64,000 nt of DNA from Candidatus Aenigmatarchaeota archaeon (lineage in GTDB: Archaea > Aenigmatarchaeota > Aenigmatarchaeia > GW2011-AR5), in NCBI GenBank assembly GCA_039091535.1, contig JAWCLW010000001.1, forward strand, positions 81,073 to 145,072, given 5' to 3'. The notes beneath the pieces were generated by a model that did not search any database, was not told the origin of the DNA, and saw only the letters and a list, made by a program, of their open reading frames with translations. Positions within the stretch are counted from its first letter, which is position 1. Each line of letters opens with the position of its first letter. Both the position numbers and the translations under genes were made by a program. Shown here one piece after another: positions 1-64,000 of this stretch.

Positions 1-629
1 GGAATTAATTTTTTCTCTGCTCGTCTTAAATTTTCCTGATATGTTTGTCTTTTGACCCCCGATATTTCTGCCAATTTCCCTAGCTTTATTCTTCTTGGAA
101 ATTCGTAATAACCGTGTTTAATGGCGAGTTCTATCGCCTCTTTTTGTTTTGGTGAAAGTTTTGGATAAATATGCGGCAAAAATATGTCTGAGAGTTTTGT
201 TTGTTTTATATAGATTAATTCAACATTAAAAACAGGGATAGTCATAATTTTTATTAAAGTTTCTTTATCCCAACAAGCCAGTTCCCAATCTTCAAAACCA
301 TCTGTTCTTTGAACAACAGGCTTTACTTGAATAATTTTAGGATCAAATACAGGTGAATAATATTGTTTTTCTATTGATTCTTCGTTTAATGTAAAAATAT
401 AGTTTCCTCTTTGTTCAAATTTCCTAATAGATTTTTCTTTTTTTAGGTCTTTAACGAATTTTCTTTTATTCTCTTCTTTGCCCTGAAGGATATGCAACTC
501 TGTATAGTAAAATTTATTTTTTTCTGTCCACGAGTTAATGAGATAAACAAAATCTGTTATTTGATGCTTAACGCATCGAGGTCTAAGTAAACAATTCTTA
601 TGCCAGATTTTGAATTTTGCTACCCACAT
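1..629 (-). CDS. HTH_10 (bacterio-opsin-activator-type) DNA-binding protein; 3' end runs off the window
   Basis: Absent from the ORF track because there is no stop in the window. My translation from the ATG at 629-627 reads MWVAKFKIWHKNCLL...LSPKQKEAIELAIKHGYYEFPRRIKLGKLAEISGVKRQTYQENLRRAEKKLI. The C-terminal part matches the HTH_10 pattern (LtxkQxEalxlAyxxGYyexPRxixlxeLAexlGvsxxTxxexLRrAExKl). Confidence 0.6.
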   Translation of the reverse strand, partial: MWVAKFKIWHKNCLLRPRCVKHQITDFVYLINSWTEKNKFYYTELHILQGKEENKRKFVKDLKKEKSIRKFEQRGNYIFTLNEESIEKQYYSPVFDPKIIQVKPVVQRTDGFEDWELACWDKETLIKIMTIPVFNVELIYIKQTKLSDIFLPHIYPKLSPKQKEAIELAIKHGYYEFPRRIKLGKLAEISGVKRQTYQENLRRAEKKLI

Positions 630-751
630 AAATATGCTTATAAGTTTCGATATTTATAAACCTTTCTATTTTTCCTGCATATGCAGGGTAAAATTAGATA
701 TATAGGTGTGTTTATTATGATATAATAATAAATATTGCAGAGGAAATAAAA

Positions 752-1510
752 ATGAAAAAGACAATTAAGGTTTTTGATGATAAAATAATAAGAGTAGTTA
801 ATAATGATGTAAAGGAATATAACTTTCCTTTTAAAGAGCAAAGGATATTATATATACCAACTATAGATCGCGAAGGATTTTACACTCCTGAACTGGTCAT
901 ACAGTTAAATGGAATCGGTGTAAAAGAAGATTATATTGGAGATAGGTTCTTGGGACAATTAATTCTTAATAACAAAAAAATAAAAGAAATTTTTAACGAA
1001 GTTCTTGAAGAAATTAAACGTGATCCGGTAAGAATGGCAGGTGCTCCGATAAGAGTGACAGCTATTCTAGATGATCTGGCAACAATGACAGAAAGCGCAA
1101 TAAGTGAAGAACTAGGAACATTGGTATATATCATAACAAGAGAGAGTCAAAAGTGCATAGAAAATTATATTACTAATGTATTAATAAACAATGAAAAAGA
1201 GAAATGGGAGTTATATATACGGGAATTTATAAAGGAAAAATTAAAGGAAGAAGAACATGCCCGTCTAAGTTACAGGTCATTTTTAAGAAAAATTGAAATT
1301 AAAGAAGGGGGCATTGAAGAGTTTGTAAAATTAAGTAAAGAATTGATACCAACCGATATGGAGAGATTAATAAAAGACCTCAAAAATGAAGGGGTAGAAA
1401 TTAAATATTACTTTTTCGACGTACCTGGATGGATGCACGACATTTATAGATGGGATAGGTTAGAGTTGAGTAGATTAAACAAGACACAATACCAAGTTAA
1501 AAAACTGTAA
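752..1510 (+). CDS. hypothetical protein (252 aa), no recognisable domain
   Basis: Long ORF with non-degenerate composition, divergent from the HTH_10 gene. I recognise no motif. Confidence 0.5.
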   Translation: MKKTIKVFDDKIIRVVNNDVKEYNFPFKEQRILYIPTIDREGFYTPELVIQLNGIGVKEDYIGDRFLGQLILNNKKIKEIFNEVLEEIKRDPVRMAGAPIRVTAILDDLATMTESAISEELGTLVYIITRESQKCIENYITNVLINNEKEKWELYIREFIKEKLKEEEHARLSYRSFLRKIEIKEGGIEEFVKLSKELIPTDMERLIKDLKNEGVEIKYYFFDVPGWMHDIYRWDRLELSRLNKTQYQVKKL

Positions 1511-1765
1511 AATAAATTCTCGACTATGCAACTGAGAAACCCGTGCAAGCTTTCACTCCGCTCAGGACACATAATAGCTGATAAACGGTCTCACTCCTTG
1601 CAGTCGTTCGCCCAAATTTCCCTTCAGGAAACTTTATGAAATGCTATATGTTAGACGATATAATGTTCGGCTTTTTCAGAAATAAAAAGATATATAATTT
1701 TAATTGAAACTGCTCTAAAGATAAAATAATAAGATTTAAATAATTCTTTAACTTTACCTAAAAAT

Positions 1766-2002
1766 ATGGGAACAGTATTACAAGAAATGGGTCATGATAT
1801 TGTGTTACTTCATTTCATAGACCTTATTCTAAAAACAAAACATAAAGCAACTTTTTATATTATTACGCCAGCAGTTGGCCCCAAAAGGGATATTCATTTC
1901 TGGAATCCAGAACACAATGAATATACTTCTGCTTGGAATGTGGCAAAAGGAGATTTTATTCCAGAGTTTTATTATAGAATAAATTTAGACAAAAGACCTT
2001 GA
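1766..2002 (+). CDS. small hypothetical protein (78 aa)
   Basis: ORF only. It sits in an accessory-looking region, and coding status is uncertain. Confidence 0.3.
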   Translation: MGTVLQEMGHDIVLLHFIDLILKTKHKATFYIITPAVGPKRDIHFWNPEHNEYTSAWNVAKGDFIPEFYYRINLDKRP

Positions 2003-2063
2003 AAGATTAGACAAAGCAAGTAAATACAAAAATCAAAATTGGTATAAAAATTTATCAAAAAAA

Positions 2064-2432
2064 TTGAGTAGAGATTTAAAAGAATTTGTCAATAAAATCT
2101 GCCTTGGCTTGGAAAATAAATTAAAAAGCGACTTGTCAGACATCATTGGTATTGATGAAAATGGCAGAGTTATTTTATTTGCCGAAATAAAATTTGAGGG
2201 TTTTGGAAAAAAAGCGAGGGAAGAAGTTTTAAACGAATTAAAGTTGGCAAACCGTTTAAAGATTCCATACTACCTCGTTATTCCTAAAAAACCTGTTTAT
2301 GGAAGAGAGCTTTCCGATGGTTGGATTAAACGGAATTTACCAGAAGAAATGAAAATTTACAAATTCGCTTTATCATCAAAAGAAATTATCCCTAAACAAA
2401 CAACAATAAAATTTATTGAAATTAAAAGGTAA
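2064..2432 (+). CDS. hypothetical protein with possible PD-(D/E)xK nuclease-like core
   Basis: The segment IGIDENGRVILFAEIKF gives a D...ExK spacing typical of restriction-endonuclease-fold proteins. The start would have to be TTG, since there is no early ATG. The call is weak. Confidence 0.3.
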   Translation: MSRDLKEFVNKICLGLENKLKSDLSDIIGIDENGRVILFAEIKFEGFGKKAREEVLNELKLANRLKIPYYLVIPKKPVYGRELSDGWIKRNLPEEMKIYKFALSSKEIIPKQTTIKFIEIKR

Positions 2433-2437
2433 ATAAT

Positions 2438-3211
2438 ATGGCGGAAAAAATCTTAAAAATAAATACTGATGGCAAATTATTACTCAAAGGCAAAATTGCT
2501 TTAGTAAATGGAGCTAGTGCCGGTATTGGTAGAGTAATAACGCAAACTTTATTAGAAAATGGAATTTATGTAGTTGCAACTTATCATCAAAGAAAAGAAG
2601 TTATTGATTCTTTAATTAAGAAATATGGCAAAAAAATTATTGCCTTTCAAATAGATTTTCTTTCTGATAATTATGAAAAGAAAATTGAAAAAATTGTTAA
2701 AGAAGCAAAAAATTGGCGAAAGAAAATAGATATTTTAATTAATGTTTCTGGTGTCTGGTTAGTAAAGCCATTTTTATACGAAGATGATAAAGATAGAAAA
2801 TGGTTATGGAGAATAAATTATGAAGCCCCTTACACTTTCATACAAAAAATCATCCCCCATATGATTGGGAACGGTGGTCAAATTATAAACATTGCTTCAA
2901 CTGCTGGCGTAAAAGGAACTGGCCAACAAGCAACTTATTGCGCTTCAAAAGCAGCACTAATTAACCTGACACAAAGTTTAGCAGAAGAATTTGCTGCGTT
3001 GAATATAAAGGTAAACTCTATATCGCCAGGCCCAACCGAAACTTCCGCACTTGATAAATATATAGATGAAAAAGCTAAATCTTTATTGGTTAAAAACATA
3101 CCAATAAGTAAACTGTGTAAACCAATAGATGTAGCTAATACAGTTTTGGCTATTTTAATAAATGATTACATGACGGGGGCAAATATTTTAATTCACGGCG
3201 GACGAATTTAA
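2438..3211 (+). CDS. short-chain dehydrogenase/reductase (FabG-like SDR)
   Basis: Cofactor motif VNGASAGIGR and the catalytic NIASTAG...YCASKAAL (S...YxxxK) motif are present. The length is typical for an SDR. Confidence 0.9.
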   Translation: MAEKILKINTDGKLLLKGKIALVNGASAGIGRVITQTLLENGIYVVATYHQRKEVIDSLIKKYGKKIIAFQIDFLSDNYEKKIEKIVKEAKNWRKKIDILINVSGVWLVKPFLYEDDKDRKWLWRINYEAPYTFIQKIIPHMIGNGGQIINIASTAGVKGTGQQATYCASKAALINLTQSLAEEFAALNIKVNSISPGPTETSALDKYIDEKAKSLLVKNIPISKLCKPIDVANTVLAILINDYMTGANILIHGGRI

Positions 3212-3247
3212 TTTGAAAGAGCTAATATAAAGAGATTAAGACTAACT

Positions 3248-3710
3248 CTATACCAAAGGGTGAAATTTTTTTCTTTCATCAATTTTTAGTTGCATTCTGT
3301 ATTCCTTTTTTTCAAACCCTAATCTTTTGTAGGTTTTAAACGCGACATTGTTTTTTACATTTACCATAACTTCAACAATACTACAATTCTTATCTTTAAA
3401 GAACTCCAACAATTTTTTTATTAGTTGTGTTACTATTCCTTTTCGCCTATAACGAGCTGAAACAATCGATTCTTGTATCTTTACCAATTTTATATTTATT
3501 CAATCGTTCAATATATCTCCAGATATAACTGATAATCTTATTGTTATTTTCAGCGACAAGAATCAAATTTTTCGAATCTTTTATTGCTGCAAGCTGAGAA
3601 TTCAATTTGATCTTCCACCATTTCTTAGAAACTTAATAAAAATTTCTATCAAATTTTCTATGATACGCTGTAGATTCTTTATCCAATTTTTGTATAATTT
3701 TAAATATCAT
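3248..3710 (-). pseudogene. GNAT acetyltransferase, disrupted (internal stop plus frameshift)
   Basis: The track ORF 3248..3487 encodes only the GNAT motif A/B half (RYRRKGIVTQLIKKLL...AFKTYKRLGFE). Upstream on the same strand I read MIFKIIQKLDKESTAYHRKFDRNFY*, then ...NLILVAENNNKIISYIWRY... in another frame. This is the missing N-terminal half, broken. Confidence 0.5.
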
Positions 3711-4067
3711 TACTAACAGCTCTGCGTATAAACATAATATTCATTGTAGATTTTCGTCTATTCTACATATTTTAATGAGCAGTTAGGATTTAGCCCTAAA
3801 TAATAATAGTTTTGTAATTCTTTGTTTTGTTCTTGGTGCATAACAGAGTTTTATAACTCAATACTTTAAATATCTAAGAGATGAAAAATCGTTTCTGTAA
3901 TATTTGAGCTAAATCGAAACTATCTGTGGCGAAAGTACCCTCGCAACCCATTTTTACTACCCTCATCCTGTTTTTCAAGTGGTTACAAATCAGAATTTGT
4001 TGAAAAAGATGTTAAAATGCATTCTGCTTGCAACAGAGAAAAATATAGATAAAAGTGTAAAAATTAT

Positions 4068-5102
4068 TTAAAGATGAAATAATTTAGATATAGAACCACC
4101 TGTTTGTATTTCATATATTGCATCTGAAATAATTGGCGCAACTGTCAAAACATTTAACCAATCTTTATTTTTTTCTATGTATTCTTTGTTTTTTGGTATT
4201 GTATCTGTTGTTATAACTTTTATACCATTTTTAGGAAATTCTTCTTCTGGATAATATAAAATTACATCGGTTTTCTTATCCTTTTTAGGACTAAAAACTG
4301 GGTGAGTAGCACATGTATATATATTTCTTGCTTTAGCCTCCTTAAGTTTTTTTGCTTCCTCAAGTATAGTCCCACCAGTATCGATCAAATCATCTAAAAT
4401 AATAACATCCCTATTTTCGACATGCTCCTTACCCATTATATAAATATCTTCAATTGATCCTGCTTCAGATCTTGTCTTGCTTATAACAACTAATCTAGAT
4501 CCCGGAAGATCTTTAGAAAACATTTTTGCTCTTTTAACACCGCCTGCATCTGGTGATACAATAGTAAAATTACCATCAATATTTCTGAAATAATCTAAAA
4601 ATAATGAATATGCTGTAAGGTTATCTATAGGATAACCAACAAATCCTTGTATCTGTCCAGCATGCATATCGAAAGTTACTACACGCATAGGTATAATACT
4701 ATCATATCCCCTTAACATCTGCATTGTTCTTCTTGCATTTAATGCTACCCCTGGCCTATCCATTCTATCCTGTCGTTGGAAAGGAATATATGGAAGTATG
4801 TAAGTTATTTCATTAACAGAAGAATTTCTTATCGCATCATCTATAAAATAAAGTTTCATAAATCCAATATTTGGATCATACTCATTTTTGTAGTCATAAA
4901 AATGATGAAAAATATAAACATCGCGCTTTCTTATATTATCCTTTATTTGAACATCGATCGATTTATCATTATGATATGTTATATTGATACGACCAAATGA
5001 AACTTCCCCATATTTTTCTGAAAAAAGTTTGTGAACTAATTTTACAAAATCCTCATTCTCGTTTGTACATAGAAATATCATATCCCTTAAATCACGGGAC
5101 AT
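4068..5102 (-). CDS. prs: ribose-phosphate pyrophosphokinase (PRPP synthetase)
   Basis: Contains YIPFQRQDR, DMHAGQIQGF, PIDNL, SPDAGGVKRA and the PRPP-binding loop ILDDLIDTGGT. Confidence 0.9.
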   Translation of the reverse strand: MSRDLRDMIFLCTNENEDFVKLVHKLFSEKYGEVSFGRINITYHNDKSIDVQIKDNIRKRDVYIFHHFYDYKNEYDPNIGFMKLYFIDDAIRNSSVNEITYILPYIPFQRQDRMDRPGVALNARRTMQMLRGYDSIIPMRVVTFDMHAGQIQGFVGYPIDNLTAYSLFLDYFRNIDGNFTIVSPDAGGVKRAKMFSKDLPGSRLVVISKTRSEAGSIEDIYIMGKEHVENRDVIILDDLIDTGGTILEEAKKLKEAKARNIYTCATHPVFSPKKDKKTDVILYYPEEEFPKNGIKVITTDTIPKNKEYIEKNKDWLNVLTVAPIISDAIYEIQTGGSISKLFHL

Positions 5103-5210
5103 AATTTTTTATAATTATGAAAATCTTTTTAAATCTAAATATCTTTTGTACTTCTTTTACATCACAAATAAATCACAACCTATAAATATTAGATAAAATA
5201 AAAAAAGATT

Positions 5211-7451
5211 ATGAAAAAGAAAAAAAATATTTTATTTTTTAATCGAATAAGAAAAAAGGATGTTTCTTTAGTTGGTGGTAAGAATGCTTCATTAGGCGAA
5301 TTAATGTCTATAAAGATGCCTGTACCTAATGGCTTTGCTATAACTGCGGATGCATATAGATATTTTATCAAAAAAAATGAATTGGACGAAAAAATAAAGT
5401 CAATACTTAAAAGAACAAACATAAAAAATATCAAACAACTAAAAAAATCTGGAAATGAAATTCGTAAACTCATTAAAAATGCAGAATTTCCAGATGATTT
5501 AAAAAACGATATTCTGAGTGCATTCAATGATCTTGGTGAAAAATATGTTGCTGTTCGAAGCAGTGCAACTGCAGAAGATTTACCATCAGCTAGTTTTGCG
5601 GGTCAGCAAGAGAGTTTTCTTAATATTGATAAAAATAATTTATTGAAAAGAATTAAAGATTGTTTTGCATCCCTGTTTACAGACAGGGCAATTTCATATC
5701 GTGAGGATAAAGGTTTTGATCATTTCAAGGTTTATTTATCTGTTGCTGTTCAGAAGCAAATATTTTCAAAATCAAGTGGTGTTATGTTTACAATTGATCC
5801 AGATAGTGGACACGAAAATTTCATTGTAATAAACTCCGGATTTGGTTTAGGTGATTACATTGTTCAAGGAAAAATAACACCAGATGAATTTTGGATATTC
5901 AAGAAAAATTGTAAATTAATAGGAAAAAAACTTGGAAGGAAAAAAATTATGGAAATCCGATCAATATTTGGTGTAAAGAAAAAGAAATTATCAAAAACGA
6001 TGCAAAATCAATTCTCATTAAGTGATAGTGAAGCAGAATTACTTGCAAAGTATGGTAAAAGAATTGAAAAGCATTATAAAACACCAATGGACATAGAATG
6101 GGCAAAAGATTATGATGACAAAATTTATATAATACAAGCACGTCCAGAGACTGTACACTCAACAAAAAATAGAAATATTTTCAAAGAGTACAAACTTGAA
6201 GAAAAAAGTATCATTCTTGCAAGAGGTCTTGCTATTGGAAGAAAAATAGCAGCAGGAAATGTAAATATAATAAAGAATGTTAAATACATTAATAAATTCC
6301 GTGAAGGACAGATACTTGTTACACAAAAGACAGATCCTGATTGGGAACCTATAATGAAGATAGCTGCTGGAATTATTACAGAAGAAGGCGGACGAACAGC
6401 CCATGCTGCTATTGTTTCAAGAGAATTAGGAATACCGGCAATTGTTGGTGTGGCAAATGCAACAAAGATTTTGAAAAACAATATGCCTATTACAATTGAT
6501 TGTACAAAGGAAACAGGAGTCATATGGAAAGGTAAAATGAAATATAAAGAGAAAATACATGATATTAAAAAAATTCCAAAGACAAAAACAAAAATATATG
6601 TTAATATAAGTGAACCAGATCAGGCAATCGATGCATCACTATTACCAATTGATGGTGTTGGACTTGCACGCGAAGAATTTATAATATCATCATCTATTGG
6701 AACTCATCCATTAGAGTTGATAAAATTAAAAAAGGAAAATGAATTCATAGAAAAGCTTGCATATGGAATAGCAAAAATATCAGCTGCGCTATATCCAAGA
6801 CCTGTCATTGTCCGCACAAGTGACTTCAAGACAAACGAATATAAAAATCTCAAAGGTGGTGAGAAATACGAACCACATGAAGATAATCCAATGATAGGAT
6901 GGCGTGGTGCTTCAAGATATATATCAAAAAATTATGAAGAGGCATTCCGACTTGAATGTAAAGCAATAAAAAAAGTTATAGATGATTTTGGTTTAAATAA
7001 TATTAAAGTTATGATACCATTCTGCAGAACAATCGATGAAGCAAAAAAAGTATTAAAAATAATTAAGAGTGAAAAATTAAATACAGAAATTGGTGTTATG
7101 GCTGAAATTCCATCAAATATTATTCTTGCAAAGGAATTTTCAAAATATTTTAAATTCTTTTCAATAGGAAGTAATGATCTGACACAATTAGTATTGGGTA
7201 TAGATAGGGATAACGAATCTCTTGCAAAGGAATTTAATGAAAAAAATGATGCTGTAAAAAGATTTATTTCACAATTGATTAAAACCGCTCATAAATATAA
7301 AAGAGATGTTGGTATATGCGGAGAAGCGCCTTCTGATTTTCCTGAATTTGTAGAATTTCTTGTAAGAGAAAAAATAGACTCAATAAGTGTAAATCCAGAT
7401 GTTGTCATACCTACACGATTATTAGTTTCAAAAATAGAAAGATTAGGATGA
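5211..7451 (+). CDS. ppsA: phosphoenolpyruvate synthase (pyruvate, water dikinase)
   Basis: N-terminal VGGKNASLGEL ATP-grasp, phosphohistidine swivel GGRTAHAAIVSRELGIPAIVG, and C-terminal PEP-utilising barrel (GSNDLTQL, CGE). Confidence 0.95.
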   Translation: MKKKKNILFFNRIRKKDVSLVGGKNASLGELMSIKMPVPNGFAITADAYRYFIKKNELDEKIKSILKRTNIKNIKQLKKSGNEIRKLIKNAEFPDDLKNDILSAFNDLGEKYVAVRSSATAEDLPSASFAGQQESFLNIDKNNLLKRIKDCFASLFTDRAISYREDKGFDHFKVYLSVAVQKQIFSKSSGVMFTIDPDSGHENFIVINSGFGLGDYIVQGKITPDEFWIFKKNCKLIGKKLGRKKIMEIRSIFGVKKKKLSKTMQNQFSLSDSEAELLAKYGKRIEKHYKTPMDIEWAKDYDDKIYIIQARPETVHSTKNRNIFKEYKLEEKSIILARGLAIGRKIAAGNVNIIKNVKYINKFREGQILVTQKTDPDWEPIMKIAAGIITEEGGRTAHAAIVSRELGIPAIVGVANATKILKNNMPITIDCTKETGVIWKGKMKYKEKIHDIKKIPKTKTKIYVNISEPDQAIDASLLPIDGVGLAREEFIISSSIGTHPLELIKLKKENEFIEKLAYGIAKISAALYPRPVIVRTSDFKTNEYKNLKGGEKYEPHEDNPMIGWRGASRYISKNYEEAFRLECKAIKKVIDDFGLNNIKVMIPFCRTIDEAKKVLKIIKSEKLNTEIGVMAEIPSNIILAKEFSKYFKFFSIGSNDLTQLVLGIDRDNESLAKEFNEKNDAVKRFISQLIKTAHKYKRDVGICGEAPSDFPEFVEFLVREKIDSISVNPDVVIPTRLLVSKIERLG

Positions 7452-7542
7452 AGTTATATATTCTATCAAATTTTGATCCATATATAAAGATTAGATTAAA
7501 ATAATAAAAACTAAAAATTAACCATATTTTTTTCAATATATT

Positions 7543-7716
7543 TTATAAATCACCAGCTCTTACTGTTTTTCTGTCATTACTCTTCGCGCGAGCTATTGCC
7601 TTTTTAACAAGTGATTCTATTTCCTTATCTAATGCATCAGGAAAATCACTTGCACAATTCATGTCCTCATTTTTTATAAGGTCCTTAAGTTTTGAAACAA
7701 CTACAAGTCCTGCCAT
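7543..7716 (-). CDS. small histone-fold-like protein (DUF1931-like)
   Basis: MAGLVVVSKLKDLIK...KKAIARAKSNDRKTVRAGDL resembles the histone-fold/DUF1931 pattern. I chose the start at 7716 because GAGGTGA lies 5 nt upstream. The family assignment is from memory. Confidence 0.45.
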   Translation of the reverse strand: MAGLVVVSKLKDLIKNEDMNCASDFPDALDKEIESLVKKAIARAKSNDRKTVRAGDL

Positions 7717-7839
7717 CCTTTTCACCTCTTTTTTTAAATTTTTTATCAAACGAGTATTTAAAATTAATTTATTAGTGGTAGTTTTTAATACTTAAACAAA
7801 CTTAATTTTGAGAAGGTTAAAATATGATTGGTGTTTTTT

Positions 7840-9597
7840 ATGCTTCGCCAACCTATAATAGTTGTATTAGGACATATAGACCATGGAAAAACAACTTTGT
7901 TAGACAAGATTAGGCAAACTGCTATTGCAACAAAAGAGGCAGGCGGCATAACACAAGCAATTGGCACAACAGAAATACCTATTAATATTATAAAAAAATT
8001 ATGTAGTTATCTTATTAAAAAATTTAATTTTGAAATAACTATTCCTGGTTTATTGTTTATCGACACACCAGGTCATGAGGCGTTTACAACACTGCGAAAG
8101 CGTGGTGGTTCAATTGCTGATATAGCAATTCTTGTTATAGATATAAATGAAGGTATAATGCCACAAACAAAAGAGTGTTTAGATATTTTAAAATTCTCAA
8201 AAACACCTTTTGTTATTGCTGTAAATAAAATCGACAAAATTCATGGATGGGTTTCACATGAAGATTTATGCTTCATTGAAGATTTTCCACAGCAGTCAGA
8301 AAGTGCAAAATCGATACTTGAAGAAAAATTTTATAAAATAATTCAGGAAATTTCAAAATTAGGTTTTAATGCAGAAAGATTTGACAGAATTTCAGATTTT
8401 AGAAAAACAATTGCTGCTGTTCCTATATCTGCAAAAACTGGTGAGGGTATATCAGATTTGCTTGTTATTCTTACAGGTCTTGCACAACAATTTTTGAAAG
8501 ATCAATTAATTACAACAGAAAAATCAGAGGGTATGATTCTCGAAGTAAAAGAATCTATAGGTTTAGGAACAACAATTGATGCAATAATATACGATGGTAG
8601 CATTAGTAAGAATGATTTTCTTGTAATAGGTGGAAAAACACCGATGATAACAAAGATAAAGGCTCTTTTTGTTCCAGAGCCTCTACGCGATATGAGAACA
8701 GAAAAGAAATTCAAAAGCGTTGAGTCTGTGAATGCTGCATGTGGTGTAAAAATTGCCGCACCAGGACTTGATGGGGTTGTTGCAGGATCACCAATAAGAA
8801 CAACAAAAACAATGGAACATGCAAAAAAACTTCTAGAAGAACTAGAGAAAGAAAGAGAGGAAGTAGAGATTTCAACAGATAACGAAGGTTTGATCTTAAA
8901 AGCTGATACAACAGGTAGCATTGAGGCATTAATCCACATATTCGGCAAATATCCAATCAAAGAGGCAAAGATTGGACAAATAACAAAAACAGATGTAATA
9001 AAAATAGAATCGAATGTTGATCCATTTCTAAAAGTTATTGTAGGTTTTAATGTTATGCCAACAGAAGAGGCAGAATTACTTGCAAAAAACAAAGGTGTGA
9101 AGATTCTACATTCTAATGTAATATATCATCTAATCGAAGATTATGAAAAGTGGGTTGAAGATGAAAAGGAAAATATAAAAAGAAGAGAGATAGAAAGTTT
9201 GACAAGACCTGGAAAAATAAAAATCCTACCTGGGTGTATATTTCGTGCAAGTAATCCAGCCATAATAGGTTGTGAAGTATTTGGTGTTATAAAACCAGGT
9301 TATACTTTATTCAAATATGATAATGAATTCAAAATTATTGGAACAATAAAACAAATACAATCCCAAGGTCAGAATATTGACATGGCAAAAACAGGCGATA
9401 AAGTCGCGGTTTCTATTCCAGAAACAACAGTAGGAAGACAAGTTTTTGAAAATGATATTTTATATACAAATGTAGAAAGTGATGAATATATAAAACTGAA
9501 GAAAAATGAAAATTTAATTTCAAGTAGCGAAAAAGAGGTTTTAAATGAGATTTTTGAAATAAAAAAGATTGTTGATCCAAGATATGGGCTAAAATAG
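7840..9597 (+). CDS. infB: translation initiation factor aIF5B
   Basis: RQPIIVVLGHIDHGKTTLLDKIR (G1), DTPGHEAF (G3) and NKID (G4), with four-domain length. The ATG at 7840 is preceded by GGTG. Confidence 0.95.
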   Translation: MLRQPIIVVLGHIDHGKTTLLDKIRQTAIATKEAGGITQAIGTTEIPINIIKKLCSYLIKKFNFEITIPGLLFIDTPGHEAFTTLRKRGGSIADIAILVIDINEGIMPQTKECLDILKFSKTPFVIAVNKIDKIHGWVSHEDLCFIEDFPQQSESAKSILEEKFYKIIQEISKLGFNAERFDRISDFRKTIAAVPISAKTGEGISDLLVILTGLAQQFLKDQLITTEKSEGMILEVKESIGLGTTIDAIIYDGSISKNDFLVIGGKTPMITKIKALFVPEPLRDMRTEKKFKSVESVNAACGVKIAAPGLDGVVAGSPIRTTKTMEHAKKLLEELEKEREEVEISTDNEGLILKADTTGSIEALIHIFGKYPIKEAKIGQITKTDVIKIESNVDPFLKVIVGFNVMPTEEAELLAKNKGVKILHSNVIYHLIEDYEKWVEDEKENIKRREIESLTRPGKIKILPGCIFRASNPAIIGCEVFGVIKPGYTLFKYDNEFKIIGTIKQIQSQGQNIDMAKTGDKVAVSIPETTVGRQVFENDILYTNVESDEYIKLKKNENLISSSEKEVLNEIFEIKKIVDPRYGLK

Positions 9598-9632
9598 AAA
9601 TTTTTTTATTTAATGAAAATAAAAATATAAAA

Positions 9633-10016
9633 ATGAAAAAAGATTATAAAATACAAAAAATTATTAGAGAATTTACATATTGCTTCTATTCTTACAATAT
9701 TACTGATTTAGATAAAATACCGGATGAAAAAAATCTAAAACTACTTACAAAAATAGCTAAAATCGGTAATTGTGAACCTATACAAGATAGTTTTTCTATA
9801 TCAAGATATCCAGAACAAGGAACATCATTATATATTGCCATTAAAGAATCGTCTATCTCGATGCATACATGGCCAGAATATAATTATGGAATACTTAAAT
9901 TTGAGAGTTGTAGTGATAAAACAGATTTTGATAAAATCAAAAAATTTATGAGACGAGTCTTCAAACCATATAAAGATGAAATATATTATCAAAATTTTAT
10001 AATTTCATCTTTATAA
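9633..10016 (+). CDS. speH: S-adenosylmethionine decarboxylase proenzyme (SpeH type)
   Basis: IAIKESSISMHTWPEYNYG matches the ES self-cleavage site plus the HTWPE motif of pyruvoyl AdoMetDC. The size is about 125 aa. Confidence 0.7.
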   Translation: MKKDYKIQKIIREFTYCFYSYNITDLDKIPDEKNLKLLTKIAKIGNCEPIQDSFSISRYPEQGTSLYIAIKESSISMHTWPEYNYGILKFESCSDKTDFDKIKKFMRRVFKPYKDEIYYQNFIISSL

Positions 10017-10047
10017 AATTTTTCATTCTTAATTTATTTGTGGTTTT

Positions 10048-10752
10048 ATGGAAGCGGGGATGAAAGTAAAGCTTCTTGCTTATACTCCAAATCCCGAAAA
10101 GATATGTGGAATAGCTGCAAGATTATGTTATAAGAATATCAAAACTATTGATGAATTAGAAAAAAATATAACAGAAGATGAAATAAAAAAATCTCTTGAT
10201 GCGTGTTTAAAATCAGGTCATCATTCTGTAATTGAGCATGCATCATTTACATTTGGTATAGAAGGCGTATCTCGAGCACTTACTCATCAACTTGTCCGTC
10301 ATCGTATTGCATCTTATTCTCAGCAGAGTCAAAGATATGTTGACAAAAAGAACTTTGAATATATAATTCCACCATCAATAAAGGCAAATAAAAAATTAAA
10401 AGAAAAATTTGAAAATTTTATGAAGAATATTCCATATGAAGAATTTTTAGAAGTTCCAAAAGAGGATGCAAGATTTGTTTTACCAAATGCATGCGATACA
10501 AAAATAATAGTTACAATGAATGCACGTTCACTTTATAATTTTTTTAAGTTACGTTGCTGCACGCATGCACAATGGGAAATAAGAATGCTTGCAAACAAAA
10601 TGCTTGAGCTTGTAAAAGAGATCGCACCAAATCTTTTCAAATATGCAGGACCATCGTGTGTTTTCGAAAAAATATGTCGTGAAAAAGAGCCGTGCCCAAG
10701 ACTTCAGAAAGAAGGTGCAATTCATCTATGGAGTTTGGATAAGGGATTATAA
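10048..10752 (+). CDS. thyX: FAD-dependent thymidylate synthase ThyX
   Basis: Contains the ThyX signature [16 protein letters not shown] (RHRxxSxxxxSxR). Confidence 0.9.
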
Positions 10753-11981
10753 TGTTAAAAGATTTTGATTATGAAGTCTGGGAAGCGATTAACAATGAAA
10801 AATTAAGACAAATGAACGGTTTAGAGTTGATAGCTTCTGAAAATTTAGTGAGCAAATCTGTTCTTGAGGTAGTGGGTTCAATTCTGACAAATAAATACTC
10901 TGAAGGATTGCCTGGAAAAAGGTATTATGGTGGAAATAAATTTATCGATCTCATAGAATCATTAGCCATAGAACGAGCAAAAAAATTATTTGGATGCGAG
11001 CATGTGAATGTACAACCATATTCTGGAAGTACAGCAAATCTCTCAGCACTTTATGCATTTCTAAAGATCGGGGAAAAATTTATGGGGATGAGTCTTACTC
11101 ATGGCGGTCATCTAACGCATGGTGCGTCTGTAAGTTTTTCTGGACAATTATTTAAATCGATACCTTATGGTGTTTCTAGAGAGACTGAACTTCTTGATTA
11201 CGATGAAATAAGAAAGATAGCTCTTGCTGAAAAGCCAAAATTAATTTTATCAGGACTATCAGCATATCCACGTGAGATTGATTTTAAAATATTTAGAGAA
11301 ATTTGTGATGAAGTCGGAGCATATCACATGGCAGACATAGCACATATTGCCGGACTTGTTGTTGGCGGTGTTCATCAAAGTCCCATACCATATGCTGATG
11401 TTGTAACAACTACTACACATAAAACATTAAGAGGACCACGCGGTGCAATTATAATGTGTAAAATGAAATATGCTGAAAAAATAGATAAAGCAGTATTCCC
11501 AACATTTCAAGGAGGACCACATAACAATATAAATGCAGCAAAGGCTGTGTGTTTTAAAGAAGCAATGCAACCAGAATTTAAAAAATATGTATATCAAATT
11601 GTAAAAAATGCAAAGGCATTGGCTGATGCATTACTTGATTATGGTTTTAGGCTTATTACTGGTGGTACAGATAACCATCTCATACTTGTTGATATGACTA
11701 ATAAAGGATTAACAGGAAAAGAGACAGAAAGCATTTTGGAAGAAGTAAATATCTATGTAAATAAGAACATGATTCCTTTTGATACAAGAAAACCTTCGGA
11801 CCCTTCTGGCATAAGATTAGGAACACCTACTCTTACAACACGTGGTATGAAGGAAAGTGAGATGAAATTTGTTGGTGAATTAATTAATAAAGCAATTGAA
11901 AACAAGGATAATAACATTGTAAAAGAAAAAATAAGGAAAGATGTTTTAGAATTATGCAATAAATTTCCGTTTTATGAGTAA
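10752..11981 (+). CDS. glyA: serine hydroxymethyltransferase
   Basis: [16 protein letters not shown] and [13 protein letters not shown] (PLP lysine) are present. The start overlaps the thyX stop (TAATG). Confidence 0.95.
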
Positions 11982-12041
11982 TTTGCTAAATACATAATTC
12001 AAGTTATTTATAATTATTATCATAGATTTTATTTGATCTAA

Positions 12042-12719
12042 TTATCTTGCTCCACTTGCTTCTCTTTCTATCCTTTCTTTTTCTTTTATGGCAAATGATT
12101 CCGAAGAACCTTTATATGCAGCAAGAAGTTCTTCCGCAAGTGCTTCATGTATTTTTTTTCTTGTATTGAAAGATTTTCTATATGCTCCCTGAGCAAAATA
12201 TTTTAATGTCTTATCGATACGGCGTTGTGGTGCTGTAACTACTGCCTCACGTGCCATTATACTACCAAGCTGATATGAAATTATCTCTTCTCTTATTGCT
12301 GCATTTTCTATAGCTCTAACAAGCACCTCTATAGGATTTTTATTCTCCTTTTTTTCTATTAGTTCAAATGCCTTCTCAACAGTACTTAGTGCATTTACAT
12401 AATTTCCACAAAATCTACCGGATGTAAGTTTGTGCTTTTTTCCATGATGACCTGGGACCAAAAGATTAAGCGCAAGTCTCTCAACAATATGCATCTTTGA
12501 TTTATGAAATCTTCTGCGATGTACACCTGCAGAGCGCGGTATTAACCTAGGTTCAAGATTCAAATAATTTTTTAGACTTGGGTCTTTTACTTCTATATTT
12601 GAATCCCATTTGTTAAATAATTTAACATCAAATTTTGTTTTTTCTTTTTTTGTTGGTTTTGTCTTAGTTTTAGTTTCTTTGTCTATATTCTTTGTATTTT
12701 TTTTTGATATTTTATTCAT
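12042..12719 (-). CDS. rps7: 30S ribosomal protein uS7 with Lys-rich N-terminal extension
   Basis: VERLALNLLVPGHHGKK...AIENAAIREE...RRIDKTLKY matches the archaeal S7 core. It lies immediately downstream of uS12. Confidence 0.95.
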   Translation of the reverse strand: MNKISKKNTKNIDKETKTKTKPTKKEKTKFDVKLFNKWDSNIEVKDPSLKNYLNLEPRLIPRSAGVHRRRFHKSKMHIVERLALNLLVPGHHGKKHKLTSGRFCGNYVNALSTVEKAFELIEKKENKNPIEVLVRAIENAAIREEIISYQLGSIMAREAVVTAPQRRIDKTLKYFAQGAYRKSFNTRKKIHEALAEELLAAYKGSSESFAIKEKERIEREASGAR

Positions 12720-12732
12720 TTAGACACCTACT

Positions 12733-13158
12733 TTATTTTACCGCCTTTTGTTTCCTTCCAGTCCTTATCATTTCAAGAGAAATATCATTAACCTTTATCA
12801 CACGATACTTTAAACCAGACATACTTCCTACAGAACCACCTTGTGAACCGCCCATACCCTCAACAACAACCTGATCGTGCTCTGATATATGATCTATTGC
12901 ACCTGTTCTAGGCACAAACGCAGTAATCTGTTTTCCATTCTTAATTAAACGAACGCGTACACATTTTATCAATCCAGAGTGTGGTTGTTTTTGTTCTACA
13001 ACACGCTTCTCAAGAACAATACCCCTTGCTTGTGGGCTTCCTTCTAATGGATCCTTCTTTCTTTTTAAATCTAACATTCTGATTACATACTTCTCCTTTT
13101 TCCATCTGAATCGTTTTCTATCCTTTTTTAATTTTCTTGCAGCAAATTCTCCTGCCAT
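12733..13158 (-). CDS. rps12: 30S ribosomal protein uS12
   Basis: [42 protein letters not shown]...VVVEGMGG is a typical archaeal S12. Confidence 0.95.
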
Positions 13159-13329
13159 AATTTCACCAAGTAAAATATTATTAATTAATATTCTGAATTT
13201 ATTAATAGTAAAGATTTAAATAAGTTTGAAGAATAGTGACCCAAGGCAAAAACTTAGTGTAACGTTCCAAGAGGGAACAAAAATACAGTGATGTTGAAAT
13301 TCGAAAAAATTAAATCGAAAAGCTAATCA

Positions 13330-13764
13330 CTATAATTTAGAAACATTTAGTGTTATGACATAATGAGAAGTTTCTATTTTTTGTGTAGTTTTTGGATATG
13401 GTTCAACTTTTATCAATCTTATAGAATATCTATCAAAATTCTTTATTGCCAAATCTGGATGCCCAGATCTACTTGTTAAAGTAAAGATGCCAAGATTTTT
13501 ATTATCCTTCATAATATTTACTATAACAGTAGTTTGTCCTTCCCAAACACAAACAACATCAGATGGGCACCTGGAATCTTCAGTTATATTCAAAAATTTA
13601 ATCTTGATACTTTCGCCTTCTATAATTGCTACTTGATCAATCTTAAGTTTGAATGAATTATTTAAACTAGTAATGATTGTTTCTTCTTGTTGAATTTGTT
13701 TAATACATCCATTGATTAAAATAACAGCAAGTAAGCTAATTATTAAATAATATTTTTGTTGCAT
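13330..13764 (-). CDS. secreted/lipoprotein-like hypothetical protein
   Basis: N-terminal hydrophobic signal ends in INGC (lipobox-like). There are paired Cys residues (CPSDVVCVWEG). No known domain recognised. Confidence 0.5.
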   Translation of the reverse strand: MQQKYYLIISLLAVILINGCIKQIQQEETIITSLNNSFKLKIDQVAIIEGESIKIKFLNITEDSRCPSDVVCVWEGQTTVIVNIMKDNKNLGIFTLTSRSGHPDLAIKNFDRYSIRLIKVEPYPKTTQKIETSHYVITLNVSKL

Positions 13765-13859
13765 ATTTATTATGAGTTTTAACTTGTATAAAAATATGTT
13801 GAAAACTTACTAAAAAATTATTTATTTGTATTAAACCAGATTATGATTGATGATTATTT

Positions 13860-14222
13860 ATGAAAATCTTACTTGATACAAATTTTTTGTTATTGCCAGT
13901 ACAATTTAAAATAGATATATTTAAATTGCTTAAAAATTATGAACTATTTACATTAGATTTATGTGTGAATGAAATAAAAAAATTGTCTGAAAGAAAAACA
14001 AAGGACGGCATTGCTGCCAAGGTTGCGCTAGAATTAATAAAGACAAAAAAAATAAATGTTATAAAATCTGAAAAGAAAAAGACAGACCTTGCAATAATTG
14101 AAATTGCAAAAAAATATAATTACATGGTTGCTACAAATGACAAAAAGTTAATAAAAAGTTTAAAAAGATATGGGATTAAAATAATTAGATTAAAACAGAA
14201 AAAATATTTAATAGAAGAATAA
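13860..14222 (+). CDS. PIN-domain ribonuclease-like protein
   Basis: MKILLDTNFLL (first acidic residue) and VATNDKKLIKSLKRYGIKII (last acidic residue) are present. The size of about 120 aa fits a PIN domain. Confidence 0.75.
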   Translation: MKILLDTNFLLLPVQFKIDIFKLLKNYELFTLDLCVNEIKKLSERKTKDGIAAKVALELIKTKKINVIKSEKKKTDLAIIEIAKKYNYMVATNDKKLIKSLKRYGIKIIRLKQKKYLIEE

Positions 14223-14240
14223 AATGAAAAGTGATTTTCC

Positions 14241-16214
14241 ATGGAACCATTATTAATATCATTTGTTATTGGTATTATTACATTGCTTTTTGCAATATTT
14301 CTTGCATTTAATGTTTTGAGGCGCGAACAAGGTAACGAAAAGATGATAAGCATTTCAGAAGCTATTCAAGAGGGTGCCTCTGCTTTTCTGAAAAGAGAGT
14401 ATAAATTTCTTATTATTTTTATCATTGTTATAGCTGCTATTCTAGGTATTTTTATTAATATTTTAACTGCCATCTCATTTATTTGTGGTGCATTCTTATC
14501 GGCATTAGCTGGTTTCATTGGTATGAATATTGCTACAAGGGCAAATGTAAGAACAACAAATGCAGCACAAAAAAGCCTTAATTCTGCATTAAGAGTTGCA
14601 TTTTCATCAGGCGCTGTCATGGGGCTTGTTGTTGTTTCTTTTGGAATAATTGGATTAAGTATCTTATACTTTTTTGTAGAAGATCCAAATCTCATAGTTG
14701 GCTTTGGTTTTGGTGCTTCATCAATTGCTTTATTTGCAAGAGTTGGTGGTGGAATTTATACAAAGGCAGCAGATGTTGGTGCGGATCTTGTTGGAAAAGT
14801 AGAGAAAGGTATACCTGAAGACGACCCAAGAAACCCAGCTGTTATTGCTGATAATGTCGGTGATAATGTTGGTGATGTTGCCGGTATGGGAGCTGATTTG
14901 TTCGAAAGTTATGTTGGCAGTATAATAGCTGCTATGGCTCTTTCTATTGTCGTTGGCTTTGGTATTATTGGAATCCTTGTTCCATTACTCATTGCAGGAG
15001 CAGGAGCTATATCTAGTATCATAGGTATATTTTTTGTTAATGTAAATAAAGAAGATGCGGGTGCACTTCTAAATGCATTAAGGCGTGGAATTTTTGTTAC
15101 AGTAATACTAACAATTATATTTTCTTTTGCAATTGTTTATTTTATGATGAATAATCTTAATGTGTTTTATGCAACAATTTCTGGTCTGATAGCAGGTGTG
15201 TTAATCGGGTTAACAACAGAATATTATACATCATATAAATATAGACCTACAAAAGAAATTGCAGAATCTTCACAGACAGGTGCAGCAACAACAATCCTAC
15301 GTGGATTATCTGTTGGGATGCAAAGCACTATAATACCTATTATTTTAATTTCTGTATCAATTTTGATTTCATATTATTTTGCAGGGCTTTATGGCATTGC
15401 AATAGCAGGTGTTGGTATGTTATCAACGCTCGGCATAACTCTTGCAACAGATGCTTATGGTCCTGTTGCTGATAATGCTGGTGGTATTGCAGAGATGTCG
15501 CATCTTCCAAAAAATGTAAGAGAAAGAACAGATGCATTGGATGCATTAGGTAATACAACAGCGGCAACAGGCAAAGGATTTGCAATTGGTTCCGCTGTTT
15601 TAACTGCTTTAGCGCTTATGGCTGCTTATACTCAGACAGCTAATATTTCTATTGTAAACCTTATAGATGCAAAAGTTGTTGTTGGATTATTGATAGGTGC
15701 TTTGATGCCTTTTGTTTTCTGTTCCATAACATTGAAAGCTGTTGGCAAGGCAGCATTTAACATAGTAAATGAGGTAAGGAGACAGTTCAAAGAAATAAAA
15801 GGTCTTATGAAAGGTAAAGCAAAACCTGATTATGCAAGATGTGTTGACATTGCTACAAAAGGTGCAATAAAAGAAATGATTACACCAGGATTGCTTGCAG
15901 TTATTGTTCCAATTGTTGTTGGATTGATTCTTGGTGTCTATGCGCTTGCAGGTCTACTCATTGGTGCAACTGCAACAGGATTTTTACTTGCAGTAACAAT
16001 GGCAAATGCAGGTGGTGCATGGGACAATGCAAAAAAATATATAGAAGCAGGACATTTTGGTGGAAAAGGTTCTGATGTTCATAAAGCATCTGTTGTTGGT
16101 GATACAGTTGGTGATCCATTCAAAGACACAAGTGGGCCATCACTAAATATATTAATTAAACTAATGTCAATAGTTTCATTGGTATTTGCACCAATTTTTA
16201 TGACGCTTGCATAA
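14241..16214 (+). CDS. hppA: membrane-bound ion-translocating pyrophosphatase
   Basis: [54 protein letters not shown] and [16 protein letters not shown] are present in a polytopic membrane protein. Confidence 0.95.
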
Positions 16215-16526
16215 TTCTGTTGATTTTTTTATTGAACGTTATATATTTTTACATTCATCCTGAGAGACTAACACAAATTAAGATTTTTATCTGTTTCACT
16301 CCTAAAACTTCTTTTACCCAGATGTTATGTCTAATTGCCTAATACTGGCTTTTGCATCCAAAGGTAAATTTAAGAGGATTTTAGAAGTATCTCTTTAATC
16401 AATTTCAAAGGATCCGGTTAGCGATTGGAGAGTGTATAAGCAAAAAGCTTAAAAAGAAAACATACTAACTATTTAAAACATTTATCAATAATTATTTTCA
16501 TTATCAATGATTTTATTGGTGTAAAT

Positions 16527-17084
16527 ATGTTTAAGATATTGACAATAAAGGATGTTGTTCGAGTTCCGCCAGTAAAATTTGACCTTGAGTTAGAAAAAGC
16601 CGTAAAAGAAAGTCTTCAAGAGACAATAGAAGGTAAGCTAAATGTTGATATAGGTGTTTTTCTAGCTGTTACAGAAATATTGAACATAGGTGAAGGGGAA
16701 ATAATACCAGAAGATGGTGCAATACATTATCCTGTTGAATATAAGATACTTGTATACAAACCGGAGATAAATGAGATTGTTATAGGTGAGGTTGTCGATA
16801 TTACTGAATTCGGGGCTTTTGTAAGAATAGGACCAATAGATGGTCTTGTGCATATAAGTCAAATAATGGATGATAGAATTTCATACGATGCTAAAAATGC
16901 TATAATAACAGGAAAAAAGACAGGTCAGAAACTCAAAGAAGGCGATCTTGTAAGGGCGCGTATTGTTGGTGTCTCACTTGGAAAAGGTCGAAGCAAAATA
17001 GCATTAACAATGAGACAGCCACACCTTGGTTCATTAGAATGGATCGAAAAAGAAAAAAAGAAAAAAGAGAAAAAGGAGAAATAG
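16527..17084 (+). CDS. rpoE: RNA polymerase subunit Rpo7 (E')
   Basis: N-terminal MFKILTIKDVVRVPP... and an S1 domain (GEVVDITEFGAFVRIGPIDGLVHISQ). It has a Lys/Glu tail and sits in the conserved cluster with spt4, S24e and S27ae. Confidence 0.9.
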   Translation: MFKILTIKDVVRVPPVKFDLELEKAVKESLQETIEGKLNVDIGVFLAVTEILNIGEGEIIPEDGAIHYPVEYKILVYKPEINEIVIGEVVDITEFGAFVRIGPIDGLVHISQIMDDRISYDAKNAIITGKKTGQKLKEGDLVRARIVGVSLGKGRSKIALTMRQPHLGSLEWIEKEKKKKEKKEK

Positions 17085-17086
17085 AT

Positions 17087-17356
17087 ATGATAATTAAAAA
17101 GGAAATTAATTTAGGTGATTATAAATTTATTTTGGATGGAAAAATTCTTGAACCATGTAAAAATTATAAGCGATTTAATTGTGAAGATTGCTCCTATTCA
17201 TGCACATATAATGGTTCTATCGAAATTAAAAAACATAATGAAACAAGATTTATAAATAATGCTTCTATAATCGGTTTATCAAACTTTGCATCTCAAAAAG
17301 ATTATATTGATTTAATAGTTGATGAGTTAATAATAAAAAATTTTATAAGTTGGTAA
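17087..17356 (+). CDS. hypothetical protein (89 aa) inserted between rpoE' and spt4
   Basis: The ATG at 17087 follows AAGGAG. It contains a Cys cluster CKNYKRFNCEDCSYSC. No family recognised. Confidence 0.45.
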   Translation: MIIKKEINLGDYKFILDGKILEPCKNYKRFNCEDCSYSCTYNGSIEIKKHNETRFINNASIIGLSNFASQKDYIDLIVDELIIKNFISW

Positions 17357-17374
17357 TTTAAGGAAGTGTTTTGA

Positions 17375-17557
17375 ATGACAAAAAAAGCATGCAAACAATG
17401 TAAAAGAATATTGACAAAGGGTAGTGTTTGTCCTGTATGTAAGACGAGCGAACTTACACCAAACTTTCAAGGCATTGTTGTAATATTTGATGTAGAATCA
17501 GAAATAGCAAAAAAGCTCGGTATAACTGCTCTTGGAAAATATGCGATAAAGATTTGA
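17375..17557 (+). CDS. spt4: transcription elongation factor Spt4 (RpoE'')
   Basis: Zinc ribbon CKQCKRIL...CPVCK followed by NFQGIVVIFDVESEIAKKLGI matches the archaeal Spt4 layout. The position after rpoE' fits. Confidence 0.85.
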   Translation: MTKKACKQCKRILTKGSVCPVCKTSELTPNFQGIVVIFDVESEIAKKLGITALGKYAIKI

Positions 17558-17568
17558 GGGTTTTATTT

Positions 17569-17847
17569 ATGAAAGTAAAAATAGTTGAAAGAAAAAATAA
17601 TCCTTATCTTAAAAGAGATGAATTAGTTATCGAGATAGACCATACAGGTGAGTGTACCCCATCTAAAGCTGCATTGCAACAATGGTTATCAAAAGAGCTT
17701 GGCAAAGATGTAGAAAAAATAGATATACGCAACATATTTTCTTCAAAAGGTAGTCCTATTTCAAGATCGCATGTATTTTTATGGGAAGAAAATAAGGTCA
17801 ACGACCTATCAAAAGTTGTGAAGGAAGAAAAAGAAAATAAAAAATAA
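17569..17847 (+). CDS. rps24e: 30S ribosomal protein S24e
   Basis: MKVKIVERKNNPYLKRDELVIEIDHTGECTPSK... matches the S24e pattern. The position is conserved. Confidence 0.85.
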   Translation: MKVKIVERKNNPYLKRDELVIEIDHTGECTPSKAALQQWLSKELGKDVEKIDIRNIFSSKGSPISRSHVFLWEENKVNDLSKVVKEEKENKK

Positions 17848-17866
17848 TTTACAAAAGTGAAAAACT

Positions 17867-18130
17867 ATGGTAAAAAACCAAGAAGAGAAAAAAGAAGCAA
17901 AATCCGAAAAAGAAAAGAAAGAAAAAAAGAGTCAAAAAGATAAGCCAAAATCAAAGAAGAAGCATGCAAAAGTTCAAATATGGAAATTATATAAGATTGA
18001 AAATGGAAAAGTTGTAAGAATAAATGAAAATTGTCCACGATGTGGTGCGGGAACATTTTTGGCAAAATATAAAAACAGAAAATATTGTGGACGTTGTGGC
18101 TGGGCTCAAATAATACAGGAAACGACATGA
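17867..18130 (+). CDS. rps27ae: 30S ribosomal protein S27ae
   Basis: C-terminal zinc ribbon CPRCGAGTFLAKYKNRKYCGRCGW with a Lys-rich N-terminus. Confidence 0.85.
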   Translation: MVKNQEEKKEAKSEKEKKEKKSQKDKPKSKKKHAKVQIWKLYKIENGKVVRINENCPRCGAGTFLAKYKNRKYCGRCGWAQIIQETT

Positions 18131-18222
18131 AAAATTATACAAATAAAAATAATAAATTCAATTTTAAATTATCATAAGAATCAAAAAATATTTTAAATAA
18201 AATAATTAGGATAAATATTCTT

Positions 18223-18906
18223 ATGAAGGTTATATGTTTTGATTTTGATGATGTAATTGTAAGAACTAATACTATCCATAAACTCATTAAACTTTTTGGT
18301 CAAAGATTAAAGATTTTTGAGCTTGAAATAGAATTTCTTGAAGATAATTTGGAACCAAAAAAATTTTTTGGCGTTGTTAAAAGAATTGTTATGATGGGTA
18401 AGGGATTGGAATTTAAAAAAATTAAAAATTATATGCTTAAATTTGGTGTTAATAAAGGAGTTAAGCATGTCTTCAAATTTTTGAAATCAAAAAACTATAA
18501 AATAGTAATAGTTAGTACAAATGATCAAAGAATTATAAAAGATTTTCTCAAAAAAAATCATATAGATAAATATATTGATCAAATCTATGCTGCAAAACTT
18601 GGAATAAAAAATGGTTTACTTACAGGCAAAATATATGGTGATGTAATAAAAACAGAAAAGACTGGAATTGTAAAAAAGATAGAAAAAAAATACAAAATAA
18701 AAAAAGAAGATATTATATACATTGGAGATGGACTTACAGATTTACCAATAATAAAATTAGTTGGACGTGGAATTCTTTTTTGTCCAAATGAATTGGCAAA
18801 GGCAGAAGTTTTTATTGATAAAACACTAAAGAAAAAAGAAAAAAATGGAAAATTATTTCTTGTTGAAAAAAAGGATATGCGTGAAATTTTGAAATTTGTA
18901 ATGTAA
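18223..18906 (+). CDS. HAD-superfamily hydrolase (phosphoserine-phosphatase-like)
   Basis: HAD motif I (ICFDFDDV), motif II (VSTND) and motif IV (GDGLTDLP). Confidence 0.8.
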   Translation: MKVICFDFDDVIVRTNTIHKLIKLFGQRLKIFELEIEFLEDNLEPKKFFGVVKRIVMMGKGLEFKKIKNYMLKFGVNKGVKHVFKFLKSKNYKIVIVSTNDQRIIKDFLKKNHIDKYIDQIYAAKLGIKNGLLTGKIYGDVIKTEKTGIVKKIEKKYKIKKEDIIYIGDGLTDLPIIKLVGRGILFCPNELAKAEVFIDKTLKKKEKNGKLFLVEKKDMREILKFVM

Positions 18907-19092
18907 AATTATAAGAGATAAACAAATTCTTTCCTTATTCTAGAACTATTACTAGATTATCAAAACTATCCTTTATTAATGAGGGTAACAAATTGGATAA
19001 TATTATTATGTTAGTTGCAATTTGAGAGCTAACACAAAAATAGCTTGAAAGATATAGCATTCGAAAACGAAAGTAAATCTTAAGTGTTCCGC

Positions 19093-19446
19093 TTATCCAA
19101 CATAGTGCTCTTGTGGTATTGGTATCTTTTGTATTACTGGTTTTTTTGTTTTTATTTTTTTTTGATATTCTTTGTATCTTTTCCATATATCTTTGGCCAT
19201 TGCACCTTTCAAAATTTTTGTAATTGTTAATCTTGGTGCAGACGTATTTGGTAATGGTCTGTAATCAACCAAGACTATATCGCCTTTCTTTATACTTTTG
19301 CTTATTTGTTGATCTACAAGAACCGTTATTAGATTTTCATCCCACATTTCTAGTGCTGCCTGTGTCGAATTGTCAGATGATTCTATATTCCTATCTTTTG
19401 GTTTAAAAACTTCTAATACCTTACCAGGATGATACATAGTTCTCAA
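19093..19446 (-). CDS. hypothetical protein (117 aa)
   Basis: Clean ORF with normal composition. No motif recognised. Confidence 0.5.
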   Translation of the reverse strand: MRTMYHPGKVLEVFKPKDRNIESSDNSTQAALEMWDENLITVLVDQQISKSIKKGDIVLVDYRPLPNTSAPRLTITKILKGAMAKDIWKRYKEYQKKIKTKKPVIQKIPIPQEHYVG

Positions 19447-19479
19447 CTCATTTATTTAGTAAAAAAATTTATAAATAAT

Positions 19480-19893
19480 TTATTTCTTAAAAAATAACCA
19501 TGTATTTTTTTCTTTTGTCTCAAATCTTATTAAGCAATAAACACCTCTTAATTTTTTGCCATTCAGTCTAAAAACAATTTTCTCTTTATTTCTTTCAATT
19601 AAATCAAAATAACCTTTGTCCCATATTTTAACAATTCCTGCACCATAAAATCCTTCAGGTATTTTACCTTCAAAATCTATATAATTTAAATCGTGATCAT
19701 CAACCTGAATTGCTAATCTCTTTAATCCTTTTTGTTTCGGTGGCTCTTTTGGAACTGCCCATGATTTTAAAATATTATCTAGTTCAAGACGCAGATCATA
19801 ATGCAACTTTCTAGTATGATGGTTGTGTATTACAAATCGTGGCATAAATAAGAGTTCTTCGTTATCTTTTAATAAATTATAATTATTCTTCAT
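19480..19893 (-). CDS. stand-alone LigD-type 3'-phosphoesterase domain protein
   Basis: FVIHNHHTRKLHYDLRLELDNILKSWAVPKEPP...LAIQVDDHDLNYIDFEGKIPEGFYGAGIVKIWDKG matches the LigD PE domain consensus (FViqkHxAsrlHYDfRLE...KSWAvPKGP...veDHPleY..FEG.IP.G.YGaG.v.iWD.G). The start is trimmed to the ATG at 19893. Confidence 0.85.
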   Translation of the reverse strand: MKNNYNLLKDNEELLFMPRFVIHNHHTRKLHYDLRLELDNILKSWAVPKEPPKQKGLKRLAIQVDDHDLNYIDFEGKIPEGFYGAGIVKIWDKGYFDLIERNKEKIVFRLNGKKLRGVYCLIRFETKEKNTWLFFKK

Positions 19894-19897
19894 ATTT

Positions 19898-20134
19898 ATG
19901 GCTATAATTATTGGCTCAAAATACATAGAAACAAAAAACAAATTAATAAACAAACTTATGAATGGGTATCTTAATTACTTAGAAGATGATGCAATATTTC
20001 ATGTTTGCTATTTTTGTAAAAAAAGTATAAATGGAAAGATGAAAATATTAATAGATGTGGAATCGAATAGTATAAAAGAAGTATATTTCTTGGATAATGT
20101 TTGTTTTCTAAGTTATATAAATAGAAAAAATTAA
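19898..20134 (+). CDS. small hypothetical protein (possible start at 19958)
   Basis: ORF only, with a CYFC motif. It lies in the gap between the LigD-PE and kae1 genes. Coding status is uncertain. Confidence 0.25.
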   Translation: MAIIIGSKYIETKNKLINKLMNGYLNYLEDDAIFHVCYFCKKSINGKMKILIDVESNSIKEVYFLDNVCFLSYINRKN

Positions 20135-20165
20135 GATTAAAAACATTTTTTGTGAAGTAAATATT

Positions 20166-21173
20166 ATGATATGTCTTGGAATTGAAAGTACAGCACATAC
20201 ATTTGGTGTAGGTATTGTAGAAGATAAAAAAATATTGGCAAATGTGAAAGATGTGTATATACCAGAAAAAGGTGGAATACATCCTATTGAAGCAAAAAAA
20301 CATCATGAAAAGATAAAAGAAATTGTATTGAAAGTAGCTTTAGATGATGCAAAGATTTCTCTTGATAACATCGATGTTCTTTCTTATTCTGCTGGGCCTG
20401 GCTTACCACCATGTCTAAGTGTTGGAACAGAATTTGTAAAATTGATTAATAAAAAAATAAAAAAACCTGTTATCGATGTTAATCATTGTGTTGCACATAT
20501 TGAAATAGGTAAATTATTGACAAATTGTTCCGATCCTATAACACTATATGTCTCTGGTGGAAATACTCAAATTATTGGCTATGCTGCAAAACGATATAAT
20601 GTATTTGGAGAAACACAAGATATTGGAATTGGAAATGCAATTGACAAATTCATACGAGAGACGATAAATAAATTTCCAGGTGGACCAATTATGGAGGATC
20701 TTGCAAATAAATCAAACAAAAATTATATCGAATTACCCTATGTTGTCAAAGGAATGGATTTATCATTCTCTGGTATATTAACTGCTGCATTACAGAAATA
20801 CAAAAAACAAAGTGCACAGTCAAAAAATAAACTTGATGAATTTATTTGTGATATTTGTTATTCATTCCAAGAAACATGTTATGCGATGATTACAGAAGTC
20901 ACAGAACGTGCATTAGCACATACAGGAAAAAACGAAGTCTTGCTCACTGGTGGAGTTGCTGCTTCAAAAAGACTTCAAGAGATGTTGAAAATTATGTGTG
21001 ATGAAAGGGGTGCAAAATTTTTTGTGTGTCCAAAAGAATTTGCAGGTGATAATGGAGCTATGATTGCATATAATGGATTACTTGCTTATAAATATGGTCA
21101 AAAACCTGTAAAAAATATAGACTTCCATCAAAAATGGCGAACAGATGATGTTGAAATATTATGGATAAAATAA
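20166..21173 (+). CDS. kae1: tRNA N6-adenosine threonylcarbamoyltransferase Kae1
   Basis: MICLGIESTAHTFGVGIV, VNHCVAHIE and LTGGVAAS...GDNGAMIA are present. It is not fused to Bud32. Confidence 0.95.
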   Translation: MICLGIESTAHTFGVGIVEDKKILANVKDVYIPEKGGIHPIEAKKHHEKIKEIVLKVALDDAKISLDNIDVLSYSAGPGLPPCLSVGTEFVKLINKKIKKPVIDVNHCVAHIEIGKLLTNCSDPITLYVSGGNTQIIGYAAKRYNVFGETQDIGIGNAIDKFIRETINKFPGGPIMEDLANKSNKNYIELPYVVKGMDLSFSGILTAALQKYKKQSAQSKNKLDEFICDICYSFQETCYAMITEVTERALAHTGKNEVLLTGGVAASKRLQEMLKIMCDERGAKFFVCPKEFAGDNGAMIAYNGLLAYKYGQKPVKNIDFHQKWRTDDVEILWIK

Positions 21174-21188
21174 TTATCAAGAATAATT

Positions 21189-21773
21189 ATGAAAACAAAA
21201 ATAATAAAAATAAATAATAATAATGCGATCAAATACGCAGTCAATATTCTAAAAAATGGTGGTTTATTTATCTATCCAACAGAGACATGTTATGGAATAG
21301 GTGCTGACGCAACAAACGATGATGCAGTAAAAAAGGTTTTTGAAATAAAACAAAGACCACCAAATAAATATATTACAGTAGCATTTTCTGATGTTGATAT
21401 GATCAAAAAATATATAAAAATAAGTAAGAATTCTGAAAAATTAATAAAAAAATTTATGCCAGGTCCATTAACACTCGTGGACAATGGTGTTGGGTTTAGA
21501 ATACCGAAACATAAAATTATTCTAGAGATAATAAAAAAATTTGGAAAGCCTATCACAACAACATCTGCAAATATATCTGGACAAAGGCCTTTATATAAAA
21601 TTTCAGATATAATAAAAACTTTTTCAGAGAGGGTTGAACTAATATTAGATGCAGGTGATCTAAAAGAAATTCCACCATCAACTGTTTTTGATGTTAAAAA
21701 AAGAAAAATAATTAGAAATGGTCCAATAAAAAAAAGAGAGATTATAAAAGTCTTAAATACTTTTACTTTATAG
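21189..21773 (+). CDS. tsaC: L-threonylcarbamoyladenylate synthase, short YrdC/Sua5 type
   Basis: YPTETCYGIGADATNDDAVKKVFEIKQRP and TTSANISG are present. It is adjacent to kae1, the next step of the t6A pathway. Confidence 0.9.
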   Translation: MKTKIIKINNNNAIKYAVNILKNGGLFIYPTETCYGIGADATNDDAVKKVFEIKQRPPNKYITVAFSDVDMIKKYIKISKNSEKLIKKFMPGPLTLVDNGVGFRIPKHKIILEIIKKFGKPITTTSANISGQRPLYKISDIIKTFSERVELILDAGDLKEIPPSTVFDVKKRKIIRNGPIKKREIIKVLNTFTL

Positions 21774-21849
21774 TAATAATTTATTTCGTATTCCTTAAAA
21801 ATGGATAATTTCATTATATTAAGTATTCAAAAAATCCATTGGTGTAAAT

Positions 21850-22188
21850 ATGAAAACATACAAATTTGATTTAAAAAGAAAGGGAAGAGTTCTTGGTTTT
21901 AGTACAGGTGATACAAACATATCAATAGCTACAAGTGAACCAAATCATATAGACCCATTTCCGCATTTTCATAGTTTTAGCGATGAATTTTATATAACGC
22001 TTAGCGGTGTTGGTATTATTAGGATTAATGATGAGAGGTATTTACTCAGACCTGATAAAATAATCAAAATAGAAAAGAATGAGATACATCAAATAATTGG
22101 CGTATATAAACATGAAAAATATTGTGACTTCATCCATATCTCAATAAAAGTTCCAGACGAAAAAGATGATAAAGTGATTGTTAAATAA
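21850..22188 (+). CDS. cupin-domain protein
   Basis: PHFHSFSDEFYITLSGVG...IEKNEIHQI matches the two-motif cupin pattern. Confidence 0.65.
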   Translation: MKTYKFDLKRKGRVLGFSTGDTNISIATSEPNHIDPFPHFHSFSDEFYITLSGVGIIRINDERYLLRPDKIIKIEKNEIHQIIGVYKHEKYCDFIHISIKVPDEKDDKVIVK

Positions 22189-22555
22189 AAATTTTTCTTG
22201 TGCTATAATCCCCAAATTTTTTTATCCTCTTGATTTTTATATTTATTTTCTTTAATTTGTTTCTAATATCTTTTGATAATTTCTGGTCATAACCTAATGC
22301 TATGATATCTGGTTTATATTTTTTGACCGTTTTCATAAAATCTTTTGGATGGCCTATAACAATTTTATTAGCTATTTTTAATTTTTCAAGATATTTTTTC
22401 CTACTTTTTGCAGGAATTGCATAAGGCTTTTTATTGTTTTTATCATGTGCCAAAACAACTATAAGATAATCGCCTAATGATTTTGCCTTTTTCAAGAAAT
22501 AAATATGACCCTTATGTATGTGATTAAAACATCCTCCACAAAGGACTTTTTTCAT
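22181..22555 (-). CDS. cytidylyltransferase-fold nucleotidyltransferase, RibL-like (FMN adenylyltransferase)
   Basis: GGCFNHIHKGHIYFLKKAKSLGDYLIVVLAHD (HxGH motif) and KPDIIALGYDQ resemble archaeal RibL. The functional assignment is tentative. Confidence 0.55.
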   Translation of the reverse strand: MKKVLCGGCFNHIHKGHIYFLKKAKSLGDYLIVVLAHDKNNKKPYAIPAKSRKKYLEKLKIANKIVIGHPKDFMKTVKKYKPDIIALGYDQKLSKDIRNKLKKINIKIKRIKKFGDYSTRKIFI

Positions 22556-22657
22556 ATTAAAACTTCTCCAATGGATTATAATTCTCTAATATTTGTTTTT
22601 TTATCTCCAGCAACCAATAGTTACCTAGTCAAATGACCAAACCCAAGTTAATAAATA

Positions 22658-23956
22658 TCATATGAATCTTTTGTGACTCCATTTTTTTAATGCTTCTTTT
22701 AATTCTTTATGGTTTTTTGCATATTCCTCTAAAGAAATCTTATGAAAATAAGCTTCTATCGCCTGCATAACTGCTTTTGCACCTGCCTCTGCGCCCATAG
22801 GATGCCCAAGTGTGCCACCACCAACTTGAATAACGATGTTCGTTGTTCCATATATATCAAAAACATCTGGCAATATACCTGGGTGCAAACCACCAGAAGC
22901 AACAGGGAGCATAGACCTTATTTTTCCCCATCTTTGTTCTAATCTTAATTTTGGTATCTCTTTTACATACTTGGACATTATCATTTCTTTTATCGCAATT
23001 ATATCCTCTTTTTTTCCTTCTAATTTTCCAATAACTGTTCCTATATGCAATTGATCTATTCCAATAATGCGCATAAGTTTTGCAAGCATGAGCATTGTCA
23101 TTCCATGTTTTGGATTTCTCGTAAACATCGAATGCATTGCACGATGTCCATGTATCGCCATTTTCAAATCATGAGCCATATCGCTTGCAGTTCCAATTGC
23201 TGTATAGCCAGAGATGACAATATCGATCATAAAATATTTGAATCCATGGTTATGTATAATTTTTATTCTTCTCTCCATTTCTTTTAGATTTGGGCTTGTT
23301 ACATTAATAAAAGCATCTTTTATACAACCAGTTTCTTTTTCTGCTTTGTCACGATATTTTGCTATCTCCCTTACACGGTCTTCAAACTTATTAAATTTTT
23401 GGTTTGTTAAATTTTCATCATCCTTGATGCAATCTATTCCACCCCTCCAGATAGCATATGCTATCTTTGCATGTTCTTTTGACGAGAATCCTAATTTTGG
23501 TTTTACAACAACAGATGTGATAGGGCCATACTTTCTTTTGAAAATTTTTCTTATAACATCTTTTCCATAGAGCGGACCTTTAAAATTTCTCAAATATTTT
23601 TCTGGAAATTGCGTATCAATCAATCTCAAATTTTTAATAGCCTTCATTCCAAAAATATTACCACCTGGCCCAGCAAGAAAACCTGGTATATTTCTATGCT
23701 CAAAGAGTTCAAGAGGGTATGCAACTTTCATGTAGTTTCCTTTAACAGAAAAACAATATGCCTTTAATTTTTCAATACTTTCTGGCATTTTTGAAAGTTT
23801 TGTCCACGTTCCACAACTTGATTCAGATGCAATACGACCAACAGCCTCTTTTATGGTCACACCTCTTGCTGGCTCAAAATAGAATAGACATATGATTTCA
23901 TCTTTTTTTGGCTTATAACTAAAATCAACAAATTCATTATGCCAATCTTCTGTCAT
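22658..23956 (-). CDS. rbcL: ribulose-1,5-bisphosphate carboxylase large subunit, archaeal form III type
   Basis: GGIDCIKDDENL (carbamylated Lys), HGHRAMH, ASGGLHPG and QVGGGTLGHP are present. There is no small subunit gene nearby. Confidence 0.95.
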   Translation of the reverse strand: MTEDWHNEFVDFSYKPKKDEIICLFYFEPARGVTIKEAVGRIASESSCGTWTKLSKMPESIEKLKAYCFSVKGNYMKVAYPLELFEHRNIPGFLAGPGGNIFGMKAIKNLRLIDTQFPEKYLRNFKGPLYGKDVIRKIFKRKYGPITSVVVKPKLGFSSKEHAKIAYAIWRGGIDCIKDDENLTNQKFNKFEDRVREIAKYRDKAEKETGCIKDAFINVTSPNLKEMERRIKIIHNHGFKYFMIDIVISGYTAIGTASDMAHDLKMAIHGHRAMHSMFTRNPKHGMTMLMLAKLMRIIGIDQLHIGTVIGKLEGKKEDIIAIKEMIMSKYVKEIPKLRLEQRWGKIRSMLPVASGGLHPGILPDVFDIYGTTNIVIQVGGGTLGHPMGAEAGAKAVMQAIEAYFHKISLEEYAKNHKELKEALKKWSHKRFI

Positions 23957-24012
23957 AAATAAATAATTAGAAGCTCTAATAATAAAAAGTTGATGGTTTG
24001 ATTTTAGTCTAA

Positions 24013-24405
24013 CTAAAAAATAGTTTTCAAAAGAAAAATATTTCTTAGAAAAATTATTTTATTTATTCCTGATTTTTCAGTTTTTCCGATCTTTTCTTTA
24101 AATCCATAAATACCATAAAAATAATCTTTTCTTTCTATGCATTTTACCGCATATGCAAATGCTATAATAGTGGTATTTCTTGGGTTTTCTTTTTCCATAA
24201 TTTTTGATTTAGCTAATGAATCATATAAACGTGAAAGAGAACTTCCCGCATACTTTTTTGCTTCTTCAACTAGTATTTTCCATTTCTTGTGTTTTTCTAG
24301 TTTTTTAATTCTTTCATATTCTTTCTCAAGATTGGATAGATCTGCCTCAAGTTCATCGATATCAATTTTTGGTTTATTCTCGATTTTTGATTCATTCTCT
24401 GTCAT
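24013..24405 (-). CDS. hypothetical coiled-coil protein
   Basis: The ORF is trimmed to the ATG at 24405 (MTENESKIENK...). It has a Glu/Lys-rich helical N-terminus. No domain recognised. Confidence 0.4.
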   Translation of the reverse strand: MTENESKIENKPKIDIDELEADLSNLEKEYERIKKLEKHKKWKILVEEAKKYAGSSLSRLYDSLAKSKIMEKENPRNTTIIAFAYAVKCIERKDYFYGIYGFKEKIGKTEKSGINKIIFLRNIFLLKTIF

Positions 24406-24564
24406 ATTTAACCTATTTAAATTTCTTATTTTTTTATTTTTTTTATTTTTGAATAAATAGATTAAAAAAGTGATTTCTAATCTGGCTCTTGACTTTCTTA
24501 TCTGGTTTAACATCAATAGAAACATAGCAATACTTCATTATATGTAAAGCAACTAAATTCATTT

Positions 24565-26223
24565 TCATTCATGACCAAATATTACCAAAACATTTCCATT
24601 AATTATTTTTTCAATTTTCACAAAACCAAAACGCTCAAATTGTACTACATTTCCAACTTTTGCTTTTAAGAGATTTGTTTCAGCGATGCCTTTTATTTCT
24701 TTATCTGGCATTATAACCTTCACATGTATATGCTTTTCAGGTACCCATTGTATCTTTGGTAAAGGTCTTAATTCTGTATCAGTAAATTCAGACTTTTCGC
24801 CAAGTTTTATATTACACAAATCTTTTAATCGTATTTCTAACCCTTTGTACGTGTCAAAATCATTTTTATCTATATAAAATGTTTTGCTAAGTGAAAATGT
24901 TCTATAACCACGTTTTTCTTCTGGGTGTAATGGTATTTTTGCCTTTTTTAATTTCATATTTTTTACTTCTATCTTTTTTGGATTTGGTATAAAGAAATAG
25001 CGATTTGCTATTTTGTCGATGATCTTTCTATTGTATGCAGATAAATTTTCATATGATATAGTTATATCAGATGATTTTGGTCCGATATCAACAATAATCT
25101 GTCTTAATGCTTCTGGTTGAAACCCACGTCTGCGTAAGGCTCTTATCGTTCCAAGTTTAGGATCATCCCAACCTGTATATATCTTTTTTCTTATACCTTC
25201 TCTTATCTGGCTTTTGCTAAGAACCATATTAGATAAAGAGAATCTACCAAGCGTAATTACAATAGGATAATCCCATTTGAAATGTTCATATAAATATCTT
25301 TGCTTAAATTCATTTGTTGTATGTTCTTGTGCACGAAATATATGGGTAATTTTACATAAATGATCATCAATAGCAGAAGCAAAATTGTATAATGGCCAAA
25401 GGTGAGCTTTTTTATTTATTGGATGCTGTGGATTATCAACAATTCTGAATGCTGCCCAATCACGTAATGCAGGGTTTTTCGCATCTAATTCTGTTTTTAT
25501 GCGCAAAACCGCTTCTCCTTCTTTATATTTATACAATAACATTTTTTTCCATCTATTCAAATGTGTTTTTATGTTCATTTCTCTACATGGACATGCTTGG
25601 CTTTTATCTCGCAATTTTTTCCATTCATCAATATTACATGTACAAACGTATGCACCACCAATACGAATAATTTTATCAGCAAATTTGTAATATATCTTAA
25701 GTCGCTTAGAAGCAATTATTTCTTGGTGCACCTTAATCCCAAACCATTTCAAATCCTCTTTTATCCATTTGTAGAATTTTTTTTCAGGGACCTTTATCTT
25801 AGGGTCTGTATCATCAAAACGAAGAATAAATCTTCCATGATATTTCTTAGCATATTCGTCACATAATATTGCCGGTCTTGCATTTCCGAGATGTATAGCT
25901 CCATCAGGATTTGGCGCAAATCTAACAACAAATTTTTCTCTTGTCAGCTCCAATTCTGGTAATACTTTTTTTTCAATTCTTTTTATGGGCGTATACCCAC
26001 CAAGCAATTCTAATTCTCTCTTTTGTTGTAAAGTAGATAATCTGTTAATTTGATCCACTATAAGTTCTACATTTGAACGTAATTCCAAAACATTTTCTCT
26101 TAGTTCAGGATGTTCGCCCAATATTTTGCCTAAAACACTTTTTGCTTGCGCCACTCCTTCATGCTCTACAGCATTAATCAATGCATATTTTTTTATAATC
26201 TCCTCAATAGAATTTGTTGGCAT
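24565..26223 (-). CDS. gltX: glutamyl-tRNA synthetase (archaeal type)
   Basis: FAPNPDGAIHLGNARPAIL (HIGH), LRFDDTDP and VLSKS (KMSKS) are present. Archaea lack GlnRS, so I call GluRS. Confidence 0.9.
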   Translation of the reverse strand: MPTNSIEEIIKKYALINAVEHEGVAQAKSVLGKILGEHPELRENVLELRSNVELIVDQINRLSTLQQKRELELLGGYTPIKRIEKKVLPELELTREKFVVRFAPNPDGAIHLGNARPAILCDEYAKKYHGRFILRFDDTDPKIKVPEKKFYKWIKEDLKWFGIKVHQEIIASKRLKIYYKFADKIIRIGGAYVCTCNIDEWKKLRDKSQACPCREMNIKTHLNRWKKMLLYKYKEGEAVLRIKTELDAKNPALRDWAAFRIVDNPQHPINKKAHLWPLYNFASAIDDHLCKITHIFRAQEHTTNEFKQRYLYEHFKWDYPIVITLGRFSLSNMVLSKSQIREGIRKKIYTGWDDPKLGTIRALRRRGFQPEALRQIIVDIGPKSSDITISYENLSAYNRKIIDKIANRYFFIPNPKKIEVKNMKLKKAKIPLHPEEKRGYRTFSLSKTFYIDKNDFDTYKGLEIRLKDLCNIKLGEKSEFTDTELRPLPKIQWVPEKHIHVKVIMPDKEIKGIAETNLLKAKVGNVVQFERFGFVKIEKIINGNVLVIFGHE

Positions 26224-26398
26224 TTATAATATATATCTTTTATAATTCTTAAATTTTTTTAAATAATCATTATAAATACATTGAAGTTCTATTGATTTCT
26301 ATTGATGAAATTTCTGAGCAATTTATCTGCAAAATTAAATTTCTTGAATGTTCTTATGCGCTCACAGAAAAAAATATGGTAAAAAAGAAAAAAATAAA

Positions 26399-26953
26399 TC
26401 AGAAACAAGTTACTGTTTGATTATTGCATCCATTCGGGCAATCTTGCACTAACTCTTGTGTTATTATGACATTACATCCTATCATTCCATCAAAACAGTA
26501 GAAATCTCTGTAATCTCGGTATATATCACCATTATAACAATAGTTTTCTGAATAACCATCCATATCATTGCAGTTATATTGATATATTGGATATATTGAA
26601 TAACTGCATGCACCGTTTGTACAATAATAATCCTTATAATCTCTGAATATAGAATTATTTAAACAATATCCTCCACTGATATATCCATCTGTTCCACAGC
26701 TCTGTTGCTGGCTTTGTGCATAATTATCAACACAATAGTATTCCATGATAGTTCCTAAGTCTACACAATAGTCACTATAACTATACCTAATCCTGTTATA
26801 ATATCCTGATACTGTTCCAAAAACATTTATCACATTTCCGCCATCTGTATCACTGCATGAATATTTTGGTTTTGGCTCTGCAAATATTGTTGTTGTAATA
26901 AGAAAAATGGCAACAACTGAAATAATAGCCACCGACAATAAACTACCTTTCAT
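26399..26953 (-). CDS. secreted Cys/Tyr-rich repeat protein
   Basis: N-terminal signal/anchor (SLLSVAIISVVAIFLITTTIFA). The mature part has about 20 Cys and a repeated unit: CLNNSIFRDYKDYYCTNGAC and CYNGDIYRDYRDFYCFDGMIGC. Confidence 0.6.
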   Translation of the reverse strand: MKGSLLSVAIISVVAIFLITTTIFAEPKPKYSCSDTDGGNVINVFGTVSGYYNRIRYSYSDYCVDLGTIMEYYCVDNYAQSQQQSCGTDGYISGGYCLNNSIFRDYKDYYCTNGACSYSIYPIYQYNCNDMDGYSENYCYNGDIYRDYRDFYCFDGMIGCNVIITQELVQDCPNGCNNQTVTCF

Positions 26954-27015
26954 TTTTATTACTATTTTAAATTTTGTATGTTAATCTATAAAAAACTTTT
27001 GGAGAACATATAACA

Positions 27016-27588
27016 ATGAAATACTTTTACAAAGATATAACATTAGAAGTTCCAGAAAATGTTTATTATCCATTAGAAGATTCAGAATTGCTGTCAGATA
27101 TTATAGAAAAAATTAATGTAAAAAATAAGAAAGTTCTAGATATGGGTTGTGGCTCTGGGTTTCTTGCAATATTATTAGCCAAAAAAGGTGCTATTGTTTC
27201 TGCAGTAGATATTAATCAAGATGCAGTGAATGTAACAAAGAAAAATGCAAAAATGAATGATGTTAAAATAGATGTTATGCAATCAGACTTATTTGAAAAA
27301 ATAAAAGAAAATTTTGATTTAATTATTTTTAACCCACCATATCTACCAATAGAAGAAGATGATATAACATATAGTGGTGGAAAAAGTGGAAGAAAAACTA
27401 TTAAAAAATTTATAATAAATGCAAAAAAATTTTTGAATAAAAATGGAAAAATTATATTATTAATTTCTTCTTTGACAAATGAAAACGAAGTTATAAAATT
27501 ATTTGAAAAAAATAAAATGAAGGTAAAAATCTTAAAAAGAAAAAAGATACCTTGGGAAGAACTGATTGTAATCGAGGCATGTTTATAG
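27016..27588 (+). CDS. N5-glutamine methyltransferase (HemK/PrmC/Mtq2-like)
   Basis: SAM motif VLDMGCGSGFLA and catalytic NPPY (IIFNPPYLP). Confidence 0.8.
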   Translation: MKYFYKDITLEVPENVYYPLEDSELLSDIIEKINVKNKKVLDMGCGSGFLAILLAKKGAIVSAVDINQDAVNVTKKNAKMNDVKIDVMQSDLFEKIKENFDLIIFNPPYLPIEEDDITYSGGKSGRKTIKKFIINAKKFLNKNGKIILLISSLTNENEVIKLFEKNKMKVKILKRKKIPWEELIVIEACL

Positions 27589-27623
27589 ATATATTTTATA
27601 ATCTTTATTCAATAATTTTTATC

Positions 27624-28421
27624 ATGCCAATAAATGCACCACCAGAATATTTCAAGGCAGAAGAAAGATTTTTGTCAGCAAAAACAAAAGAAGAGAAAAT
27701 TATTGCATTAGAAGAGATGATTAGGCTTTTACCAAAACATAAAGGTACAGAAAATATGCTTGCACAGCTGAAATCAAAACTTGCAAAATTAAAGAAAGAA
27801 AAATCAAGTAAATTGGGAAAAAAAATTGGTATAGAAAAAAAAGGTGAGGCACAAGTATGCCTCATTGGACTTACGAACTCTGGCAAATCATGGCTTCTTT
27901 CAAAACTTACAAATGCAAAACCAAAAATAAGTGAGTATCCATTTACAACAACAAGACCAGAGGTCGGTATGATGGATTATAATGGAATAAAAATTCAATT
28001 AGTAGAAATTCCATCAACATTTGAATCTGAATATATAAGTATTGTAAGAAGCACAGATGCAATTGCAATAGTTATTAAGAACGAAGATGAAATTAAAGAA
28101 ATGGAACAATTATTAAAGGATAATTTTATTACGTCAAAATATATTATTATAAATTCATGGAAAGAAGGCATTAAAGAAATAAAAGAAAAAATTTGGTCAA
28201 TATTAGATCTGATAATAGTTTATACAAAAAAATCTAGAAACCAACTATCTCCAATGGCCTTGCCAAAAAATTCCACAGTAAGAGACTTTGCACAACGCAT
28301 ACACAAAGATTTTGTAAAAAAATTCCGCTTTGCAAGACTTTGGAGAAATAATATTATGATGCAGGTTGGTCTCGATTATAAACTAGAAAATAATGATATT
28401 GTAGAAATACATTTGAAATGA
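27624..28421 (+). CDS. DRG/Rbg-like GTPase with C-terminal TGS domain
   Basis: N-terminal helical leader ...HKGTENMLAQLKSKLAKLKKE, G1 GLTNSGKS, YPFTTTRPEVG, and a TGS-like C-terminus (VRDFAQRIHKDF...VGLDYKLENNDIVEI). The start is trimmed to the ATG at 27624. Confidence 0.8.
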   Translation: MPINAPPEYFKAEERFLSAKTKEEKIIALEEMIRLLPKHKGTENMLAQLKSKLAKLKKEKSSKLGKKIGIEKKGEAQVCLIGLTNSGKSWLLSKLTNAKPKISEYPFTTTRPEVGMMDYNGIKIQLVEIPSTFESEYISIVRSTDAIAIVIKNEDEIKEMEQLLKDNFITSKYIIINSWKEGIKEIKEKIWSILDLIIVYTKKSRNQLSPMALPKNSTVRDFAQRIHKDFVKKFRFARLWRNNIMMQVGLDYKLENNDIVEIHLK

Positions 28422-28522
28422 AATGTTTTGATAATAACAGCATAAAGACAACAAAAATTTATTTATCTGTTATCCTATTAAATAATAAAGAATCTATTAA
28501 ACAATCTATAGGTGTAATTTTT

Positions 28523-29356
28523 ATGCTTGTTGATTTGCATGTGCATACTAATTATTCAAAGGGTACTAAAATATTTCACGAAGGTATGAATACACCTGAA
28601 CAAATTGTTAGACATGCAAAAAAAATTGGACTTAGTGCAGTTGCAATAACAGATCATGATAACATAGAAGGCGCCTTGAGTGCAAAAAGATTCGAAAAGA
28701 AATATGGTATTATTATTATTTCAGGTGAAGAAGTTAGCACAAAAAATGGTCATATACTTGCACTTGGTATAAATGAATTTATAGCACCAGGACTAAGTGT
28801 GGACGAAACACTTGATTTGATACATCAACAAGGTGGTATAGCAATTGCTTCACATCCATTTGATGTAGCAAGGAAGGGATTAGGTTACTTATCAAAAAAA
28901 TGTGATGCTGTTGAGGCCTTTAATGCCATGAACATCGAAAGAATCGGTAATATGAAATGCGAAAGATTTGCAAAAAATAATAGGCTTCCTATGGTTGCTG
29001 GTAGTGATGCTCATAAAATTAATATGCTTGGATTTGGCATAACAAAAATAAATGCTGATTCTGTTGATGAAATACTAAAAAAAATAAAAAAAGGTGATAC
29101 AACACTTATATGTAAATATGTTCCAACTAAATTTATTGTAGATTGGACAGTACAAAGATTGAAAATGTCTTATGGATATACAATAGATTATATGAATAAA
29201 AATTATTCATGGCCAAAAAAGACAATTGGAAAAAAGTTAATAGGCCTTGTCGAAAGGAGCCCTGGAAATATAGATTATATGTTTAATATTATAGGTTATC
29301 TTTGCCTTGCAATTGTTATAACTTATAGAGGTGTACGTGAAGTATTAAGTATTTAA
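28523..29356 (+). CDS. PHP-domain metal-dependent phosphoesterase
   Basis: MLVDLHVHTNYS, AITDHD, ASHPF and GSDAH are present. The ATG at 28523 is preceded by GGTG. Confidence 0.85.
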   Translation: MLVDLHVHTNYSKGTKIFHEGMNTPEQIVRHAKKIGLSAVAITDHDNIEGALSAKRFEKKYGIIIISGEEVSTKNGHILALGINEFIAPGLSVDETLDLIHQQGGIAIASHPFDVARKGLGYLSKKCDAVEAFNAMNIERIGNMKCERFAKNNRLPMVAGSDAHKINMLGFGITKINADSVDEILKKIKKGDTTLICKYVPTKFIVDWTVQRLKMSYGYTIDYMNKNYSWPKKTIGKKLIGLVERSPGNIDYMFNIIGYLCLAIVITYRGVREVLSI

Positions 29357-29365
29357 GGTGTATGA

Positions 29366-29923
29366 ATGTTTGAATTTATTTCAGATTTGGGATCAGTTGG
29401 AATTTTTCTGCTTCTTATAATTTTCATATTATTTGTACTTGCTATTAAAAAAGTTATGTCTATAATAAAGAATATTATAATAATTGCAATAGCATCTATT
29501 TTATTTCCAATTGTTATGAATAGATTAGGTTTTTCAATACCAATAGATGGGGATTCTATTTTATCATTCTTATTTATTGGTGTTGGACTTTACTTCATTT
29601 ATCTTATAGGAAAATCTACATACACTTTATTAAAGATTGTTGAAAAATTTGGGAAAGGCATTACATCACCATTAAAGACTATGAAAAGGCGTAAAAAAGA
29701 AAAATTAGAGAAAAAAATAAAAGAACATATAGAAAAAGAAGAAAAAAATGAAAAAGTGACAGAAAAAGAATACAAAAAAGAATCAATCATATCACCAAAA
29801 ATAATAACAAAACCAAAAAAAGAAAAAATATATTATAAAGATTATATAGAAATAAAAGAACCAAAGAAAAAACAAAAATTCATTGAGCCACTACCAGAAA
29901 TAAAACCGAAAAAGAAAGAATAA
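29366..29923 (+). CDS. membrane protein with Lys/Glu-rich C-terminal tail
   Basis: Three or four hydrophobic helices followed by a low-complexity KEK-rich tail. No family recognised. Confidence 0.5.
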   Translation: MFEFISDLGSVGIFLLLIIFILFVLAIKKVMSIIKNIIIIAIASILFPIVMNRLGFSIPIDGDSILSFLFIGVGLYFIYLIGKSTYTLLKIVEKFGKGITSPLKTMKRRKKEKLEKKIKEHIEKEEKNEKVTEKEYKKESIISPKIITKPKKEKIYYKDYIEIKEPKKKQKFIEPLPEIKPKKKE

Positions 29924-30009
29924 TTTTTAAATGTAAATTAGATTTATTAATTTGAAAAAGCAAAAAAAATTAAAAAATCTTTTTAAACAAATACGAAGAA
30001 TATAATATA

Positions 30010-30645
30010 ATGTTTGATTGGAAAATAATCGTAACATCTATTGTTGTATTATTAATAATTCTGGTTTTTATTTCTATTGATCCGACTGTTTCAAATTTTT
30101 TTAATTCTGTTTTTGATAAGGTCTCGGGACTTTTCAGATTTGAAATTTTCAATGAAGGTAAGAATATCAAATTTTATCTTAATGTTAGCGACTATAAACC
30201 AATAAATTTCAAAACAAATATACCAACAAATATAACACTACAACCAATAGAGTTTTATGCTGTTTTGAAAGATGGAAGTATAAACACAACAAAAACGATT
30301 AGAATAATAAATTTCAAGGGTTCTGGATATATAGGTAATACAATAAACTTAGATGGTAATTTTGAAAAATTAGAAATTGGTGAAATAGGGTCATTTTCAA
30401 ATAGTAGGATTAAGGCAGATGGGACATTTTCTAGTGTTATTATAGAAAATATTGGATTAAAAAATCTAAAAATTGAAAATTCAACAGGCTCTTTAATTGT
30501 CAACGAAACAGAAATTGCTTTCTCTTTAAAAACAATAGAAATAGTCTCACCATTTGGTCAATTCTCATTCTCAAAAGGTATGAGTATTGATGGTTTTGCA
30601 AATAAAATTTCTATTCCCGAAGAAAAAATAATTTTGGGTTATTGA
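30010..30645 (+). CDS. N-terminally anchored hypothetical protein
   Basis: A single N-terminal TM helix (IVTSIVVLLIILVFISI) is followed by beta-rich sequence. No motif recognised. Confidence 0.5.
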   Translation: MFDWKIIVTSIVVLLIILVFISIDPTVSNFFNSVFDKVSGLFRFEIFNEGKNIKFYLNVSDYKPINFKTNIPTNITLQPIEFYAVLKDGSINTTKTIRIINFKGSGYIGNTINLDGNFEKLEIGEIGSFSNSRIKADGTFSSVIIENIGLKNLKIENSTGSLIVNETEIAFSLKTIEIVSPFGQFSFSKGMSIDGFANKISIPEEKIILGY

Positions 30646-30698
30646 AATTGTCAACCTTTTTAAACTTTTTCATACATTACTGATTGTTGGTAGATTTT

Positions 30699-31862
30699 AT
30701 GATTTTGAATCAATCTGATATATTTGGTACAATAATATGGTTTATATTATTTTTTGTGCTTATTTTTATGTACCCAAGACTCATGCTCTCACAATTAATA
30801 TATAAACTAGAACAATCAGCAGAAAAGATGGAAAGGATGTCACAAGATTCTATAAAATTAATTGTAAAAAAAATTCAAAATAATATAACAAAAGATATGA
30901 AAAATAAGATTGAAGAATTTACAGACTTCTTTGTTATTGAGCCGTCAAACATAGATCCTTATGGAATTGTAAGGAAGATAGATGAAACAATAAGACGTAT
31001 GGAAACAAGATTTGATGAGTTTGTTGATGAAATTGCAGAAAATAAGGATTACAAAAATAAACAAGAAATAAATTATGGATTGCGTGCAGCAATAGGTCTT
31101 CGGCAAATAGCAAAAATTGTAAGACACAATGTTGAACTTGCAAAGAAATTTAAAAATCTTCAGATAGCCATGATATTGCAAATGCAAATGCCTATTATAG
31201 AAAAGATTGCTGAATCTGAACTAAAGGGAACAGAAGCTTTTGTTAATGGCATCCCTATCGGAGATTCTATAGGTCCTTTGGTTGCTGCATCTTTGATGAA
31301 CAAAAGTAATGAAATAGCAGAAGATGTTGTTTGTGATGAAATTAATATTGAAGATAGAAAATGTTTTGTACTCAAGGCAAAAGGTCCTGGACCACATCTT
31401 GGGCGTATAGATGAAGCAATAAATGCTATATTAAAAAAACATAAAATCTCACGCGTCATTACAATAGATGCAGCACAGAAATTAGAGGGTGAAAAGACTG
31501 GATCAGTTGCAGAGGGTGTTGGTTTTGCAATGGGTGGATGGGCGCAAAGAGAGATAATAGAGAATATTCTTCTCCCAAAAAAAATACCAATAGATAGTAT
31601 TGTTGTGAAAGTTGGATTTATGGAAGCTATTATGCCAATGAAAAAAGATATATTTGAATCATTACCAAAGGTTCATGAGGCAATAAAAAGAGCCGTAAGG
31701 AGATCGAAAAAGAATGAAAAAATTATTATAATAGGTGTTGGTAACTCATGTGGTATTGGTGATAATAAGAAAATATTGGATGACTTAAAAAAGAAAATAG
31801 ATGAAATAGATAAAAAATACAAAGAAGAGGAAGCAAAAGAGAAAAAGGGTGGATGGATATAA
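30699..31862 (+). CDS. conserved archaeal membrane-anchored protein (DUF1512-like, from memory)
   Basis: An N-terminal TM helix is followed by an about 350-aa soluble part. The overall layout resembles DUF1512 proteins. The family assignment is unverified. Confidence 0.45.
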   Translation: MILNQSDIFGTIIWFILFFVLIFMYPRLMLSQLIYKLEQSAEKMERMSQDSIKLIVKKIQNNITKDMKNKIEEFTDFFVIEPSNIDPYGIVRKIDETIRRMETRFDEFVDEIAENKDYKNKQEINYGLRAAIGLRQIAKIVRHNVELAKKFKNLQIAMILQMQMPIIEKIAESELKGTEAFVNGIPIGDSIGPLVAASLMNKSNEIAEDVVCDEINIEDRKCFVLKAKGPGPHLGRIDEAINAILKKHKISRVITIDAAQKLEGEKTGSVAEGVGFAMGGWAQREIIENILLPKKIPIDSIVVKVGFMEAIMPMKKDIFESLPKVHEAIKRAVRRSKKNEKIIIIGVGNSCGIGDNKKILDDLKKKIDEIDKKYKEEEAKEKKGGWI

Positions 31863-32226
31863 AAATTATAAATGCGATAGATATTATTCCTATGCATTTG
31901 AAATTCACTGACTTATTCACATGTTCACAAAAAATTTTCTTTTGTGTTCGTTAGTTGATCAGAATTCTTTAATAGATTTTGTTAAATTAAAGAATATTTT
32001 CAAAAGAAAAAATAAATTTATCTTGCGAATCTGTTAATTGTAATGTATCTGTGTTGTATTTGTGATTATAAATATGTTAGTTTCTATAAAGTAGTGACAA
32101 ATGCATAAGTTTAAAAGGATTTGGTATAATTATATAATCTCTCAAGAAATTTTTGTTACCAAACAAAAGATATATTTATAAAGATTTTGTTTAATATGTA
32201 TAATGTTAAAAAAAGAGGGTATTGAT

Positions 32227-33051
32227 ATGGTTGTAAGTTCAAAAACATTGGATGCATTAAAAACGATTGGTTTAAATAAATATGAAAGGAATTTGTGGGT
32301 CGCACTTCTTTCAAGAGGGGCATCAACTGCTGGAGAATTATCTGAAATATCTAAAGTTCCTAGATCTAGATGTTATGATGTCTTAGAATCATTAGCTGCA
32401 AAAGGCTTTATTGTTGTTCAACCTGGAAAACCATTGAAATATGTGGCCATAAATCCACGAGAGGCATTTGAGCGTGTGAAGAAAAAGATACAGGAAGATG
32501 CTGTTGAAATGGTTGAAAAGATTAATAGATTAGTAAAAACTGATACAATTAAAGAGCTTGAGAGGCTTCATAAAGAAAATATAAAAACAGTACAACCTGA
32601 GGATTTATCAGGGTCTTTAAAAGGCCGATATGCAATGTTGCAACAAATTGAAACAATGTTCAAAAAAGCGAAAAAATCAATAAAGCTTATGACCACAGAA
32701 TCCGGTCTATTAGAATTGATGGAACATCATTCTTCTCTTTTGAAGAAAATTTCTGCAAATGGTGTTAAAATACAGATAGCTGCTCCTATAACAAATAAGA
32801 CATCTGAAGTAGTAAAAGAACTTTCAAAATATGCCGAAATAAGAAATATAATGGATGTCGAACATATTGAAAAACTTCTTGGTCGACTTTATGTTGTTGA
32901 TGGTAATGAGCTTGTTCTTGGACTTACAGATGATACAAAAACTCATCCAACTCAAGATGTTGCATTTTGGACACAAAGCTCACATGCAACTTCTAATGTC
33001 TTTGAACCTATGTTTAAATTGATGTGGGCTCATGCAAAACCAATTAAATAA
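32227..33051 (+). CDS. TrmB-family transcriptional regulator
   Basis: LKTIGLNKYERNLWVALLSRGASTAGELSEISKVPRSRCYDVLESLAAKGFIV matches the TrmB winged helix. The ATG at 32227 follows GAGGGT. Confidence 0.85.
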   Translation: MVVSSKTLDALKTIGLNKYERNLWVALLSRGASTAGELSEISKVPRSRCYDVLESLAAKGFIVVQPGKPLKYVAINPREAFERVKKKIQEDAVEMVEKINRLVKTDTIKELERLHKENIKTVQPEDLSGSLKGRYAMLQQIETMFKKAKKSIKLMTTESGLLELMEHHSSLLKKISANGVKIQIAAPITNKTSEVVKELSKYAEIRNIMDVEHIEKLLGRLYVVDGNELVLGLTDDTKTHPTQDVAFWTQSSHATSNVFEPMFKLMWAHAKPIK

Positions 33052-33259
33052 ATCTTAATTAAAGCTTCCAAAAACTTAACAATGATAAAATGGTAAGTAT
33101 TATCTTATCTTAACCAAAATAGAGTGGTTAGTTAGAAATAAGATTCCATCTATTTCTATTTTGATACTAGAAAATTACTAGAAGTCTTCAAGATAGTAAT
33201 CTTTTGTTACTTCATATTTCTATAATTTATTTATATAACTAAAAAACAAAAATATACTT

Positions 33260-34507
33260 ATGTCTGTAGATATTTTGCTTTTATCTAAAATAATTCTTGC
33301 ACTACTTTTAGGTATATTCATTGGAACAGAGCGTGAATATCATAAAGGAAAGGTTGGATTGGGTATAAGAACAACAGCATTTATATCATTAATAGGAATG
33401 CTATCAACATATTTTTCATTAATCTATAATTCATCTTTAATTATGTTATTTACATTATTTACTGTTGCTGGATTTTCTATTTCAATATTTTGGTACCGTG
33501 TCAAAGAGCAGTTGCATCATGTTGGGCTAACGTCCTCTGCAACAATCCTTGTAACATTTTTTATTGGTGCAATGGTTGCTGTGAATTTATTTATAGAATC
33601 GATAATCCTTTCTGTAGCTGTTTTTATTCTTCTCTTTTCAAAAAAAAATATTAAGCATAAAATAAAAAATCTTACAGAAGAAGAAATAGTAAGTGCAATA
33701 CAGTTTGCGATTGTGGCATTTGTTATATATCCATTTATACCAGATGAAAAATTTATTTTTGTTAATTTTAAAGAAGTTTGGCTAATTGTCATCTTGGTTT
33801 CATTAATGTCATTCCTTGGATTTCTTGCGATTAGAAGATTTGGTGATGTAAAAGGTGTTTTATTCACAAGCATATTTGGCGGCATACTTACAAGCGGTGC
33901 AACAACTGTTGCACTTATAAATAATTATAAGAAGGATAGAAAATTACTTAATCTTTTCTTAGTTGGTATACTTTTGACATCGCTTATAATGGTATTCAGA
34001 AATCTTATTGTTGGTTTTATAGTATCACATGATATAGGTATGCTTGTGCCATTTTTGAGGTATATAATCATAAGTATAGTATACGCAATATTTGTTTTTT
34101 ATTTCTTAATAAAAAGATTTCCACATATATCTAAAAGAAAACATAAGATAAATGTAAAGTCCCCATTTGCAATAAAGCCTGCTTTATATTTTGGGGCTAT
34201 ATTTGTTTTTATTTTATTTATATCAAAATTGGCTTTTTTATACTTTGGTGATCAAGGTGTTATTATAGTAAGCTTCTTTGGCGGATTGGTAAATAGTGCA
34301 GCAACAACCGCTTCGTCTGCAACGCTATTCATGCAAGGCTATATAGATATGACAATATTTGTTTATTCAATTCTTTTAGCAACTATAGCAAGCTGGATTG
34401 ATGGTGTATTTGTAGCATATTTGTTCAATGAGAAAAAACTCGCCACTGCATTATTTAAATATATGTTTATATTAGTGATTTTACTGCTTGGTGTTAGCTT
34501 GATTTGA
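33260..34507 (+). CDS. MgtC/SapB-family membrane protein with DUF4010-like C-terminal half
   Basis: LALLLGIFIGTEREYHKGKVGLGIRTTAFISL matches the MgtC N-terminal signature. The protein is polytopic throughout. Confidence 0.75.
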   Translation: MSVDILLLSKIILALLLGIFIGTEREYHKGKVGLGIRTTAFISLIGMLSTYFSLIYNSSLIMLFTLFTVAGFSISIFWYRVKEQLHHVGLTSSATILVTFFIGAMVAVNLFIESIILSVAVFILLFSKKNIKHKIKNLTEEEIVSAIQFAIVAFVIYPFIPDEKFIFVNFKEVWLIVILVSLMSFLGFLAIRRFGDVKGVLFTSIFGGILTSGATTVALINNYKKDRKLLNLFLVGILLTSLIMVFRNLIVGFIVSHDIGMLVPFLRYIIISIVYAIFVFYFLIKRFPHISKRKHKINVKSPFAIKPALYFGAIFVFILFISKLAFLYFGDQGVIIVSFFGGLVNSAATTASSATLFMQGYIDMTIFVYSILLATIASWIDGVFVAYLFNEKKLATALFKYMFILVILLLGVSLI

Positions 34508-34517
34508 GGTGACTAAA

Positions 34518-35150
34518 ATGAATCTCCCTAAAGAAATCGAGAAATTTGTAAAGGCTTCATGGATTTTTTCAAATGTCATATATTTGATTATAATAGACAA
34601 GAAATATGAAAAACATATCAAAGAAAAAATGAAAAATTACAATTTAATAATAATCCAAACTGAAGATTTCTTTAAGTCTATCATGGAATATGATACAAAA
34701 CTTTTGATAAGCATAAGAGATGGAAAAATACTTTTTGATCCATTTGGAGTTGTAGGCGTAATCAAAAGAAGTGTTAAAAAAGGTATTATTGCAGGGACAA
34801 AAGAATCGTTATTTAGAAAATTCATGATAATACATAGATATCTTAATGAAATAGAAAATATAAAATACCACGTTTTCAACAATATCTACATGTCTGTTGT
34901 TGAATGTGGTCAAGCAGCATTAATAGCAAGAGGCTACCCAATATCGATACCAAGAGATATACCAAAACATATGAAAAAATACTTTTTAGGTAATGGCTTG
35001 GAAAAAACACATATTACATACTGTGAAGAGATAATAAAATTATATAAAAAATTTGAGCATGGGAAAACTCATTTACCCAATGGAAGAAAATTAGATGAAC
35101 TTGCAAAAAAGGCAGAAATATTTAGAAATGCTGTGAAGTCGATACTATGA
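34518..35150 (+). CDS. nucleotidyltransferase-like paralog lacking the catalytic motif, with helical HEPN-like C-terminal half
   Basis: The C-terminal helix SVVECGQAALIARG parallels SNAATEAAQILLLFEG of the downstream NTase gene. An RKFMIIH (Rx5H-like) motif is present. I found no GS...DxD motif. It overlaps the next gene by ATGA. Confidence 0.4.
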   Translation: MNLPKEIEKFVKASWIFSNVIYLIIIDKKYEKHIKEKMKNYNLIIIQTEDFFKSIMEYDTKLLISIRDGKILFDPFGVVGVIKRSVKKGIIAGTKESLFRKFMIIHRYLNEIENIKYHVFNNIYMSVVECGQAALIARGYPISIPRDIPKHMKKYFLGNGLEKTHITYCEEIIKLYKKFEHGKTHLPNGRKLDELAKKAEIFRNAVKSIL

Positions 35151-35896
35151 TAGATATCAAAAAAATAAATAATTTGTTGAAGCCGTTGATGAAATACAGG
35201 AAATATATAGAAGGCATATATATCTATGGAAGTGTGCTCCAGAAGAAAAAAGCAAATGATATAGATATTCTAATAATCCTTGTTGATTATCCTATCATTG
35301 GTGATAAAATAATAAAATCTATAGAAAATAACATAAAAGAAATTGAAAAAAATGCTGAAAAAGATAACATAAATTTACATTTCCAGCCATTAAAACCGCT
35401 TGATTTATGGTGGAACCTACTTATTCAAGGCGAACCATGGGTTGTGACATCGCTTAAGAAAATATTAATACTTTATGATAAGCATGGTTTAATAAAAGAA
35501 GTTCATAATTTCATAAAAGATGGTATGCTTTATTTAAGAGAAGAAAAAGCGGATAAATTGCTAGAGAGATCGGACAACCTCATACTAAAGAATAGGGATT
35601 TACTTCTTGAGAGTATTGTTCATCTTTCAAATGCAGCAACAGAGGCTGCTCAAATACTTTTACTTTTTGAAGGCAAGCTTGTTATTAACAAGAGAAAAAT
35701 AGCAAGAGATCTTATGAAATATAGTAAAACACTCTCTGTAGGCAACTATATAGAAATTATAGACCTTGAAGAAAAATTTGTAAAAGGTGTTTTGAGTGAA
35801 TTCACAGGCGAAAATTTGGATTACTATTCAGATGCCATCAAGAATTTCATAAATAAAATAGAAGCATTAATCCACAAAAAATACAAAGAAAAATAA
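35147..35896 (+). CDS. minimal nucleotidyltransferase (Pol-beta superfamily) with helical C-terminal domain
   Basis: IYIYGSVLQKKKANDIDILII matches the GS-x9-DxD NTase signature. Confidence 0.7.
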   Translation: MIDIKKINNLLKPLMKYRKYIEGIYIYGSVLQKKKANDIDILIILVDYPIIGDKIIKSIENNIKEIEKNAEKDNINLHFQPLKPLDLWWNLLIQGEPWVVTSLKKILILYDKHGLIKEVHNFIKDGMLYLREEKADKLLERSDNLILKNRDLLLESIVHLSNAATEAAQILLLFEGKLVINKRKIARDLMKYSKTLSVGNYIEIIDLEEKFVKGVLSEFTGENLDYYSDAIKNFINKIEALIHKKYKEK

Positions 35897-35958
35897 TTTA
35901 TTATTTAAAAGTTGTAAAATTTATAAACTTTTCCTTACACATATAATTTGTGATTAAA

Positions 35959-36597
35959 ATGAAAGATATCGATGATCTTTATAGATTAAAAATTAATGAT
36001 GAAGTTTTGCAAGGTATTTTTACTTGGCAAACTGTAGTTATTGATGAAGGTATAAAAGATTATTTGTTGTCTGAAGAAAAAGTTGATGAATATATAAATC
36101 TTTTATATATAGAAACTGAAAAGGTATTGATGGATATGGCTGAATATAGTTGGAAAAAAGTTCCATGTAATTGTAATCTAGATGATTGGTTTCCCCATGC
36201 ACTTCAAGGTATGAATCTTTCTGAAGCTCTTGAGAAAAGATTAGTAACATGCTTTCATAGATCTATTTTATATCAATTAATGGTTCAACAACTTCAACCA
36301 TATGCGATTGGCGCAATAATGGAGGGGGAAGTAAGAGAAGGTGAATTTTGTGAAGGTCATGCATACAATATAGTTTTTATTCCACAAACAAAAAAGAGAT
36401 TTTTAGTTGATACAGCATTTTTGAATAATGGTCAACCAATTGTTGCAGATTATAGTTGTGTTGAAAAATTAGGAGAATACGAACAAATTACAATCATATT
36501 AAAAGATGGTAAAAAAAGAAAATATTCTGGATATATATTAGAATATTTAAAAGATCCGGAAAAAACAAAAAAACATTTTGAAAGCTTACTTATTTAA
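35959..36597 (+). CDS. transglutaminase-like / papain-fold putative cysteine peptidase
   Basis: A candidate Cys-His-Asp triad has the right order and spacing: VTCFHRSILYQLM ... EGHAYNIVFI ... FLVDTAF. The call is by eye only. Confidence 0.45.
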   Translation: MKDIDDLYRLKINDEVLQGIFTWQTVVIDEGIKDYLLSEEKVDEYINLLYIETEKVLMDMAEYSWKKVPCNCNLDDWFPHALQGMNLSEALEKRLVTCFHRSILYQLMVQQLQPYAIGAIMEGEVREGEFCEGHAYNIVFIPQTKKRFLVDTAFLNNGQPIVADYSCVEKLGEYEQITIILKDGKKRKYSGYILEYLKDPEKTKKHFESLLI

Positions 36598-37529
36598 ATT
36601 TTTCTTATCATTATTATTTCAAAATCTTTTATATACGGGATTTCAACTCTTAATTTTTCTAAAAACTTATCTAATTCTATATTTGACTTAAAATCAACTT
36701 CGAATTCAAGATCCGAATCACCTATAATTTCATATATTTTTGTTACATTTGGATTCTGGGAAAGATATTGAATTATTATTTTCTTTTTTAATGGGTTATT
36801 TAACGTTATCAAGATTTTGTATTTTTCATATCCTAATAAAGATGTATTTAGATTAGGTATAAATCCTTTTATTATACCTTTTGCTATAAGATTTCTCAAT
36901 CTATAATTTAATGTTGTTGATGGTATACCCAATATTTTAGATAATTCTGTTATTTCTATTCTAGCATTTTCTATTATCACATCTAAAATTTTATAGTCTG
37001 TTTCATCTATTTCATAAGTTTTGTGATCTCCTATAACAATTGCTTTATGCATTCTATGCAAATATTTATGTCCTAAAAAGTAAATCTTTGTTATTATAGA
37101 AAAATCCTTGTTATGTATGTATTTTGAGTTTTTTTCTATAAAATTATCATAAAATTCATAAAAATCTCTTGATTTTCTTGCCCATACAACTATTTCTATA
37201 TCCCATCGGCTTTGAACAAATGTTTGTATATCCACACCTTTTATTTTTTTCAAATCATCTACTATTCTTTTTCTATCATTTAGGCCTAGATTATACAAAT
37301 TGACAAGAAGTTTATAAGATTCATATCCTAAAGAGAAATAATCTATAATTGAAAAAAACCCTTTTATAAAGCCAGAATCGATTAATCTTTTTAACCTATA
37401 GTTAGCAACTTCTTTGCTTACCAAAATTGCTCTTGCTATATGTGAAATGCTTTCTCTTGAGTTTTTTTCCAATTCATAAATTAATTTCAAATCCTTTATA
37501 TCCAATTTAAAATATTTTTTATTTTCCAT
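36594..37529 (-). CDS. tandem (duplicated) Lrp/AsnC-type transcriptional regulator
   Basis: Two HTH_AsnC modules are present: LDIKDLKLIYELEKNSRESISHIARAILVSKEVANYRLKRLIDSGFIKG and IDETDYKILDVIIENARIEITELSKILGIPSTTLNYRLRNLIAKGIIKG. Each is followed by a RAM-like domain. The start is trimmed to the ATG at 37529. Confidence 0.75.
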   Translation of the reverse strand: MENKKYFKLDIKDLKLIYELEKNSRESISHIARAILVSKEVANYRLKRLIDSGFIKGFFSIIDYFSLGYESYKLLVNLYNLGLNDRKRIVDDLKKIKGVDIQTFVQSRWDIEIVVWARKSRDFYEFYDNFIEKNSKYIHNKDFSIITKIYFLGHKYLHRMHKAIVIGDHKTYEIDETDYKILDVIIENARIEITELSKILGIPSTTLNYRLRNLIAKGIIKGFIPNLNTSLLGYEKYKILITLNNPLKKKIIIQYLSQNPNVTKIYEIIGDSDLEFEVDFKSNIELDKFLEKLRVEIPYIKDFEIIMIRKI

Positions 37530-37699
37530 ATTTTTATTATATAACAATTTATTTATATATTTTTCGTTTTTTGAGTAAAAAATATAACAAAAACTTTTTA
37601 TATATGTTCTTATTAATAAGTAATATCTTTGGGGTGTACAAATTAAAACCGATAACATATTGATGTTTGAAAAAAGCCATAAAAAAATGGTGGAGAAAA

Positions 37700-38587
37700 A
37701 TGAAATCTGAAAAAATAATTTTGCAAAAACCAAAAAAAGAAAATTTGTCTAAAATGCCAGACTTAGTTAGAAAATATTATGAAACTATTGAGAATAAAAA
37801 TTACAATCCTAGAGGGAAGATTTTTAGCATAGAAATTAAACGTGAGAGTTGGGATTCAGGAACAGACGGCATGGCTTATTTTAATGAGCTAATAGTGGAG
37901 AAAGAAAATAAAGTAGTCTATAGGAGTGGAATGATGAAATATAGAGGAGCTTACAACTGGGAAATTGATGATCACGACGCCCACTTGTTTGATCCTTCAA
38001 TTTTAGAAGAAAAAAGTAATGAAGTAGTATTTGGATTGAGAACTGGTGCAGGAAAAATAAAGATATACAGATTAAAAGGGGATAAGCTAGAAAATCTTTA
38101 CACTTTTGACATTGATGGTTACAAGAAAAAGAAGGAAAGAAATGAGTTAATTGAAAAAATTCTTGAAGATCCAGATGAATGGGTCAAGTATATTAAAAAT
38201 GAGCAAGGACATCATTGGTATGTTGATTATTGGAGTATGGAGGATTTGAAAAATAAAAAAGAAGAAGATAATAAATGGAGGGACGATTACCAAATTCTTG
38301 ATGATGGAAATTTGATTATAGCACTAGCGAAACATTACGATAGAGACTATGATCCTATCGCAGATTATTACAACGTGTACTTTTGGAAAAAAGGGGTTGG
38401 TATAGCAAAATCAAAAATTTATTATACAGGACTTAGCCACCCTTCGTTTGAAAAATTTTATATAATTGGTGTTGGATTTTTAGAACCAGCATCTTATGAT
38501 AAAGATAAACAGATAGTTATAGCAAAAATAGGAAATAAGGGACAAAACAAAGTAATAGAACATGAATTTGAGTTAGAAGAAAAGTAA
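37700..38587 (+). CDS. island gene A: uncharacterised Trp/Tyr/Asp-rich protein
   Basis: The ATG at 37700 follows GGTGGAG. No known domain recognised. The C-terminal part resembles gene C (ADYYNVYFWKKGVG versus YGYDTVYLVWKDKKGK). Confidence 0.6.
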   Translation: MKSEKIILQKPKKENLSKMPDLVRKYYETIENKNYNPRGKIFSIEIKRESWDSGTDGMAYFNELIVEKENKVVYRSGMMKYRGAYNWEIDDHDAHLFDPSILEEKSNEVVFGLRTGAGKIKIYRLKGDKLENLYTFDIDGYKKKKERNELIEKILEDPDEWVKYIKNEQGHHWYVDYWSMEDLKNKKEEDNKWRDDYQILDDGNLIIALAKHYDRDYDPIADYYNVYFWKKGVGIAKSKIYYTGLSHPSFEKFYIIGVGFLEPASYDKDKQIVIAKIGNKGQNKVIEHEFELEEK

Positions 38588-38630
38588 GGAGTTAGAAAAT
38601 TCAAAGAAGTATAATAACAAAAACAAAAGC

Positions 38631-38674
38631 CAATCGAGCACGACGCGATGAAGTAAATGGAGGGGTGAAGAAAA
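38631..38674 (+). repeat. junction element copy 1
   Basis: caatcGAGCACGACGCGATGAAGTAAATGGAGGGGTGAAGaaaa lies directly before the ATG at 38675. Confidence 0.9.
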
Positions 38675-39322
38675 ATGAAGAAAATGAAAATATTACTTGT
38701 GGAAGATCAAGAAGAAAATAGAAGAGCGGCTCAGCAATATTTTACTCAGAAAGATCATGTTCATGTAGAGTATGCTATTGATTATAATCAAGCAGTGGAA
38801 AAATTAAATAAAGAATTATATGATGGTATAATCACAGATATTTTCATGCCTCAGGAAACAGGAACAAATGAACGTCGTTTAGGAATTGAAGCTTATAAAA
38901 AGATCTATTTTAAAATATATGATGATTTTGAGAGAGAAGCTGCAAAGGAAGAAGGCTCCTACTTCATCCATACTATAGATCACGTATTAAATTGCTGTTA
39001 TGAATTAAAAGAGAAATTATTTGAAGGCAACAACAATCAGCCTTTAGGAGTCCTTATTGCAGAGAAAGCAGAAGAACTGGGAATCCCCTGTGTCATAGCA
39101 ACTTCATTGTTTCATCATCATGTGATGGCTGAACCAGTTTTCTATTATGTTTATCATAGTGATTCTTTAAAAAAGTGTAAAATATATGAAGGTGAGATAG
39201 TAACTGATGGCAGTGGAAGGAACTTAAAGACAACTCAAGAATATTGGGATGAAGTTTATACTGCTTTACTATCAAGAATCAAAGAAGAAAAAGGGGAAGC
39301 AGAGCACAACGCGATGAAGTAA
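38675..39322 (+). CDS. island gene B: receiver (REC/CheY-like) domain protein with atypical C-terminal half
   Basis: KILLVEDQEENRRAAQQYF...AIDYNQAVEKLNKELYDGIITDIFMP aligns residue-for-residue with CheY beta1-beta3 (acidic pair ED, phospho-acceptor D in TDIFMP). A long insert follows before a possible beta4 (VIATS). Confidence 0.65.
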   Translation: MKKMKILLVEDQEENRRAAQQYFTQKDHVHVEYAIDYNQAVEKLNKELYDGIITDIFMPQETGTNERRLGIEAYKKIYFKIYDDFEREAAKEEGSYFIHTIDHVLNCCYELKEKLFEGNNNQPLGVLIAEKAEELGIPCVIATSLFHHHVMAEPVFYYVYHSDSLKKCKIYEGEIVTDGSGRNLKTTQEYWDEVYTALLSRIKEEKGEAEHNAMK

Positions 39323-39339
39323 ATGGAGGGGTGAAGAAA
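39296..39339 (+). repeat. junction element copy 2 (its 5' half encodes the last 7 codons of gene B)
   Basis: gaagcaGAGCACAACGCGATGAAGTAAATGGAGGGGTGAAGaaa lies directly before the ATG at 39340. Confidence 0.9.
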
Positions 39340-40119
39340 ATGGAAAATTTCGAAAAGTATGTGGAAGAAGCGATGAATAAAATTGTTAAAACTTATCAGC
39401 ATGACCATCCATTGTATCAAGAAACGCACATAGTAAAAAGCATTATTAACAAAGATAAGCAGATAGCTGCGTTTGTATTGTTCGAACAGATAGATACTGA
39501 TAGATACACCCCTAATGGAGATGGTTGGCGAGGAGATCAGTATAGATATAGTGTTTGGTATATAAGAGGATTTGAAGAGCCAAAACAAATTTACGAAGAT
39601 CATGCATGGAAAAGAAGGTCGATTTCTGGTTTAACAGGAACAAAAGGCAGAGATCCTTACATTGGCCTAGAGGAGCTGCTTGAGGACGGGGTCATTGTAA
39701 CAATAACTCCTGAAGGAACCCAGGATGCTTATGGCGATCTTTCACAAGTAAAAGTAAAGATAACATTTGACGGCAAAATTGAAGAGCCTGAAGATTTCAT
39801 TGAGCGAGCAAAAAATCTGGTTAAAAGAATAGGACCAAAACTAGGATATGATTATTTAAGTGGAGAAAAACAGCTCGAAGGAAAAAATGTTGCTGCATTT
39901 GTCTGGGCAGCTGAAAATGGCTCGACTTATGGATATGATACAGTTTATCTTGTATGGAAAGATAAAAAGGGAAAAATAAACTATGAAGAACTTACAAATT
40001 CAAGGTATGACAAGGCTTATCTTAGCATCGATGAGCTTCGAGAGGAAGGGGATAAAATAATAATAAAAGTAAAAGGTAGGAAGTACGAGAGAAGCAAGAA
40101 AGAGCTAGGGCTAAAATAA
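39340..40119 (+). CDS. island gene C: uncharacterised protein, possible distant paralog of gene A
   Basis: The ATG at 39340 sits 7 nt after GGAGGGGTGA. No known domain recognised. Confidence 0.6.
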   Translation: MENFEKYVEEAMNKIVKTYQHDHPLYQETHIVKSIINKDKQIAAFVLFEQIDTDRYTPNGDGWRGDQYRYSVWYIRGFEEPKQIYEDHAWKRRSISGLTGTKGRDPYIGLEELLEDGVIVTITPEGTQDAYGDLSQVKVKITFDGKIEEPEDFIERAKNLVKRIGPKLGYDYLSGEKQLEGKNVAAFVWAAENGSTYGYDTVYLVWKDKKGKINYEELTNSRYDKAYLSIDELREEGDKIIIKVKGRKYERSKKELGLK

Positions 40120-40206
40120 ACTGTTTGGGCAGTAAGGCAAGTGACCAACCTAAAGAATTTTTGTGTTATAGAAAAAAACAGATAAAGGAATATTAATAAA
40201 AAGATA

Positions 40207-40257
40207 GAAGCAGAATGAGCACGACGCGATGAAGTAAATGGAAGGAGGTAAGGGAAA
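40207..40257 (+). repeat. junction element copy 3
   Basis: gaagcagaatGAGCACGACGCGATGAAGTAAATGGAAGGAGGTAAGggaaa lies directly before the ATG at 40258. Confidence 0.9.
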
Positions 40258-40977
40258 ATGGAAAAGGAAATAATTGAAAAAATAAAAGAAAATCCTGGAA
40301 AGATTTTGCTTACCACAGATGTTCATGGTGATAAGGAGAATCTTATTAAAGCAATGAAGATTGGCAAAGAAAAAGGAGCCAAAATTGCATTTGATCTTGG
40401 AGATACAGAACTAGGACAAAAAATATATGATAAGATTGCAAGAGACATTGGTTTAGAGGGAGGTATAATACTTGAAACTTTTTATGATCATATTTTAAAT
40501 GGAGAAAAGGACATTAAAGAAATAAGCAAATTATTTATAAACAATGGGACAATACTTCCAGTTCATTATGTTATATACAATGACAAGTTTGAAAAATATG
40601 TTATTAGTGAAGGTTCAAGAGAACTTAGTGAAGATATAATGGAAAGAAATTATAATAAAAATGATCTTGAAAAAATAATAGAAAGATCACGTTTGGAACC
40701 ATTTTTAATAATTAAAGGAGATGACCACAAGGCTTATATAGGAAAAGTTAAAAACGTAGAAAAAATATTCAGTGTGAAGTATGTGCCTCGTTCTGAATTA
40801 ACTGATAAAGAACTAAAATTATTTGAACTAAAAGATGAAACAGAAATAAATGAACCTGGATTATATGTTATTAATCCTGGGTTTATATTTCGGGATCAGG
40901 AAGTTTTATTCTCATGCATGGTTTTAGATTGTACTAGAAAAGGTTATTTCAAGATAGAGTACATTCCATTGATTTAA
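40258..40977 (+). CDS. island gene D: divergent YfcE/MJ0936-type metallophosphoesterase-like protein
   Basis: KILLTTDVHGD (DxH motif), AFDLGD (GD motif), IIKGDDH in place of GHTH, YVINPGF (NPGS-like), and a C-terminal beta-strand pattern. The GNHD-type motif is not evident. Confidence 0.5.
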   Translation: MEKEIIEKIKENPGKILLTTDVHGDKENLIKAMKIGKEKGAKIAFDLGDTELGQKIYDKIARDIGLEGGIILETFYDHILNGEKDIKEISKLFINNGTILPVHYVIYNDKFEKYVISEGSRELSEDIMERNYNKNDLEKIIERSRLEPFLIIKGDDHKAYIGKVKNVEKIFSVKYVPRSELTDKELKLFELKDETEINEPGLYVINPGFIFRDQEVLFSCMVLDCTRKGYFKIEYIPLI

Positions 40978-41006
40978 TAAAACAATAAATCACCGGGGTG
41001 TGATGC

Positions 41007-41047
41007 TAATCGAGCACGATGCAGAGGGGAGGGGGGGGGAGATAAAA
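41007..41047 (+). repeat. junction element copy 4 (5' half conserved, 3' half replaced by G-rich run)
   Basis: taatcGAGCACGATGCAGAGGGGA-G9-AGATAAAA lies directly before the ATG at 41048. It shares AATCGAGCACGA with copy 1. Confidence 0.7.
41031..41039 (+). repeat. G9 homopolymer in the ribosome-binding region of gene E
   Basis: Nine consecutive G read directly from the sequence. The tract ends 8 nt upstream of the ATG at 41048. Confidence 0.9.
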
Positions 41048-41581
41048 ATGAAAAATTATAAACAACTTTACTTGAAGAGAATAAAAGAAAAAAATGATGA
41101 TAAAGAAGTAAAGAAACAACTAGAAGACATAATAAACAGAGAAACAGTAGGAGTCAAAAAATTTGGAAAAATTGACTATGGTGAATGTGATTGTGATTGG
41201 TGTCAGAAAATCCATGGAGATTATATTTACAGTGGTTTATTAAATTACAAGCCAAGCAGCATGGATAGAATTGGTCATTATGCAGCCTTTATATTAAATA
41301 AGGAAACACAAATTATGGGCGCTGGCTTACAAATATTACAAGATTTTGGAGTAATAGAAAAAGGCAAAATTTACAGATATGGATTTAGAACAATCAGTGA
41401 TGGAAGGACTTTCACTAAATATAATTCATATTACATTGGTGTTGCAATATTGGAGATAGATGAAAAAAATCACGAAGTCACAATTGGATTAGGATCAGCT
41501 GATGATTACTTAGACGTTTATAAATTAAATACTAAAAAAGGAGAATTTGAAAAGATAATGAGCAGAATAAAATTAAAATAA
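41048..41581 (+). CDS. island gene E: uncharacterised protein with CxCxxCxxxH cluster
   Basis: MKNYKQLYLKR... with GECDCDWCQKIHGD. The frame is also open from the ATG at 41003 through the junction element (MLIEHDAEGRGGEIK-M...). Confidence 0.55.
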   Translation: MKNYKQLYLKRIKEKNDDKEVKKQLEDIINRETVGVKKFGKIDYGECDCDWCQKIHGDYIYSGLLNYKPSSMDRIGHYAAFILNKETQIMGAGLQILQDFGVIEKGKIYRYGFRTISDGRTFTKYNSYYIGVAILEIDEKNHEVTIGLGSADDYLDVYKLNTKKGEFEKIMSRIKLK

Positions 41582-41781
41582 TGGTATATGAACTTTCCGG
41601 GACAAAGAAAGAGCTTGATAATGTTATTAATTTGCTGAATAAAGACAGGAATATTTGTTTATGTTTAAAATTCGGTTAGATTCATCAAGATGATTATTTA
41701 CAATACATTAAATTCCGATTTAATGATAAAAATAATAAAAATTTATTAGTCATGAAATATAATAAATAAGATGTGAATAAA

Positions 41782-42630
41782 ATGGAAAAAATAAATGCAG
41801 ATGAACTGTACATGCCACAAACAGAGATATGGAAATGGAACCTAAAAAAATATGCTAAGGAAAATAGCTTAAAAGAAATAAAGAATACAAGTTTTTATCT
41901 AACAAAATTTGAGGATTTTCCAACAGCAGATAATATATCCGTATTACTTGTAAGAATAGCATTAGCAGATTTAGAAGGTAGATTATCAAAAGAAAAGAAA
42001 TATGTTGTTCTTCAAACCTATTATGATGATGGTGACTTAAGTACTCTCGATATTGTCAGACTTCCATTAGATTTACATAAAGAAATTAAAAGAGAGTATT
42101 TGAATAAGATTTTAACTGAAAATATAAGTAGACAGCCAAATCTTTTGCTTTCCAAAGATACATTTTCAAGGTATTTGACAGCAGGTGGGTTTATTGATGG
42201 TAATGAAAAGAATATAGAGTTTTATGGGTCAAGCAGTGATTTCTCTAATAAATTTTCTATATATTCTGTAAATGATATCGTAGCGTATCTTGTAAAAGAA
42301 TCTGGGTTATTTGAAAATGTCAAAAGCAAAGATGAAGGTTTAGAAAAAGGGGAAGAATATATCAATAGATGTCTCGATCTAATGAAAAAATATAAATTAA
42401 AGTCAGAATTCTATTCACAATTAATTGATTTATATCAGCTTGAAAAAATAAGAAATAAAGAATATGTCGGCTCACATATTCTTTATTCAATAGCTATGAT
42501 GAAAAGCATAGATAAAGCAATAAAAGAAGATAAAGACTTTCTACAAGCATTTATAGAAGAAGGTACAGAAGGAATTTGCAGGGAAATGTTAATAAGAGGC
42601 ATTGCAGAAATATTAAAAACAAGTGATTAA
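41782..42630 (+). CDS. island gene F: uncharacterised protein (282 aa)
   Basis: Clean ORF on the same strand. It is not preceded by the junction element. No domain recognised. Confidence 0.5.
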   Translation: MEKINADELYMPQTEIWKWNLKKYAKENSLKEIKNTSFYLTKFEDFPTADNISVLLVRIALADLEGRLSKEKKYVVLQTYYDDGDLSTLDIVRLPLDLHKEIKREYLNKILTENISRQPNLLLSKDTFSRYLTAGGFIDGNEKNIEFYGSSSDFSNKFSIYSVNDIVAYLVKESGLFENVKSKDEGLEKGEEYINRCLDLMKKYKLKSEFYSQLIDLYQLEKIRNKEYVGSHILYSIAMMKSIDKAIKEDKDFLQAFIEEGTEGICREMLIRGIAEILKTSD

Positions 42631-42789
42631 AATATTACATAAAATTTTGATAGCAGATGTAAGATGATTCATGAAAATAGCAGTATTTATGCAATTGAAC
42701 AGATAAGAAATATTGAACAAATAAAGGAAGAATAAAACAAATGAATTTTATCTTTCATTTTTTAATCTTTTTCTCTGTATTTATTTTTC

Positions 42790-44343
42790 ATGTCATTTGA
42801 TGCTATTTATAATGAATTGATAGAAAAAATAAAAAACAAAGAAATAAGAAATCAGAAAGAATTGGAAAAAGAAAAAATAATAATTGCAAAAAAATATAAC
42901 ATTGACAGGGTAATAAAGAATGCAGATCTCATTGCTTTTCTTGAAAAAAAAGACAAAAATTATAAAAATTTAAAGAAATTCTTAAAAACAAAGCCTGTAC
43001 GAACTGCTTCTGGTGTTGCAAATATCGCTGTGATGTGGATAGATAAAAATAATACTACATGTCCTGGACAATGTATCTATTGTCCACAAGGCAAATATTC
43101 CCCAAAAAGTTATACAGGTACAGAGCCTGCAACCATGCGAGCTATACAAACGAATTATGACCCATATATGCAAGTGAAAACAAGATTAAGACAACTAGAA
43201 ATTATTGGTCATCCGACAGACAAGTGTGAATTAATTATAATGGGTGGGACATTTATCTCAACATCAAAAAAGTTTCAGGAAAATTTTATAAAAAATTGTT
43301 TAGATGCAATGAATGGATGTAAAAGTAAAAATTTGAAAGAAGCTCAAAAAAGAAATGAGAAAGCAAGACATCGTTGCATTGGTCTGACAATAGAGACACG
43401 GGCAGATTATTGTAAAAAGGAACATATAGAACAGATGTTGAAATTAGGTTGCACACGTGTTGAATTAGGTGTGCAAACAACATCTGACAAAATATTAGAA
43501 AAAATAAATCGTGGCTATAGCACAAAAGAAAATATAGAAGCAATTAGACTGTTAAAAAAAGCTGGTTTGAAAGTATGCGTTCATTGGATGCCTGGATTAA
43601 CGGGATTATTTGGAAAAATAAACAAGAGAAAAGAAATAGAAATGTTTAAAGAATTATTTGAAAACAAGGATTTTCGACCAGATGAACTGAAAATATACCC
43701 AACATTGGTAATCCCTGGGACCAAGTTATACGAACTTTGGAAAAATAATGAATATAAACCATTAACAATTAATCAAACAATTAATTTATTAATAGAGATG
43801 AAAAAAATCGTACCAAAATATGTTAGGATAAAAAGAGTAATGCGTGATATCTCCCATAAAGAAGTTGTTGCAGGACCAAATGCAACAAACCTAAGACAAT
43901 TAATACATATGAAAATGAAAGAATCTAGAATCAAATGTAATTGTATAAGATGTAGAGAAGTTGGCCTGCAAAATAAAAAACCAATTAATGTGAAATTAAA
44001 AAAATTTGAATATGAGGCATCAAATGGCAAAGAAATATTCCTGAGCTTCGAGGATAATAAAAACAATCTGCTTTTGGCTTTTTTGCGTTTGCGAATTGAT
44101 GATGATAATTTTGCAAAAGTTAGGGAATTACATGTTTATGGTCCAATGATACCTATAGGTAAACGAGAAAGAACAGCAATACAACATAAAGGTTATGGAA
44201 AAAAATTGCTGAAGAATGCTGAAAAAATTGCAAAAGAATACAAAAAAGATGGTGTCCAAATCACTTCTGGTATTGGTGCGCGTGATTACTATAGAAAATT
44301 TGGGTATAAATTAAAAGAATTCTATATGATAAAAAGTCTTTAA
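42790..44343 (+). CDS. elp3: Elp3-type radical-SAM / acetyltransferase tRNA modification enzyme
   Basis: A radical-SAM cluster CPGQCIYCP, the conserved Elp3 core, and a C-terminal GNAT (HKGYGKKLLKNAE) are present. Confidence 0.9.
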   Translation: MSFDAIYNELIEKIKNKEIRNQKELEKEKIIIAKKYNIDRVIKNADLIAFLEKKDKNYKNLKKFLKTKPVRTASGVANIAVMWIDKNNTTCPGQCIYCPQGKYSPKSYTGTEPATMRAIQTNYDPYMQVKTRLRQLEIIGHPTDKCELIIMGGTFISTSKKFQENFIKNCLDAMNGCKSKNLKEAQKRNEKARHRCIGLTIETRADYCKKEHIEQMLKLGCTRVELGVQTTSDKILEKINRGYSTKENIEAIRLLKKAGLKVCVHWMPGLTGLFGKINKRKEIEMFKELFENKDFRPDELKIYPTLVIPGTKLYELWKNNEYKPLTINQTINLLIEMKKIVPKYVRIKRVMRDISHKEVVAGPNATNLRQLIHMKMKESRIKCNCIRCREVGLQNKKPINVKLKKFEYEASNGKEIFLSFEDNKNNLLLAFLRLRIDDDNFAKVRELHVYGPMIPIGKRERTAIQHKGYGKKLLKNAEKIAKEYKKDGVQITSGIGARDYYRKFGYKLKEFYMIKSL

Positions 44344-44410
44344 TCCCTTTCTGTATAATTATTAATGTGGATGATGGCTCATTCTGCTTGACATACTTAT
44401 GGTGTTATTT

Positions 44411-44638
44411 ATGCCAATAGAAGATGAGATGCGTGCTGAAATGAAAAAACTTGAGAAAGAAATAGAACTAATAGATGATGAGTTAGAAAAATTACATAAC
44501 AAAATCTTGCATCTTATCATGATAAGAAAAAAGAAAGAACGTGACTTAAAAGTATTGAGATCATCATTTGGATACGAAGAAGAAATGGAAAAAGAGATAC
44601 AAACAACATTAGCAAAATTATTGAAAGAGAAGATTTGA
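44411..44638 (+). CDS. small coiled-coil protein
   Basis: A 75-aa Glu/Lys-rich heptad-like ORF. Function unknown. Confidence 0.35.
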   Translation: MPIEDEMRAEMKKLEKEIELIDDELEKLHNKILHLIMIRKKKERDLKVLRSSFGYEEEMEKEIQTTLAKLLKEKI

Positions 44639-44655
44639 ATTTATAAATTCCGGTT

Positions 44656-45312
44656 TTAAGATTTCTTTTGGATTTTATTTTTCTTATTTTTATGATGATA
44701 ATAAATAAGACCAATAGTAAATATTATTATCAATACTGATATCATATTTTCTATTTTATCTATTTGCAATGCTATAGAGAAAAATGCATTACCAACAAAC
44801 CAACCAAGAAACCCTAAAATAAATGCCCTAGGTATTGCGCCAATAAATGTGGCAATTGTATATTTTTTCCAAGAAAGTTGAAATACACCAGCCGCTAATG
44901 AAACAAGGGACATTGGAACAATAGGAATCAAACGAAGAATAATAATTGTATACCATGTTTTTCTACCTTTTCCAAACTTTTTTCCAATTTTTTCTATTTC
45001 TTTCCATTCAACATCAAAATATCTATGGAACTTTTTTATTGTATGCTTGCCGCCAAAATAACCAATACCATAAGCAAAGAAAGAGCCAATAGTTGCTGCA
45101 ATCGCAGCTGGAAGAACAACTATAAATATCATTGGGATGATTGCTTCAAAGAATGTCAGATTTGAATCGATTAGTATAAATCCAGCAGCCATTTGTATAA
45201 GTGGTGATGGTATTGGTATTATTATTTCTTCTATTAGAACTCCGGCAAAGACACTCCATGCTCCATATGATTGTATTGATGCAATCAACCATGCCATAAA
45301 TTCTGAAAGCAT
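44656..45312 (-). CDS. DedA/VTT-family membrane protein
   Basis: YGAWSVFAGVLIEEIIIPIPSPLIQMAAGF and later GxxxR-containing helices are typical of DedA. Confidence 0.7.
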   Translation of the reverse strand: MLSEFMAWLIASIQSYGAWSVFAGVLIEEIIIPIPSPLIQMAAGFILIDSNLTFFEAIIPMIFIVVLPAAIAATIGSFFAYGIGYFGGKHTIKKFHRYFDVEWKEIEKIGKKFGKGRKTWYTIIILRLIPIVPMSLVSLAAGVFQLSWKKYTIATFIGAIPRAFILGFLGWFVGNAFFSIALQIDKIENMISVLIIIFTIGLIYYHHKNKKNKIQKKS

Positions 45313-45361
45313 TTAATAAATAAAAAAATAAGTACTTAAATTCTTATTTAAAACTTTAATT

Positions 45362-47230
45362 TTAACCAATAAAAACAGGTCTTTTTGTCAATAATCTTGG
45401 CAAAGATAATTTCTTGAAAGGGAAATCTTTTGTCTTTTCTCTAATGTATTTTATTATTTCATTTAATTCCATTTTTTCAATCTTTCCACTTTGTCTAAAT
45501 CTAACAGCCAATTTACCACTCTCCTTTTCTTTCTCACCTATAACAATAGTTAATGGTACCCATTCAACTTCTGCGTCTCTTATTTTTTTTGCTATGCTTT
45601 CTGTGCGATCATCTATATCCACACGTATGTTATTTTTATCAAATTCATTTGCAATTTCTTCTGCCCATTTTATAAACGAATCATTAACAGGACACAATCT
45701 TACTTGTGTTGGCGAGAGCCATAATGGAAATATTGCTCTCTGTAAGTCTTGCATATAAGCCTTTTCAAGCAATGCATATATCACTCGTTCTATTGCACCA
45801 GAAGGTGAGCAATGTAAAATAATCGGATATTTCTTTTTGTTATCCGAATCCATAAATTGTATTCCATATCTTTCTGCATTCTCAACATCTATTTGGTCTG
45901 TTGTCAATGCAGCCGCCTTATCTAAAGCATCAATAAAATTAAATTCATATTTAAAAACAAAATAAAAGAATTTTTTATCCCACATTTCTAAAAGTGCTGG
46001 TTTTCCCCAATTCTTTACAAGTGCTTGTACAAAATCTTTGTGTTCATCATAAAAATCCTTTACAACCCTTATTGCTAATTCTAAATCATCTTTTATTGAT
46101 AGACCAACACCCTCTTCTATATTTTTTGAAAGTTCAAATCTTCGCATTAATTCTTCTTTTGCTTGTTTTATATCTTTACAGAAAGCATGAACATCTGGCA
46201 TTGTAAATGTTCTCAATCTGCGCAATCCAGCAAGCTCACCTCTTTGCTCAACACGAAAGCTATATTTTGTAAGTTCATAAATACGGAAAGGTAAGTTCCT
46301 GTAAGATATTGTAGCTTTTTGTGACATCAAAAACTGACCAAAACATGCTGAGAAACGCAAAAATACACGTTTATTTGGAGTTTTTATTGTATATTGTCTT
46401 GCTGGAAATCGATTAAGATAATTCTTCAGTGCAGGATGCTCATAATCATACATTATTGGTGTCTCGACTTCCATTCCACCATATTCAATAACTTTTTGTG
46501 TTACAAAATCTTCAAGAAGAGATTTTATTAATCTCCCTTTTGGCATATATCTAAAATTTCCTGGGTCGCTTGCCTCCTCATAATCAACAAGTTCTAATTT
46601 TCTCATTAATTTTATATGCGGTGGTTCTTTTTCAACAATCCTACTTTTCTTTATTTCATATTTTGCAAGCTTCTCAAGATTTTTATGTTTTGAAAAATCA
46701 AATCCATCTATCTTTTTACCATCATACTCTATTTTTTGCATATTTCCATCCGGTTCAATAATATACCAATCTGACTTTAACTTTTCCTCTTTTTTTATAG
46801 CTTCGGATACTTCTTTTGTTTCATCTGCACCAATCTCTCTAGAAAGTTCAGAAAGTGGATGACCTTTGCATTTTATGTTAAATGATTTATACCACCCAAA
46901 AGGCGCTCTATGAACATCGTAATCTTTTTTTAGTAAAGATTCTATTTTTTTCAATAAATCTAAAGCGATAGATGGTGAAGCAGGTTTTGATGATAAATGA
47001 ACAAATGGGTATATTACAATAGTTTTGACCTTGACCTGTTCTGCAACATTCTTTATTTCTTTTACTGTTTTTTCGACAACTGACTTTTCATCCCCTTCTT
47101 CTGCTGATGCAAAAACAACTAAACAATCATTTATCTTTATTTTTTCCTTTTTCACTTTTTCAGCAGATGCTATTGCCTTTGTTTTTGGTTCATATTCTAT
47201 AAAATCTGAATGTATCAATAATATTTTCAT
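45362..47230 (-). CDS. thrS: threonyl-tRNA synthetase with archaeal N-terminal editing domain
   Basis: MKILLIHSDFIEYEP... is the archaeal DTD-like editing domain. It is followed by class II motifs (FRVEQRGELAGLRRLRTFTMPD) and an anticodon-binding domain. Confidence 0.9.
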   Translation of the reverse strand: MKILLIHSDFIEYEPKTKAIASAEKVKKEKIKINDCLVVFASAEEGDEKSVVEKTVKEIKNVAEQVKVKTIVIYPFVHLSSKPASPSIALDLLKKIESLLKKDYDVHRAPFGWYKSFNIKCKGHPLSELSREIGADETKEVSEAIKKEEKLKSDWYIIEPDGNMQKIEYDGKKIDGFDFSKHKNLEKLAKYEIKKSRIVEKEPPHIKLMRKLELVDYEEASDPGNFRYMPKGRLIKSLLEDFVTQKVIEYGGMEVETPIMYDYEHPALKNYLNRFPARQYTIKTPNKRVFLRFSACFGQFLMSQKATISYRNLPFRIYELTKYSFRVEQRGELAGLRRLRTFTMPDVHAFCKDIKQAKEELMRRFELSKNIEEGVGLSIKDDLELAIRVVKDFYDEHKDFVQALVKNWGKPALLEMWDKKFFYFVFKYEFNFIDALDKAAALTTDQIDVENAERYGIQFMDSDNKKKYPIILHCSPSGAIERVIYALLEKAYMQDLQRAIFPLWLSPTQVRLCPVNDSFIKWAEEIANEFDKNNIRVDIDDRTESIAKKIRDAEVEWVPLTIVIGEKEKESGKLAVRFRQSGKIEKMELNEIIKYIREKTKDFPFKKLSLPRLLTKRPVFIG

Positions 47231-47375
47231 GAAATCACCACATTTGCTATTATACCATTTATTAATCTTAAAATATCTTTTGTTTTAATATCTATTAAAT
47301 AAAAAGAATCAGCATTGTATTGTTTCTTGTCCACCGGTACTCATACCTCGCACCCAAAATTTATTTATACAAAAA

Positions 47376-47386
47376 TTTATTTAAAT
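47376..47386 (+). promoter_or_regulatory. candidate TATA box for tRNA-Gln
   Basis: TTTATTTAAAT ends 28 nt upstream of the mature tRNA 5' end. This is the expected archaeal spacing if the TSS is just upstream of the tRNA. Confidence 0.35.
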
Positions 47387-47413
47387 CTTTTACAAACGAA
47401 AAATTCTAAGTAT

Positions 47414-47499
47414 AGCCCCGTGGTGTAGTGGTCAAAATTTTTGACTAAGCATATCGGGCTTTGGACCCGACGACGACGGTTCGAATCCGTCCGGGGCTA
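47414..47499 (+). tRNA. tRNA-Gln(UUG) with 13-nt hairpin insertion in the D-loop
   Basis: AGCCCCG TG GTGT AGTGGTC[AAAATTTTTGACT]AA GCAT A TCGGG CTTTGGA CCCGA CGAC GACGG TTCGAAT CCGTC CGGGGCT A. All four stems pair and the anticodon is TTG. The D-loop is 22 nt instead of about 9. Confidence 0.85.
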
Positions 47500-47553
47500 T
47501 AATAATAAAAAGATGTTGAATTCGGTCTAAGAATAATGTTAGGAGGTTTTAAA

Positions 47554-48735
47554 ATGAAAAAAATAACACCATCTGAAAGAAGTAAGCATGTAAAATATGC
47601 AATAAGAGATATTGCTGTTGCTGCAAAAAATATAGAAAAAACTAAAAAAGTAATTTATCTAAACATTGGTGACCCTAATAAATACGATTTTGACACGCCA
47701 CCCGAACTAATAGAAGCAGTTTATAAAGCGATGAAAAATAATAAAAATTACTATTCTGATTCTATTGGTGAAAGTGAGGCAATAGAAGCTATAATAAAAC
47801 ATAGTAATAAACTAGGTTTTGACATTACAAGTAGTGATATATTAATGACATTTGGAGTTTCTGAGGCAATAAATCTATGTATAGCTGCCCTACTTAATCG
47901 TGATGATAGTATGCTTATACCAAGACCCTCATACCCTATTTATTCAACCTATCTCGATCTATTCGAGATTGAAAAAAGATTCTACACGCTTGATGAGAAA
48001 AATGAATGGGAACTGAATCCAGAAGAAATAGAAAAGCGGATAAAAGAAAATACAAAAGCATTGGTTATTATAAACCCTAATAATCCAACTGGTGGAATCT
48101 ATGATAAAAAAACATTAAAAGAGATTATCAATATAGCTGGTCAACATAATTTAATTATTTTCTCCGATGAAATTTATGATGAATTAATTTTAGAAGGAGA
48201 AATGCATCATATAGCAAGCTTTTCAAACGAGGTCCCTGTCATCACATTCAATGGCCTAGCAAAAAATTTTCTTGCACCTGGTTGGCGTATTGGTTGGTTA
48301 ACAATCACAGACAGAGAAAAAATCTTAGAGGATTATAAACAAGCATTATTCCAATTAGCAAGAGCAAGGTTATGTATATCAACACCACAACAATTTGCAG
48401 TAAAGGTTGCATTAGAGAGTAATCGCTCACATTTGAAAGAAACAATAGAAAAATTAAGAAAAAGACGTGATTTAACATTCAAAAGAATAAATGAAATAGA
48501 TGGTCTTAATCTAAAAAAACCAAAAGCAGCATTTTACGCATTTCCAAAAATTAATTTTAATATCGACGATAAAAAATTTGTTTTAAAACTTTTAGAAGAA
48601 GAAGGTGTTGCAACTGTTTATGGAAGTGGTTTTGATATGCCTGGTTATTTTAGAATAGTTTATTTACCAACAGAAGAAATTTTAAATGAGGCATTTGATA
48701 AAATAGAGAAATTTGTAAAAAGATATAAAACATAA
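47554..48735 (+). CDS. class I/II pyridoxal-phosphate aminotransferase (aspartate/alanine type)
   Basis: INPNNPTGG and FNGLAKNFLAPGWRIGW (PLP Lys) are present. The ATG at 47554 follows AGGAGG. Confidence 0.85.
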   Translation: MKKITPSERSKHVKYAIRDIAVAAKNIEKTKKVIYLNIGDPNKYDFDTPPELIEAVYKAMKNNKNYYSDSIGESEAIEAIIKHSNKLGFDITSSDILMTFGVSEAINLCIAALLNRDDSMLIPRPSYPIYSTYLDLFEIEKRFYTLDEKNEWELNPEEIEKRIKENTKALVIINPNNPTGGIYDKKTLKEIINIAGQHNLIIFSDEIYDELILEGEMHHIASFSNEVPVITFNGLAKNFLAPGWRIGWLTITDREKILEDYKQALFQLARARLCISTPQQFAVKVALESNRSHLKETIEKLRKRRDLTFKRINEIDGLNLKKPKAAFYAFPKINFNIDDKKFVLKLLEEEGVATVYGSGFDMPGYFRIVYLPTEEILNEAFDKIEKFVKRYKT

Positions 48736-48760
48736 AAAGATTTAGTTTATCGTATTATTC

Positions 48761-50136
48761 ATGTCAGGTATTATTGGTGTTTATTCTCTAAAAAAAGATG
48801 ATATTTCAGAGACCCTAATTTATGGATTACTATACCTGTAGAGTCGTGGCGAAAATGGATGTGGAATATCTATTGTAAAATATGGTATAAGAACAAAACG
48901 TGATTATGTAACAGTTTGTGATTTACTTACAGAAAAAAGTAATAATATGGTAAAAGTCATTTTATTAATTTATTATAAAAGAAGAGATAAGATCATTTGC
49001 TGGAATAGGACATACACTATATGAAAAAAAGTTCTGATCTACAACCAACTGAAAAGGAAGAATGAAAAATATCAGATATCGCTTGCTATGGATATTGCAT
49101 TTCTTGGATATGATAAACCAAACAATATTACGCTTTCTGAAATTTTCTTCAGAGCTTTAAATGATACAAATAAATGATATAGATGCAACAACAAAGTTAA
49201 TTGAGGAACTTGATAATTATGGTTTTTACAATGCTGTTATACTTATTCGTAGCAGAGAAGGGACAAAATTTGTAGCATTCAAAGATCTAGCAAAATAAAT
49301 CAGTCCAAATATACAATGTGCATGTGGCTTCTGAATTAGTTAATATTTTTATGTCCAATTATCATCAAAAATATGAATAGAATCTGGCTGTACATCTTAA
49401 ACAAAATTTGCTCCTGCTTCATCTAACCCCTGTGTTTCAGACGCTACTACATAATAAATATTGTTATTGATATCATATTTCCCAATTGATAACGACTTTC
49501 CTTCTCTTGGCTCAATTCTTTGATACGCGGTAAAAATGTTTTAGAAGTAAGAAAAGAATTAGTAGAAGATTATTTAGACGCTATGGATATATGCCAGATG
49601 TTATCTGCTTTTCACCCGATTCTGGAAGAGATTGTGGATTGAAGTATTCAGAAGAATCTGGAATAAAAATAGAGGATTATATAACAAAAACTTAAATCTC
49701 CAAGAACATTCCAAATAGAAGATAAAATTTTGAGAGGATTAGTAATCAGATCAAAATTTAATATTAACCCCTGGTAAAAAAATAGGTGTGCCAGAAGATA
49801 GTATTGTCCGCGGAACAGTAATCAAAATAGGTAATACCTGATAAACTTAAAAAACGTGGAGCAAAAGAAGTTGGTATACTTGTTTCTTATGCATCTATAC
49901 CATACAAATGTTATAGAGATGACAAAAATGAACATATGATTGCTGAAGGTCTTAGAGATATACCAACTGAAGAATTTGGAAAAATTGTTTCAAAGCGCAT
50001 TGGTGTTGATAAAATATTTTATAATCATATAAATGATGTTATAGAGGCTTGTGATGACAAGAGTGATTTATGCACTGCATGTACAAAAGGTGATTATTTC
50101 TTTATTAGAAAGCATCTTTTAAAATTTTCCATTTAA
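48761..50136 (+). pseudogene. purF: amidophosphoribosyltransferase (purF) pseudogene, many stops/frameshifts, internal inversion
   Basis: The N-terminus is MSGIIGV...LIYGLLYL*SRGENGCGISI (catalytic Cys1 is Ser; stop inside the LQHRG motif). Later fragments are FAGIGHTLY, DVICFSPDSGRDCGLKYSEESGIKIEDYITK, VPEDSIVRGTV, RGAKEVGILVS, and the C-terminal ORF ...IGVDKIFYNHINDVIEAC...CTACTKGDYF. They occur in PurF order but in different frames. Confidence 0.85.
49301..49528 (-). other. inverted internal segment of the purF pseudogene
   Basis: Only the minus strand reads ...REGKSLSIGKYDINNNIYYVVASETQGLDEAGANFV*DVQPDSIHIFDD...AHCIFGL. This corresponds to PurF RPLxIG...YvvASEtxALDxxGAxfvRDVxPGEiixi...CxFEY, the part that belongs between the two plus-strand flanks. 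Confidence 0.75.
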
Positions 50137-50145
50137 TTCTTTATC

Positions 50146-50667
50146 ATGATAATTGTTTTGCGCCTCGGTCATCGTCTTGGAAGAGATGAACGTATTTCAA
50201 CGCATTGTGGTTTGGTAGCAAGGGCACTAGGGGCTGATGCTATCATTTATACAGGCGATTTAGACAAAAATATGATTAATGGATTAAAAGAAACAACAGA
50301 AAGATGGGGTGGTGAATTCAAGATTTTTTATGAAAAAAATTTTAGAAAGGTTATTGAAAATTATAAAAATAAAAATTTTTTCATTGTTCATCTTACAATG
50401 TATGGGATTCCAATACAAAATAAAATAAATGAAATCAGAAAAAAGAAAAAAATCCTTGTAATAATTGGTAGTGAAAAAGTACCAGGTGATATTTACCAAA
50501 TTGCTGACATGAACATTGCAATAACAAACCAACCACATAGTGAAGTAGCTGCATTGTCGATATTTTTGCACGAATATTTTAAAGGAAATGAATTAAACAA
50601 AAAAATTAACAAGGCGAAAATAAAAATTGTACCACAAGAAAAAGGCAAAAAAGTGATTAAATGTTAA
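50146..50667 (+). CDS. trm56: tRNA (cytidine56-2'-O)-methyltransferase aTrm56
   Basis: MIIVLRLGHRLGRDERISTHCGLVARALGADAIIY matches the aTrm56 N-terminal signature (SPOUT fold). Confidence 0.8.
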   Translation: MIIVLRLGHRLGRDERISTHCGLVARALGADAIIYTGDLDKNMINGLKETTERWGGEFKIFYEKNFRKVIENYKNKNFFIVHLTMYGIPIQNKINEIRKKKKILVIIGSEKVPGDIYQIADMNIAITNQPHSEVAALSIFLHEYFKGNELNKKINKAKIKIVPQEKGKKVIKC

Positions 50668-50964
50668 AAATAAAAAAATATTTCAATAGAAAAATTAAAA
50701 CCATCAAATGGAGTAAAAAAACTTATGCACATTAGTATCTTTTATGCTATATATAGAAAGTCAAATAAAAAAATGTAAAAATATATTATGACCAATTTTT
50801 ATATGAGCAAAAATACCTGTTCTGAATACAGATCTATATAAAGTTCTTGATTTAATAACATACAATGGAAAAGTTCCTAAGCATATAAAAAGAAAAAGAC
50901 AAAATATTATATTAAAAAATTAATATATTTGTATGAGAAATACAAATCAAAAACTTAAAATGAA

Positions 50965-51495
50965 TTAAAAATTAGTCTTTATTTTTTTATAATCAAATTT
51001 CTTTAATTTACTTTCTATATCTTTGTATGCTTTCCCACAAAGCATCCCGCCCGCTATAAATTCTTCCTCTGTAACATCAGCTAGACAAAAATCTGGCATT
51101 TGAAACAATTTTTTTTCTTTTTCATTTTCAAATTCAAAATCTACAAGTACTAAACCACGTAAATCACCAAGAAAAACATCTATTTCAGCTATTTTTCCAT
51201 TAATTTTATAAAAGTATCTTCTCTTGTGTAATTTTTTTCCATCAAGTTTTGACAGCACTTGAAACTCTTTTTTTGAAAGTGTAATAGTCTGTTCCTTTTG
51301 TTTTGAGAAATCATTTTCTATTGGAAATTTTTTAGTTATCTCAAATTTGTTTCCATATCTCCTTATTCTAAGCACTGGATGTTTTGCATTCTTTGGGATA
51401 TATATGTCATTTATTTCTATTTTCTTACATTTTTTTAATCCATCAGGAATAAATTTTGCAAGAAATGTTCTTTCATGTTCTATCATTTTTCTCAC
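50965..51495 (-). CDS. CYTH-domain protein (triphosphate tunnel metalloenzyme)
   Basis: N-terminal IEHERTFLAK (ExExK-like, with K replaced by T) and later acidic/basic strands (LVLVDFEFENE). It overlaps the taw1 stop by ATGA. Confidence 0.6.
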   Translation of the reverse strand: MRKMIEHERTFLAKFIPDGLKKCKKIEINDIYIPKNAKHPVLRIRRYGNKFEITKKFPIENDFSKQKEQTITLSKKEFQVLSKLDGKKLHKRRYFYKINGKIAEIDVFLGDLRGLVLVDFEFENEKEKKLFQMPDFCLADVTEEEFIAGGMLCGKAYKDIESKLKKFDYKKIKTNF

Positions 51496-52415
51496 CTGGA
51501 AAGCACAACAACCCTACTATCAGATTTTTCATCCTTTATCTTATACGATGAATTTTTTTCTATTATTTCTGCAAAATTCTTTATTTCACTATGAAGAGGC
51601 ATTTGTGAGTAATTTAGTTTTTTTCTAGAACCACCAACATTCATATAACTTTTTACTTCAACAAAGTTTGGACTTGCATCATCGATTATCTTTGCGTATT
51701 CTTCTGGATTAATAAAATTCAAACCCTTTACAAGTGTCAGTCTAATTACAGATCTATCAAATTCCTTAAAAAGTGACAACGATTTCATAATATTTTTCCA
51801 ATAATTTTTTGCAGGTAGGCATGTTTTTTTATATATTTTTTCGTTTGGTGCAGGGAGTGTTATATACATGTTTGTTGGTTGATGCTCAATTAATTTTTCA
51901 ACCATCTCTGGAATTGTCCCATTTGTCACAACAAATGCTGTCATTTTTCTATCTAATACTTCATCAACAAGCTCTGGAAGTTTTGGATAAAAACATGGTT
52001 CGCCAACAAGTGAAATAGCAACCTGATTAGGATTCATTGCTTCTCTTACTTTTCTTTTGTCTGGTGCACTTCCCCAGAATCCCTGTAATATTTTTCTTTG
52101 TGCCTCTATAGATTCATCTAAAATTTCAGATGGATTGTCAATAGGGCCAAACCACTTTGGCAAAAATGGTGTTGAACGCCAACAAAAAAGACATTTATGA
52201 TTACAAATAAAAACAGCAGGGCTCATTTGTATACAGCGATGACTCTGTATCCCATAAAATTTTTGCTTATAGCAAAAATTCTTGCCTCGAATGGCATGCC
52301 TTGTCCACTCACAAACCTTTACCGCACTGTGTTTATTTTTGCCTACAAAACGATATCCTTTTTTTTCGAGCATTGAAACCCATTTTTGCTTTTGTAAGTT
52401 GTTCATAAAGATCAA
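51492..52415 (-). CDS. taw1: 4-demethylwyosine synthase Taw1 (TYW1 homolog, radical SAM)
   Basis: GYRFVGKNKHSAVKVCEWTRHAIRGKNFCYKQKFYGIQSHRCIQMSP...CNHKCLFCWR matches the Taw1 signature with both Cys clusters. Confidence 0.9.
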   Translation of the reverse strand: MIFMNNLQKQKWVSMLEKKGYRFVGKNKHSAVKVCEWTRHAIRGKNFCYKQKFYGIQSHRCIQMSPAVFICNHKCLFCWRSTPFLPKWFGPIDNPSEILDESIEAQRKILQGFWGSAPDKRKVREAMNPNQVAISLVGEPCFYPKLPELVDEVLDRKMTAFVVTNGTIPEMVEKLIEHQPTNMYITLPAPNEKIYKKTCLPAKNYWKNIMKSLSLFKEFDRSVIRLTLVKGLNFINPEEYAKIIDDASPNFVEVKSYMNVGGSRKKLNYSQMPLHSEIKNFAEIIEKNSSYKIKDEKSDSRVVVLSR

Positions 52416-52439
52416 ATTATATTTTTTAATTCCGAAAGA

Positions 52440-52801
52440 TTTTTTATTTTATCTTTTATGTCTATGTTATTATATTTTTTATATCTATCCAAAAGTATAG
52501 GTTTTATACCAATACATTTTGGTATATTTATAATCCGAATCTAAATTATTAACAACATGAATCAAATCATATGGCTTTATGTTTTGATCTTCTAAGATAT
52601 ATCAATAGATTTTGATAGTCTTTCTAATTTGTTTAAAATCTGATATTGTAGCGTATGTTTTTAAAAAAATATTTTATTAGATTATCTTTTCTTACTTTAA
52701 TATCTAATAATTTTCTATCAGAAACTGAAATTAAAATAAATTTATAAACATTTTTATTATCTAAATGTCCCCTTGATGTCGAATGATATAAATTTTGTCA
52801 T
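52440..52801 (-). pseudogene. remnant of a HAD-family hydrolase gene
   Basis: The minus strand reads MTKFISFDIKGTFR* (degenerate DxDGT motif I). About 250 nt later, in another frame, it reads IKPYDLIHVVNNLDSDYKYTKMYW (motif IV-like, GDSxxsDi). Many stops lie between. The call is by eye only. Confidence 0.3.
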
Positions 52802-52823
52802 AAAAATTCGATTACGAATATTT

Positions 52824-53970
52824 TCATAATCTTCTTAAAAGTAAAATTATGGCTACGAGAAAATATAAAATTCCAGCAAGAATAAATGGAGCATTTATTG
52901 AAACTGTTTCTATAAGCAAACCACCAATAAATGGCCCAAGTATATCACCTATGCCTTGAAGGGTTTTGATGAATCCAAGCTGTTCCCCCCCCCATTTTTG
53001 GAGTAGCATAGTCCATTATGATAGTCTTAAGTGCAATACGCCAGATGTAATACGATAGTGAAACGAGAACTAAAACAATTATGAATTGTATTATGTCTTG
53101 AACAAATGCATAAGCTAATACTGTAATTGCCAGAAATAGAAATCCAAATAGCAATGTCCTACTTCTACCAAAATTATCTATTCTTTTTCCTGTAAAATAA
53201 ACAAATATCATTGATATTATGTAGCTTATTAACAACATCAGAAATAAATCATTTACTTTTATTAATAAATATTTCTCAGTAAGTATGAAAAATGCTGGGA
53301 AATATGCAATGCTAAAACAAATTGAGCCAATGAAACCGCCAAATGCAATTATGTTAAAATTCAAAGAATACATAAGTGGGTTAAATTTTGTTTTTATTGG
53401 TTTTATTTTTGTCTCGAGTTCTTCTTTGTAAAAAATTGAGAATATTAAAAATGAAATAAAAATGCATAATGCTGCAAGATAAAACCCAAATATAAATGGG
53501 ATATATGTAAGAACCAAAAAACCAATAATCGCTGAAACAGCTCTTCCAAGTGGGTATATTGTTCCTAATTTTGCAAGATAGTTTGCTCTCGATTTTTTAG
53601 GAAAAGAATCAGCCTGTATCGAATCATCAACGCTTTCTTTTAAGGTCCATGAAATTTCCTGTACGCCTTTAACAACAGCAAATTCGTATAATTTTGATAT
53701 GATTGGATAAAATAAAATAGATATGGAATTTATTAGTAAACCAAAAGACATTATAACTTTTCTTCCATATATGTCAGAAAGTTTACCAACAGCTATTCGT
53801 AATAAAATTAGAAGAAGCGCGGCAAATGAAAATATTGCACCAATCTCAACTGCTGAAAAGTTTTTTTCTATTAAATAAGATGGGAACAAAACAAAGAGCA
53901 GTCTATCTGCTATCATTGTAAATAAAGTTACGAATGCAAATATCCAGAAAACTTTTTCTGGCTTGTTCAT
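52824..53970 (-). pseudogene. MFS transporter split by a frameshift in a G9 tract (or sequencing error)
   Basis: The ORFs 52945..53970 and 52824..53009 overlap at the homopolymer. Removing one G joins ...IIMDYATPKMGG to EQLGFIKTLQGIGDILGPFIGGLLIE..., giving one MFS protein of about 381 aa. Confidence 0.7.
52985..52993 (-). repeat. G9 (C9 on plus strand) homopolymer at the MFS frameshift
   Basis: Nine consecutive C read directly from the plus strand. Confidence 0.9.
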
Positions 53971-53981
53971 ATATATCAGCT

Positions 53982-54539
53982 CTAATTATGAAAATAACTT
54001 AAAACTTTTTTTCTTATAATATCAGCTATATTTCTATTTTTATATATAACCATAGTTATATTTGTTCTTTTTTTGAAAACTTGTGAAATCATTCTAGGAA
54101 CATTAAATTCTTTTACATTTTTTGCTTCTAAAAATGCTTTATCTAATAATCTTTCTATTTCTTTGTCAAAAAACACATTTATAATAAAATTTTCATAAAC
54201 TGTTATATCAGAATGAATTCTAGAATTCATAATTATTTGATTGAAACCTCTTTGTTTGCTTACGTCCACCCCTTGTCTATCTAAAATGGTATTATTTGTT
54301 ACAATTATATAAAATTTTCTATTTTTATTTGCAAATTTGTATTCTTTTTGTGGATAAATTAAATGCCACCAAAGATGTCTTGCTATTATACAAACTTCCT
54401 TTTTTATTTTTGGATAAAAATAATTATGCAATTTTTTACTGAATTCGTTGGGTTCGATTAAATTTTTGAAATTCAGAAATGTTATATCTCTCACAAAAAT
54501 ATAATCTATTAGCCCTTTTATAGATTCGTTTGTATACAT
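53982..54539 (-). CDS. hypothetical protein (185 aa)
   Basis: Clean ORF. No motif recognised. Confidence 0.45.
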   Translation of the reverse strand: MYTNESIKGLIDYIFVRDITFLNFKNLIEPNEFSKKLHNYFYPKIKKEVCIIARHLWWHLIYPQKEYKFANKNRKFYIIVTNNTILDRQGVDVSKQRGFNQIIMNSRIHSDITVYENFIINVFFDKEIERLLDKAFLEAKNVKEFNVPRMISQVFKKRTNITMVIYKNRNIADIIRKKVLSYFHN

Positions 54540-55056
54540 ATAATTTATTAAATTAATAAAATTAGAAATATTTTTTATCCATTCTAGATTTAATTTATAT
54601 TTTCTTTCTTGTCTTGATAATATACATCTCTTATCATTTCTTTCAAAGCCTTATGCACAACCTAGTAACTGATATCTAAAGTTATATATCTTTCTGAAAA
54701 TATTGTATATCTTCTTCGCACTCAATGGCCATGTCTTGCTTAATATTTTTATAATTATGTATTTGACTGATTTTTGCTACATAAAAAGGGAATTTAAATA
54801 TCATCCACAAAAATTAATTAAATGGTCAAATATTTAAACTTTAAATTTGATTTTTTATAAACATACGTTATATTTGATGATAAAATCATTGTAGTATTAT
54901 GTTTAGGGATAAAGCATTATATTTTGTCCTAATTGTGGTAAGAGCTGGATGAATTGTAATTGCTCGAAGAGAAAATAAATAAAGCTTTCAAAAAGAATAA
55001 AATAAAATGTTTTTATGAGACTGCATCTTAAATTGTTTTCTAAGTTATTTTAATTT

Positions 55057-55869
55057 ATGTCTTTTAAGCAAAAATTGTCAAAATTATCTGGAATAAAGAA
55101 AGAATTATTACCAAGTAGCTGTCAAATTGTTGGCAATATTCTGCTAATAAAATTTATGAAAATAAAATCAAAAAAGCAAAAAGAAAAAATAGCACAAGCT
55201 ATAATGCAAATGTTTCCTTATATAAAAACTATTTGTGAAATAAAACAGATAAGTGGTGAATTAAGGGAACCAAAAATTATAAAACTATTAGGGAATGGTA
55301 CAGAAACAATACATAAAGAACATAAAATACTATACAAAATCGATGTTTCAAAAATCATGTTTTCAAAAGGAAATTTAAATGAGAGAAAGAGACTCGTAGA
55401 AAAAATAAAAAATAATGAAACAATTGTTGACATGTTCGCAGGTATTGGCTATTTCTCTCTTGGAATTGCAAAATTTTCTAAGGCAAAAAAAATATTTGCA
55501 ATTGAAAAAAATCCTATTGCATTCAATTATTTGAAAGAAAATATAAAATTGAATAATATAAAAAATATAGAAACAATACTTGCTGATTGTAGAAAAATAA
55601 GTATCGAAGAAAAACCAGACAGAATAATTATGGGATATTTCCCAAATACAGAAAAATTCTTGCCTTATGCACTAAAGATGTCAAAAGTTGGTACAATCAT
55701 ACATTTCCATAATACTTATAGAAAAAATGAATTGTGGGATAAGCCAATAAAAGAAATAGAAAATGCTTGCAAAGAAATGAATCTCAATTTTAATATCTTA
55801 GAAAAAATTAAAGTAAAATCATTTGCCCCAAATGTGTATCATGTTGTTGTTGATTTTCAAATTATTTGA
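55057..55869 (+). CDS. Trm5/Taw2 (Met-10+ like) family tRNA methyl/aminocarboxypropyl transferase, paralog 1
   Basis: VDMFAGIGYFSLGIAK plus the NPPxxx-like region. The family architecture is the same as the 58280..59104 gene. Confidence 0.8.
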   Translation: MSFKQKLSKLSGIKKELLPSSCQIVGNILLIKFMKIKSKKQKEKIAQAIMQMFPYIKTICEIKQISGELREPKIIKLLGNGTETIHKEHKILYKIDVSKIMFSKGNLNERKRLVEKIKNNETIVDMFAGIGYFSLGIAKFSKAKKIFAIEKNPIAFNYLKENIKLNNIKNIETILADCRKISIEEKPDRIIMGYFPNTEKFLPYALKMSKVGTIIHFHNTYRKNELWDKPIKEIENACKEMNLNFNILEKIKVKSFAPNVYHVVVDFQII

Positions 55870-56366
55870 TTTTTATTTTGAAGTTTCTTTGCTTTCTTAT
55901 CACAGAATAATGTTAATTTTGCATTCCTATCATGTTTTTCTATTTTTTCTTTATTCCAAATATGAATTACTTCAAAACCTCTTTGTTCCAATGCATTTGA
56001 AATAAAAAATCTATGACATCTTCTATAATCAATTTCAGCACATAGTATTGTGGTATTCTTATTTTTTATTATTTTGATAAGCTTATCCACTGCATTCTTG
56101 AATTCATTTGATTTTGAAAAATTTTCATAACCTTCTAATCTAAATCCACCAAGTTCTGGATAGTGAATATATTGTATATTGTTTTCTTTTAGTCTATCTT
56201 TAAGAAAATCTTTGTTGAAATGCGGGAATTTTTTGCTCTCTGGAATTTTTCTAACATCGATAACAATATTTATATTAAAATGTTTCAAAATTTCAATAAA
56301 TTCATCTATGCTTCTTGTGCTATGACCAATAGTATAAATTCTAGAATTTGAATATATTTCCAGCAT
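55857..56366 (-). CDS. DUF488-family protein
   Basis: IYTIGHSTRSIDEFIEILKHFNINIVIDVRKIPESKKFPHFNKDFLKDRLKENNIQYIHYPELGG matches the DUF488 pattern. Confidence 0.75.
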   Translation of the reverse strand: MLEIYSNSRIYTIGHSTRSIDEFIEILKHFNINIVIDVRKIPESKKFPHFNKDFLKDRLKENNIQYIHYPELGGFRLEGYENFSKSNEFKNAVDKLIKIIKNKNTTILCAEIDYRRCHRFFISNALEQRGFEVIHIWNKEKIEKHDRNAKLTLFCDKKAKKLQNKNQII

Positions 56367-57546
56367 AAATTGTGCCTGTTTCTTTTTCTATCTGTATTAA
56401 TCTTTTGTATTTTGCAAGTCTATAAGGTGTAAAAGGTGCTCCTGCTTTTATAAATCCGCACCCAATACCTACAGCAAAATCGGAAATAAATGAATCAGTT
56501 GTTTCACCAGAGCGATGCGAAACGATAACATGCATGCTATTTTTCATAGCAAGTTTTGCTGCCTCTAATGCTTCTGATACAGTTCCAATCTGATTTATTT
56601 TCAAGATTATTGAGTTGCACGCATTTAATTTTATAGCCTTTTTTATCCTTTCTATATTTGTTGTAAGAAGGTCATCTCCAGCAATCATAATTCTATTTTC
56701 AAAATATTTTGTTAGTTCAACAAAGCTTTTCCAATCATTCTCATAAAATGGATCTTCAATATAAATTATGGAATACCTTTCAATTATATCCTTGTAAAAA
56801 TTTTGTAATTCTTTTGCTGTAAGCTTTTGGCCATCAATTTTATATTTTCCATTTTTATAAAATTGTGATGCTGCTGCATCTAATCCAAATTTTATTTTAT
56901 CTTCATATCCAGTTCTTTTTACTGCCTCATTCAACAAATTTAGTGCATGTTCTGTCTTTTCTATTGGCGGGGAAAAACCACCTTCATCACCTATTTTTAT
57001 TTTTTCATAAAATTCTTTTATAATAATTTTCAATTCATTATAGATTTTTATGCAAATCTTAAATGCATCAAAAAAACTTTTTACATTTGTTGGTATTATA
57101 ATGAATTCTTGTATTGATAATTTATTTTTTGCATGTACACCACCGTTTATAACATTCATAAAAGGAATTGGTATTGAGAAATTATTGTTTCCATATAAAT
57201 TCCCAATTTGTTTATATAGATTTTCAGAAGAAGCCTTACAAAATGCTATTGAAATAGCAGTTGTTGAATTTGCACCAATTTTTGATTTATTTTTTCCACC
57301 AAGTCTAATCAAGATTTTATCTAATTCTTCTTGTGTAAGATCTTTTCCAATTATATTTTTTGCTATAATTTTATCTATATTGTTAACAGCCTTTTTTGCA
57401 TCAACGGTCCTTGCTTCATGTTTTCCCTTACTCTTTCCAGAAGGACACTTAGCACTCTTATTATTTATTATTACTTCAATAGTATCCTGATTTCTCGAAT
57501 CTTTTACAATATTTGCCTTTACATATTTTATTAACATATGATTCAT
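56341..57546 (-). CDS. eno: enolase
   Basis: IVKDSRNQDTIEV, SGETTDSFISDFAVG and LAKYKRLIQIE are present. The N-terminus is trimmed from the track ORF to the ATG at 57546 (or 57537). Confidence 0.95.
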   Translation of the reverse strand: MNHMLIKYVKANIVKDSRNQDTIEVIINNKSAKCPSGKSKGKHEARTVDAKKAVNNIDKIIAKNIIGKDLTQEELDKILIRLGGKNKSKIGANSTTAISIAFCKASSENLYKQIGNLYGNNNFSIPIPFMNVINGGVHAKNKLSIQEFIIIPTNVKSFFDAFKICIKIYNELKIIIKEFYEKIKIGDEGGFSPPIEKTEHALNLLNEAVKRTGYEDKIKFGLDAAASQFYKNGKYKIDGQKLTAKELQNFYKDIIERYSIIYIEDPFYENDWKSFVELTKYFENRIMIAGDDLLTTNIERIKKAIKLNACNSIILKINQIGTVSEALEAAKLAMKNSMHVIVSHRSGETTDSFISDFAVGIGCGFIKAGAPFTPYRLAKYKRLIQIEKETGTIYAGNIFKF

Positions 57547-57588
57547 ATTAATTTTAGAATTAAAAAGATTTAATGGATATCTTATTTT

Positions 57589-58293
57589 ATGCAACCCCGA
57601 GAATTTTATGAAGAAACAGCAAAAAATTATGACAAAAGACATAACAATCCTACAACAAAACATATGCGAAAAATCGATGAATATATAATCAAAAAATATT
57701 CAAAAGGTTTGGTTCTTGATATCGGTTGTGGAACAGGTGAGTATGTTAAGTTGTTAAATAATGGGATAGGTATCGATATATCATATAACATGCTAAGGGA
57801 ATCGAAAAATAAGACAAAAAACCCATTGATTAAAGCCTCTGCAGAGAATTTACCTTTTAAAGATAATTTATTCGATACAATTTTATGCATGTTTACTGTT
57901 TTGAATTTATGTGACTTTGAAAAGTCTGTAAATGAGATGAATAGAGTTTTGAAAAAAGATGGTGTTACTATTGTTTCTGTTGCAAGTATTTGGGATCAGA
58001 TGGATAAATCTCTTATAAAAAGGTTTTATTCAAAAGAAAAATCAATAAAAAAGAAAGTAAGAATAGATGGATATAGAATTAATTTTTATCTTTTTAGCAG
58101 AGAAGATTTTATTAATTTATTCAAAAAAAATGGTTTTGAACTTGTAAAATTTTCTGGTTTATTTATTTTACAAAGGCCATATTGGGGTTGGTATCGAAAT
58201 TTTACAAAATTTGAAAAATTCAAACTATTTATAGAAAAAATTTTTCCCAAAAAAGCTGCAAGACTTTATTATGGTATATTCAAAAAACCTTAA
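57589..58293 (+). CDS. class I SAM-dependent methyltransferase
   Basis: VLDIGCGTGEY (motif I) and the downstream LPFKDNLFDTILC (motif II/III). Confidence 0.8.
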   Translation: MQPREFYEETAKNYDKRHNNPTTKHMRKIDEYIIKKYSKGLVLDIGCGTGEYVKLLNNGIGIDISYNMLRESKNKTKNPLIKASAENLPFKDNLFDTILCMFTVLNLCDFEKSVNEMNRVLKKDGVTIVSVASIWDQMDKSLIKRFYSKEKSIKKKVRIDGYRINFYLFSREDFINLFKKNGFELVKFSGLFILQRPYWGWYRNFTKFEKFKLFIEKIFPKKAARLYYGIFKKP

Positions 58294-59104
58294 AATCAAT
58301 TCTATATTTGAAAACCCCTGGTCCATATGGTAGAACTTTTTTGACTTCTATGAACATTATTTTTCTTTTTACTAATAACCTTATTTTTTCTTTTATTTCA
58401 TCTAATTTTTCTTCTTTAGAAAAACAATAAAAATGACAAACACCATTCTTTTTTAAACAATTTACTGCATCATCAAGGAATTCTATTGCTTTCTCTGGTA
58501 ATGGCATTAGAACTCTATCACAACTATTATAGAATTTTCTAGCTTCCTTTTTGACATCTCCAAAAATTGCCTCAACATTATTTATTTTGTTTAATTCTAT
58601 ATTCTTTTTGAAATATTTAATGGCTTTTGGATTAATTTCAATTCCAATTATCTTTTTTGCTTTTGTTTTTTTGGCAATCTCTATGGCAAAAGGACCAACA
58701 CCTGCAAAAAATACCATAACAGTTTCATTTGGTTTTATTTTTTCAATTATTCTTATTCTTTCTGTACCTTCACGTGGAGAAAAATAAACTTTTCTTGGAT
58801 CGATCAGAAACCTACAACCATTTTCGATGTGCACGACTTCTGTATTTTTAATACCAGCAATTAATTTATATTTCCTTATTCTATATTTTCCTTTTCTCGG
58901 TGATGCTTTGAGCAATACAGATTTTACATTCTTATGTTTTTCCATTAATCCCTCAGCTATAATTTTATATTTTTTCTTTAAAGATTCTGGTATATCTATT
59001 ATGGCTACGGCTTTTTCTTTACTACCAATAATATCAAATGATGATGGAACAAGTAGTAATTCATTTTTTGTCATTTTATTTTTTAGGATTTCCTTTAGGT
59101 CCAT
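58280..59104 (-). CDS. Trm5/Taw2 (Met-10+ like) family tRNA methyl/aminocarboxypropyl transferase, paralog 2
   Basis: MVFFAGVGPFAIEIAKK, IEINPKAIKYFKKNIELNKI and LPEKAIEFLD are present. It is a paralog of the 55057..55869 gene. Confidence 0.8.
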   Translation of the reverse strand: MDLKEILKNKMTKNELLLVPSSFDIIGSKEKAVAIIDIPESLKKKYKIIAEGLMEKHKNVKSVLLKASPRKGKYRIRKYKLIAGIKNTEVVHIENGCRFLIDPRKVYFSPREGTERIRIIEKIKPNETVMVFFAGVGPFAIEIAKKTKAKKIIGIEINPKAIKYFKKNIELNKINNVEAIFGDVKKEARKFYNSCDRVLMPLPEKAIEFLDDAVNCLKKNGVCHFYCFSKEEKLDEIKEKIRLLVKRKIMFIEVKKVLPYGPGVFKYRIDFKVF

Positions 59105-59142
59105 AAATAAGTTTTAAATGTATGAATTTTTAAATTGATTTC

Positions 59143-59679
59143 ATGAATGTTATAGGTATAACAGGATTAATGGGCTCTGGTGTAGATACTGTAGCAAAAT
59201 ATATATCAGAAAAATACGGGTATGCAATCCTACATATGTCTGATATCTTACGTGAAATGGCAAAAAAAGAAGGTTTAGAATTAACAAGAGATAATCTACA
59301 AAACATGCGAAAAAAATATGGAAATGAATTCTTGGCAGAAGAAATTGTCAAAAGGATAAAGAAAAATAAATATAATAAAGTAATAATCGCTGCAATAAGG
59401 CGTTCTGAAGATTATTTAATACCTAAAAAAGAATTTCCAGAAATGAAATTAATTTTTATAAATACAGATGATAAAATTCGTTTTGAAAGATTAAAAAAGC
59501 GTTGCAGAGAAAATGATCCAAAAACATTTAAAGAATTTCAAAGACAACAAAAAAATGAATATAAAATCTATGATTTTAATAAAACATTTTCATATGCAGA
59601 TTATGTAATAGAAAACAATGGAACAGTTGATGAATTGTATAAAAAAGTAGACGAAATAATGAGAACCCTTGAGAATTGA
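59143..59679 (+). CDS. UPF0200 / dephospho-CoA-kinase-like P-loop protein with non-canonical Walker A
   Basis: MNVIGITGLMGSGVDTVAKYI...MSDILREMAKKEGLELTRDNLQNMRKKYG follows the archaeal UPF0200 layout. The P-loop reads GSGVDT instead of GSGKS/T. Confidence 0.55.
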   Translation: MNVIGITGLMGSGVDTVAKYISEKYGYAILHMSDILREMAKKEGLELTRDNLQNMRKKYGNEFLAEEIVKRIKKNKYNKVIIAAIRRSEDYLIPKKEFPEMKLIFINTDDKIRFERLKKRCRENDPKTFKEFQRQQKNEYKIYDFNKTFSYADYVIENNGTVDELYKKVDEIMRTLEN

Positions 59680-59765
59680 ATCTACTTAATATTGTTATTG
59701 AATTTTTTCTAATCCATTTTTCTAGAGTTAAAAAAGGTCTTTAAGAAAAATAATTAAGTAATAAA

Positions 59766-59938
59766 TGGGTCTGCCCGGATTTTCAGTACAGCTAAAAATT
59801 ATTTCAGCAGTGCATTTGAACCGGGGTCTCAAGCTTTTTATGTTCAACCCTTTGTGCGGGTTTTTCACCCAAAGCTCGGATCATAGTCGCTAAGCATACA
59901 CTAAGTATGTAGCACTAACCAAACTAGACTACAGACCC
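59766..59938 (-). tRNA. tRNA-Pro(UGG) interrupted by three putative introns (D-arm, anticodon 37/38, T-loop)
   Basis: The reverse complement reads GGGTCTG TA GTCT AGTTTGGTT A[33 nt]GAT C CGAGC TTTGGG[32 nt]A GCTTG AGAC CCCGG TTCAAAT[35 nt] CCGGG CAGACCC A. Removing the inserts gives a 73-nt cloverleaf with all stems paired, GG in the D-loop and anticodon TGG. Confidence 0.8.
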
Positions 59939-59963
59939 ATTTTTAAAAGTTATTACAATAAAG

Positions 59964-59973
59964 AATTTAAAAA
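59964..59973 (-). promoter_or_regulatory. candidate TATA box for tRNA-Pro
   Basis: On the minus strand, TTTTTAAATT ends about 25 nt upstream of G1 of the tRNA. Confidence 0.3.
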
Positions 59974-60059
59974 GATTATCATGCAGAGTTTCATATGACA
60001 TTGTAGAATTTAAAATAAAGGATTAAAACAACCAAAAAATAAATAAATTAAGTGATATT

Positions 60060-61490
60060 ATGAGCAAAGAACTTGGTATAAATACAAAGATGAAAGATAA
60101 TTTTGCAAAATGGTATTTGGAGGTTGTAAGAAAAGGTAATTTTATAGACCAACGCTCACCAATAAAGGGTTGTGATGTTATTACACCTTGGGGCTATGCG
60201 ATATGGGAATTAATAAAAAATATATTTGATGCTGAGCTCAAAAAAAATAATGTAAAAAATGCCTATTTCCCAATTTTCATACCTGAAAGATTTCTTAGAA
60301 AAGAGGAAGAACATTTTGTGGGATTTAAAGCAGAAACTGTTATGGCAACAGAAGCTGGTGGCAAAAGATTAGAGGAAAAATTAGCTATAAGGCCAACATC
60401 TGAGACAATAATGTATTATATGTATAATCTTTGGATTCGTTCATATAAGGATTTGCCTTTGCTAATTAATCAATGGAATAACATTGTAAGATGGGATACA
60501 AAAGTTACAAGACCTTTTATCCGTGGGCGTGAATTTTTGTGGCAAGAAGGGCATACAGCACATGCAACATATGATGATGCATATAATTGGATTAATAGAG
60601 TTATTGAAATGTATGATGTTGCGTATCGTGCAATGGCATTAGATAAACTTCTATTAAAAAGGCCGAAATTTGACACATTTGCTGGTGCTGAGTTTTCTGT
60701 TGTCTTTGATACAATTGTCCAAGATGGAAAAATTATTCAAGGTCCTGGAACACATATGCTTGGTCAAAACTTCTCAAAAACCTTTAATATAAAATTTACC
60801 GATAAGAATGGTAAAAAACAATATGTGTGGCAAACATCATGGGGCATGTCAACGAGACAGATTGGAATTTTAATAATGCATCACGGTGATGATAAAGGAG
60901 CGATCCTTCCGCCAGCCATTGCTCCATATCAAGCTGTTATTGTACCAATTTTATTTAAGGGTAAGGAAAAGATTATATTGGATAAATGTATTGAAGTAAA
61001 AAAAGAATTAGAAAAAATCGGAGTTCGTGTCTATCTTGATAATCGTGATTATTCTGCCGGGTTTAAATTTAATGAATGGGAGCTTAAGGGCATTCCACTA
61101 AGAATAGAAATTGGCCCAAAAGATATAGAAAATAAAGAAATTACATATGCCAGAAGGATTGGCGGGAAGGGTAAAATAAAAATTAATGAACTGAAAAATG
61201 CCAAAATAATACTTGATGAAATACAAAATGAAATGTATGAAAAATCAAAGAAATTTACAAAGGAAAATATAAATATAGTAAAAAATATTGGCGAAATAAA
61301 AAGTATCAAGAAAGGTGTTGTAAAGGCAAACTGGTGTGGATCAAGTGATTGTGCTGACAATATTAAATTTGAGACAAAAGGATTTGAAATTCGTGGAACA
61401 CTTTATGAAAAAGAAGAAAAACCGTTTGGTCCTTGTATTTATTGTGATAAAAAAGCAGAACATGTTGTTTATCTGGCAAAGGCTTATTAA
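60060..61490 (+). CDS. proS: prolyl-tRNA synthetase (archaeal/eukaryotic type)
   Basis: AIRPTSETIMY, FIRGREFLWQEGHTAH, QTSWGMSTR and a C-terminal Zn-type domain ending ...VVYLAKAY. Confidence 0.95.
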   Translation: MSKELGINTKMKDNFAKWYLEVVRKGNFIDQRSPIKGCDVITPWGYAIWELIKNIFDAELKKNNVKNAYFPIFIPERFLRKEEEHFVGFKAETVMATEAGGKRLEEKLAIRPTSETIMYYMYNLWIRSYKDLPLLINQWNNIVRWDTKVTRPFIRGREFLWQEGHTAHATYDDAYNWINRVIEMYDVAYRAMALDKLLLKRPKFDTFAGAEFSVVFDTIVQDGKIIQGPGTHMLGQNFSKTFNIKFTDKNGKKQYVWQTSWGMSTRQIGILIMHHGDDKGAILPPAIAPYQAVIVPILFKGKEKIILDKCIEVKKELEKIGVRVYLDNRDYSAGFKFNEWELKGIPLRIEIGPKDIENKEITYARRIGGKGKIKINELKNAKIILDEIQNEMYEKSKKFTKENINIVKNIGEIKSIKKGVVKANWCGSSDCADNIKFETKGFEIRGTLYEKEEKPFGPCIYCDKKAEHVVYLAKAY

Positions 61491-61970
61491 ATTCATTTTG
61501 GTTCTAATTAATCAATAACCTTTGTTTGTAATTAAAAATTGTGAACTTGACGGTTGAATAAAACAGATAATTAGCGCTTTACTTAGTATAGTAACTTTTA
61601 TATCATCTAAGGTTTAATTAATTCCTATGAAGAAATGTCGTTATATTTCACCCAATCTTAATTGTTTAATCGGAGGGTTTGGGAGCATCGAATGTCTTGA
61701 CCCAAAAGTGCATATAAAATGTAGATATAAACAAAAATTTAGATTGAAAAATAATTGAAAAAAACAAAGAAATATTTTTGACGCTCCATCAAAATTTTTT
61801 CTTCAGAAAAACTTTGTATGAGTGCGGAAGGTAGATGTAATTTCTCGACAGGACTAAGAAAATGTAGGTAACTAGGAAAAGAATATCTGATATATCTTAT
61901 GGCATTATGGATAAATAGAATAATTATAACCAATTTCTCCAAAGAGCAAGAACGCTCAAATAAAAATTGT

Positions 61971-62159
61971 TTATTTTAATAAGTCTTCTAAAGGTATATA
62001 CTTTTCATCAGAAAAATCTACTTCTAAATAACTATTTAACCCAAAGGCAACTGCACGCATCTTTAATTCTGGATGTCTTTCTATAAGTACATCTAATTCA
62101 TATCTGCACATATTATCATAAGGATCTACATAATTGTATTTCTCCATTTTCTGTATCAT
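61971..62159 (-). CDS. small hypothetical protein
   Basis: ORF trimmed to the ATG at 62159 (MIQKMEKYNYVDPYDNMCRYELDVLIERHPELK...). No family recognised. Confidence 0.35.
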   Translation of the reverse strand: MIQKMEKYNYVDPYDNMCRYELDVLIERHPELKMRAVAFGLNSYLEVDFSDEKYIPLEDLLK

Positions 62160-62400
62160 AGTGTGCCATATACCCCTCAATCAATAGATGCGCTAAATCA
62201 CTATCCGATTTTAATGCAACCAAATTCCAAATTGTTAATCCTAAATAAATTGGTGATAAAAACAAAGATTTTTAATGTTTAAGAAATCAAAATTAAGTTA
62301 AAATAACCGAAAAAGTAATATAAAAAAAAGCTTTAAAAATATAATGTTTTAATTAATAATAAAATCATTCAGACAAATTCTATTTAAAATGTGAATATCT

Positions 62401-63033
62401 ATGACGGAAATACAACAAGAAAAATTGAAAACAGGGACAACAACAGTTGGCCTTGTTTGTAAGGATTGTGTTGTTCTTGCAAGTGAGACAAAGAGCACAA
62501 TGGGTTGGCTTGTGTCAAGCAAGACATCACAAAAAATATATCAAGTAGATGATAAAATAGCTGTAACAACAGCGGGTGGTGCAGGGGATACACAAGCACT
62601 TATAAGATTGCTGAAAGCTGAAATAAATTTATATAAACTCACAAGAAATGCTGAATTTACTGTGAAAGCTGCAACAACATTGCTCGCCAACATTCTAATA
62701 GGAAACAGGTGGTATCCGTATATGGCCATGTTAATAATAGGTGGTGTAGATAAGGATGGATACCATATTTATAGTATAGATCCTGTTGGCGGTGTTGAAG
62801 AGGACAAATACACATCAACAGGATCTGGTTCACCAATGGCATATGGTGTTCTTGAAGATGGATTTAAAGATAACTTGACAAAAGAAGAAGGAATCCGCTT
62901 GGCTGTTCGTGCGATACGCTCTGCACGTGAGCGCGATGTGTTTTCAGGAGGTCGAGATATAGTCGTTGCAACAATTGATAAAAATGGTTTTGAATTTGTT
63001 GACAAGGAGAAGATAAAAGAACTTTTAAAATAA
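62401..63033 (+). CDS. psmB: proteasome subunit beta
   Basis: A short propeptide is followed by TGTTTVGLVCKDCVVLASE (catalytic Thr) and a GSGS motif. Confidence 0.95.
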   Translation: MTEIQQEKLKTGTTTVGLVCKDCVVLASETKSTMGWLVSSKTSQKIYQVDDKIAVTTAGGAGDTQALIRLLKAEINLYKLTRNAEFTVKAATTLLANILIGNRWYPYMAMLIIGGVDKDGYHIYSIDPVGGVEEDKYTSTGSGSPMAYGVLEDGFKDNLTKEEGIRLAVRAIRSARERDVFSGGRDIVVATIDKNGFEFVDKEKIKELLK

Positions 63034-63143
63034 TTTATGTTTATAGTTAAAAATTTGTTATAAACCACTAATTGAAATTAATTTGTATATTTTTTTTGAA
63101 GATTATAGAAGATTTCTAATACAAAATGGTTTGAGGTGCTTAA

Positions 63144-64000
63144 ATGATTCTGGATGAAATAAAAGAAGAATTACCCAAAAACGCATCAATAACAGACATA
63201 AGTTATGAGGGTAGTGAAATAATTTTGTATACAAAAAATAGAGAATTTTTCAAACATTCAACAGACTTGATAAAAAAGATAGTAAACAAAGTAAAAAAGC
63301 GCATAGAGGTCAGAGCAGACCCATCTATTGTAATGAGTGAAGAAAAGGCATTGGAAACAGTGAAAAAAATCATACCACAAGAAGCCGGTATTAAAGACAT
63401 TTATTTTGAACCAGAATTTACAAAAATAGTTATTCATGCAGAAAAACCAGGTCTTGTTATTGGTAAAAATGGCGAGACTCTACTTAATATAAAAACAAAA
63501 ACATATTGGACACCTGACATAAAACGTGCCCCTGTAATTGATTCGGAAATAATAAAATCTGTTAGAAAAATGTTGCATAAAGAGGTTGGATATAGAAAAA
63601 AATTTATGAATAGCTTAGGAGAAAAAATATACTCCCCAGGAAAAGAAGTTGAATGGATAAGGATAACAGCATTAGGTGGTTTTCGCGAAGTTGGTCGTTC
63701 TTGTATATTATTGCAAACACCAGAAAGCAATGTCCTTCTTGATTGCGGATTATCCGTCAGCATGTTTTCAGCAAGACCTTTCCCATATTTGGATGCTCCA
63801 GAATTTCACATCCAAGATTTGGATGCAATAATATTAACCCACTCACATCTTGACCATTGTGGCCTAATCCCATATCTTTATGAATATGGATATCGTGGGC
63901 CTTTGTATTGCACTAGACCTACAAGGGACTTGATGGCATTACTCCAATTAGACTACATACAAATATGCCAGCGTGAAAATAAAAAGCCATTATATTCTTC
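63144..64000 (+). CDS. archaeal CPSF1-type beta-CASP ribonuclease (N-terminal KH domains + metallo-beta-lactamase), 3' end off window
   Basis: Absent from the track because there is no stop in the window. The ATG at 63144 follows GAGGTG. The translation reads MILDEIKEELPKNASITDISYEGSEIILYTKN...KPGLVIGKNGETLLNIK...ITALGGFREVGRSCILLQT...ILTHSHLDHCG. Confidence 0.9.
   Translation, partial: MILDEIKEELPKNASITDISYEGSEIILYTKNREFFKHSTDLIKKIVNKVKKRIEVRADPSIVMSEEKALETVKKIIPQEAGIKDIYFEPEFTKIVIHAEKPGLVIGKNGETLLNIKTKTYWTPDIKRAPVIDSEIIKSVRKMLHKEVGYRKKFMNSLGEKIYSPGKEVEWIRITALGGFREVGRSCILLQTPESNVLLDCGLSVSMFSARPFPYLDAPEFHIQDLDAIILTHSHLDHCGLIPYLYEYGYRGPLYCTRPTRDLMALLQLDYIQICQRENKKPLYS

Follow-up and report, generated by a model that had tools for sequence, protein, structure and literature searches.

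A receiver-linked module of two undescribed protein families and a repeated leader in a DPANN archaeal locus

Does a run of uncharacterised, co-directional genes form an undescribed system, and which of the genes belong to it? The locus lies in a 64,000-nt stretch of DNA (the window) from a MAG of the DPANN archaeon Candidatus Aenigmatarchaeota, in which an island between a nucleotidyltransferase pair and elp3 had been flagged as a candidate system without housekeeping roles. All eight ORFs of this island are present on the strands claimed, its limits at 35,959 and 42,630 coincide with genuine gene ends (Table 1), and its products remained without assignment to any known family, in agreement with the original prediction. 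The intergenic gaps from A to F measure 87, 17, 138, 70 and 200 nt. As a whole, the original interpretation was partly supported, since A, B and C, including the receiver, recur together across genomes but the whole island does not. What is conserved and recurs is the set of A, B and C rather than the island as drawn; this set is a genuine and undescribed module that is linked to a receiver and spread patchily across the two domains.

Table 1 Features of the locus in window coordinates; the starts of A, C, E and F are refined positions, that of E being taken from an independent gene call
Feature	Position	Strand	Description
NT1	34509..35150	+	Inactive-looking NT2 paralogue (clusters with NT2); outside the island as drawn
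NT2	35147..35896	+	Pol-beta superfamily nucleotidyltransferase; GS...DIDILI motif; helical C-terminal half
TG	35959..36597	+	Lineage-specific; singleton in locus clustering; outside the module
Tandem Lrp/AsnC regulator	36594..37529	-	Fused duplicate; two HTH_24/HTH_AsnC stretches and one RAM (AsnC_trans_reg) domain; divergent from A
A	37700..38587	+	Two-lobed, beta-rich; undescribed family; partner of C
Leader copy 1 (before B)	38620..38676	+	Exact 28-mer match; R1 model 51.3 bits
B	38675..39322	+	Atypical single-domain CheY-like receiver; PF00072
Leader copy 2 (before C)	39300..39340	+	27/28 bases; R1 36.5 bits; overlaps last B codons
C	39340..40119	+	Two domains, C_N (residues 1-130) and C_C (residues 140-259); undescribed rare family
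Leader copy 3 (before D)	40201..40256	+	27/28 bases; R1 28.6 bits
D	40258..40977	+	Lineage-specific orphan; only in the same organism (L001)
Leader copy 4 (before E), partial	40997..41051	+	R1 29.7 bits
E	41048..41581	+	Stand-alone paralogue of the A N-lobe; CxCxxCxxxH insert
F	41782..42630	+	Lineage-specific orphan; singleton except for same-organism contig L001

C is the best-conserved gene of the locus. Its 65 homologues in DPANN and CPR organisms share 45-76% identity, and the family is small, with 169 clusters among 1.84 billion (1.84e9) representative proteins. Neither A nor C matched anything in Pfam, NCBIfam, PHROGs, PADLOC or the PDB sequences. The AF2 model of C (pLDDT 91) had no match in the PDB or BFVD, and that of A (pLDDT 88) had no real structural counterpart in a Foldseek search of the PDB (TM <= 0.22); neither family has a detectable relative with a known function or a close PDB structural match. 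Both carry invariant His/Asp/Glu/Arg residues, those of A including R82, D90, E104, R215 and D218. Members of the two families were found nearly exclusively in DPANN archaea and CPR bacteria, with a patchy spread across the domains. Few DPANN families of unknown function have been detected in bacteria (PMC8204110). A adjoins C-type genes in 12 loci. In CPR bacteria A and the N-terminal domain of C make up a single chain; nine such A-C_N fusions, counted without redundancy, come from Kazan, Saccharibacteria and other Patescibacteria. In other genomes the domain order of C is permuted or split. From these sequence arrangements, A and C are predicted to work together. The module is a loose one, since an A domain is found on only 7 of the 31 C_N-carrying contigs of at least 6 kb and a receiver-like gene lies nearby in only 37% of the loci. 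A suggested relationship between C and A was not supported (hhalign probability 0.3%). Instead, E and the N-lobe of A are related, the link being a 319-aa protein of locus L036, which is 36.6% identical to E over 112 residues and itself matches the A of the window and further A-family proteins.

The third member of the unit, B, had been called receiver-like, and this was borne out by a PF00072 match above the cut-off (37.9 vs 30.2 bits) that covers residues 6-64 only. B resembles single-domain CheY-like response regulators in this N-terminal half, which passes the gathering score, and in its acidic pair (E10-D11), its acceptor aspartate (D55, in D-x-F-M-P) and the Thr/Ser after beta-4 (T143/S144). 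It differs from them as follows: First, an insertion of ~75 residues follows beta-3, so that only the first 58 PF00072 model positions align. Second, a conserved His-rich motif (His147-149) follows beta-4. Third, B has no output domain, and no histidine kinase was found among the Pfam-annotated neighbours in the window and related loci. At last, its conserved partners are the A/C proteins. The acid pocket is kept throughout the family alignment, and B looks functional as a receiver as judged from these retained residues. Of the genes up to three positions away from an A/C gene, 31/306 are receiver-like, vs 5/375 farther out, a roughly eightfold enrichment (OR 8.3, p = 3e-7). Receiver-like genes are present in 25 of the 67 non-redundant loci, and in at least 10 loci B directly precedes a C-type gene, the order B to C being conserved. 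The neighbourhood check that had been proposed thus came out in favour of a linked unit, with A-C adjacency, fusion and receiver enrichment. Our best explanation, which is tentative and falls somewhat short of an even chance when its mechanistic steps here and below are included, is that A, C, E and the receiver B constitute a small functional module, headed in this genome by the divergent tandem-Lrp regulator. A and C would assemble into a complex and, as proposed from the conserved residues only, bind a metal ion, a phosphoryl group or a charged ligand. The state of this complex and the phosphorylation of Asp55 in B would be coupled, with the complex serving as either the output or the phosphodonor of B.

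Genes B to E are also joined by their upstream sequences. The usual Shine-Dalgarno sequence of this genome is GGTGA-like, and GGAGG placed 4-14 nt ahead of a start codon occurs at four sites in the 64 kb, three of them at B, C and D and the fourth at 47,542, where its role is doubtful since it lies inside an ORF. Strong GGAGG-type sites had been claimed for A to E; B, C and D have them and E has a G-rich equivalent, but A has none. The sites are part of a ~55-nt leader repeated ahead of B, C, D and E. GAGCACGACGCGATGAAGTAAATGGAGG has three matches at <= 1 mismatch where none is expected, with a partial copy ahead of E, and the R1 leader model found no copies besides these four in the window. 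Copy 1 contains a TATA-like AT-rich stretch, the GAGCACGACGCGATGAAGTAAATGGAGGGGTGA core and a Shine-Dalgarno sequence, and the stretch is ~98% identical to the spacer downstream of A in L091; copy 4 consists of AATCGAGCACGATGC followed by a G-rich Shine-Dalgarno sequence with a G9 run. The repeat had been overlooked in the original prediction.

Additional copies occur in L091, L005 and L026, and in relatives a small leader ORF has the leader as its 3' end. In L005, L020 and L091 this conserved ORF of 45-57 codons comes first in the operon and runs at its 3' end up to the following gene's ribosome-binding site, a likeness to the leader ORFs or peptides of bacterial operons. In contrast to those, the leader showed no terminator or antiterminator structure, its 3' end is conserved as nucleotides across genomes though the reading frames differ, and in the window the ORF is gone, with only its 3' remnant left in four copies. 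Neither a predicted RNA structure (z ~ 0) nor an Rfam match was obtained for the leader. It is not found in the closest C homologues (76% and 71% identity), and therefore is not required for the module, and it is missing in most C-containing loci. The duplicated leader of B, C, D and E is what is left of the 3' part of such an ORF, together with an extended GGAGG Shine-Dalgarno sequence. In the module that we tentatively favour, it would confer unusually strong and uniform translation initiation on the genes behind it, and may also supply homology for swapping genes in and out.

An unlikely alternative is that the locus is a variable cassette array, in which the leader is a recombination or junction site for the gain and loss of unrelated small genes, for instance those for immunity-, effector- or host-interaction-type proteins, much as in integrons or the recombinase-associated orphan-immunity arrays of Bacteroidales. 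A close relative whose A gene is 88.7% identical in nucleotides reads A-leader-X-B' where the window reads A-leader-B-leader-C-D-E-F; it departs from the window exactly at the leader, and its X retains the first 11 codons of C. Likewise, a B paralogue in L020 has the first 13 codons in common with B. Such exchange, the identical leader ahead of four unrelated genes, the orphans D and F, the shuffled, permuted and split domains of C and the patchy distribution across two domains of life fit an array, and integron cassettes and orphan-immunity genes are also co-directional, unrelated and small, each behind the same sequence, with close relatives differing in gene content at the junctions. However, neither the locus and its surroundings nor the Pfam-annotated related loci showed a recombinase, integrase or transposase, and no toxin or immunity family was matched. 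The repeat has no imperfect inverted repeat or attC-like fold; it lies 5' of start codons, includes the Shine-Dalgarno sequence and is present in just four copies. Moreover, A, B and C stand at 50-76% identity beside housekeeping genes, unlike fast-evolving cassettes.

The remaining genes of the island do not belong to the unit. TG, D and F are lineage-specific additions with no conserved linkage to the module, so the limits drawn for the island, though true gene ends, enclose these genes and leave out a nucleotidyltransferase pair that recurs with C. TG, described earlier as transglutaminase-like, had no match in Pfam, NCBIfam or the PDB and shows only a by-eye C...H...D motif; in a close relative its copy (>= 90% identical) is flanked by EF-1alpha and an aminoacyl-tRNA synthetase amid ribosomal genes, and the module is not beside it. 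D, described as a degenerate YfcE-type metallophosphoesterase, had no Pfam, NCBIfam or PDB match even at E <= 10 and shows by-eye DVHGD and GD motifs only; the argument from a receiver paired with a phosphoesterase rested on this identity, which has no profile support. F had no family matches above threshold and is probably a separate transcription unit, the long gap ahead of it being AT-rich and without leader.

Deviation in composition is confined to A, B, C, NT1 and NT2 (GC3 z = 1.3-3.0), and pooling NT1, NT2, A, B, C and E gave a Mann-Whitney p = 3e-4 for a grouping picked after the values were known, but the island as delimited did not differ from its surroundings (p = 0.19). This lack of difference, together with the unlinked TG, D and F, the absence of a known function for every orphan and the lack of the leader in most C loci, is what would be expected if there were no system at all, that is, if unrelated lineage-specific genes had come together by chance and the leader were a side effect of a strong ribosome-binding site having been duplicated locally. 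We consider this improbable, given the A-C fusion proteins in the other domain of life, the significant enrichment of receiver-like genes near A/C genes, the conserved order of B and C and the conservation of the leader across genomes in varying reading frames. Nor is the locus a classic horizontally acquired island, since C stands beside housekeeping genes in several lineages: it adjoins ThrRS and Elp3 in L009, as in the window, and exosome/proteasome genes in L005 and L026. In the comparison of the window with L009, C is 63% identical vs 47% for Elp3. As stated originally, no integrase or transposase was detected in the locus, and the nearest tRNA (47,414-47,499) is 4.8 kb off.

These housekeeping neighbourhoods, and a sequence conservation too strong to be typical of defence genes, also speak against the conflict or anti-virus defence system that had been offered as a reading of the island and that we regard as very unlikely. 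An operon of patchily distributed orphan genes would suit it, TA modules lie near the C homologue of L002, and B has weak PADLOC matches to candidate systems (PDC-M60B, E = 8e-6). The latter involve the generic receiver N-terminus only and amount to generic REC and HTH matches; PADLOC gives nothing specific, and the reading is thus without positive evidence. The searches revealed no effector domain, whether nuclease, ATPase, toxin, Sir2, TIR or another, and no defence, mobile-element or histidine-kinase signatures at the locus.

The nucleotidyltransferase pair, treated originally as a mere flank, recurs with C in 5 of the 67 non-redundant loci from at least four lineages and is enriched near A/C genes (8/306 vs 1/375, p = 0.013). 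NT1 homologues adjoin C in L005/L006, L010 and L020/L094, and the NT2 homologues that adjoin C homologues are 31-55% identical. NT2 matches PF18765 Polbeta (E = 3.4e-6, 27.6 bits, cut-off 26.9), while NT1 had no Pfam match. With this domain, the GS...DxD motif and the pairing with a paralogous gene, NT2 resembles archaeal MNT/HEPN-like pairs; the differences are that NT1 and NT2 are about twice the size of minimal MNT/HEPN toxin-antitoxin pairs and that NT1 has no catalytic motif. The pair raises the idea of nucleotide-based signalling or modification, in which NT1/NT2 would make a signal or nucleotidylate a target, a phosphoesterase (D in the window, a DHH-CBS enzyme in L020/L094) would remove it, and A, C and B would sense or relay it. 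The recurrence with C, the catalytic motif retained in NT2, the raised GC3 common to NT1, NT2, A, B and C, and the DHH-CBS-DHHA2 phosphoesterase situated between C and the pair in L094 speak for it. Against it, few loci have the pair, no homology of D to phosphoesterases could be detected, the searches gave no cyclase, CARF, SAVED or effector domains, and the domain make-up of the DHH-CBS enzyme is what we take to be that of an ordinary CBS-type family II pyrophosphatase; this idea is improbable too, a shade more so than a chance assembly.

The duplicated, divergent Lrp/AsnC regulator was detected as described. It resembles the Lrp/AsnC (feast/famine) regulators in its HTH_AsnC and RAM domains and in its divergence from the operon, and differs from them in holding two full units in one 311-residue chain. 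The enrichment of regulator families near A/C genes was not significant (p = 0.12). Homologues of the tandem Lrp lie upstream of A/C-type genes in ~10 loci, and in other genomes a TrmB-type regulator takes the same position.

Every open reading frame listed in the original prediction, which had flagged an island at 35959-42630 as a possible signalling or conflict system, is present in the window, an archaeal sequence with a GC content of 29%. Gene starts were refined using the upstream sequence and the genes called independently on a Logan contig of identical sequence, and exact-sequence look-ups placed locus tags QXD48_00770 to QXD48_00805 on the genes from TG through F. In the NCBI annotation B is labeled 'response regulator', the divergent gene is labeled 'Lrp/AsnC family transcriptional regulator', and the remaining genes are hypothetical. 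Genes A-E had also appeared more G-rich than the flanks by eye; for the island as delimited, composition matched that of the remaining window sequence (p = 0.19). Individual genes showed raised GC3, namely C (z = 3.0), A (1.9), B (1.9) and the two members of the Pol-beta-type nucleotidyltransferase pair upstream of the island, NT1 (1.3) and NT2 (2.4); TG, the tandem Lrp, D and F showed no rise. Neither an integrase nor an adjacent tRNA, by which a genomic island would be recognized, was found at the locus. Just upstream of the NT pair lie a TrmB-family regulator and an MgtC/DUF4010 membrane protein; since TrmB-type regulators stand divergently upstream of A or C homologues in many other loci, this TrmB could also connect to the module described below.

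Positions of genes and sequence elements in the window and in related loci (L numbers)
Sequence	Feature	Position	Strand
Window	TrmB-family regulator and MgtC/DUF4010 protein	32203-34507	
Window	TG	35959-36597	+
Window	Tandem Lrp	36594-37529	-
Window	A	37700-38587	+
Window	B	38675-39322	+
Window	C	39340-40119	+
Window	D	40258-40977	+
Window	Nine-G run	41031-41039	
Window	E	41048-41581	+
Window	F	41782-42630	+
L002	GC-rich repeat, first copy	5316-5353	
L002	GC-rich repeat, second copy	10887-10920	
L005	16S rRNA (Pacearchaeote)	7019-8461	-
L005	Small ORF opening the operon	9838-10011	
L007	T4SS pilin gene upstream of C-type gene (Tagabacteria)	590-2220	
L020	Small ORF opening the operon	540-677	
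L036	Four tandem paralogues	2-5993	-
L091	Small ORF opening the operon	9841-10011	
L091	Gene X	10966-11745	
L091	DUF87 ATPase and SLT-LysM protein	13260-15637	

Family searches (Pfam, NCBIfam, PHROGs and PADLOC) recognized only the tandem Lrp and the N-terminus of B among the eight products, while TG, A, C, D, E and F gave no library match at E ≤ 10, faint traces for D and F apart. Searching PDB sequences with the A and C profiles and with D and TG as single sequences found nothing. The tandem Lrp matched HTH_24 (E = 1.2e-23) and HTH_AsnC (E = 7.9e-18) over two stretches each and AsnC_trans_reg (RAM) at residues 251-305, the combination of HTH_AsnC and RAM that assigns it to Lrp/AsnC; no RAM domain was detected by profile search in its first half. 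The family labels that the original prediction had given to D ('degenerate YfcE-type metallophosphoesterase') and TG ('transglutaminase-like peptidase') found no support in these searches. D gave no Metallophos match in Pfam or NCBIfam at E ≤ 10 and no PDB sequence match, its sole library trace being PHROG 1649 (E = 0.15), and by eye it retains DVHGD and GD only from the five motifs (DxH / GD / GNH[DE] / H / GHxH) of YfcE/MJ0936-type calcineurin-like metallophosphoesterases. TG displays a C...H...D pattern by eye (TCFH, GHAYN, VDTAF), a putative triad accompanied by no match to Transglut_core or any other Pfam, NCBIfam or PDB entry. Both labels are therefore readings of motifs by eye, and we filed neither protein in these families. 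For F, faint sub-threshold Pfam matches to Transposase_31 (YhgA-like, E = 0.02) and RNA_pol_Rpb4 (E = 0.013) are probably due to chance. We also weighed the reading that the island is a defence locus. The matches that PADLOC-DB 2.0 returned were generic REC and wHTH ones, with nothing for A, C, D, E or F below E = 0.1 and no specific match to a component of a known anti-phage system.

We collected 65 C homologues at 45-76% identity; scans with the C-family alignment recovered 12 loci in species-representative genomes and 71 in metagenomes, and an exhaustive HMMER search of 1.84 billion cluster representatives yielded only 169 clusters at E ≤ 0.001; the family is rare. The named carriers are DPANN archaea (Aenigmatarchaeota, Woesearchaeota, Pacearchaeota and Micrarchaeota) and CPR bacteria (Kazan, Saccharibacteria, Moraniibacteriota, Tagabacteria and other Patescibacteria), with the exception of two short C-family contigs binned as Methanosarcinales and Bdellovibrionales. 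A search with the A-alignment profile, limited by its word prefilter, returned 6 proteins only. A adjoins C-type genes in 12 loci, and A and the N-terminal domain of C (C_N) form a single polypeptide of 416-448 residues in CPR bacteria (L013, L014, L015/L063, L061, L062/L066 and protein P0062). Counting non-redundant proteins, and writing C_C for the C-terminal domain, we found the architectures C_N-C_C (26 proteins), C_C-C_N (16), C_N alone (13), C_C alone (12), A-C_N (9), A alone (8), and C_C-C_N-C_N and C_N-C_N (one each). The reversed C_C-C_N proteins, of ~268 aa, occur in CPR loci including L007, L046, L048-L051 and L056, and amount to a circular permutation at the level of domains. Among fusions of C domains to known domains, the only leads, all weak, came from distant C_C-domain proteins: cystatin-like repeats in P0157 and a region resembling APH kinases in P0143 and P0176. 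A 319-residue protein of L036 links E by homology to the N-lobe of the A family, and E matches one locus. No homology between A and C was detected (hhalign probability 0.3%), and a MAFFT co-alignment that pairs the C-lobe of A with C_N is suggestive only. C adjoins ThrRS and Elp3 in a Woesearchaeote, matching the window, and sits beside exosome/proteasome genes in L005 and L026. Between the window and L009, identity is 63% for C and 47% for Elp3. In L036, an A-like / C / receiver cluster is immediately preceded by four paralogous genes in tandem, whose products of 413-542 aa are almost the same at the N-terminus (…YNELNKAWK.TCK.LFGEEIGELKEYEEWL…).

A recurrent neighbor of the A/C genes is an atypical receiver. 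B matched PF00072 with 37.9 bits (cut-off 30.2, E = 2.2e-9) in an alignment limited to residues 6-64, corresponding to model positions 1-58 of 111. In the family alignment, the acid pocket E10-D11 and the acceptor D55 (ITDIFMP) are kept across 20 members, and T143/S144 are conserved in most; K185, which precedes an invariant Trp, is also conserved and may be the equivalent of the beta-5 Lys. The family further carries a variable insertion, a 'P-L-G ... G-I-P-x-V-x-x-T-S ... H-H' block and a C-terminal K...W motif. To count recurrence, all window proteins were compared with the related loci by tblastn, followed by all-against-all ORF clustering. The B family was present in 20 loci, in at least 10 of them immediately upstream of a C-type gene, and several loci contained two or three receiver-like genes. 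Receiver-like genes made up 31/306 genes within three positions of an A/C gene versus 5/375 farther away (OR 8.3, p = 3e-7). No HisKA or HATPase_c domain was found in the eight products in or next to the island or in the Pfam-annotated neighborhoods of seven related loci. The NT pair, present in 5-6 loci, is also concentrated near A/C genes (8/306 versus 1/375 within three positions, p = 0.013), which is the association that a nucleotide-signalling reading of the locus would draw on; the pair recurs in fewer loci than the receiver. TrmB-type regulators were present in 20 loci and the tandem Lrp in about 10, and their proximity to A/C was not significant (17/306 versus 11/375 within three positions, p = 0.12). 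D, F and TG matched nothing outside the same organism by tblastn and ORF clustering of the related loci. This isolation of D, F and TG is what would be expected if the genes formed no system at all, a reading set against the A-C fusions and the linkage of the receivers.

Confident AlphaFold2 models were obtained for C (pLDDT 91, pTM 0.85) and A (pLDDT 88, pTM 0.82). Both proteins are predicted to consist of two lobes; each lobe of C would begin with a helix followed by an antiparallel beta-meander, and the modeled lobes of A are also mainly beta-meander. Foldseek searches (A and C against the PDB, and C against BFVD) returned local matches resembling beta-propeller blades, with TM ≤ 0.29 and rmsd of 9-19 Å, none of which we took as assigning a fold. 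In C, the residues E49, D52, D87, H88 and R104 are invariant and H23 and D54 nearly so, within the motifs HQHNHP, FEQIDTDR, GDQYRYS, EDHAY and GRD. In A, the residues R82, D90, E104, R215 and D218 are invariant and D214 is present in most members, with the motifs YRGAY and DRDYD. These invariant charged residues suggest that A and C carry a candidate catalytic or ligand/metal site.

Upstream of B, C, D and E we identified a repeated leader of ~55 nt that includes the Shine-Dalgarno sequence. Its core, GAGCACGACGCGATGAAGTAAATGGAGG, is exact before B and matches at 27/28 positions before both C and D (0 expected by chance), with a partial copy before E; the 5' half of the leader reads GAGCACGACGCGATGAAG. 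The strong GGAGG ribosome-binding sites noticed earlier hold for B, C and D, and are the 3' end of this repeat, which had been missed. A leader sequence model built from seven instances found exactly four copies in the 64-kb window and four further copies in 57 related loci (698 kb): two in L091, preceding the A homologue and the gene that follows it, and one preceding the C homologue in each of L005 and L026. GGAGG at 4-14 nt before a start codon occurs in the window only at B, C and D, plus a doubtful case at 47542, and the Shine-Dalgarno sites of this genome are elsewhere GGTGA-type. The leader was missing upstream of the closest C homologues and most others, and a search of viral contigs gave 0 matches, then one chance match in a high-GC bacterial-type contig.

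In L005, L091 and L020, the operon begins with a conserved ORF, 45-57 codons long and lying ahead of A or C homologues, whose 3' end is the leader. The ORF has the consensus M.KEKYE...YEDL..YP.L...ELEI..NK and contains synonymous substitutions; the window holds no full copy, only four 3' remnants. The final ~25 nt of the leader are conserved as nucleotides while the reading frame varies among genomes, which suggests constraint on the DNA or RNA itself. Several specific explanations failed. Conserved mini-ORFs were rejected because stops and frames vary between genomes, and a structured RNA because fold z-scores (-0.4 to +0.8) were no better than those of shuffled controls; no inverted-repeat structure was seen. 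Rfam 15 gave nothing at gathering thresholds, the matches at E ≤ 10 being chance C/D-box-type ones away from the leader, and pairing with 16S rRNA beyond the anti-Shine-Dalgarno was no better than for shuffled sequences. In the Pacearchaeote contig L005, the 3' end of the 16S rRNA reads ...GGGAUUACCUCCU, giving the anti-Shine-Dalgarno AUUACCUCC and not AUCACCUCC; this variant is well matched by the Shine-Dalgarno sequence of the L005 leader and by window copy 3 (GGAGGTAAG). A run of nine G lies inside a G-rich stretch before E in this 29% GC genome, is identical in an independent Logan assembly (L001), and could be a slippage-prone tract; the NCBI gene call for E (192 aa, start 41003) places it within the coding region. 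L002 has two copies of a GC-rich repeat, GAGGACGAGGAGCC(C)AAAGG(G)CGACGAAGAGT, in the vicinity of its C homologue; the second, just downstream of that gene, terminates in ...GAAGAGTAAAT and bears a loose resemblance to the window leader carrying an insertion.

Genes downstream of the leader differ between close relatives. In the Pacearchaeota-labelled MAG QW244, where A has 88.7% nucleotide identity, the match to the window continues through A and its downstream spacer, and divergence begins exactly after the leader. The order there is TrmB(-), small ORF, A, leader, X, B', ..., DUF87 ATPase, SLT-LysM, and C-F are lacking at the A locus; a TG copy at least 90% identical lies elsewhere in the genome. 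In a third relative TG is flanked by EF-1alpha and an aminoacyl-tRNA synthetase, and the module is absent from its neighborhood. Gene X retains 11 codons from the start of C (window 39340-39373), and its 263-residue product is otherwise unrelated; over 72 nt covering the leader and the C start, identity to the window is 95.8%. Likewise, a 275-aa B paralogue in L020 has the first 13 codons of B. These common 5' ends suggest recombination within the leader and start region. A gene-cassette array would likewise combine a repeated element with changing genes; no recombinase domain (IntI) and no attC-type inverted repeats were found.

The best-supported reading is that of a loosely organized, undescribed module of A/C-domain proteins and an atypical receiver, accompanied in many cases by a divergent wHTH regulator and in some by the NT pair, which in this genome was extended by the lineage-specific D and F and the A-lobe paralogue E, with genes given the duplicated leader. 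The locus could be assigned to none of the integrons, defence systems, metallophosphoesterases or transglutaminases. The core of the module is real, conserved and unlike anything in the searched libraries; the original observation is partly confirmed and its interpretation partly supported, with no support for its identities for D and TG or for its island composition. We propose that A and C might form a complex with a conserved polar site, which would be coupled to phosphorylation of B at D55. We think it improbable that this complex acts as a non-canonical sensor and phosphodonor (or phospho-relay) partnering the orphan receivers of ultrasmall symbionts in place of histidine kinases, a two-component-like arrangement that DPANN and CPR would share via inter-domain transfer and in which the leader would coordinate translation.

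The two great radiations of ultrasmall organisms, the majority of them episymbionts, are the DPANN archaea and the CPR bacteria, and there is no explanation for most of the genes specific to their lineages. The present module is strongly conserved, exists as a fusion in one domain of life and in separate parts in the other, and is consistently tied to receivers, with no histidine kinase observed in the vicinity. If A and C are a signalling or enzymatic partner of receivers, they would show how sensing and response work with minimal regulatory repertoires, and would provide a concrete case of gene sharing between the two domains. The leader would offer a compact cis-element through which translation is controlled or genes are turned over, in an archaeon whose usual Shine-Dalgarno type is different. 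A survey of DPANN protein families found that, of those with unknown function, only a few also occur in bacteria (PMC8204110); the present module, shared by DPANN and CPR, belongs to these few and therefore merits follow-up. Among the neighboring genes, a DUF87 (HerA/VirB4-like) ATPase and an SLT-LysM protein are encoded downstream of the module in L091, and a T4SS pilin gene precedes the C-type gene in the Tagabacteria contig L007; these may represent a link to conjugation or cell-contact machinery.

Follow-up and report, generated by a model that had tools for sequence, protein, structure and literature searches.

A repeated leader element at the gene starts of one operon in a DPANN archaeon

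The stretch of Candidatus Aenigmatarchaeota DNA analysed here (64,000 nucleotides, hereafter the window) contains an operon of five genes, A to E, at whose starts a short element recurs (Table 1). Searches of Pfam, PHROGs, PADLOC and NCBIfam assigned the operon the REC half-domain of gene B, a receiver domain of which the N-terminal half alone is present, and nothing else; gene A, with five relatives in all, has no match in any of these collections, and the label of phosphoesterase-like that gene D had received in the original prediction finds no support in the databases. The structural model of gene C has a pLDDT of 92 and no convincing match in the PDB (TM-scores ≤ 0.33), and no member of the C family was found in viral contigs. 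That the genes separated by the element are mutually unrelated was borne out by profile comparisons with hhalign, which detected no homology of A with C, of E with A or C, or of D with the REC family; hidden paralogy or tandem duplication of the genes was rejected on the same empty comparisons. A BLASTP match between B and D (E = 0.002 over 79 amino acids) is not convincing.

Table 1. Genes, element copies and flanking signals of the operon, in window coordinates
Feature	Position	Strand	Remarks
Copy 0, decayed, before gene A	37676..37699	+	Aligned to the intact copy preceding the L012 A orthologue; reads GCCATAAAAAAATGGTGGAGAAAA
Gene A, 295 aa, family not recognised	37700..38587	+	80% amino-acid identity to L012, 51% to L011
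TATA-like octamer TATAATAA, putative promoter	38610..38617	+	Exactly 18 nt before copy 1
Copy 1, before gene B	38636..38674	+	Pattern match and nhmmer profile; GC box 38637-38653, ATG-AAG-TAA 38648-38656, SD GGAGGGGTGA 38659-38668
Gene B, REC-like	38675..39322	+	Pfam Response_reg, E = 2e-9
Copy 2, before gene C	39302..39339	+	Box change G7A; overlaps the 3′ end of gene B
Gene C, conserved cluster anchor, all-beta	39340..40119	+	65 relatives found
T-rich run TTTTTGTGTT, possible archaeal terminator	40158..40167	+	3′ of gene C
TATA-like octamer TATTAATA, putative	40191..40198	+	Exactly 18 nt before copy 3; repeat family D1
Copy 3, before gene D	40217..40257	+	Box intact; SD part deviates: GGAAGGAGGTAAGGGAAA
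Gene D, ORFan	40258..40977	+	Self-match only among 5.8 billion protein clusters
Copy 4, half-copy before gene E	41005..41047	+	5′ part only: GCTAATCGAGCACGATGC
Gene E, 177 aa, CxCxxC motif, rare family	41048..41581	+	5 distant relatives among 1.84 billion representatives

The element is about 40 bases long: a 17-nt GC-rich box (AGCACGACGCGATGAAG) is joined through a short AT-rich stretch to a strong ribosome-binding site of Shine-Dalgarno (SD) type, from which an A-rich spacer leads to the start codon. Every intact copy has an SD and abuts its start codon with 0 nt between. The repeat originally described before four starts is confirmed: the 26-mer GAGCACGACGCGATGAAGTAAATGGA occurs on the plus strand at 38636 and 40217 (0 mismatches each) and at 39302 (1 mismatch), with an expected count of 0 from 100 dinucleotide-preserving shuffles, and TCGAGCACGA is seen again at 41010, in the half-copy before gene E. 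Copies 1 to 4 end at the ATGs at 38675, 39340, 40258 and 41048. Within the 45 nt upstream of the starts, the longest exact strings shared by genes B and C, B and D, and C and D measure 31, 26 and 19 nt, compared with a median of 6 and a 99th percentile of 11 over 1378 gene pairs in the window. In copy 4, the retained 5′ part (41005-41022; nhmmer E = 0.4, repeat family D6) is followed by a G-rich SD with a run of nine Gs at 41031-41039, and copy 0 retains the 3′ part AAATGGTGGAGAAAA, its GC box having decayed to GCCATAAAAAA; because these two copies are decayed, the box is not needed at every cistron.

Similarity among the copies is mosaic, with 1 and 3 sharing the far 5′ flank (the 33 nt preceding them are about 67% alike, family D1), 2 and 3 sharing GAAGCAGA, and 1 and 2 sharing the SD. 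Over six intact copies, drawn from the window and from two related loci, L012 and L023, the box shows 2 changes in 102 positions, and it is the SD part that varies (copy 3, copy 1 of L012, and L023). The box is preserved in three coding contexts, namely the end of gene B (frame a), the end of a small ORF, s56 (frame c), and non-coding sequence, and its conservation is therefore not due to coding. The contexts first reported for the window copies are correct: the last 7 codons of gene B lie inside copy 2 and end it as ..EAEHNAMK*, copy 1 is in the frame of gene A behind three stops, and copy 4 is open in the frame of gene E. Unusual arginine codons were also considered as evidence and are a weak argument, as CGA and CGC already account for 11% of the arginine codons in the window.

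The mini-ORF ATG-AAG-TAA noted in the original prediction is present in five copies; L023 departs from it, with ATG AAG CAA ACG AGG AGG TAA (MKQTRR*). In the intact copies, ATG-AAG and the stop after it lie 6-25 nt ahead of the real ATG, the SD lies inside or just after the mini-ORF, and inspection of the sequence finds no separate SD upstream of the mini-ORF. This layout, a small reading frame closing shortly before the main start and an SD inside or behind it, is the one expected for translational coupling. Within the 64-kb window, SDs of the GGAGG type are almost limited to four genes of the operon, and genes elsewhere mostly have AT-rich upstream regions of the leaderless type.

All copies within the 64 kb sit in this one operon, and an nhmmer profile of six copies found no further ones in all the loci compared. 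An exact-pattern scan across 185,579 species, each represented by one genome, returned one other genome, at the equivalent locus only, and the same scan of the whole L012 genome returned this locus alone. The motif is not a generic ribosome-binding context, GGAGG-type SDs being nearly restricted to the operon within the window. Nine metagenome matches to ACGCGATGAAGTAAATGGA lie in coding DNA of unrelated organisms at 36-53% GC and are therefore attributed to chance; in viral contigs, the 25-mer has zero matches and the nine matches to the 17-mer box are all unrelated, in contigs of 57-69% GC. That the copies are artefacts of assembly, through collapse or duplication of reads, was a concern at the outset and is hardly conceivable: point changes tell the copies apart, each has flanks of its own, the independent Logan assembly of SRR27730043 is 100% identical over 39622-42388, spanning copies 3 and 4, and the element recurs in a second MAG, in both of its assemblies, as well as in a third genome (an ENA contig).

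Folding the element with its flanks, a check that had been suggested, revealed no conserved RNA structure: z ranges from -0.66 to +1.28 over six copies, with positive values for the five intact ones and -0.66 for half-copy 4, and the alignment fold has -0.28 kcal/mol with no covariation. At the Rfam gathering threshold the sole match in the window is a tRNA, and a scan of 37500-41800 by E-value gave matches with E > 1 only, located elsewhere. A K-turn or C/D-box reading of GCGAUGA...GUGA was dropped because the flanking stems are missing and GUGA is absent from copy 3 and L023. We likewise rejected a REP/BIME-type palindrome, as the folds show no stable stem-loop; a MITE or other small mobile repeat, as there are no terminal inverted repeats and the copies are confined to one operon and, in the L012 genome, to one locus; and an attC site, as inverted repeats, a significant hairpin (by z and consensus fold) and IntI are all lacking.

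Comparison with relatives places the element in a changing gene neighbourhood. In L012, a Pacearchaeota MAG, one copy precedes gene A, a second precedes the remains of C joined to a new gene, and a third, decayed, precedes a REC gene. After the second of these copies come 11 initial codons of C and then gene X; the copy itself is a hybrid, with the 5′ flank and G7 of window copy 1 and the spacer and downstream 33 nt of window copy 2. Gene B is missing between the hybrid's parental copies, and the outgroup L011 has A-B-C; we infer that L012 lost gene B through recombination between two copies. Since X keeps 11 codons of C, the replacement of C by X was imprecise rather than site-specific. Variation of gene content between copies, which had been anticipated for relatives, is thus seen in L012, with one breakpoint pattern matching copy-copy recombination. 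The order A-B-C is common to L011 at 50-69% amino-acid identity (51% for gene B), and the B-C pair is widespread in DPANN relatives that have no box.

Wherever the box occurs, a copy stands at the 5′ end of gene C (copy 2, copy 2 of L012, and L023). In the distant L023, whose C is 67% identical in amino acids and whose coding DNA is about 70-75% identical, the box is unchanged at 17/17 positions directly before a stand-alone C, which favours a sequence-specific signal; the sequence 5′ of it is unalignable, and the SD part has changed at about 8 of its 24 positions. The conservation statistics are thin, the box carriers numbering three genomes in total: if divergence were uniform over the L023 copy, the box would stay unchanged with an estimated probability of about 0.03. 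The C relatives nearest in sequence lack the box (L016, 76%; L019, 71%; L011 and L022, 69%; L020, 68%), so that it is dispensable for expression of C; the patchy distribution could instead reflect short-patch transfer. Other lineages with the cluster have junctions homogenised around SD-ATG with sequences of their own: in L024, 39 nt at 97% identity precede both an Ocnus-like gene and C, and in L011 AGGAGGTTAAAGAAAAATGG is present four times at junctions, which suggests that homogenised gene-start junctions are a general property of the cluster. As for a possible descent of the element from the ancestral B-C junction, its alignment to L011 is weak (shuffle p about 0.04) and does not keep register with the protein alignment, and relative to L011 it looks like about 37 extra nt.

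Our preferred reading, held tentatively and rated at not quite an even chance, is that of a cis-acting leader, original to gene C and copied to neighbouring cistron starts by ectopic recombination, its repeats in turn driving gene loss and replacement. The leader would belong to the 5′ end of C, the anchor of a REC-containing cluster in some DPANN archaea, and in the lineage of the window and L012 it would have been copied onto the starts of A, B, D and E, and of X/B′ in L012. Ectopic homologous recombination or gene conversion is the putative route, with spread presumably outward from C, and the SD-spacer-ATG similarity of cluster junctions, shared in some relatives such as L011, is its probable seed. 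On the mRNA, the unstructured leader would offer every cistron the same strong, accessible initiation site, presumably acting at the level of translation, in a genome in which most genes have no SD. Because it is unchanged in a distant relative, the box is probably a real control signal; it would most likely be the binding site of a trans-acting factor, either a protein or a small RNA, and such a conjectural factor would place all cistrons under one control. As a side effect, the direct repeats could serve as substrates for deletion or replacement of the intervening genes. A bolder version, which we consider quite unlikely, would make the element a portable "expression plug", its GC box being the site of a dedicated trans factor, possibly a protein of the cluster itself, and recombination bringing ORFans such as D under a DPANN signalling operon.

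Several other explanations have to be weighed against a leader native to C. The copies may be a neutral by-product of recombination, in which one junction variant swept the operon, perhaps via GC-biased conversion, and the box has no function. We regard this as possible though fairly unlikely. The shared SD-spacer-ATG would make the junctions prone to non-allelic gene conversion, and the mosaic similarity, the decayed copies (0, 4 and copy 3 of L012), the close relatives without the box, and the junctions of L024 and L011, homogenised with unrelated sequences and reaching 3′ into coding sequence but not 5′, all agree with such a process. It accounts poorly, however, for L023, where a single copy has no conversion partner and yet the box survived about 30% coding divergence, and for a box that is better conserved than the SD-ATG core supposed to seed conversion. 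Unlikely as well, in our judgement, is a DNA-level signal: each copy would mark a transcription start, serving an internal promoter as its operator or as the region transcribed first, and a regulator, be it repressor or activator, would sit over the start site. TATA-like octamers lie exactly 18 nt upstream of copy 2 of L012 and, within the window, of copies 1 and 3 only, a spacing that would have transcription begin near element positions 5-7, which hold CA and CG dinucleotides; the spacers before B (88 nt) and D (138 nt) are long for a compact genome, a T-run follows gene C, and divergent regulators of Lrp or TrmB type adjoin the operon in the window, L012 and L019. On the other hand, copy 2 and copy 1 of L012 are embedded in coding sequence and lack a TATA-like string at this spacing, the box has none of the dyad symmetry that dimeric archaeal regulators usually require, the adjoining regulators belong to different families in different genomes, and TATA-like strings arise by chance in AT-rich DNA.

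The original prediction of an adapter between cassettes holds in part: the junction is indeed discrete and repeated, but the genes are not free cassettes, A-B-C being ancestral and B-C widespread. A dedicated recombination adapter (attC- or PeSL-like) that recruited genes D, E and X into an array is improbable. In its favour, the window and L012 do not have the same genes between copies, B having been lost and X being new, breakpoints fall inside or beside copies, D is an ORFan and E rare, and the operon sits in different genomic surroundings in the two MAGs. Such an adapter fits badly with the old, conserved A-B-C order, with the single-copy box of L023, with the imprecise replacement that left 11 codons of C in X, and with the absence of a hairpin and of inverted repeats involving the element; nor was any integrase or recombinase domain found among the genes of 30010-47230, which reach about 8 kb to each side, or at the 20-kb L012 locus, which makes an integron-like adapter in particular unlikely. 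We find it very improbable that the box is a coding remnant, whether the 3′ end of a small gene upstream (of the s56 family) or a frameshift-read linker, that was duplicated together with the SD of the next gene. Copy 1 of L012 does encode the s56 tail (..NRTRRDEVNGG..), the box of L023 is read in this frame by a 23-codon ORF (..IARRDEANEEVK*), several differences between L023 and the window 3′ of the box leave the encoded amino acids unaltered, and in copy 2 and copy 2 of L012 the frame continues into C without a stop. Yet the s59 homologue of L011 has another tail, in copy 3 a stop at the element's 5′ edge shuts the frame, and in copy 1 the frame lacks a start codon and does not match that of B; no slippery heptamer is present, and identity at all three codon positions implies constraint on nucleotides rather than on amino acids.

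DPANN archaea are uncultured or barely cultured, and control of their gene expression is hardly known; a 17-nt box with footprint-type conservation is thus a concrete candidate cis-element in this group. The locus also illustrates how short shared initiation regions may act as homology patches for gene gain, loss and replacement in a small genome without a recombinase. Should the box be non-functional, it would still be a clear case of concerted evolution of non-coding junctions between non-homologous genes, of narrower interest.

Parts of this arrangement recall known systems. As in integrons, a recurring site accompanies a tandem, one-orientation array of unrelated genes; the cargo varies freely among relatives in integrons and may do so in part here. 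attC, however, is an imperfect palindrome (R′′/L′′ and L′/R′) of 57-141 nt that folds into a hairpin, lies 3′ of its cassette and needs an adjacent IntI tyrosine recombinase with an attI site, features absent here, where the core A-B-C is an old, fixed module. The linkers of lambdoid phages, in Botstein's modular theory, are short boundary homologies that let recombination swap non-homologous genes, and short homologous stretches at gene boundaries are common to both; the phage concept concerns exchange between genomes, whereas our copies lie within one operon, and the element, where it stands alone, is additionally conserved in the manner of a footprint. Translational-coupling leaders and bicistronic designs use a short upstream ORF that contains or precedes the SD of the main gene, much like ATG-AAG-stop before the real ATG, and in copy 2 this is the upstream gene's own terminus. 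The putatively translated mini-ORF nevertheless varies in length (MK* in five copies, six codons in L023), and most of the GC box, the best-conserved portion, is located upstream of the mini-ORF. JUMPstart/ops, a bacterial leader element of polysaccharide and conjugation operons that is read by RfaH, is likewise short, non-palindromic, conserved and common to functionally linked, non-homologous genes; it occurs once per operon leader rather than once per cistron and shares no sequence similarity with our element, and we know of no RfaH-type specialisation in this archaeal setting.

The closest parallel would seem to be the PeSL cassettes of T4-type phages. PeSL repeats combine a sigma70 promoter with a terminator stem-loop and stand in one orientation in front of unrelated, often ORFan genes of a variable region (Arbiol et al. 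2010, PMC2839356). Both are short, conserved expression signals, equally oriented before unrelated or ORFan genes, and in both, recombination between neighbouring copies would delete, insert or replace genes and so create the indels that distinguish relatives, as the sequence comparison suggests for B in L012. They differ in that our element has no stem-loop, has a GC box and SD as its core, has a suspected promoter at two copies only, and occurs in few copies in one operon of a cellular DPANN archaeon. Mini-circles, a feature of PeSL, have no known counterpart here. If the "expression plug" version were true, the element would be an integrase-free, cellular counterpart of the PeSL cassettes.

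The repeated junction of the original prediction is present, and the reading-frame statements made about it proved correct on checking. The element is a leader of about 40 nt, made up of a 17-nt GC-rich box (AGCACGACGCGATGAAG), an AT-rich link and a Shine-Dalgarno sequence (SD) with its spacer. On direct reading of the region, GAGCACGACGCGATGAAGTAAATGGA lies on the + strand before B (REC-like), C (the conserved anchor of the cluster) and D (an ORFan), with no occurrence expected in shuffled sequence, and part of it recurs before E; every copy leads straight into the start codon of its gene. The box is conspicuous because the window has a GC content of only about 29%. Among 53 gene models in the window, taken pairwise over the 45 nt that precede each start (1378 pairs), the three longest exact strings in common were 31 nt for B/C, 26 nt for B/D and 19 nt for C/D, against a background median of 6 and a 99th percentile of 11.

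Positions of element copies and associated features in the window and in relatives' loci, with the make-up of those loci.
Locus	Feature	Position	Remark
Window	decayed copy 0, before gene A	37676-37699	from alignment to the intact copy at a relative's orthologous place
Window	copy 1, before B	38636	start codon 38675
Window	copy 2, before C	39302	1 mismatch; start codon 39340
Window	copy 3, before D	40217	start codon 40258
Window	copy 4 (TCGAGCACGA), before E	41010	start codon 41048
Window	TATA-like TATAATAA	38610-38617	exactly 18 nt before copy 1
Window	TATA-like TATTAATA	40191-40198	exactly 18 nt before copy 3
Window	T-run	40158-40167	after C
Window	G9 homopolymer	41031-41039	between half-copy and ATG of E
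Window	Lrp/AsnC-type regulator	36594-37658 (-)	two HTH_24 stretches; divergent from A
Window	210-aa protein and Polbeta-type nucleotidyltransferase	34518-35896	upstream of operon
Window	tRNA gene	47413-47500	88 nt
L012/L013	s56, element, A, element, X, decayed element, B'		two assemblies of a Pacearchaeota MAG; A 80% aa, 88.7% nt vs window; element present
L012	s56	9841-10011
L012	X	10963-11745
L023	C alone behind 260-nt intergenic region		C 67%; AGCACGACGCGATGAAGcAAAcGaGGAGGTAAAATAAAATG directly before C
L023	23-codon ORF MALELDDEIKKIARRDEANEEVK	6925-6999
L011/L022	s59, REC, A, B, C		A 51%, B 51%, C 69% aa; no box
L011	s59	507-686
L011	starts of REC-like paralogues	685-739, 2463-2517
L011	homologues of window 34518-35896	5490-7398	downstream of C
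L022	homologues of window 34518-35896	2819-4299	downstream of C
L016-18	B-like, C		C 76%; no box
L020	B-like, C		C 68%; no box
L019	other small genes before C		C 71%; no box
L014/L015	A alone		A 86% / 80% nt; no box
L014	flanks of A	1-110, 984-1109
L024/L025	Ocnus-like gene, C, further genes		C 66%; no box
L024	starts of Ocnus-like gene and C, with 39-nt repeat	300-348, 652-700

Neither an assembly artefact nor a generic ribosome-binding context accounts for the copies. The former is excluded by the independent Logan assembly SRR27730043, which is 100% identical to 39622-42388, copies 3 and 4 included. As for the latter, upstream regions of most window genes are AT-rich and lack an SD, and GGAGG-type SDs are nearly limited to B, C, D and E. 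A scan for GAGCACNNNGCGATGAAGTAAATGG in one genome per species (185,579 species) returned a single other genome, the Pacearchaeota MAG JAWAFA01, with one locus; scans of JGI metagenomes and IMG/VR gave chance matches only, in unrelated GC-richer DNA. Rfam has no match for the element, which belongs to none of the described families tested.

Where present, the element is always at the 5' end of C; the leader of this gene is therefore its most likely home, and those at A, B, D and E would be secondary. The second copy in L012 has the 5' flank and a G7 as in window copy 1, and the spacer and downstream sequence as in window copy 2, with B absent between the two parts. Because L011 shows A-B-C, this order is ancestral, and the L012 state is what would be left by a crossover between two copies. 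We regard the alteration of gene content by the repeats, such as the putative loss of B in L012, as real. In the same locus, B' is another REC-like gene and the intergenic region 3' of A is 97-98% identical to that of the window.

Junctions are also shared in relatives that lack the box. In the L011 operon, AGGAGGTTAAAGAAAAATGG is common to four junctions. In L024 and L025, 39 nt at 97% identity, covering the SD spacer, the ATG and eight codons (MTNENQNQ), stand before the Ocnus-like gene and again before C, and two further gene starts of the contig show a weaker likeness to them; here gene starts have been homogenised independently. Homogenisation of the junction around SD-ATG recurs in this cluster, with sequences that differ by lineage, and suggests that copying proceeds by ectopic recombination or gene conversion from one cistron start to another. 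That the copies are functionless products of such conversion is an unlikely reading. A single copy of the box has been kept over deep divergence and is better conserved than the adjoining SD: C coding DNA in L023 is about 70-75% identical to that of the window and the upstream sequence outside the element cannot be aligned, with the box matching at 17/17 positions. The box is retained where it is non-coding (copies 1 and 3), where it encodes the C-terminus of B (copy 2) and where, read in a different frame, it encodes that of the small ORF s56 (first copy of L012). Its conservation at the nucleotide level is the signature of a putative sequence-specific cis element, with thin statistics from three genomes; given how patchily the box is distributed, short-patch transfer may also have contributed. 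The element RNA is unstructured and purine-rich, which suits an accessible initiation region; the lack of structure opposes riboswitch, attC, REP and terminator readings. The two-codon mini-ORF originally proposed is not conserved in form, being MK-stop in five copies and MKQTRR-stop in L023; all have an ATG-AAG upstream of the main ATG, closed by a stop a short way before it, with no SD of their own.

A DNA-level role would draw on the TATA-like sequences preceding copies 1 and 3, whose 33 nt of upstream sequence are about two-thirds identical. The usual archaeal spacing would have transcription begin near element positions 5-7, and the element would then be the 5' UTR of the B and D transcripts; internal promoters at some copies are possible. 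Copy 2 and the first copy of L012, both inside coding sequence, have no TATA-like signal, and therefore what all the copies have in common cannot be a promoter; we consider a promoter or operator quite unlikely as the general explanation. The genes joined are unrelated at the sequence level, as had been claimed, since in profile comparisons A, C and E show no homology to one another, nor does D to the REC group. The genes around the operon are ordinary archaeal ones (ThrRS with the archaeal editing domain, Elp3, TrmB at 32227-33051, an Lrp-like regulator and MgtC) with no integrase among them, and a dedicated adapter between cassettes is a very unlikely reading; the remaining rivals rank lower than this one. 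The most economical account has three parts: the element would be the conserved leader of C, recombination would have carried this leader to neighbouring gene starts, and the resulting repeats would in turn favour rearrangement. The recombination adapter and the shared RNA-level signal first proposed each proved right in part. A leader recognised at the box by a putative trans factor is a tentative reading, to which we give somewhat less than an even chance. Functionally closest are the PeSL regulatory cassettes of T4-type phages (PMC2839356), although the element has neither their stem-loop nor a proven promoter.

The source MAG carries the NCBI label Ca. Aenigmatarchaeota; SRR27730043 and SRR27730045 stem from samples of its source community. 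A receiver domain is represented in B by its N-terminal half, and A, C, D, E and F have no family match in Pfam, PHROGs, PADLOC or NCBIfam. D has no relatives among 5.8 billion clusters. Five distant relatives are on record for E and 65 for C, the latter mostly DPANN and one of them labelled as a CPR bacterium (P0049, Ca. Tagabacteria). The model of C is confident (pLDDT 92) and all-beta, with no meaningful PDB neighbour. In L014 and L015, the A homologue is preceded by a TTGACA-17 nt-TATAAT-like sequence and followed by a GC hairpin and T-run; these signals are bacterial-style, and the module may be common to CPR bacteria and DPANN archaea. Homologues of the two genes that stand upstream of the window's operon lie on the other side in L011 and L022, downstream of C, which shows a neighbourhood conserved in content and rearranged in order. 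The Lrp/AsnC-type regulator is apparently a tandem fusion, and the equivalent place holds TrmB-type regulators in L012 and L019.

Several smaller features accompany the junctions. The G-run in the SD part differs by copy (G4, G5, G4+G9); it may be a slippage-prone tract able to alter SD strength or spacing, and a G9 is rare at 29% GC. X in L012 shares its opening 11 codons with C (MKNFEKYVEEA), is unrelated beyond them and looks like the head of C fused to another gene by deletion or replacement; a second in-frame ATG further on has its own SD-like GAAGGGAAGAAA. The REC-like paralogues of L011 share 42 nt at 98% identity, a stretch that runs from the last part of the SD spacer across the ATG and takes in the first 13 codons (MENKKLEILVVED). 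A small conserved ORF with an ELEI motif, named s56 in L012 and s59 in L011, comes first in the operon of both and has been lost from the window; its tail in L012 is the element in a third frame (RTRRDEVNGG), and the 23-codon ORF of L023 reads the box in the same frame as s56. Further downstream in the window, ARAGORN calls a tRNA-Ala with anticodon 'agc'; the length of the gene suggests an intron, the anticodon call may be wrong, and Rfam confirms a tRNA.
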